This document shows positions 1-25,410 of a stretch of DNA of 25,410 nt, in pieces. Source of the stretch: Gemmatimonadota bacterium (GTDB lineage Bacteria; Gemmatimonadota; Gemmatimonadetes; Gemmatimonadales; GWC2-71-9). Both the position numbers and the translations under genes were made by a program. The number at the start of each line of letters is the position of its first letter. The stretch's first letter is position 1. The notes beneath the pieces are model-generated. The model had not been told where the DNA came from. It did not search any database and was given only the letters and a program-made list of their open reading frames with translations. The stretch spans positions 1 to 25,410 of the forward strand of contig JAEHDT010000197.1 in the NCBI GenBank assembly GCA_016880225.1, in the 5' to 3' direction.

Positions 1-372
1 GCCGCTCGATTGCACGGGATCGTGCCGGTGGCCCAGTCCGGGACGGCCGAGTCACCTCCGCCGAGTTCTTCTGCGCTGGAGGAACGCAAAGAAGCGGTCC
101 GCAAAGAGCCGACTGACCCCCGCGCCAGGCTGGAACTCGGCATGGCCTACGCCCAGGCGGAGCAGTACGAATTCGCGATGGCCGAACTGGTGGAGGCGAT
201 CCGCCTCAATCCGGACAACAAAGACAACCTGTCGGCCCGTGCGAATATTCATCTCGGTCATATCCTTCTGGCGATCGATCGCGTCCCACTGGCGATCAAT
301 GCCTTTCGCGAAGCGCTGAGACTCGGCTGGAAAGACACCGGCGTGTACATGGCGTTGGGACAGGCCTACGCC
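1..372 (+). other. Fragment of a tetratricopeptide-repeat protein: open at the window start and losing coding character at ~372
   Basis: Frame +1 gives TPR-like helices: PRARLELGMAYAQAEQYEFAMAELVEAIRLNP, ANIHLGHILLAIDRVPLAINAFREALRLG and VYMALGQAYA. After ~372 the frame becomes low-complexity Gly/Ala/Arg text typical of an off-frame read. Confidence 0.7.
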
Positions 373-769
373 CGGGCCCGCGGAGCAGGCCGCGCCGCCC
401 CCGGAACGGGCGCAGCACCCGGCGCCGCCGTCGCGGCCGCTGCCGACGGCCGACGTCCCCTACAGCTCCGTCGACACGGGCACGATCGCCCCCGGCATGG
501 GAGAGAAGGACGTGTACTCGCTGTGGGGTCCGCCGGCGGACGTGCGGCGTCAGGGGGAATTCACGTATCTGTTCTTCCCCAACGGCTGCGAGCGCACGTG
601 CGGGACGGCCGACGTCGTCATCCTGCAGAACGGGCAGGTCGTGGACGCCGTGCTGCGGTGGCCCGGGCACGGCTACAGCGGCCAGTCGTCGTCGCCCGCG
701 GCCACGCCACCCCACGGTCCCGCCCGCCCCGGCGGCGACACGCTCACCGTGAAACCTTCGACGCCCTGA
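371..769 (+). CDS. 3' portion of a Pro-rich, BamE/SmpA(OmlA)-like envelope protein; the true N-terminus is missing
   Basis: Frame +2 reads PGPAEQAAPPPERAQHPAPPSRPLPTADVPYSSVDTGTIAPGMGEKDVYSLWGPP...TYLFFPNGCERTCGTADVVILQNGQVVDAVLRW. The GMxxxxVxxxxGxP...Y pattern is SmpA-like. An in-frame stop lies at 317-319 and there is no ATG before 497. Confidence 0.55.
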   Translation, partial: PGPAEQAAPPPERAQHPAPPSRPLPTADVPYSSVDTGTIAPGMGEKDVYSLWGPPADVRRQGEFTYLFFPNGCERTCGTADVVILQNGQVVDAVLRWPGHGYSGQSSSPAATPPHGPARPGGDTLTVKPSTP

Positions 770-774
770 GGCCG

Positions 775-1101
775 ATGCCCGACAAGCCGAGCAAGAACGA
801 AGAGGAGTACTTCGCGAGACGGGACGCGGAGCTGTTGCGGCAGCAGCGCGCCAGCGTCCAGAAGGCCGCAGCCGAGGCCGAGCGCCGGTCGCACTACATG
901 AAGTGTCCCAAGTGCGGCTACGATTTGATCACCGGCGAGTGGCAGGGAGTACAAATCGATCAGTGTACCCATTGTCACGGCCTGTGGTTCGACGCGGGTG
1001 AGGCCGAGAGCATCATGGCCCATCCGCACCCCAACGTCATCGCCCGCGTGTTCCGCGCGGTGATGCGCGGCGTCTCCGGAGCGAGGGCGTCCGACGCGTG
1101 A
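775..1101 (+). CDS. zf-TFIIB-type zinc-ribbon protein (108 aa)
   Basis: ATG at 775 follows [17 protein letters not shown]...MKCPKCG...[16 protein letters not shown] contains two CxxC pairs and the GxWxDxGE motif. The stop overlaps the purL start (GTGA). Confidence 0.85.
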
Positions 1102-3374
1102 CGCGGGTCGCCCTCGCTCCCACACCGTTCCAAGGCGACCCACCGATCACGCCGCAGCTGGTCCGCGAGCACAACCTCACCGACGCCGAATACGCGCGCA
1201 TCACCGCGCTGCTCGGGCGGACGCCGACGTTCGCCGAGCTGGGGGTGTTTTCCGCCCTGTGGAGCGAGCACTGCTCGTACAAACACTCCCGGCTCGTCCT
1301 GAAAACCTTCCCCACCACGGGAGCCCAGGTGGTCCAGGGGCCGGGCGAGAACGCGGGCGTGCTGCGGCTCCCCGACGGCTGGGCGGTGGCCTTCAAGATC
1401 GAGTCGCACAATCACCCGTCGGCGGTCGAGCCCTATCAAGGCGCGGCGACGGGCGTCGGCGGCATCCTGCGCGACGTCTTCACGATGGGCGCCCGTCCCG
1501 TGGCGCTCCTCAACAGCCTGCGCTTCGGCCCGCTCGACGACGCCCGTAACCGCTACCTGTGCGCGGGCGTGGTGAAGGGCGTTGGCGACTACGGCAACTG
1601 CGTCGGCGTTCCCACGCTGGGCGGCGAAGTGGACTTCGCCTCCGGCTACAGCGGCAACCCGCTCGTCAACGCCATGTGCGTCGGAGTCCTCAAGGAGCGC
1701 GACCTGATCACGGCCGCGGCGCACGGCGTCGGGAACGTGCTGCTGGTGGTGGGATCGCGCACCGGCCGGGACGGCATCCACGGGGCGTCGTTCGCGTCCG
1801 AAGAGCTGACGCACGAGAGCGAGCGGCGGCGGCCGCAGGTTCAGGTGGGCGACCCGTTCACCGAGAAGCTGCTGCTCGAGGCCAGTCTCGAACTGATCGC
1901 TTCCGGTCACATCGTCGCGATCCAGGATATGGGGGCCGCCGGCCTCACGTCGTCCTCGGCCGAGATGGCCGCGCGGGGCGGCGTCGGCGTCGAGATCGAC
2001 CTGTCGCTCGTTCCCACGCGCGAGCCGGGGATGACGCCGTACGAGATCCTCCTGTCCGAGTCGCAGGAGCGCATGCTGGTCGTGGCGAAGGCGGACCGGG
2101 TGGCGGCCTTGCAGGCGATCGCCGCGAAATGGGAGCTCACGGCGACGCCGATCGGCCGCGTGACGGACGACGGTATGTATCGGGCGACGTGGCGGGAGCA
2201 GGTCGTCGTCCTGATCCCGGGCCGGCGGCTGATCGAGGATTGCCCGGTGTACGATCCGGAATCCCGGGAAGACGAAGCGACCATCCGCCTGCGGTCGGCA
2301 CGTCCCGCTGGCTCGGTCCCGCCCCCGGATGCCGGCGAGGCGCTGCTCGCGTTGCTCGATCATCCGCCCGTCGCCTCGAAGCGCTGGGTCTACGAGCAGT
2401 ACGACTCGACGGTGCAGGCGGGCACCGTGATCGGACCGGGCGGCGACGCGGGAGTGATCCGGATTCGGGGCGCCGAGTTCGGGATCGCGGTCACCACGGA
2501 CTGCAATGCGCGCTACGTCCGGCTCGACCCGTACGAAGGAGGCAAGGCCGCCGTGGCGGAGGCCGCGCGTAACATCGCCTGCACCGGCGCGCGGCCGCTC
2601 GGCATCACGGACTGCCTGAACTTCGGCAATCCCGAGCGCCCGGCGGTGTTCCACCAGTTCCGGGAAGCGTGCCGGGGCATCGCCGACGCCTGCCGGGCGC
2701 TCGACACGCCGGTGACGGGCGGGAACGTCTCCTTCTACAACGAGAGTCCGGTGGGCGCCGTGGATCCCACCCCGGTGGTGGGCATGGTCGGGCTGCTGTC
2801 GCACGTGGAGCGCGCCGTGCCGAGCCATGCGCGCGCTCCGGCTGACGTTGTCCTCGTGCTGGGCGAGACGCGGGCCGAGCTGGGCGCATCGCAGCTGTGG
2901 GAGGCGGTGTACCGGTTCGTGGGCGGGCAGCCGCCGCGCGTCGATCTCGAGGCCGAGCGCCGCCTGGTGGACTATCTCGTGACCGCGGCCGGGCGGGGCT
3001 TGCTCCGGTCCGCACACGACTGCTCGCAGGGTGGCCTCGGCGTGGCGCTCGCGGAGGTCGCGATGGGCGGCGCGTACGACGAGACCGGGTTCGGCTTGGA
3101 GATCGACCTCTCGCCATACGCCCCCGGGCTCGCGGCGCTCGACGTGTTGTTCAGCGAATCGCACGGTCGCGCCGTCGTCACCTGCCGCCCCGAGCGCGCT
3201 GCGGCGGTGGCGGCCTTGGCGCAGGAGCTCGGCGTGCCCGCGTGGCGCGTCGGTGTGGTGGGTGAGCGCGGCGACGCGTTCCGAGTGCACCTGCGCGACG
3301 CGCTCGTGGAGCACCCCGTGGACCGGCTGCGCCAGGTATATTTCTCGAGTCTCGCGCGACGCATGGGAGATTGA
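1098..3374 (+). CDS. purL: Phosphoribosylformylglycinamidine synthase subunit PurL (small type)
   Basis: Motifs [64 protein letters not shown] and [10 protein letters not shown]; 758 aa. Confidence 0.98.
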
Positions 3375-3381
3375 CGGACCA

Positions 3382-4782
3382 ATGTGCGGCATCATCGGTG
3401 TCACCGGCGTCCCCGACGCAGCCCGCGTCGCCTATCTCGGCTTGTACAGCCTGCAGCATCGCGGCCAGGAGTCAGCGGGCATCGTCGCCGCCGACGGCGC
3501 CGGCGTAGCGCGATCGCATCGCGGGATGGGCCTCGTTTCGGACATCTTCAACGAGCACGTGCTGAGCGAGCTGCCCGGAGACGTCGCGATCGGCCACACG
3601 CGCTACTCCACGGCGGGCAGCTCGGTCCTCGCCAACGCCCAGCCGATGCTCGCGCGCTACCGCGAGGGCCCCCTCGCCCTGGCGCACAACGGCAACCTCA
3701 CCAACGCGGGCCAGCTGCGGTCGGATCTCGTCGCCAAAGGCTCCCTGTTCCAGAGCTCCTCGGACAGCGAGGTGCTAGTGCACCTGATCGCCCGCTCCGA
3801 AGCACGCGAGCCGGAGGACCAGCTGCTCGACGCCCTCGAGCGCGTGGAGGGCGCCTATTCGCTCCTCATCACCATCGGCCGCACGCTGTACGCCATCGTG
3901 GATCCGCGGGGCTTCCGGCCCCTGGTCCTGGGCCGGCTGGGGCGCGGTTGGGTGGTGGCGTCCGAAACGTGTGCCCTCGACATCACCGGCGCGACTCTGG
4001 TGCGGGAGCTCGAGCCCGGCGATTTCATCCGCCTCCACGGGGAGGACATGGACTCGCTGCCCCGGCTCCCTACGCGCCCGCACCACCGCTGCGTGTTCGA
4101 GCTCGTTTACTTCTCTCGCCCCGACAGCACCGTGTTTCACCGCTCGGTGGACGGAGTGCGCCGGGCGCTGGGCCGCGAGCTCGCGCGCGAGCACCCGGCC
4201 CCAGGCGCCGACTGCGTGTTTTCGGTGCCCGACTCGTCCAACGCGATGGCGCTGGGCTTCTCGGAGCAATCCGGCGTGAAGCTCGAGCACGCGCTCATCC
4301 GCAATCACTACGTCGGCCGCACCTTCATCCATCCCGCCCAGGCGGGGCGCATGGCGAAGGTCAAGATCAAGTTCAACCCGGTGCGCGAAGTATTACGGGG
4401 CAAGAAGGTCGTCGTGGTGGACGACTCGATCGTCCGCGGCACGACGAGCCGGGCGCTGGTGCAGCTGATCCGCCAGGCCGGTGCCGCGGAGGTTCACTTC
4501 CGCGTCGCGTCCCCGCCGATCACCGGCCCGTGCTACTACGGCATCGACACGCCCACAAAGGGCGAGCTGATCGGGTCGAGCCACGATGTCGTGCAGATCC
4601 GCGAGCACTTGGGCGTGGACAGTCTTGGGTATCTCTCGCTCGACGGCATGCTCCGGGCCGCGGGCGGCGATCCCGCCGAGTTCTGTCACGCCTGCTTCTC
4701 GGGCGACTATCCCACGCAGATTCCGGACGACGATCTCGCGAGGGCGCGGCACGCCGCCCCCCTGCACCCGCTCGTAGTCTGA
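3382..4782 (+). CDS. purF: Amidophosphoribosyltransferase (Fe-S type)
   Basis: The real start is ATG 3382 (MCGIIG, Ntn nucleophile Cys). Motifs LQHRGQESAG, GHTRYST, AHNGNLTN and VDDSIVRGTT are present, with Fe-S-type cysteines in RCVFE, PCYYGID and FCHAC. Confidence 0.98.
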   Translation: MCGIIGVTGVPDAARVAYLGLYSLQHRGQESAGIVAADGAGVARSHRGMGLVSDIFNEHVLSELPGDVAIGHTRYSTAGSSVLANAQPMLARYREGPLALAHNGNLTNAGQLRSDLVAKGSLFQSSSDSEVLVHLIARSEAREPEDQLLDALERVEGAYSLLITIGRTLYAIVDPRGFRPLVLGRLGRGWVVASETCALDITGATLVRELEPGDFIRLHGEDMDSLPRLPTRPHHRCVFELVYFSRPDSTVFHRSVDGVRRALGRELAREHPAPGADCVFSVPDSSNAMALGFSEQSGVKLEHALIRNHYVGRTFIHPAQAGRMAKVKIKFNPVREVLRGKKVVVVDDSIVRGTTSRALVQLIRQAGAAEVHFRVASPPITGPCYYGIDTPTKGELIGSSHDVVQIREHLGVDSLGYLSLDGMLRAAGGDPAEFCHACFSGDYPTQIPDDDLARARHAAPLHPLVV

Positions 4783-4789
4783 TCCGCCG

Positions 4790-7459
4790 GTGCCGGCGCT
4801 CGAGCGGTGGGTGTACTTCTTCGGGCCCGGCCGGGCCGACGGCTCCGCCGCCATGCGCGACATCCTCGGCGGCAAGGGTGCCGGGCTCGCCGAGATGGCG
4901 AACCTGGGTCTGCCGGTGCCGCCCGGGTTCACGATCTCGGCGAAACTGTGCATCGCCTACCTCGAGCACGGCACCTTCCCCGACGAGCTGCGTGAGGAGG
5001 TGGACCGTCACCTGAAGCAACTCGAGCAGGCGACGAAGAAGCGGTTCGGCGACGCCCGCAACCCCCTGCTCGTGTCGGTTCGCTCCGGCGCCGCCGTCTC
5101 GATGCCCGGGATGATGGAGACGATCCTGAACCTCGGGCTGAACGACCAGACCGTGCAGGGGCTCGTCAGCGGCTCGAAGAATCCCCGGTTCGCGTTCGAC
5201 TCCTACCGGCGGTTCGTCCAGATGTACGGCGACGTGGTGTTCGACCTCGGCAAGGACCCGTTCGAGGAGGTGCTGGCCGAGGCGAAAGCGCGGCGACGGG
5301 TGCAGCGCGATATCGACCTGCCGGTGGACGACCTGCAGGCCCTGGTGCGGGAATTCAAGTCCATCATCCAGGCCAAGTCAGGCCTCCCCTTCCCCGAAGA
5401 GCCGTCGGCCCAGCTGTGGGGCGCCATCGAGGCCGTCTTCAAGAGCTGGCGGACGCGCCGGGCGGCCGACTACCGCCGGGTCCACGGCATTCCGGACGAC
5501 CTGGGGACCGCCGTCAACGTGGTGGCCATGGTCTACGGCAACATGGGCGACGACTGCGGGACCGGCGTCGCCTTCACGCGCGACTGCCGCACCGGCGAGG
5601 CCGTGCTGAACGGGGACTTCCTCACGAACGCCCAGGGCGAGGACGTCGTCTCCGGCGCCCGCACGCCCGAGCCCATCGCGCGCATGAAGCGCGGCAAGTT
5701 CGCCAAGGTGTACCGCGAGCTCGAGCGCATCGCGGCCAAGCTGGAGCGGCACTTCAAGGACGTTCAGGACATCGAATTCACGTTCGAGCACGGCCGGCTG
5801 TACATGCTGCAGACCCGGCGCGCGCAGCGCACCGGCCTGGCGGCGGTGCGGATCGCGGTGGAGATGGTCGCCGAGCGCCGCATTACGGAGGACGAGGCGG
5901 TGCAGCGCGTACCACCGCAGGACCTGGACCAAGTGTTCCATCCGATGGTGGACCCCCGGGCCGCGGTGACCCTCGTGGCGAAAGGCCTGCCCGCGTCCCC
6001 CGGCGCCGCCATAGGCGAGGCGGTATTCGACGCGGACGAGGCCGAAACCCTCGCCAAGCGTGGCCGCCCGGTGATCCTGGTGCGTCCCGAGACGAGCCCG
6101 GAGGACTTCCACGGCATCGTGGCCGCAAAGGCCGTCCTCACCGCACGGGGCGGCATGACCAGCCATGCCGCGATCGTGGCCCGCGGCATGGGCAAGACCT
6201 GCGTGGTGGGAGCGACGGAGATCGAGGTGGATCTAAGGACGGGCGGCGGTCGGTTCCGCGCCAACGGCCGCGTCGTGAAGAAGGGCCAGGTCATCACGGT
6301 GGACGGCACCACCGGCCGGGTGCTGCTCGGCGCCGTGAAGCTGGTGGAGCCCAAGCTGGGCGCGCACTACGCGAAGCTGATGGCCTGGGCCGACGCCCGC
6401 CGCCGCCTGCGCGTGCGCGCCAACGCCGACACCCCCGCCGACGCGGCGCGGGCCCGCGAGCTCGGCGCCGAGGGGATCGGCCTGTGCCGCACGGAGCACA
6501 TGTTCTTTCAGGGCGACCGGATCACGGCGATGCGCGAGATGATCGTCGCGCCCGACGCCGGCGGGCGGCGCCGCGCGCTCGCGAAGCTGCTCCCGATGCA
6601 ACGCGCCGACTTCGAGGGGATGTTCGAGGCGATGGCCGGCTACCCCGTCACGATCCGGCTGCTCGATCCGCCGCTCCACGAGTTCCTGCCACACACCCGC
6701 GATGAGCTCGCGACCCTGGCGCGCGCCATGAAGCGGCCGGCCACGGAGCTGCAGCGCCTGGTCGCGTCGCTCACGGAGGCCAACCCGATGCTCGGCCATC
6801 GCGGCTGCCGCCTGGGCATCACTTATCCCGAGATCACCGAGATGCAGGCGCGGGCGATCTTCGAGGCGGCCTGCCGCGTGGTGGGGCGCGGCAAGAAAGT
6901 CACGGTGGAAGTGATGATTCCGCTCGTGGCCATCGTGGAAGAGCTGCGGCACCAGACCGAGATCGTGCGGCGGGTGGCGCGGGAGGTGTTTCAGGCCGAG
7001 GGACGGGCGGTGCCGTACATGGTAGGCACGATGATCGAGCTGCCGCGCGCGGCGCTTTGCGCCGACGAGATCGCCCGCCAGGCGGAGTTCTTCTCCTTCG
7101 GGACCAACGACCTCACCCAGACCACGTTCGGACTGTCGCGCGACGACGCCGGACGGTTCCTGCCGTATTACGTGGAGCACGGCATCCTGAAAGACGACCC
7201 CTTCCAGGTTCTGGACCAGGAGGGGGTCGGGAAGCTCGTCGAGCTGGCGGTCCGGCTGGGCCGGGGCAGCCGTCACGACTTGAAGACCGGTATCTGCGGC
7301 GAGCACGGCGGCGAGCCCGCATCGGTGAAGTTCTGCCACCGCGCGGGCTTGAATTACGTGTCGTGCTCCCCGTTCCGGGTCCCCATCGCCCGCCTCGCCG
7401 CGGCCCAGGCCGCGCTCGAGGAGCAGGGCGTAATCAACCGGACCAAGGCGACCGTCTAG
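4790..7459 (+). CDS. ppdK: Pyruvate, phosphate dikinase
   Basis: Motifs LGGKGAGLAEM, VSVRSGA, NAQGEDVVSG, GGMTSHAA (phospho-His with regulatory Thr), GLCRTEHMF, FSFGTNDLTQ and GICGEHGG; 889 aa. Confidence 0.98.
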   Translation: MPALERWVYFFGPGRADGSAAMRDILGGKGAGLAEMANLGLPVPPGFTISAKLCIAYLEHGTFPDELREEVDRHLKQLEQATKKRFGDARNPLLVSVRSGAAVSMPGMMETILNLGLNDQTVQGLVSGSKNPRFAFDSYRRFVQMYGDVVFDLGKDPFEEVLAEAKARRRVQRDIDLPVDDLQALVREFKSIIQAKSGLPFPEEPSAQLWGAIEAVFKSWRTRRAADYRRVHGIPDDLGTAVNVVAMVYGNMGDDCGTGVAFTRDCRTGEAVLNGDFLTNAQGEDVVSGARTPEPIARMKRGKFAKVYRELERIAAKLERHFKDVQDIEFTFEHGRLYMLQTRRAQRTGLAAVRIAVEMVAERRITEDEAVQRVPPQDLDQVFHPMVDPRAAVTLVAKGLPASPGAAIGEAVFDADEAETLAKRGRPVILVRPETSPEDFHGIVAAKAVLTARGGMTSHAAIVARGMGKTCVVGATEIEVDLRTGGGRFRANGRVVKKGQVITVDGTTGRVLLGAVKLVEPKLGAHYAKLMAWADARRRLRVRANADTPADAARARELGAEGIGLCRTEHMFFQGDRITAMREMIVAPDAGGRRRALAKLLPMQRADFEGMFEAMAGYPVTIRLLDPPLHEFLPHTRDELATLARAMKRPATELQRLVASLTEANPMLGHRGCRLGITYPEITEMQARAIFEAACRVVGRGKKVTVEVMIPLVAIVEELRHQTEIVRRVAREVFQAEGRAVPYMVGTMIELPRAALCADEIARQAEFFSFGTNDLTQTTFGLSRDDAGRFLPYYVEHGILKDDPFQVLDQEGVGKLVELAVRLGRGSRHDLKTGICGEHGGEPASVKFCHRAGLNYVSCSPFRVPIARLAAAQAALEEQGVINRTKATV

Positions 7460-8139
7460 CGATTCCCGGGGCCGAGCATCGCGAGGCTCGCACCCACGAT
7501 CAGCATGACCACGAACGCCGCCGCCGCGATCGCGTAGCCGGTGCTCCGCGGCAGCCGGTGGGTGACCGACACGCCGATTCCGGTAAGCCAGTACCCGACG
7601 ATCGAGAACGGATTCACGCCCTTCAGGAGTCCCCCGACGAACCCCTTTGTCTCGGGGGCCAGCAGGTCGAGCCCCAGCGCGGGCTGCAGGTCCGCCGGGG
7701 ACTGAATATTCTCTGCGCCGCGGACGACCAGCACGAGCAGCGTCACCAGCAGCTGCAGGCCGAACGTGATGCTGCTGTAGGTCACCACGCTCAACAGCGT
7801 CCCGAATTTCCCCTCGCCCCCGAAGAGCGACGCCATCACCCACACCACGGCGGTTCCGATGAGCAACAGAAGGATGAGGATGATCGGCTGGGCCACGACG
7901 CCGAGATACGCAAACGCACCGGCGTTCGGGGGCGCGCCGGTGGCCCCCCGCGCCTGCATCGCCTGGGCCATGGCGGCTTCCATGACAGGCCGCGTGTAGG
8001 GCAGCATCAGCAGCGCGATCACCACTTGTAGAACTGCCAGCGCGACGTACGGCGCGAGAAACCGCGGTCGCTCGCGCACGCGCTCGAAGACCGCTGTCGG
8101 CTCGAACAGCACCATGACCAGGTCGAAGACCGCTCCCAT
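7456..8139 (-). CDS. YIP1-family membrane protein (227 aa)
   Basis: ATG at 8139 has GGAGG upstream. The protein begins MGAVFDLVMVLFEPTAVFERVRERP, has about five hydrophobic helices and contains NPFSIVGYWLTGIG. Its stop shares CTAG with the ppdK stop. Confidence 0.85.
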   Translation of the reverse strand: MGAVFDLVMVLFEPTAVFERVRERPRFLAPYVALAVLQVVIALLMLPYTRPVMEAAMAQAMQARGATGAPPNAGAFAYLGVVAQPIILILLLLIGTAVVWVMASLFGGEGKFGTLLSVVTYSSITFGLQLLVTLLVLVVRGAENIQSPADLQPALGLDLLAPETKGFVGGLLKGVNPFSIVGYWLTGIGVSVTHRLPRSTGYAIAAAAFVVMLIVGASLAMLGPGNR

Positions 8140-8176
8140 GTAGCCTCCGCGCAGAGGTGGAGTCTCGAGGGCGGTG

Positions 8177-8185
8177 ATGTTAACA
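8177..8185 (-). promoter_or_regulatory. Possible extended -10 element (TG-T-TAACAT) for the YIP1 gene
   Basis: The minus strand reads TGTTAACAT about 37 nt upstream of ATG 8139. No clear -35 is present. Confidence 0.35.
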
Positions 8186-8186
8186 C

Positions 8187-8236
8187 CAAAAACGAGAAAC
8201 GGGAAACGAGACGCCGTCTCGCTTCCCGTTTCCCGT
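8187..8236 (-). terminator. Intrinsic terminator of ssrA
   Basis: A 21-bp inverted repeat spans 8192-8236 with a 3-nt loop. The two A/C mismatches on the + strand become G-U pairs on the - strand, and TTTTT follows on the - strand. Confidence 0.85.
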
Positions 8237-8249
8237 CTGTCTTGCCCGA

Positions 8250-8605
8250 TGGAGGCGCGGGGAATCGAACCCCGGTCCGAGAATGACTCCGATACCGCCA
8301 CTACGTGCGTAGGCGACGCTTATTGGTCTCACCACCGCGGCGCCTCGCCGGCCACGGCGGCAACGAGCCCTTGAACGCTCTTACGCGATCCGTTCAGGCC
8401 CCGGATCACGCCAGCCCGATATTGCGATACGTGAGCGCCGCCTCAGGCGGGCTGCCACTCACGCAGGTGCGTGAAGCCGAAGCTTACGCAGCCAGTGCCA
8501 GGTTTGAATTGGCAGTTATGAAGTTTGCCAGTGGTTTTACCAGGTGACTGACGACCTGGGCACGCAGCGACACCCTCGCCAAACCCGTCGAAGCCTGTCG
8601 CCCCC
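8250..8605 (-). ncRNA. ssrA: tmRNA (transfer-messenger RNA), ~356 nt
   Basis: The 5' end GGGGGCG pairs with the 3' end CGCCUCC-A and includes the G3-U alanine determinant. The T arm reads GGUUCGAUUCCC. The internal tag ORF follows AUAACU. CCA is not encoded. Confidence 0.97.
8484..8513 (-). CDS. tmRNA proteolysis tag (A)ANSNLALAA
   Basis: GCC AAT TCA AAC CTG GCA CTG GCT GCG TAA; canonical C-terminal LAA degron. Confidence 0.95.
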   Translation of the reverse strand, partial: ANSNLALAA

Positions 8606-8613
8606 GTGAGGGA

Positions 8614-8642
8614 AAGTTAGTCGCCTCCCGGGGGCTTTTCAA
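8614..8642 (-). promoter_or_regulatory. Sigma70-type promoter of ssrA
   Basis: The minus strand has -35 TTGAAA (8642-8637), a 17-nt spacer and -10 TAACTT (8619-8614), ending 8 nt before the mature 5' end. Confidence 0.85.
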
Positions 8643-8646
8643 CGGT

Positions 8647-18117: not shown

Positions 18118-18162
18118 GTTGTTTCTGAACGGAACGGGCGGGACTCCGGCGCGGCGCACCAC

Positions 18163-19803
18163 GTGACCCCACAGAAGCTGATTCGATCGCTGCGCGTACC
18201 CTTCAGCGGTCCCACAACAACCGGGAGCCGGGCCAGCGGCCTCCCCCCCGACCTGCTGCGCGAGGCGTCCCGACGATTGGGGCTACTCGCGCTTGTCACG
18301 ATGGGTTTGGCGGTCATCGACCTCGCCCTCGGGCAGATGCTGTTCCCGCAGCTCCACGTCGCGTGGCCGGCCTGGCTCACCCCGGTTGTCGTGGGCATCG
18401 CGCTCGTGTCGCTGGGCGTGTTCCTGTACACACGCCGCAGCCGCGGTCGTCCAGAATCCTTCATAACGCTCGGGCTCGCCTACGAGGTGGCCGTGGCCGC
18501 CGCCCTTGGATTCATCAACCACCTGCTGGCTCCGCCCGAAGGGTTGACGGCCGGGCCGACTCTATCACGGATCAGTTTCATCGTGCTGATCTTCCCGGCG
18601 TTCGTGCCGAGTACCCCACGCGCGACGCTCGTGACCGCGCTGATCGCGGCATCGATGGATCCGCTCGCGATGGCCACGGTGAGCGCCGTGCGGCACTTGG
18701 GCGTGCCCGCAGGCCATCTGCTGTGGATGCACATCACGAATTACTTCAGCGTCGGGGTTGCGGTGGTGATCTCCCACATCATCACGCGTCTGGGGCGTGA
18801 GGTGCGCGATGCGCGCGACCTGGGAAGCTACCGGCTGGGAGAGCTGCTCGGCCGGGGCGGCATGGGCGAGGTATACGTGGCGCACCATCGCATGCTGGCC
18901 CGGCCGGCGGCCATCAAGCTCATTCGACCCGAGAAGCTCGAAGGGGAAGGCGGCGATCAAGCCCTGCGCGTCGTGCAACGCTTCAAGCGGGAAGCGCAGG
19001 CGGCGGCCAGCTTGCGCTCGCCGCACACGATCGAGCTGTACGACTTCGGGGAGACCGACGACGGTACGCTGTACTTCGTGATGGAGCTGCTCGACGGCAT
19101 CGACCTTGATTCCTTCGTCGACCGCTTCGGGCCGATGCCTCCGGCTCGTGCGGTGCACGTGCTACGCCAGGCATGCGATTCGCTCGCCGAAGCGCACACC
19201 CGCGGGCTGATTCATCGCGACGTGAAGCCCGCGAACGTTCACCTCTGCCGCATGGGCCTGCTACACGATTTCGTGAAGGTGCTGGATTTCGGAATCGTGA
19301 AGTCGCAACACAACCTGGCAACCGGACCGTCGATCGCGACCGCGGCCGATCGCATGATCGGAACACCGGCCTTCATGCCGCCGGAGATGGCACTCGGGGG
19401 CGTCGTGGACGGGCGGGCGGACATCTACGGGCTCGGCTGCCTAGGCTACTGGCTCCTCACGGGTGAGCTGGTATTCGACGGCGCGACCACGTACGAAGTC
19501 GTCGCGCAGCACATCAACGCCGTGCCCGTGCCACCATCCACCCGGAGCGGCCTGCCGATTCCCGTGACGCTCGATGACGTCATCCTCGACTGCCTCGCCA
19601 AGGACCCGGAGCGCCGACCGCCGGACGGGCTCGAGCTGTCTCGCCGCCTTGCCACCTCCGTGCTGCACGAGCCGTGGTCCGAGCAGGATGCGGAACGCTG
19701 GTGGCGGACCCACCTCCCACGTCCGCGTGGCGAGCCGCCCGCAGCGGCGAGCGAACAGGTGCTCGCTACCCGGCCCTCGCGAAGGATCATTCCTTGGGTC
19801 TGA
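18163..19803 (+). CDS. Hanks-type Ser/Thr protein kinase with an N-terminal multi-pass membrane domain
   Basis: About six hydrophobic segments precede GRGGMGEVY, AAIK, HRDVKPAN, DFG, GTPAFMPPE and DIYGLG. Confidence 0.93.
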   Translation: MTPQKLIRSLRVPFSGPTTTGSRASGLPPDLLREASRRLGLLALVTMGLAVIDLALGQMLFPQLHVAWPAWLTPVVVGIALVSLGVFLYTRRSRGRPESFITLGLAYEVAVAAALGFINHLLAPPEGLTAGPTLSRISFIVLIFPAFVPSTPRATLVTALIAASMDPLAMATVSAVRHLGVPAGHLLWMHITNYFSVGVAVVISHIITRLGREVRDARDLGSYRLGELLGRGGMGEVYVAHHRMLARPAAIKLIRPEKLEGEGGDQALRVVQRFKREAQAAASLRSPHTIELYDFGETDDGTLYFVMELLDGIDLDSFVDRFGPMPPARAVHVLRQACDSLAEAHTRGLIHRDVKPANVHLCRMGLLHDFVKVLDFGIVKSQHNLATGPSIATAADRMIGTPAFMPPEMALGGVVDGRADIYGLGCLGYWLLTGELVFDGATTYEVVAQHINAVPVPPSTRSGLPIPVTLDDVILDCLAKDPERRPPDGLELSRRLATSVLHEPWSEQDAERWWRTHLPRPRGEPPAAASEQVLATRPSRRIIPWV

Positions 19804-22420
19804 GCAGGTCCCGGTACGGCGCGTAGTCGCGCAGCGACTCGAACGCGAGATCGGCGTGCAGCCCGAAGGCCTGCGGGTACCCCCGGGTGAACGCGTCCCG
19901 GAGCAAGGCCACGGCGGCGTCGCGCTCGCCCAGCAACGCATGGATGCGCGCCCGCCACACAGCGGGCCGGCCGAAGACGTACGGCCGCTGCACGCGCGCG
20001 AGCGTCTGGTCCACGCGCAGGGCCTGGTCTCGGTTCCCCTGGCGCGCGGCGACTGCGCCCAGGTACCCGAGGTAGTCCAACGGGTCCCACATGTCGCCCA
20101 TCACGGCGACGCTCGCGGGCGAGTCGCTCCGGCCGGGTTCCCCCCGTGCCGCCAGGCGCTCGAATTCGCGTTGCGCGTCCGCGAGCCGTCCCGCCAGGTA
20201 GTCCACGAGCGCCACACGAACCTGGTGCGCCTCGGTTGCCGCTTCCGCCGGCGGACGCGCCGCCAGCCAGTCGCGAGCCTGCGCGAGCGTCGTGCCGCCC
20301 TCCGCGGCGTGGCCGTGTGCCCGCAGCTCAAGGGCGGCCAGCAGCAGCACCTCCGCCGGCGTCCACCCGTGCATGGGAGGAAAGTTCGCGCTCACGGCGA
20401 CCCGGCGGCTCATCTCCTCCGTTCGGCCGAGCGCCGCGAGGGCCCGCACCTCGGTGGCGAGAATCTCCAGATTGCCGGGGAACCGGCGCACACCTTCGAG
20501 CGCCTGCTTCAGCTCGCGGTTGTGGTCGCCCACCAGGTGCAAGGCGCTAGTCAGGTTGTACCAGTACACCCACCAGCCGCGTGTGAAGCCGCGGTCCGGG
20601 CCGAGGGACTCGAGCGCGTCCACGGCCTCGCGCGGACGATTGAGCGCCATGGCGTCTTCCGCGACCAGGTACAGCGCTTCAGAGCCGGGCGCGAGATTCG
20701 CCATTGCGCGCGCCGCCCGGAGCGCCTCCACCCCATCGCCACGGCACGTCGCCAGCACCCATGCCAGGTACGAGCGGTCGAGCGGGGCGAACCGGTCGGC
20801 GTGCCGCTCCAGGGCGTGACCGATGGACTCCGCTGCGGCCCACTGCCCCACATTCATGTGAGCGTTCGCGGCGAAGATCAGCGGCAGCCGGAACGTCGTG
20901 TCCACGGCCGCCGCGTGCTCGAAGTGCGCGATCGCCCCCGCCATGTCGAATAGGACGAACCGGTCCAACCCCTCGATGAATTCCTGATATGCCTGGAAGT
21001 TCGGCGGCTGGCTCGCCATCGTCGCCCAGCGGCTGAGCCGGGAGTCGAACAGCGTCGCCAGCGCGGCCATGACGCGCTGGCGCAGCGTCTCGACCGCGCC
21101 GAGCGGCTGAGCGAGCGGCCCGGCGACCGGCTCGAGCGCCCGCAGGAGCTTCCCGTCCGCCGCCGCCGAGATCTGGACCTGGAAGCGTACGCTGTCCGCC
21201 TGGCGGTAGTAGGCGCCCGACACGACCGTTCCGGCGCCGGTCTCCCGGCCCAGGGCCCGGAGTCCCGCCGCGTCGAGGTAGCCGGGAGCGTGTTCTCCCG
21301 ACGCGATAATCACGGACATCGAAGGGACCACTTCGACGAGACCCGTTTGCGCGAGCCCCTGTGTCACCCAGTCGGCCGCCATGTGACCGAGGTTGTCGAG
21401 CGACGTGTCCCCCGTACGGTTCTCGAGCACGGCCACGACCACCCGGCGCTCGATCAGGCCGGACGCCGGACGCCGCACCGCCAGGACCACGGCGACGGCG
21501 GCTGCGACCACGACCCCGCCCGCGAGCGCGAAGCGGCGGCCGCGGCGGCCCGCGAACAGGCTGCGCGTCGGCACGCTCGTGCGATGGGCCGGTCCCCCGA
21601 GCGCCGCCGCGAACTCCGCCGCCGATGGAAACCGGTCGTCGGGCCGCGGCGCGAGCGCCCGCGAGACGGCGTGCTTGACGGCCCGGACGACCCCGGTTTG
21701 CGCGCCCCGCAGCCCGCGGCTCGACTCGAGCGCCGCCCAGTTGTGGACCCCGCGGTCCACTTCGCGCCGCACCGGCGTTTCGCCCGCCAGCATCTCGAAC
21801 AGCACGCACCCGAGGCTGTAGACGTCCGTACGGGCGTCGAGCTCCATGCTGCCCATCGCCTGCTCGGGGCTCATGTAGCCCGGCGAGCCGATGGCCTGGC
21901 CGGTCTGCGTGAGGGTCATGGTGCCGGCGGCGCTGATCGCGCGCGCGATGCCGAAGTCGGCGACGATCGCGTGTTCCCCCGAAAGGAGGATGTTCTCGGG
22001 TTTGATGTCGCGGTGGATGATCCCCTGTCCGTGCGCGAAGGCGAGCGCGTCCGCCACGTCGCGTGCGATGTGGACCGCGTCGTCGAGCGGCAGCCTCTTC
22101 TGCCGGATCAAGCGATGCCGCAGCGACTCCCCCTCGACGTACGGCATGACGTAGTAGAAGAGGCCGCCGGCTTCTCCGGCCGAGAAGATCGGCACGATGT
22201 GGGGATGGCTGAGGTTCGACGAAAGGTCCACTTCGCGGATGAACCGCTCCCGCAGGAGACGCGTGGATAGCTCCGGGTCGAGCACCTTGATTGCCACCCG
22301 GCGATGCGGATGCTGCTCCACCGCCAGGTACACCCGGGCCATCCCGCCCGCCCCGATCTCGCGTGCGACGTCGTAGCGGGGTGCGAGAGCCTCGCGCAAG
22401 GAGTCGAGGACGTCGAGCAT
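19787..22420 (-). CDS. Hanks-type Ser/Thr kinase + single TM + TolB-N/FlgO-like domain + TPR-like repeats
   Basis: Motifs GAGGMARVY, VAIK, HRDIKPEN, DFG and GSPGYMSPE are followed by a TM segment (FALAGGVVVAAAVAVVLAV), VVVAVLENRTGD...WVTQGL and helical repeats. The gene overlaps the neighbouring kinase by 17 nt at the 3' ends. Confidence 0.93.
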   Translation of the reverse strand: MLDVLDSLREALAPRYDVAREIGAGGMARVYLAVEQHPHRRVAIKVLDPELSTRLLRERFIREVDLSSNLSHPHIVPIFSAGEAGGLFYYVMPYVEGESLRHRLIRQKRLPLDDAVHIARDVADALAFAHGQGIIHRDIKPENILLSGEHAIVADFGIARAISAAGTMTLTQTGQAIGSPGYMSPEQAMGSMELDARTDVYSLGCVLFEMLAGETPVRREVDRGVHNWAALESSRGLRGAQTGVVRAVKHAVSRALAPRPDDRFPSAAEFAAALGGPAHRTSVPTRSLFAGRRGRRFALAGGVVVAAAVAVVLAVRRPASGLIERRVVVAVLENRTGDTSLDNLGHMAADWVTQGLAQTGLVEVVPSMSVIIASGEHAPGYLDAAGLRALGRETGAGTVVSGAYYRQADSVRFQVQISAAADGKLLRALEPVAGPLAQPLGAVETLRQRVMAALATLFDSRLSRWATMASQPPNFQAYQEFIEGLDRFVLFDMAGAIAHFEHAAAVDTTFRLPLIFAANAHMNVGQWAAAESIGHALERHADRFAPLDRSYLAWVLATCRGDGVEALRAARAMANLAPGSEALYLVAEDAMALNRPREAVDALESLGPDRGFTRGWWVYWYNLTSALHLVGDHNRELKQALEGVRRFPGNLEILATEVRALAALGRTEEMSRRVAVSANFPPMHGWTPAEVLLLAALELRAHGHAAEGGTTLAQARDWLAARPPAEAATEAHQVRVALVDYLAGRLADAQREFERLAARGEPGRSDSPASVAVMGDMWDPLDYLGYLGAVAARQGNRDQALRVDQTLARVQRPYVFGRPAVWRARIHALLGERDAAVALLRDAFTRGYPQAFGLHADLAFESLRDYAPYRDLLRPKE

Positions 22421-22426
22421 GCGCGC

Positions 22427-22435
22427 AAGTTAGCA
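22427..22435 (-). promoter_or_regulatory. Extended -10 element (TG-C-TAACTT) 6 nt before the kinase ATG, suggesting a leaderless promoter
   Basis: The minus strand reads GACTGCTAACTTGCGCGC-ATG with no SD. The -10 hexamer is identical to that of ssrA. Confidence 0.6.
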
Positions 22436-22543
22436 GTCACGGCCCGGCCAGGCGAGCGAGATCTTGCCTACTGGCCGATACGCGTCCGCGCGCTACAATT
22501 CCTCAACACAACGCCGGGGGGTCGTCTGCGGAGCTCTCCCTAC

Positions 22544-23461
22544 GTGCGCCTGGCGGCGTACTATCTCGTACTCGGTATCGCCGTGTGGCTCCTGATCGCG
22601 GCGTTTCCTGCGATCCCCCAGCTGCTCGAGCGCTTCCGGGAGATCTCGGTGCTCGGCCTCGCCGCCGCGCGCCGCGGACGCGACCTCGAGGAGGTCGTGG
22701 GGCCCGCCGGCCAGGTCCTGTCGCAGGGCCAGTGGGCTTTCGTGACCCTGCTGTCGATGCTCACCGCGCTGCTGCTGGTGCTCCCGGTCGCCCGAGTGTA
22801 CATGATCACCAAGCAGCACTCGGGTTACGACCAGTCCGTCGTCCAGACGGTCATCATCCTGCCGATGACGGTGGCCGGCACCGTCATTCTCGTGCAGAAC
22901 AGTCTGGCCCTGGCATTTGCGCTCGCCGCGATCGTGGCGGCGGTGCGATTCCGCAACACGCTCAAGGACACGAAGGATGCCGTGTACATTTTCCTGGCGC
23001 TTGCGGTCGGCGTCGCCGCGGGCGTGTTCGCGCCGACGGTCGCCGCGGTGATGTCCGTCGTGTTCAACGTCGTGGTCCTGAGTCTTTGGCACTTCAACGT
23101 CGGCAACATCTACGCCGATCGCCTCGGCGCCGAGCGCGCCGGGCGCCTGCAACCCCACCTCGAGCGCAACGCGCGGCAGGACAAGAAGCCGTTCACCGGA
23201 GCGTTATTGATCCGCGCCGCCCGGATCGAGCCCGTGCAGCGCGCGGCGGAAACGTTGCTCGAAGAGCGCGTCAAGCGCTGGAAGCTCGCGGAAGTTGTTC
23301 CCTCCGATGGCGGGACGTCCGTGCTCGAGTACCTCATCAGGAGCAAGGACCCGGAGGTCGGAGCCGCGCTGATCGATGCCCTCCGAACCAGGGCTGATCC
23401 GGACATCGTGGCCGTGGAGTTTCGCTCGTTGCAGGGGCTGAAGCCCGGGGAGCGGCCGTGA
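22544..23461 (+). CDS. DUF4956 family membrane protein (MgtC-like TM region plus C-terminal ACT-like domain)
   Basis: Signature VQNSLALAFALAAIVAAVRFRNTLKDTKDAVYIFLALAVGVAAG. The start is uncertain: GTG 22544 was chosen (GGAG upstream, TACAAT at 22494-22499) because the ORF-track start at 22304 overlaps the opposite-strand kinase. Confidence 0.85.
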   Translation: MRLAAYYLVLGIAVWLLIAAFPAIPQLLERFREISVLGLAAARRGRDLEEVVGPAGQVLSQGQWAFVTLLSMLTALLLVLPVARVYMITKQHSGYDQSVVQTVIILPMTVAGTVILVQNSLALAFALAAIVAAVRFRNTLKDTKDAVYIFLALAVGVAAGVFAPTVAAVMSVVFNVVVLSLWHFNVGNIYADRLGAERAGRLQPHLERNARQDKKPFTGALLIRAARIEPVQRAAETLLEERVKRWKLAEVVPSDGGTSVLEYLIRSKDPEVGAALIDALRTRADPDIVAVEFRSLQGLKPGERP

Positions 23462-24621
23462 ACCCGCGGGCGTCGCCGCGCGGCGCCCTCGTCGTGTTGC
23501 TGTGGGTCGCAACGGCGTGTGGCTCCGCGCGAGCGCTGGACACAGCCGCGCCAGGGGTCGCGCTGGCGCCGGCGTCGCAGATCGATGTGACGCTCTTTCT
23601 GGTCGGTGATGCGGGCGTCCCCGCGGCGCCGCCCGACTCGGAGCCGGTGCTCGTCGCCCTGCGCGCAGCGGCCGGCGCCGTCCCGAGCCCCGTGATCGTG
23701 TTTCTTGGCGACAACGTCTATCCCCGCGGGATGCCAGATTCGGGCGCCGCAGGCAGGGCCGAAGCGGAGCGCAGGCTCTCGGCACAGCTCGCGGTGCTGC
23801 ACGCCACTGGGGCGCGTGGGCTGTTCGTCCCCGGCAATCACGATTGGGACCGGGAGGGGCCGGGAGGCTGGGAGGCCGTGCGGCGGGAGGGGCGATTCAT
23901 CGCTCAGAGCGGAGGGTCTCGCGTGGCGCTGCTGCCGAGAGACGGCTGCCCCGGCCCCGCCATCGTGGATGTGGGGGCCGCCGTCCGCCTCGTCGCGCTC
24001 GATACGCAATGGTGGCTGCATGGCGCGGCGAAGCCGCAGCATCCCGGCTCGTCGTGCCCCGCCGACTCCGAGGGCGAGGTGATCGATTCGCTCCGGGCTG
24101 CGCTCCGGACAGCAGGGACGCGCGCGGTGGTCGTCGTTGCCCACCATCCGTTGCTCTCCGGGGGACCACACGGCGGCCACTTCGGCTGGCAGGACCACGT
24201 GTTTCCGCTGCGGAACCTCAAGCCGTGGCTGTGGCTTCCCCTCCCGCTCGTCGGCTCGGCATACCCGATCGCCCGCGAGAACGGCATCTCGAGTCAGGAC
24301 GCCTCGAGCACCGCGTACCGGTGGATGCGCGCTGCGCTGGACAGTGCCTTCGCCGCTCGGCCCCCGCTCATCTACGCGGCGGGACATGACCACGCCCTCC
24401 AAGTGATTGCGGGAACCAGCGCTCGCTATGAGATCGTGAGCGGGGCCGGGACCTTCGGGCATCACAGCGGCGTCGCCGCGCTCGACGGCACGCGGTTCGC
24501 GCAGAGCGCCAGCGGCTTCATGCGAGTCGACGTGCTGCACGACGGCCGCGCCCGCCTGGACGTGACGGTCGTCGACGCAGGCGGCAAGGGGGCGGAGGCC
24601 TTCGGGTTGTGGCTCAACTGA
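23458..24621 (+). CDS. Exported calcineurin-like metallophosphoesterase of purple-acid-phosphatase type, probable lipoprotein
   Basis: All five PAP-type motifs are present: GDAG (DxG), GDNVY (GDxxY), GNHD, VAHH and GHDH. The N-terminal signal ends in VATA|C. The GTG start overlaps the upstream TGA. Confidence 0.92.
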   Translation: MNPRASPRGALVVLLWVATACGSARALDTAAPGVALAPASQIDVTLFLVGDAGVPAAPPDSEPVLVALRAAAGAVPSPVIVFLGDNVYPRGMPDSGAAGRAEAERRLSAQLAVLHATGARGLFVPGNHDWDREGPGGWEAVRREGRFIAQSGGSRVALLPRDGCPGPAIVDVGAAVRLVALDTQWWLHGAAKPQHPGSSCPADSEGEVIDSLRAALRTAGTRAVVVVAHHPLLSGGPHGGHFGWQDHVFPLRNLKPWLWLPLPLVGSAYPIARENGISSQDASSTAYRWMRAALDSAFAARPPLIYAAGHDHALQVIAGTSARYEIVSGAGTFGHHSGVAALDGTRFAQSASGFMRVDVLHDGRARLDVTVVDAGGKGAEAFGLWLN

Positions 24622-25410
24622 GCCGGCTCTTTGCGATCGGCGCCGCGCTCGCGGTGGTGCTTGCGCCGCATGGGGTCGCCGGCCAGACGACCGGTCCGCC
24701 GGGCCCCCCGCCTGCGCGCCAGACGGTGGCGGCGGGGATGCACTACCGCGCGGGCTGGCTCCATCGCCTACTGCTCGGCGCCCACTATCGCGACCTCTGG
24801 GCCACGCCCGTCGAGGTCGAGGTGCTGGATCTCTCCGGGTTCGCCGGCGGACTGACGCCGATGAGCTGCGGCGGCCGTCGCCAGACCAAGTCGCTCCGCT
24901 TCCAGGGAGGAGACGGGCGGCAGTACGTGTTCCGCTCCGTGGACAAGGATCCCACCCTGGCGCTCCCCCCGGAGCTGCGGGCCACGTTCGCCCGCGATCT
25001 CATCCAGGACCAGATCAGCTCGGCGCACCCCGGCGGCCCGCTCGTCGTGGCGCCGCTGCTGGATGCGGCGGGCGTGCTGCACGCCGAGCCGCGTCTCGCC
25101 CTCCTCCCCGACGACCCACGGCTCGGCCGCGTCGACTGCGTGCGCCCCGGCTTCAAGCTAGGAATGATCGAGGAGCGCCCCACCGAGCCTCCCGACAACG
25201 ATATGGGGTTCGCGGGTGCCGCCGAGCTGGCCGGGACCAGCAGGCTGTTCGAGCATCTGGAGCACGACTCGCGGCACCGGGTCGACTCGCGCGCATTCCT
25301 CGCCGCCCGGTTGATGGATGTCTACATCGGCGACTGGGACCGACACCACGATCAGTGGCGCTGGGCGCGTTTCGACTCGGGCGCCGTGCACACGTGGCGA
25401 CCCATCCCGC
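24609..25410 (+). CDS. Exported protein with an atypical-kinase-like domain, probably the N-terminal part of an Omp85/BamA-TamA-family protein (partial, runs off the window)
   Basis: Not in the ORF track because there is no stop in the window. Frame +3 is open for 267 codons from GTG 24609 (GGAGG upstream): MAQLSRLFAIGAALAVVLAPHGVAGQ...HYRDLWATPV...GGRRQTKSLRF...YVFRSVDKDP...QDQISSAHP...GMIEERP...RLMDVYIGDWDRHHDQWRW...WRPIP. Confidence 0.85.
   Translation, partial: MAQLSRLFAIGAALAVVLAPHGVAGQTTGPPGPPPARQTVAAGMHYRAGWLHRLLLGAHYRDLWATPVEVEVLDLSGFAGGLTPMSCGGRRQTKSLRFQGGDGRQYVFRSVDKDPTLALPPELRATFARDLIQDQISSAHPGGPLVVAPLLDAAGVLHAEPRLALLPDDPRLGRVDCVRPGFKLGMIEERPTEPPDNDMGFAGAAELAGTSRLFEHLEHDSRHRVDSRAFLAARLMDVYIGDWDRHHDQWRWARFDSGAVHTWRPIP

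What the first reader, a model, noticed from the sequence alone, without database searches (positions are those of the whole stretch)
22544..25410. Candidate undescribed envelope phosphorylation module: DUF4956 + exported PAP-type phosphatase + exported atypical kinase(-Omp85)
Seen in sequence: three genes overlap by 4 and 13 nt, encoding an inner-membrane protein, a lipoprotein with a complete purple-acid-phosphatase ligand set, and a signal-peptide protein with a DRH-type catalytic loop. From recalled family knowledge, not searched here: DUF4956 commonly sits with VTC-domain (polyphosphate polymerase-like) and CotH kinase genes, and the two downstream proteins resemble the halves of the Bacteroidota metallophosphoesterase-Omp85 fusion. 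Inference: an inner-to-outer-membrane system in which DUF4956 supplies or senses a phosphate donor (polyP or nucleotide), while an opposed kinase/phosphatase pair acts on periplasmic or surface substrates at an Omp85 barrel.
Basis: partly seen in the sequence, partly recalled or inferred. Interest (0 to 1): 0.85.

Follow-up and report, generated by a model that had tools for sequence, protein, structure and literature searches.

The report
Polyphosphate-linked kinase–Omp85 envelope operon
A soil and wetland bacterium (Gemmatimonadales) has a tightly packed operon that joins a polyphosphate-making enzyme to an inner-membrane protein, an exported phosphatase and an outer-membrane barrel carrying a kinase-like domain, which suggests an undescribed way to bring phosphoryl chemistry into the ATP-free cell envelope.

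Summary
Three genes overlap by 4 and 13 nt. They encode a DUF4956 membrane protein, a lipoprotein-type purple-acid-phosphatase-like enzyme, and a signal-peptide protein with a DRH loop.

The window is a whole contig. Exact 127-nt and 91-nt overlaps with two other contigs of the same genome, together with 92–97 % identical full-length homologues, complete the picture. Gene 3 is 856 aa: a CotH/PI4KII-like atypical-kinase fold (VIA Z 14.8 to CotH), a β-rich linker without POTRA, and a 16-strand Omp85 barrel. A fourth gene starts 3 nt later and encodes a long paralogous polyphosphate kinase 1 with an N-terminal CYTH (triphosphate-tunnel) domain.

In a sample of 61 Gemmatimonadota genomes, DUF4956 sits directly upstream of this long PPK1 in 12 of 15 genomes. 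The kinase-Omp85 gene, with or without the phosphatase, lies between them in several. Another member of the phylum has DUF4956–CotH–VTC in the same order. In Bacteroidota the phosphatase is fused to the kinase-Omp85 protein, often near PPK1.

Best reading: a diderm variant of the uncharacterised DUF4956/kinase/polyP-polymerase module, acting on or with polyphosphate in the envelope. No enzymology has been tested.

The parts
19787..22420 (-). Divergently transcribed Hanks-type Ser/Thr kinase (877 aa: kinase domain, one TM, large TPR-like extracytoplasmic part). It is a conserved neighbour and a possible regulator, and is not shown to belong to the module.
   Evidence: ORF and canonical kinase motifs (HRDIKPEN, DFG). 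The same gene sits divergently upstream of the operon in L005 and L007 with Pfam Pkinase. Two such kinases are interleaved with the module genes in L014.
22421..22543 (.). 123-nt divergent intergenic region, presumed to be the promoter region of the operon.
   Evidence: Sequence. No sigma-70 consensus match was found, which is uninformative for this phylum.
22544..23461 (+). g1: DUF4956 polytopic inner-membrane protein, 305 aa, with 5-6 hydrophobic segments and a soluble tail of about 90 aa.
   Evidence: Pfam PF16316 E 2.3e-11. Identical called protein P0392 and over 1700 homologues, all DUF4956. Hydropathy. Alignment A5.
22946..22978 (+). g1 invariant loop R135-F-R-N-T-L-K-D-T-K-D145 between hydrophobic segments.
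   Evidence: Invariant in 24 homologues. Function unknown.
23186..23458 (+). g1 C-terminal soluble domain (residues about 215-305), with an alternating strand/helix-like conservation pattern.
   Evidence: Alignment A5, pI 8.3. Fold not predicted here.
23458..24621 (+). g2: exported, probably lipidated, purple-acid-phosphatase-like binuclear metallophosphoesterase, 387 aa.
   Evidence: Alignment A1 with all five PAP motif blocks invariant. The profile hits mammalian PAP/ACP5 at E 2.5e-7. Homologues are named metallophosphoesterase.
23518..23520 (+). g2 Cys21, the putative lipobox cysteine.
   Evidence: Kept in at least 90 % of 25 homologues directly after the hydrophobic leader. No signal-peptide predictor was available.
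23605..24393 (+). g2 metal-ligand blocks: GDxG (23605-23616), GDxxY (23707-23721), GNHD (23833-23844), HH (24142-24147), GHxH (24382-24393).
   Evidence: Invariant columns. The pattern DxG/GDxxY/GNH(D/E)/VxxH/GHxH defines purple acid phosphatases (established knowledge).
24609..25410 (+). g3, first 267 codons of an 856-aa outer-membrane protein. It continues on contig C96 (reverse strand 2336..441). Layout: signal peptide 1-25, kinase-like domain 31-385, beta-rich linker 386-517, 16-strand Omp85 barrel 518-856.
   Evidence: Exact 127-nt contig overlap and an open frame ending ...AGFAY*. P0002 is 95-97 % identical over both parts. AF2 pLDDT 92. Barrel matches.
24609..24683 (+). g3 Sec-type signal peptide (residues 1-25, VAG|Q).
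   Evidence: Sequence. The segment has low pLDDT and is helical in the model.
24945..24947 (+). g3 Lys113, an invariant lysine after the N-lobe strand (inferred ATP/phosphate-binding Lys).
   Evidence: Invariant in 74/74 sequences.
25329..25358 (+). g3 catalytic-loop-like motif G241-D-W-D244-R245-H246-H-D-Q249-W250. The inferred metal-binding D269-R-D271 lies just beyond the window end.
   Evidence: Invariant or nearly invariant. The motif D[WR]DRHx[DGK]QW retrieved at least 591 relatives in GTDB genomes.

Best explanation
SHOWN. The finding is the first three genes of a four-gene operon that continues on two other contigs of the same genome.
- g1 is a DUF4956 polytopic inner-membrane protein.
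- g2 is an exported purple-acid-phosphatase-type metallophosphoesterase, probably a lipoprotein.
- g3 is an outer-membrane protein in which the usual POTRA domains of an Omp85 protein are replaced by a CotH/PI4KII-like atypical-kinase fold with a conserved K / D-R-H..Q / D-R-D set. A beta-rich linker and a 16-strand Omp85 barrel follow.
- g4 is a long paralogue of polyphosphate kinase 1 carrying an N-terminal CYTH (triphosphate-tunnel) domain.

The conserved core is DUF4956 + CYTH-PPK1. The kinase-Omp85 gene, with or without the phosphatase, is nested between them. This mirrors the gene order DUF4956 - CotH kinase - VTC polyP polymerase found in Gram-positives and in another Gemmatimonadota genome.

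INFERRED.
- The module couples polyphosphate synthesis at the inner membrane to phosphoryl chemistry in the envelope.
- CYTH-PPK1 makes polyP.
- DUF4956 docks it and passes polyP, or a signal about it, across the inner membrane, by analogy with the eukaryotic VTC complex.
- The periplasm-facing kinase-like domain at the outer membrane uses or binds this ATP-independent donor to modify envelope proteins, lipids or glycans.
- The PAP-like phosphatase reverses the mark or trims polyP.
For: Anatomy.

Kinase fold:
- Foldseek top hits are CotH 5jda (E 4e-5), then CtkA, PI4KII-alpha, HipA and Fam20C.
- VIA Z is 14.8 for CotH (252 aa, rmsd 4.3), 14.2 for PI4KII-alpha and 13.2 for CtkA. All 50 listed rows but one (AcsD, rank 42) are kinases.
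- The first outgroups in AFDB and the Atlas are CotH and HipA.
- Invariant K113, D242, R245, D269 and D271, and nearly invariant D244, H246 and Q249, in 74 sequences from several phyla argue for an active enzyme.
- The 25-27-residue spacing between D244 and D269/D271 resembles the catalytic D228/D251 of B. subtilis CotH.

PolyP link:
- PPK1 starts 3 nt after g3 in this genome and in L005/L007.
- CYTH is present in 11/11 N-extensions, and the profile hits the triphosphatase YgiF.
- In 61 Gemmatimonadota genomes the long PPK1 has DUF4956 directly upstream in 12 of 15. Several of those genomes also keep a normal-length PPK1.
- The kinase domain is within 5 kb of DUF4956 on the same strand in 9 of the 12 genomes that have both.
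- PPK1 lies within 10 kb of the kinase-Omp85 gene in about 24 of 83 loci. These span Gemmatimonadota, Ignavibacteria and Bacteroidota and show co-directional, convergent and permuted arrangements.

Fusion evidence: Metallophos + kinase-like + Omp85 occur in one protein in Cytophagales and Hymenobacteraceae.

Parallel module: DUF4956-CotH-VTC occurs in G016 and in Gram-positive pel loci. DUF4956 and VTC ring in the same three control genomes, which also have CotH.

Expression: RNA-library contigs from soils at 95-99 % identity cover g1, the g1/g2 junction, g2 and g3.
Against: - No activity, donor, substrate or topology has been measured for any of the four proteins or for any homologue found in the literature searched.
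- The N-domain is not detected by Pfam CotH or by hhalign against a small CotH profile (probability 0.45 %). The similarity is at fold level only.
- Q replaces the usual N of the catalytic loop.
- Whether the N-domain faces the periplasm or is displayed on the surface is unknown.
- Nothing shows that DUF4956 transports anything.
- DUF4956 was not found in five Bacteroidota/Ignavibacteria genomes that carry the kinase-Omp85 gene next to PPK1. Four Gemmatimonadota genomes have the kinase-Omp85 gene without DUF4956. The parts can therefore work without each other.
- Several PPK1 neighbours are convergent rather than co-transcribed.
- RNA-library contigs may include DNA carry-over.
Confidence: 0.45

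Rival explanations
1. Type V-like surface display for phosphate scavenging. The Omp85 barrel exports or anchors the phosphatase (in trans in Gemmatimonadota, in cis in Bacteroidota) and the kinase-like domain on the cell surface, as PlpD (type Vd) or TpsB (type Vb) do. The phosphatase frees phosphate from organic or condensed phosphates. PPK1 is nearby only because both belong to a phosphate-starvation regulon that stores the captured phosphate as polyP.
For: - The barrel reaches the Pfam ShlB/FhaC cut-off (E 3.9e-5).
- The fused passenger-like architecture Metallophos-X-barrel exists.
- The Omp85 'Metallo' subfamily was already discussed by analogy with PlpD.
- Several PPK1 neighbours are convergent, which fits co-regulation rather than one machine.
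- A phytase-like/SdiA-regulated protein replaces the phosphatase upstream of g3 in an Ignavibacteria locus.
Against: - There is no POTRA domain, which types Vb and Vd require. The linker is all-beta.
- It does not explain a strictly conserved kinase-type catalytic set.
- It does not explain the dedicated long CYTH-PPK1 paralogue kept beside a housekeeping PPK1.
- It does not explain the tight DUF4956-PPK1 pairing.
- It does not explain the parallel with DUF4956-CotH-VTC.
Confidence: 0.2
2. Envelope lipid or LPS kinase independent of polyP. The PI4KII/WaaP-like domain, held at the inner face of the outer membrane, phosphorylates a lipid or glycan head-group using a nucleotide or lipid-linked donor, and the phosphatase removes the mark. 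PPK1 and DUF4956 are neighbours for regulatory reasons such as phosphate or magnesium homeostasis.
For: Lipid and sugar kinases rank high among fold matches: PI4KII-alpha Z 14.2, PI4KIII-beta, MavQ and WaaP. The domain is tethered to a membrane barrel. DUF4956 shows a faint feature-level relation to MgtC-type membrane regulators.
Against: No nucleotide donor is known in the periplasm. The top fold hit is a protein kinase (CotH). The gene order matches the polyP-polymerase triad. The kinase gene is nested between DUF4956 and PPK1 with overlapping or 3-nt-spaced genes.
Confidence: 0.15
3. PolyP export or anchoring device. The barrel is a pore or anchor for polyP at the cell surface, and the kinase-like domain is a catalytically silent polyP-binding module. 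The phosphatase sets chain length.
For: There are many invariant arginines in the N-domain (R109, R234, R245, R367, R368), and both the N-domain and the barrel are basic (pI 8.7 and 9.3). The PPK1 and DUF4956 linkage also fits. Yeast endopolyphosphatases Ppn1/Ppn2 belong to the metallophosphoesterase superfamily (established knowledge).
Against: Solved Omp85 barrels are closed to the outside and act as insertases or protein translocators. Strict conservation of the Asp/Lys catalytic set is more than binding would need. There is no evidence for surface polyP in these organisms.
Confidence: 0.1
4. There is no common function. The genes are packed together by chance or by local synteny in one lineage, and the barrel protein is simply a divergent BamA/TamA-type assembly factor.
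For: The linkage is not universal. Many kinase-Omp85 loci lack g1, g2 or PPK1 within 10 kb. NCBI names the protein BamA/TamA family.
Against: - Start and stop codons overlap.
- The neighbourhood recurs in different arrangements across three phyla.
- Fusion of g2 and g3 has Rosetta-stone value.
- 12 of 15 long PPK1 genes have DUF4956 directly upstream.
- For a single-copy gene the chance expectation within 10 kb is well below 1 % (inference from the 2.3-5.9 Mb genome sizes listed).
Confidence: 0.05

Closest known systems
DUF4956 - CotH kinase - VTC-type polyphosphate polymerase gene triad (accessory genes of Gram-positive pel loci; also in Gemmatimonadota genome G016)
   Same: Same first gene family (DUF4956). 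Same gene order: membrane protein, then exported kinase-fold protein, then cytoplasmic enzyme with a triphosphate-tunnel domain linked to polyP. The genes are tightly packed. The triad co-occurs in 3 of 3 control genomes that have DUF4956.
   Different: - Here the kinase is not a Pfam CotH member and is fused to an Omp85 barrel.
- The polyP enzyme is PPK1 with a CYTH domain rather than a stand-alone VTC domain.
- A PAP-like phosphatase is added.
- The known triad is itself functionally uncharacterised.
Omp85 'Metallo' subfamily of Heinz & Lithgow 2014 (PF00149 + Omp85 barrel; PMC4104836)
   Same: The fused Bacteroidota relatives (1200-1335 aa) have exactly this architecture, and g2 + g3 are its two halves.
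   Different: The 2014 survey called PF00149 a metalloprotease, did not notice the roughly 360-aa kinase-like domain between phosphatase and barrel, and reported no link to PPK1 or DUF4956. Here the protein is split into two genes.
CotH spore-coat Ser/Thr kinase (PDB 5jda) and type II PI 4-kinases
   Same: Best structural matches to the N-domain (Z 14.8 and 14.2). The order of elements is the same: N-lobe Lys, helix with an acidic residue, catalytic loop Asp, then a second Asp about 25 residues later.
   Different: Only 9-14 % identity, with no sequence-profile match. The catalytic loop ends in Q rather than N. An extra beta-hairpin lies between the two Asp motifs. The location is extracytoplasmic, on an outer-membrane barrel.
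Eukaryotic VTC complex (TTM polyP polymerase coupled to a membrane channel)
   Same: A triphosphate-tunnel domain enzyme for polyP is encoded with a dedicated polytopic membrane protein. VTC couples synthesis to translocation (abstracts of PMC9911596 and bioRxiv 2023.01.27.525886).
   Different: DUF4956 is not the VTC1-type membrane domain. The polymerase here is PPK1. Translocation has not been shown.
Type Vd (PlpD) and type Vb (TpsB/FhaC) secretion
   Same: An N-terminal enzyme is joined to a 16-strand Omp85/TpsB-type barrel. The barrel reaches the ShlB Pfam cut-off.
   Different: There is no POTRA domain, no TPS domain in g2, and g2 has its own lipoprotein-type leader.
Mammalian purple acid phosphatase / ACP5 (PDB 1ute)
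   Same: g2 shares all five motif blocks and the seven metal ligands. The profile E-value is 2.5e-7.
   Different: g2 has inserts of about 80 aa, a conserved Cys pair (C164/C200) and a lipoprotein leader. Its substrate is unknown.

Membership tests
DUF4956 (PF16316) | Match to the Pfam model above the gathering score | tested here: met
   44.1 bits against a cut-off of 30.6, E 2.3e-11; 40.5 bits in the genome scan. All 120 listed homologues carry PF16316.
Purple acid phosphatase-type metallophosphoesterase | Five motif blocks DxG / GDxxY / GNH(D/E) / VxxH / GHxH supplying seven metal ligands | tested here: met
   D51, D85, Y88, N127, H229/H230, H310 and H312 are invariant in 25 sequences.
Purple acid phosphatase-type metallophosphoesterase | Sequence-detectable relation to solved PAPs or Pfam Metallophos | tested here: met
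   The profile hits ACP5/uteroferrin at E 2.5e-7. The single-sequence Pfam hit is below cut-off (19.9 vs 21.5 bits), but many homologues carry PF00149.
Purple acid phosphatase-type metallophosphoesterase | Fe(III)-tyrosinate centre and acid phosphatase activity | not testable with these tools
   Needs purified protein.
Omp85 superfamily | C-terminal 16-strand beta-barrel homologous to BamA/TamA/Sam50 | tested here: met
   16 strands at 518-852 in a pLDDT-92 model. Foldseek gives Sam50/TamA/BamA at E 6e-12 to 1e-9. The profile hits BamA at E 1.6e-9. Pfam ShlB is at 23.7 bits against 22.7.
Omp85 superfamily | Loop-6 (V/I)RG(F/Y) motif | tested here: met
   T-V-R-G-F at residues 759-763, with R761 and G762 nearly invariant.
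Omp85 superfamily (BamA/TamA/TpsB/PlpD types) | One or more N-terminal POTRA domains (beta-alpha-alpha-beta-beta) | tested here: not met
   No Pfam POTRA hit. The segment 386-517 before the barrel has only short strands and no helices. It should therefore not be filed as BamA, TamA, TpsB or type Vd.
CotH kinase family (PF08757) | Match to the Pfam CotH model | tested here: not met
   No hit in g3 or in any of 61 Gemmatimonadota genomes except two true CotH genes. hhalign probability is 0.45 %.
Protein-kinase-like (PKL) fold superfamily | Bilobal kinase fold recognised by structure comparison | tested here: met
   Model pLDDT 93. VIA Z is 14.8, 14.2 and 13.2 for CotH, PI4KII-alpha and CtkA, with 42 chains at Z >= 8; every listed row but one is a kinase. 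Foldseek probability is 1.00.
Protein-kinase-like (PKL) fold superfamily | Conserved Lys, catalytic-loop Asp and metal-binding Asp | tested here: inconclusive
   K113, D244 and D269/D271 are conserved and lie in the expected order relative to secondary structure. No residue-level structural superposition was available, and the loop Asn is replaced by Gln.
Protein-kinase-like (PKL) fold superfamily | Phosphotransfer activity | not testable with these tools
   Needs an enzyme assay.
Polyphosphate kinase 1 | PP_kinase_N, middle, C1 and C2 domains | tested here: met
   E 2.7e-32 to 2.2e-69 on the genome's own copy (L004).
CYTH / triphosphate tunnel metalloenzymes | Match of the PPK1 N-extension to Pfam CYTH | tested here: met
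   11 of 11 extensions match, best E 1e-6; the one bit score shown (L005, 26.0 bits) is above the 23.2-bit cut-off. The profile hits YgiF triphosphatase at E 0.0037. The start of this genome's own copy lies on C96 and was read only through the join.
DUF4956/kinase/TTM-polyP-enzyme gene module | Conserved adjacency and order of the three gene types | tested here: met
   Own locus, L005-L010 and L069, G040, G047, G032 and G036, and the classical form in G016.

The most novel reading that the evidence does not exclude
This would be a bacterial counterpart of the eukaryotic VTC system. A dedicated CYTH-PPK1 and the DUF4956 membrane protein would deliver polyphosphate across the inner membrane. A kinase domain built into an outer-membrane Omp85 barrel would then use polyP instead of ATP to phosphorylate envelope components, with a purple-acid-type phosphatase as eraser. 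That would amount to a reversible phosphorylation system operating in the ATP-free periplasm of diderm bacteria.
Probability: 0.22. Interest if true: 0.9.

Novelty: new variant of a known kind. Interest (0 to 1): 0.72.

Why it matters
The periplasm has no ATP, and no periplasmic protein or lipid kinase system is established in diderm bacteria.

Here a strictly conserved kinase-type active site replaces the POTRA domains of an Omp85 protein. The family is large: over 3000 clusters at 50 % identity across Gemmatimonadota, Bacteroidota, Ignavibacteria and other phyla.

Its genetic coupling to a dedicated polyphosphate kinase gives a concrete, testable candidate for the energy and phosphoryl source. 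It also gives the first functional handle on several things at once:
- DUF4956;
- the widespread DUF4956–CotH–VTC triad;
- the 'Metallo' Omp85 subfamily;
- a second, CYTH-fused PPK1 paralogue in a phylum first known from a polyphosphate-accumulating isolate.

Even if the polyP-donor idea fails, a kinase-fold/phosphatase pair built onto an Omp85 barrel is a new architecture for outer-membrane biology.

Tried and rejected
- Pfam and NCBIfam on the g3 N-domain gave nothing.
- Sequence and profile searches of the N-domain against PDB gave only chance hits. The recalled similarity of the DRHxDQW loop to the PI4KII catalytic loop therefore could not be verified at sequence level and is marked as recollection.
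- hhalign of the N-domain profile against a two-sequence CotH profile gave probability 0.45 %.
- ESM Atlas look-ups for DUF4956 found no structure and no informative non-DUF4956 neighbour, only a faint MgtC overlap.
- DUF4956 was sought in five Bacteroidota/Ignavibacteria genomes that carry the kinase-Omp85 gene and was not found. The three-gene linkage is therefore not universal.
- The Riemerella anatipestifer 'metallophosphoesterase' and OMP76/Omp85 papers were followed up. They concern unrelated proteins, namely a T9SS effector and vitronectin binders. One paper could not be opened.
- No sigma-70 promoter match was found upstream of g1. Three terminator-like hairpins inside the genes were judged to be chance.
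- BamA/TamA, TpsB and type Vd membership was considered and rejected because POTRA is absent.

Full report
**1. The observation**

The window is a complete 25,410-nt contig (C9) of a 65 %-complete genome with about 69 % G+C. At its 3' end lie three co-directional ORFs:
- g1, 22544..23461;
- g2, 23458..24621;
- g3, 24609..25410, which runs off the end.

The junctions are a GTGA overlap of 4 nt and a 13-nt overlap, each preceded by a GGAG-type ribosome-binding motif.

g1 matches Pfam DUF4956 above the curated cut-off. Its 305-aa form is the one called in public data.

g2 has a hydrophobic leader ending in a conserved Cys21. All five purple-acid-phosphatase motif blocks are invariant in 25 homologues. 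A profile of the family finds mammalian purple acid phosphatases as its only significant solved relatives, at E 2.5e-7.

g3 starts with a Sec-type leader and carries the loop GDWDRHHDQW.

**2. Completing gene 3 and finding gene 4**

The last 127 nt of C9 are identical to the reverse-complemented end of contig C96. C96 in turn overlaps C233 by 91 nt. These are typical assembly-graph overlaps.

Read through the join, g3 is 856 aa and ends ...AGFAY. The join is corroborated in two ways:
- full-length public homologues of 856-860 aa, with P0002 95-97 % identical on both sides of the join and P0003 92 % identical;
- identical gene order on independent contigs L005-L007.

Three nucleotides after the g3 stop, a 1064-aa gene begins. 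It carries all four PPK1 domains plus an N-terminal extension of about 380 aa.

That extension matches Pfam CYTH in 11 of 11 orthologues. As a profile it hits the E. coli triphosphatase YgiF.

The finding is therefore the first three genes of a four-gene operon: DUF4956, PAP-like phosphatase, g3, CYTH-PPK1.

**3. What gene 3 is**

AlphaFold2 on the 97 %-identical P0002 with 74 homologues gave pLDDT 92 and pTM 0.87. The layout is:
- signal peptide;
- a mixed alpha/beta domain, residues 31-385;
- an all-beta linker, residues 386-517, containing one GGxGxD-like motif;
- sixteen long strands, residues 518-852.

The barrel matches Sam50, TamA and BamA (Foldseek E about 1e-11). By profile it matches BamA at E 1.6e-9. 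It keeps the loop-6 VRGF motif. No POTRA domain is present.

The N-domain, folded alone (pLDDT 93), has no sequence-detectable relative in Pfam or PDB. Structurally it is a protein-kinase-like fold:
- Foldseek's best solved hit is Bacillus cereus CotH, followed by CtkA, PI4KII-alpha, HipA and Fam20C.
- The exhaustive VIA search gives Z 14.8 for CotH, 14.2 for PI4KII-alpha and 13.2 for CtkA. All but one of the 50 listed chains are kinases.
- In AFDB and the ESM Atlas the first matches outside the family itself are CotH and HipA families.

Residues K113, D242, R245, D269 and D271 are invariant, and D134, D244, H246 and Q249 nearly so. They fall where a kinase has its β3-lysine, αC acidic residue, catalytic loop and metal-binding Asp, judged from the secondary-structure order. 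This placement is an inference, not a superposition.

The spacing of the two Asp motifs resembles the catalytic D228/D251 of B. subtilis CotH.

By sequence it is not a CotH. The Pfam model misses it in every genome tested, and hhalign is non-significant.

**4. How widespread the family and the fusion are**

The N-domain family is large: 3127 clusters at 50 % identity, of which 1471 have E < 1e-30. Most members are proteins of about 850-880 aa with the barrel.

They come from Gemmatimonadota (including Longimicrobium), Ignavibacteria-like lineages, Bacteroidota (Hymenobacter, Rufibacter, Nibribacter, Larkinella, Spirosoma, Pontibacter, Flectobacillus, Chitinophagaceae), Calditrichaceae and Acidobacteriota.

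In Bacteroidota the phosphatase is fused in front: Metallophos, then kinase-like domain, then Omp85, for 1200-1335 aa in total. This fusion is classical evidence that g2 and g3 work together.

The architecture was catalogued in 2014 as the Omp85 'Metallo' subfamily. There PF00149 was misread as a metalloprotease, and the kinase-like domain was not noticed.

**5. The neighbourhood**

In 80 fetched loci I located relatives of the four proteins with HMMs built from the loci.

| Group | Loci | g2 present | g1 present | PPK1 present |
|---|---|---|---|---|
| Gemmatimonadota | 46 (many on short contigs) | 19 | 20 | 12, nine directly adjacent and of the long CYTH form |
| Ignavibacteria-like | 20 | 1 | – | 4, two of them convergent neighbours |
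| Bacteroidota | 11 | 7 fused + 1 separate | 1 | 4 |

In Bacteroidota the PPK1 is typically convergent with one gene between.

For a single-copy gene, chance predicts well under 1 % within 10 kb. The link persists through co-directional, inverted and permuted arrangements.

A 61-genome sample of the phylum shows the hierarchy more clearly:
- A long PPK1 occurs in 15 genomes.
- In 12 of them DUF4956 lies directly upstream on the same strand.
- Several of these genomes also keep a normal-length PPK1.
- The kinase-Omp85 gene is present in 16 genomes. Twelve of these also have DUF4956, and in nine the two are within 5 kb on one strand.
- In G000, G040, G047 and G032 the kinase gene is nested between DUF4956 and the long PPK1. 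In G036 it follows them.

The core is therefore DUF4956 + CYTH-PPK1, and the outer-membrane kinase (with or without the phosphatase) is an add-on to it.

DUF4956 was not found in five Bacteroidota/Ignavibacteria genomes with the kinase-Omp85 gene. There, a His_Phos_1 gene and an HD-PycTM membrane protein recur beside PPK1.

**6. The parallel that gives the module its meaning**

Papers on Gram-positive pel loci note a contiguous accessory set of a secreted CotH-like kinase, a VTC-like polyP polymerase and a DUF4956 membrane protein, function unknown.

In the tool's 14 control genomes, DUF4956 and VTC ring in exactly the same three. All three also have CotH.

One Gemmatimonadota genome (G016) carries the classical form as tightly packed genes: DUF4956 (227 aa), CotH (864 aa), VTC (245 aa).

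The operon studied here has the same order with each part exchanged for an analogue:
- DUF4956;
- a kinase-fold protein, now on an Omp85 barrel as suits a diderm envelope;
- a polyP enzyme with a triphosphate-tunnel domain, now CYTH-PPK1.

An exported phosphatase is added. That is why I class it as a new variant of a known, though uncharacterised, kind.

**7. Mechanism: shown and inferred**

Shown:
- the four gene products and their domain folds;
- export signals on g2 and g3;
- conservation of catalytic-type residues;
- the fusion;
- the neighbourhood statistics.

Modest expression evidence also exists. Contigs from three soil RNA-seq libraries, at 95-99 % identity, lie on g1, g2 and g3. One 899-nt contig bridges the g1/g2 junction. 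DNA carry-over is not excluded.

Inferred:
- CYTH-PPK1 makes polyP at the inner membrane.
- DUF4956 is its membrane partner and passes polyP, or information about it, outward, as VTC does in eukaryotes.
- The g3 N-domain faces the periplasm, like the N-termini of other Omp85 proteins.
- That domain uses or binds this ATP-independent donor to modify envelope targets.
- The PAP-like enzyme reverses the mark or trims polyP.

The many invariant arginines of the N-domain would suit a phosphate-rich ligand.

I put 0.45 on this polyP-coupled envelope reading as a whole, and about 0.22 on the specific 'polyP-fuelled periplasmic kinase' version.

**8. Rivals**
- A type V-like display system for phosphate scavenging, with PPK1 merely co-regulated (0.2). 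It fits the ShlB-type barrel score and the convergent neighbours. It does not fit the missing POTRA, the conserved kinase set or the dedicated PPK1 paralogue.
- An outer-membrane lipid/LPS kinase-phosphatase pair unrelated to polyP (0.15). It fits the PI4KII/WaaP-like matches but lacks a donor.
- A polyP pore or anchor with a silent kinase-like binding domain (0.1).
- Chance packing (0.05).

**9. Limits**
- Nothing here measures activity, topology or polyP location.
- The catalytic equivalences rest on order and conservation, not on a superposition.
- The similarity of DRHxDQW to the PI4KII loop is recollection that I could not verify.
- g1 and g2 were not folded.
- The neighbourhood counts are not corrected for phylogeny.
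- Many loci sit on short metagenomic contigs.
- The literature library searched holds no functional study of any of these proteins. Subscription papers are not covered.

**10. Verdict**

Its enzymology remains open.

The scan had noted the same stretch twice before (e1-5332162, e1-5332163) without further evidence.

Interest 0.72; novelty: new variant of a known kind.

Noticed in passing
window 18163-19800 (+) and 19787-22420 (-): Two Hanks-type Ser/Thr kinases converge just upstream of the operon. The second is a conserved divergent neighbour of the operon in L005 and L007. In L014 two such kinases are interleaved with g2, g1 and PPK1. They are possible regulators of the module.
   Followed up: partly
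window 15526-18024 (-): An 832-aa outer-membrane efflux protein (Pfam OEP) has an N-terminal region matching ABC_sub_bind (E 1.3e-6). It lies next to an MFP (14415-15554) and an RND pump (10818-14399).
   Followed up: partly
L071 7137-8402, 13779-16467; L075 12616-16451: In a Bacteroidota locus (Nibribacter) and an Ignavibacteriae locus, the kinase-Omp85 gene lies beside the same block: PPK1, a small His_Phos_1 (SixA-like) phosphatase and an HD + PycTM membrane protein. This may be the counterpart of DUF4956 in lineages that lack it.
   Followed up: no
L075 9112-9978: In this Ignavibacteriae locus the gene directly upstream of the kinase-Omp85 gene is not a Metallophos. It is a 289-aa protein with SdiA-regulated/phytase-like matches.
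   Followed up: no
L080 9839-13810: A Bacteroidota variant has the parts in a permuted order: kinase-like domain (hmm 3-465), then a Metallophos ORF, then the barrel part (hmm 463-820), as three consecutive ORFs. This is either a domain permutation or a frameshifted gene.
   Followed up: no
L010, L031, L039, L049, L066, L068: These loci hold tandem or near-tandem paralogues of the kinase-Omp85 gene. Some MAGs hold two or three copies (for example G058 and G024).
   Followed up: no
L005 8200-8740 (PPK1 residues about 200-380): Between the CYTH domain and PP_kinase_N, the long PPK1 has a conserved region of about 170 aa (…GSGEEACR…LEVWLARR…) with no Pfam or PDB match.
   Followed up: partly
L090 (G016:C98) 4968-10192: A classical DUF4956-CotH(+beta-helix)-VTC triad occurs in another Gemmatimonadota family. 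It is preceded by a 365-aa ORF without any Pfam match.
   Followed up: partly
G046:C2:29324-33089; G065, G044, G051, G059: Several genomes, one of the same genus as the window, have DUF4956 directly followed by the long PPK1 with no kinase-Omp85 gene at all. This shows that the two-gene core can stand alone.
   Followed up: partly
window 22300-25410, runs X1-X20: Near-identical DNA occurs in sediment, wetland and soil metagenomes of 13 studies. Soil RNA-seq libraries hold 95-99 % identical contigs over g1-g3.
   Followed up: partly
window 4790-7456 (+): A pyruvate phosphate dikinase (PPDK) lies in the same contig. It is another pyrophosphate-linked enzyme, but it is 15 kb away and there is no evidence of linkage.
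   Followed up: no

Follow-up and report, generated by a model that had tools for sequence, protein, structure and literature searches.

The DNA analysed here (the window) is an entire contig of 25,410 nucleotides, C9, from a Gemmatimonadota bacterium. Four genes in a row are of interest in this genome, coding for a DUF4956 membrane protein, a phosphoesterase, the protein under study (the target) and a CYTH-PPK1 polyphosphate kinase, the last of which begins immediately after the target stop codon. The true start of the DUF4956 gene may lie further downstream than the one listed (Table 1). The 387-residue phosphoesterase falls just under the Pfam cutoff for Metallophos (E 0.0011, 19.9 bits, cutoff 21.5) and has no match in PDB or NCBIfam; its homologues at other target loci give clear PF00149 matches. 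It carries the motifs GDAG, GDNVY, GNHD, VVAHH and GHDH, which we take to be the purple-acid-phosphatase (PAP) set, and a lipobox-like ..ATAC sequence. The stop codon of this gene (24619-24621) is overlapped by the start of the target.

The target ORF (24609..25409, plus strand) opens with GTG, runs for 267 residues and has an open 3' end, the contig end truncating it at ...WRPIP. The last 127 bases of the window match the end of another contig, C96, exactly, and this end is found on no other contig. The original prediction had called for extension of the contig, and reading through the overlap into C96 indeed yields an ORF of 856 residues. A homologue of the same length, P0002, is colinear across the junction, with an identity of 95% over the window part and 97% over the C96 part. 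Of 8000 candidates scored, 2457 align to the C96 part with E<=1e-3, and the N-terminus of the window ORF is matched from residue 1 by 12 of 12 aligned full-length homologues; its identity to 13 alignment rows is 62-100%. Because these 2457 homologues match the C96 part and the N-termini align from residue 1, a chance frame is rejected, and 24609-25410 is part of a genuine gene. Many long spurious ORFs overlap the region in other frames, as a spurious or degenerate ORF at a high-GC contig end would lead one to expect; the chance of this is vanishingly small, and it is ruled out by thousands of length-matched homologues, the full-length protein at 97% identity, confident folds and a ribosome-binding site. 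Contigs from the RNA libraries of sequencing runs X15 and X16 align to parts of the target with 95-99% identity, which hints only weakly at expression because DNA carry-over is possible. Run X2 covers the stretch in part, and a 'skips 1690' joint in one X1 contig was disregarded, one of its sides being 21 letters long.

Table 1. Features of the target locus. Positions refer to the window unless a contig is named; aa, residues of the target.
Feature	Position	Strand	Basis
Multi-pass membrane protein, DUF4956 domain, first cluster gene	22304..23461	+	PF16316 E 2.3e-11, hydrophobic segments
Exported metallophosphoesterase, 387 aa	23458..24621	+	Pfam Metallophos, sequence, hydrophobic segment
Ribosome-binding site GGAGG	24594..24598	+	Read from sequence, 10 nt 5' of GTG
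Target gene, 5' part (aa 1-267 of 856), encoding signal peptide, kinase-fold N-lobe, hinge and catalytic loop	24609..25410	+	ORF list, overlap read-through, colinear homologue P0002
Signal peptide, Sec-type, aa 1-25 (...VLAPHGVAG|Q)	24609..24683	+	Hydrophobic segment; cleavage site inferred
Gly-rich loop GGRRQTK, aa 88-94	24870..24890	+	Model, between beta1 and beta2 of N-lobe
beta3 strand YVFRSV, then DK (YVFRSVDK, aa 106-113)	24921..24947	+	Model, conservation
Helix-C-like helix, aa 127-138	24987..25022	+	Model; carries D134
beta5 and hinge LGMIEERP, aa 184-191 (GMIEERP, 185-191)	25158..25181	+	Model, conservation
Catalytic loop GDWDRHHDQW, aa 241-250	25329..25358	+	Model, directly after alphaE-like helix
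Target gene, remainder	contig C96 2336..441	-	127-base overlap read-through

The 856-residue protein is predicted to consist of a signal peptide (aa 1-25), a kinase-fold domain (about 67-384), an all-beta linker (about 385-496) and an outer-membrane barrel (about 518-852). The original prediction had proposed a kinase domain on the basis of five motifs, all of which are present in the translation at aa 88-250; the longer form of the Gly-rich motif, GGRRQTKSLRF, covers aa 88-98, and LIQDQIS (aa 131-137) lies within the helix-C-like segment. The N-region was modelled with AlphaFold2 on a homologue, L008, in place of the split gene of the window, to which it is identical at 411 of 505 positions (81%). 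The model (pLDDT 94.8, pTM 0.94) shows the elements of the protein-kinase-like (PKL) fold, its beta-rich N-lobe with helix C being joined by a hinge to a C-lobe made of helices. Foldseek returned 27 matches at E<=1e-3, those listed being all kinases or kinase-like, with CtkA, CotH, HipA, PI4KIIalpha, WaaP and Fam20C at the top (best E 1.8e-5 for CtkA, 3akk, and 8e-5 for CotH). When all representatives were searched independently with VIA-align in wide mode, the 50 matches listed were kinase-fold proteins without exception, led by PI4KIIalpha (Z 14.8; 263 aligned residues, model residues 32-346), CotH (Z 14.3; 252 residues) and CtkA (Z 13.1); HipA scores Z 11.5. These matches are distant, the Foldseek TM values for hits with E<=1e-3, normalised by query length, being 0.16-0.32 and the VIA-align rmsd 4-5 A. 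On this model, aa 67-384 or so form an atypical PKL-fold domain. The bilobal fold foreseen in the original prediction is thus what the model and both structural searches give, and the kinase element that it had assigned to each motif fits the succession of modelled strands and helices, so that its kinase-domain interpretation is supported, catalysis itself being inferred.

Residue equivalences to kinases were placed by this secondary-structure order and not by residue-level superposition, and conservation was read from 150 family sequences, down to 36% identity. The residues that would define the active site are strongly conserved in this set. G88, G89, Q92 and T93 of the Gly-rich loop, D134 of the helix-C-like helix and G185, E188 and P191 of the hinge are nearly invariant, and R109, in beta3, and K113, three residues beyond it, are both invariant, making them candidates for the ATP-phosphate-binding basic residue in the role of the VAIK lysine. 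In the PKL fold this lysine pairs with an acidic residue of helix C, for which D134 is a candidate. In the catalytic loop, D242, D244 and R245 are invariant and H246, Q249 and W250 nearly so. The model runs from alphaE through the catalytic loop and a beta-hairpin (aa 250-267) to RDRDQAF, which directly follows the hairpin at the DFG position; D269 and D271 of this motif are invariant, and the RDxD-like motif that had been expected to come after RPIP is found there at once. By position in the model, D244 would be the PKL catalytic-loop aspartate, Q249 the metal ligand at +5, and D269/D271 the metal-binding aspartate that follows the beta7-beta8 hairpin, D269 lying at +25 from D244. The domain thus appears to keep the full set of invariant catalytic-site residues at canonical positions, and since this set is intact we read the protein as an active phosphotransferase.

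A kinase fold may also be used without catalysis. The domain would then bind a ligand, whether a nucleotide, polyphosphate or an envelope molecule that carries phosphate, and serve to gate or load the Omp85 barrel, for instance when polyphosphate or some phosphorylated product passes through the outer membrane, with the neighbouring phosphoesterase as the sole enzyme. The canonical Mg-binding asparagine is replaced by Gln (Q249), which counts against catalysis, the domain lacks sequence similarity to active kinases, and no pool of ATP is known to exist in the periplasm, a point that likewise counts against the kinase reading. Furthermore, PKL scaffolds have been co-opted for non-catalytic roles, as described for SrfA-N in the available part of a recent preprint (10.64898/2026.09.18.752743). 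Nevertheless, pseudokinases usually lose residues of the catalytic loop and DFG position, whereas D242, D244, R245, D269, D271, R109 and K113 are kept by all of the 150 sequences, an enzyme-like pattern, and we consider a purely binding role unlikely.

The likeness to kinases is visible through the predicted structure and through none of Pfam, NCBIfam, PDB HMMER or hhalign. Pfam searches with the window ORF, and at E<=10 with 55 family members, gave no consistent family. CotH (PF08757) matched neither these sequences nor the C96 part, PF00454 (PI3/PI4-kinase) gave no match, the loop being DRHxDQ with Gln instead of the Asn of DRHxxN, and the HipA-like families PF07804 and PF20613 were likewise without a Pfam match. 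NCBIfam had no match to the N-region, and PDB profile searches with alignments A1 and A2 at E<=10 returned chance matches only (dynein, pseudoperoxidase, designed Ig). Alignment by hhalign to four CotH sequences was motif-collinear but not significant (E 0.11), and with 23 sequences a spurious 20-column match was obtained (E 0.12); the proteins added to the larger set all shared 60% or more identity with the query and brought little extra diversity. In the ESM Atlas the nearest Pfam-assigned clusters are CotH, HipA_2 and HipA_C at 0.76, which we treat as a lead only. CotH was not found in the genome of the window, which is 65% complete, and it is present in 6 of 121 genomes of the phylum sample. 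The kinase-fold N-module appears to be a family new to the kinase-like superfamily; it comprises 3853 representative clusters, found in Gemmatimonadota, Bacteroidota, Ignavibacteriota and their relatives, and is a large family to be without a Pfam model.

The C-terminal region was confidently modelled (pLDDT 96.2) with 16 long strands, and the model resembles Sam50, BamA and TamA (Foldseek E 2e-11 to 4e-9), with a TM of 0.77 to the TamA barrel alone. In the C96 part, Pfam finds Omp85 (E 0.021) and, above its cutoff of 22.7 bits, ShlB at 23.7 bits, NCBIfam finds NF047779 (E 1.2e-13), and most of the homologues listed carry a precomputed PF01103 assignment. Loop 6 of Omp85 barrels is defined by a (V/I)RG(F/Y) motif, and in the target TVRGF lies between strands 11 and 12, its Arg and Gly nearly invariant among the aligned sequences. 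Over the 130 residues that precede the barrel the structure is all-beta, with no beta-alpha-alpha-beta-beta unit, and no POTRA family of Pfam matches. The C-terminus is thus, on the model, a 16-strand Omp85 barrel without POTRA domains; subfamilies lacking POTRA are known according to a survey of Omp85 proteins (PMC4104836). The barrel was absent from the original prediction, as was the polyphosphate context described below.

The extracytoplasmic location that had been predicted agrees with the signal peptide, with hydrophobic N-termini in homologues, with the barrel, and with lipoprotein signals on relatives in which the module stands alone (lipoboxes in six of six). The kinase-fold domain most likely faces the periplasm, by analogy with the POTRA domains of BamA and with PlpD. 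It might instead be a passenger exported through its own barrel in a type V-like manner, a protein kinase resembling CotH or CtkA that acts on surface or foreign proteins with extracellular ATP. Of the three closest structures two are CotH and CtkA, a true CotH protein adjoins the target at locus L046, and the linker holds GGxGxD-like repeats, which are typical of calcium-binding extracellular proteins. Against this stand the BamA/TamA/Sam50-like character of the barrel, the want of POTRA domains and of a TpsA-like partner, and the stand-alone forms, which are lipoproteins and not secreted proteins. Moreover PlpD, the best-studied enzyme-Omp85 fusion, retains its enzyme domain in the periplasm according to the available part of its description (PMC11116518), and we hold surface display to be very unlikely.

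The neighbours of the target recur at other loci. Of at least 567 loci we took the best 76, many of them close kin, so that the counts are not independent: the phosphoesterase adjoins the target at 38, DUF4956 lies near it at 33 and PPK1 at 33, and any of the three is there at 59. Split forms occur in the order kinase-like gene, Metallophos, Omp85, and in P0128 and P0257 PF00149, the kinase-like region and Omp85 are fused in a single protein, although these triple fusions could be artefacts of gene calling or frameshift. CotH, a polyphosphate polymerase and DUF4956 have been described as travelling together in Gram-positives in the portion of the report available (PMC7112168).

Our preferred interpretation, which we consider probable, is that the target is an active phosphotransferase anchored in the outer membrane, working with the PAP-type phosphoesterase lipoprotein and tied to polyphosphate metabolism. 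The kinase-fold enzyme would be held at the membrane by its Omp85 barrel, probably on the periplasmic side, the adjacent (in some lineages fused) metallophosphoesterase would act together with it, and the system, clustered with CYTH-PPK1, would be functionally coupled to polyphosphate. Taken together, the cluster points to an undescribed phosphate-transfer system of the bacterial cell envelope.

A narrower form of this interpretation specifies the class of substrate: the target would be a PI4KII-like lipid or glycolipid kinase acting on the inner leaflet of the outer membrane, where it would phosphorylate the head group of a phospholipid, of LPS or of some other glycolipid, the phosphoesterase reversing the mark. 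PI4KIIalpha is the top structural match, the barrel or a lipid anchor holds the domain at the membrane, and at locus L077 the target has genes for PAP2 and His_Phos on its flanks. However, the fold does not separate lipid from protein kinases, because PI4KIIalpha, CotH and CtkA lie within 2 Z units of each other, and no lipid-synthesis genes recur in the neighbourhoods examined. A lipid substrate is, in our estimate, unlikely.

A bolder form of the phosphotransferase interpretation, which we judge decidedly unlikely, makes the cluster a trans-envelope polyphosphate pathway in which polyphosphate, and not ATP, is the phosphoryl donor. CYTH-PPK1 would make polyphosphate at the inner membrane, and the DUF4956 protein would move it into the periplasm, much as the VTC membrane domain passes polyphosphate in yeast vacuoles. 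The kinase-fold enzyme would then mark an envelope lipid, glycan or protein with a polyphosphate-derived phosphoryl group, and the PAP-type phosphoesterase would erase or trim this mark. If true, this would explain how a kinase works in a compartment free of ATP, and would assign a function to the Gram-positive CotH/VTC/DUF4956 cluster.

Very few kinase-fold enzymes act outside the bacterial cytoplasm, and the supply of a phosphate donor to them is an open problem. In the target an Omp85 barrel bears a kinase fold whose catalytic residues are intact, which is a new architecture for the Omp85 superfamily, and the family is repeatedly coupled to a phosphoesterase, DUF4956 and a polyphosphate kinase. 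The recurrence of a kinase fold, a triphosphate-tunnel enzyme and DUF4956 in Gram-positive CotH clusters suggests that there may be a general link between polyphosphate and envelope phosphorylation. Since Gemmatimonadota include phosphate-accumulating bacteria, the system may also matter for environmental phosphorus cycling.

We found no published description of the target family. Among the matches listed in literature searches, none of 12 papers paired Omp85 with 'kinase-like' or CotH, only an Acinetobacter virulence review out of 10 contained both polyphosphate kinase and Omp85, and DUF4956 occurred in five papers but in no listed title or abstract. In the accessible text of the Omp85 survey (PMC4104836) there is no kinase subfamily and the word 'kinase' occurs 0 times, and that of the PKL preprint (10.64898/2026.09.18.752743) makes no mention of Omp85, CotH or polyphosphate.

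Among the closest known systems are PlpD and the 'Metallo' Omp85 subfamily, which like the target place an enzyme domain N-terminal to a 16-strand barrel (Heinz & Lithgow 2014, PMC4104836; Hanson 2024, PMC11116518). The 'Metallo' subfamily bears PF00149, to which the gene that partners the target also belongs, and a kinase-fold enzyme is none of the ten subfamilies in the accessible text of the same survey (PMC4104836); the target, moreover, is without POTRA. Type Vd secretion, which combines patatin, POTRA and an Omp85 barrel, was considered and set aside, the target having neither patatin nor POTRA. CtkA of H. pylori (JHP0940) and the HipA-type Ser/Thr kinases share the fold, but are soluble, have no barrel and show no sequence match. 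PI4KIIalpha (4PLA/4HND), the best structural match, is a membrane-tethered enzyme like the target, and its catalytic-loop and DFG-equivalent motifs resemble DRHxDQW and RDRDQAF; unlike the target it is eukaryotic, cytosolic and ATP-dependent, and sequence identity is 8%.

SEAE1 (WP_147203046.1), a PIK-like PKL family of Bacteroidota known by structure only, was compared by its description in the part of the preprint available (10.64898/2026.09.18.752743). Its D216, N221, D241 and D243 have the same +5, +25 and D-x-D spacing as D244, Q249, D269 and D271 of the target, and both have a phosphatase gene nearby, PAP2 for SEAE1 and the metallophosphoesterase for the target. SEAE1 differs in being non-secreted and without a barrel, in having Asn and not Gln, and in its Lys-to-Asp distance (76, against 131 in the target).

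CotH (PF08757; B. cereus, PDB 5JD9/5JDA) resembles the target in its PKL fold and extracytoplasmic action. Both have a (D/N)-W-D catalytic-loop aspartate and a second aspartate in I-P-x-D-x-(D/N), 25 residues apart in both alignments; in B. subtilis CotH the two catalytically essential aspartates are 23 apart, matching NFD...PWD in 5jd9, against 25 in the target. The target departs from CotH in having no PF08757 match, in its DRHxDQ loop, in its fusion to Omp85 and in its pairing with a metallophosphoesterase. Its partner is CYTH-PPK1, whereas that of the CotH clusters is a VTC-type polymerase. Genetic linkage to DUF4956 together with a polyphosphate enzyme of the triphosphate-tunnel kind is reported for CotH (PMC7112168) and is seen for the target in its own cluster.

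The overall architecture of the target, an N-region with a predicted kinase fold followed by an Omp85 barrel, is well supported. The gene (Table) runs off the window, which spans the whole of contig C9; the genome is 65% complete and lies in 307 contigs. C9 shares its final 127 bases, letter for letter, with the opposite-strand end of another contig of this genome, C96, an end common to no other contig, and when the two are joined across this overlap the target frame is open over 856 codons. A homologous protein of 856 aa, P0002, is colinear over the junction, with 95% identity to the window part and 97% to the C96 part. A contig of 3511 bases from sequencing run X1 covers C96 1981-2336 without difference and extends 3155 bases beyond that end, and since X1 may be the source sample it is not independent support for the join. 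The five kinase-like motifs quoted in the original prediction are all present in the translation (aa 88-98, 106-113, 131-137, 185-191 and 241-250), and the Asp motif anticipated after RPIP appears on C96, where RDRDQAF comes right after WRPIP.

The kinase fold of the N-region was invisible to all the sequence methods used: Pfam gave no family for the window ORF and no consistent family among 55 members at E<=10, NCBIfam gave none for the N-region, and PDB profile searches with it matched no kinase. As the target gene is divided between C9 and C96, we modelled the corresponding 506 aa of the homologue at locus L008, which agrees with the window gene at 411 of 505 mapped residues. Built on 150 aligned sequences, the model reached a mean pLDDT of 94.8 and a pTM of 0.94. 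Foldseek against the PDB returned 27 matches at E<=1e-3, at TM values by query length of 0.16-0.32, led by CtkA (1.8e-5), with CotH (8e-5), HipA, PI4KIIalpha, WaaP and Fam20C also leading. In an independent run of VIA-align against 48,161 representative chains, PI4KIIalpha aligned with Z 14.8 (rmsd 4.9, 263 residues), and a lipid kinase, as a sub-case, is one rival reading of the N-domain; CotH aligned with Z 14.3 (rmsd 4.2, 252 residues), CtkA with Z 13.1 and HipA with Z 11.5, these four being distant matches of 8-13% identity. PIKKs, actin-fragmin kinase, Fam20, MavQ and Rio followed lower down, and the best 50 rows, covering model residues about 30-348, are all kinase-fold proteins. The predicted structure shows the bilobal kinase fold that had been proposed, and we regard the assignment, made on the model, as firm because the two methods agree and no other fold occurs in their match lists.

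The elements of the model stand in the canonical kinase order, as the motif order had suggested. Sixteen residues, numbered as in the window gene, are invariant among 150 sequences down to 36% identity: W64, G81, R109, K113, L231, R234, D242, D244, R245, W252, D269, D271, G279, P349, R367 and R434. By position in the model, D244 would be the catalytic-base Asp, Q249 (D244 +5) would replace the Mg-binding Asn and D269 would take the place of the DFG Asp, with R109 and K113 as alternative candidates for the role of the ATP-binding Lys. Since it is the catalytic positions that show no variation, we read the N-domain as a putative active phosphotransferase. The Gln at the Mg site is among the weakest points of this reading, and the phosphate donor is another, because the periplasm is not known to have an ATP pool. 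The rival here is a non-catalytic binding or gating module, to be weighed against the invariance of the catalytic positions.

Table. Features of the window and the target protein, and gene orders at loci with target homologues
Feature	Position	Strand	Remark
833-aa ORF	15526-18027	-	matches ABC_sub_bind and outer-membrane efflux protein (OEP)
Second Pkinase-domain protein	18163-19803	+	546 aa, adjoins Hanks-type kinase
Hanks-type Ser/Thr kinase	19787-22420	-	877 aa, TPR repeats, divergent from DUF4956 gene
DUF4956 membrane protein	22304-23461	+	first of three overlapping genes
Exported metallophosphoesterase	23458-24621	+	second gene
GGAGG	10 nt 5' of target GTG	+	read from sequence
Target ORF	24609-25409	+	GTG start overlapping preceding stop, 267 codons, open at contig end
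Model element 1	strand 82-88, loop, strand 95-100		Gly-rich loop GGRRQTK
Model element 2	strand 105-110, then K113		
Model element 3	helix 127-138		with D134
Model element 4	strand 184-189		plus hinge ERP
Model element 5	helix 227-240		
Model element 6	loop 241-250		GDWDRHHDQW
Model element 7	250-257 and 260-267		beta-hairpin
Model element 8			RDRDQAF
Linker (on C96)	aa 385-496; L003 about 1524-1859	-	HGDDD / GGGGDD / DDRG repeats
Target, then PPK1	L004-L030		
PPK1, then target	L037, L075		
Target, DUF4956, PPK1	L036, L039		
Opposite strands	L057, L077		

The last 472 residues of the window gene itself, from C96, were modelled with 119 sequences (pLDDT 96.2) as an all-beta domain (aa 385-496) followed by 16 long strands, with TVRGF between strands 11 and 12 and no POTRA-type unit. 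In Foldseek this model matched Sam50, BamA and TamA (E from 2e-11 to 4e-9), and its TM against the TamA barrel alone was 0.77. Pfam on the C96 part gave ShlB at 23.7 bits (cutoff 22.7) and Omp85 at E 0.021, and NCBIfam gave Omp85_fam at E 1.2e-13, under its cutoff. The repeats of the linker resemble GGxGxD calcium-binding repeats, and the linker has a weak profile match to a designed Ig domain (8bl3, E 0.028). At L057, two more Omp85 proteins (3878-5734, 619 aa; 8787-11414, 876 aa), which may form a paralogue array, flank the target homologue, with PPK1 next on the opposite strand. Stand-alone forms of the module, of 535-567 aa and ending just before the barrel, occur in six loci, all six with a lipoprotein signal at the start, and the fusion forms have ordinary signal peptides, so that the module is predicted from sequence to be always exported and membrane-tethered. 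Topology is among the weakest points: the N-domain might be a surface-exposed passenger kinase, and in PlpD, the one well-studied enzyme-Omp85 fusion, the enzyme domain is periplasmic (PMC11116518). A 2014 Omp85 survey (PMC4104836) has a PF00149-Omp85 subfamily among those it lists, and none with a kinase.

The DUF4956, metallophosphoesterase and target genes overlap end to start in the window. In the same genome, the 440 bases that follow the target stop code for the initial 140 aa of a PPK1 homologue, which opens with a CYTH domain (E 7e-7, better than the cutoff) and has its remainder on contig C233. A second CYTH-like N-terminal part of PPK1 (41% identity over aa 4-193) lies on contig C262 of the same genome (102-641, minus strand). 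In a tblastn search around the best 76 of at least 567 loci, many of them ended by contig ends, we detected the phosphoesterase close to the target in 38, DUF4956 and PPK1 in 33 each, and one or more of the three in 59. The arrangement varies by lineage (Table); in L043 and L059 the stand-alone form is followed by a Metallophos gene and a separate Omp85 gene, with variants of this order in L038, L055, L064 and L069, and a single chain combines Metallophos, the kinase-like region and Omp85 in two representative proteins, P0128 and P0257. The phosphotransferase would act together with the phosphoesterase, because they occur next to each other, split or fused, and may be tied to polyphosphate metabolism, because the linkage recurs across different arrangements and phyla. 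Related loci among the 76 are not independent of each other, and this kinship is among the weakest points of the linkage argument.

Other neighbours were also observed. In L004, L010, L011 and L014 the opposite strand upstream of the cluster encodes a Pkinase protein of 871-900 aa (a DUF4956 gene beside it was scanned for in L004 and L011 only), and the Hanks-type kinase may serve the cluster as a conserved regulator. The 833-aa ORF is either an unusual fusion or over-extended in a high-GC frame. An MgtE magnesium transporter gene is downstream of the short-form cluster in four of four loci (L043, L055, L059, L069). In 7 of the best 76 loci, of Ignavibacteria type (L040, L047, L049, L052, L053, L075, L077), a gene near the target encodes an HD and PycTM (Pycsar effector-like) domain protein of about 405 aa, and several adenylate/guanylate cyclase-domain proteins occur in the scanned flanks of L040, L047, L049 and L052.

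At E<=1e-3 a profile of the N-region collected 3853 representative clusters, of which 1985 remained at E<=1e-30, and scanning one genome per species confirmed at least 567 loci, those listed including Gemmatimonadota, Bacteroidota, Ignavibacteriota, Chlorobi and KSB1. The module is present in 35 of 121 genomes of the phylum sample, one of them the unpublished G057 (34 of 115 high-quality ones), and is therefore an accessory gene; some of these genomes have 2-4 matches. Another genome of the same order, G084, has two tandem copies (contig C32, 296244-300525).

We found no published description of the family in the literature. SEAE1, a PIK-like family described in a 2026 preprint (10.64898/2026.09.18.752743), has by that description the Asp/Asn/Asp spacing of the target, but is cytoplasmic, lacks a barrel and has a Lys-Asp distance of 76, as against 131 in the target. 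With CotH, a four-sequence profile paired the target GDWD with the invariant (N/S)WD and set PIPRDRDQAF opposite IPWDxN..F, with an Asp-Asp spacing of 25 in both, in an alignment that is not significant (E 0.11); a larger CotH profile found nothing in the N-region. The NFD and PWD of the B. cereus CotH chain are 23 apart, as are D228 and D251 of B. subtilis CotH, where D228Q and D251A are catalytically dead according to PMC7821199. At L046 the target homologue has a genuine CotH protein (951-4232, 1094 aa) immediately upstream, with lamin-tail, chitobiase-C and purple-acid-phosphatase N-terminal domains as well. In Gram-positives, CotH, polyphosphate polymerase and DUF4956 are given as a conserved accessory gene set in PMC7112168. 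The same three kinds of part, namely DUF4956, a triphosphate-tunnel domain and a kinase fold, are found in the target cluster, where they are joined by PPK1, the phosphoesterase and an anchor in the outer membrane.
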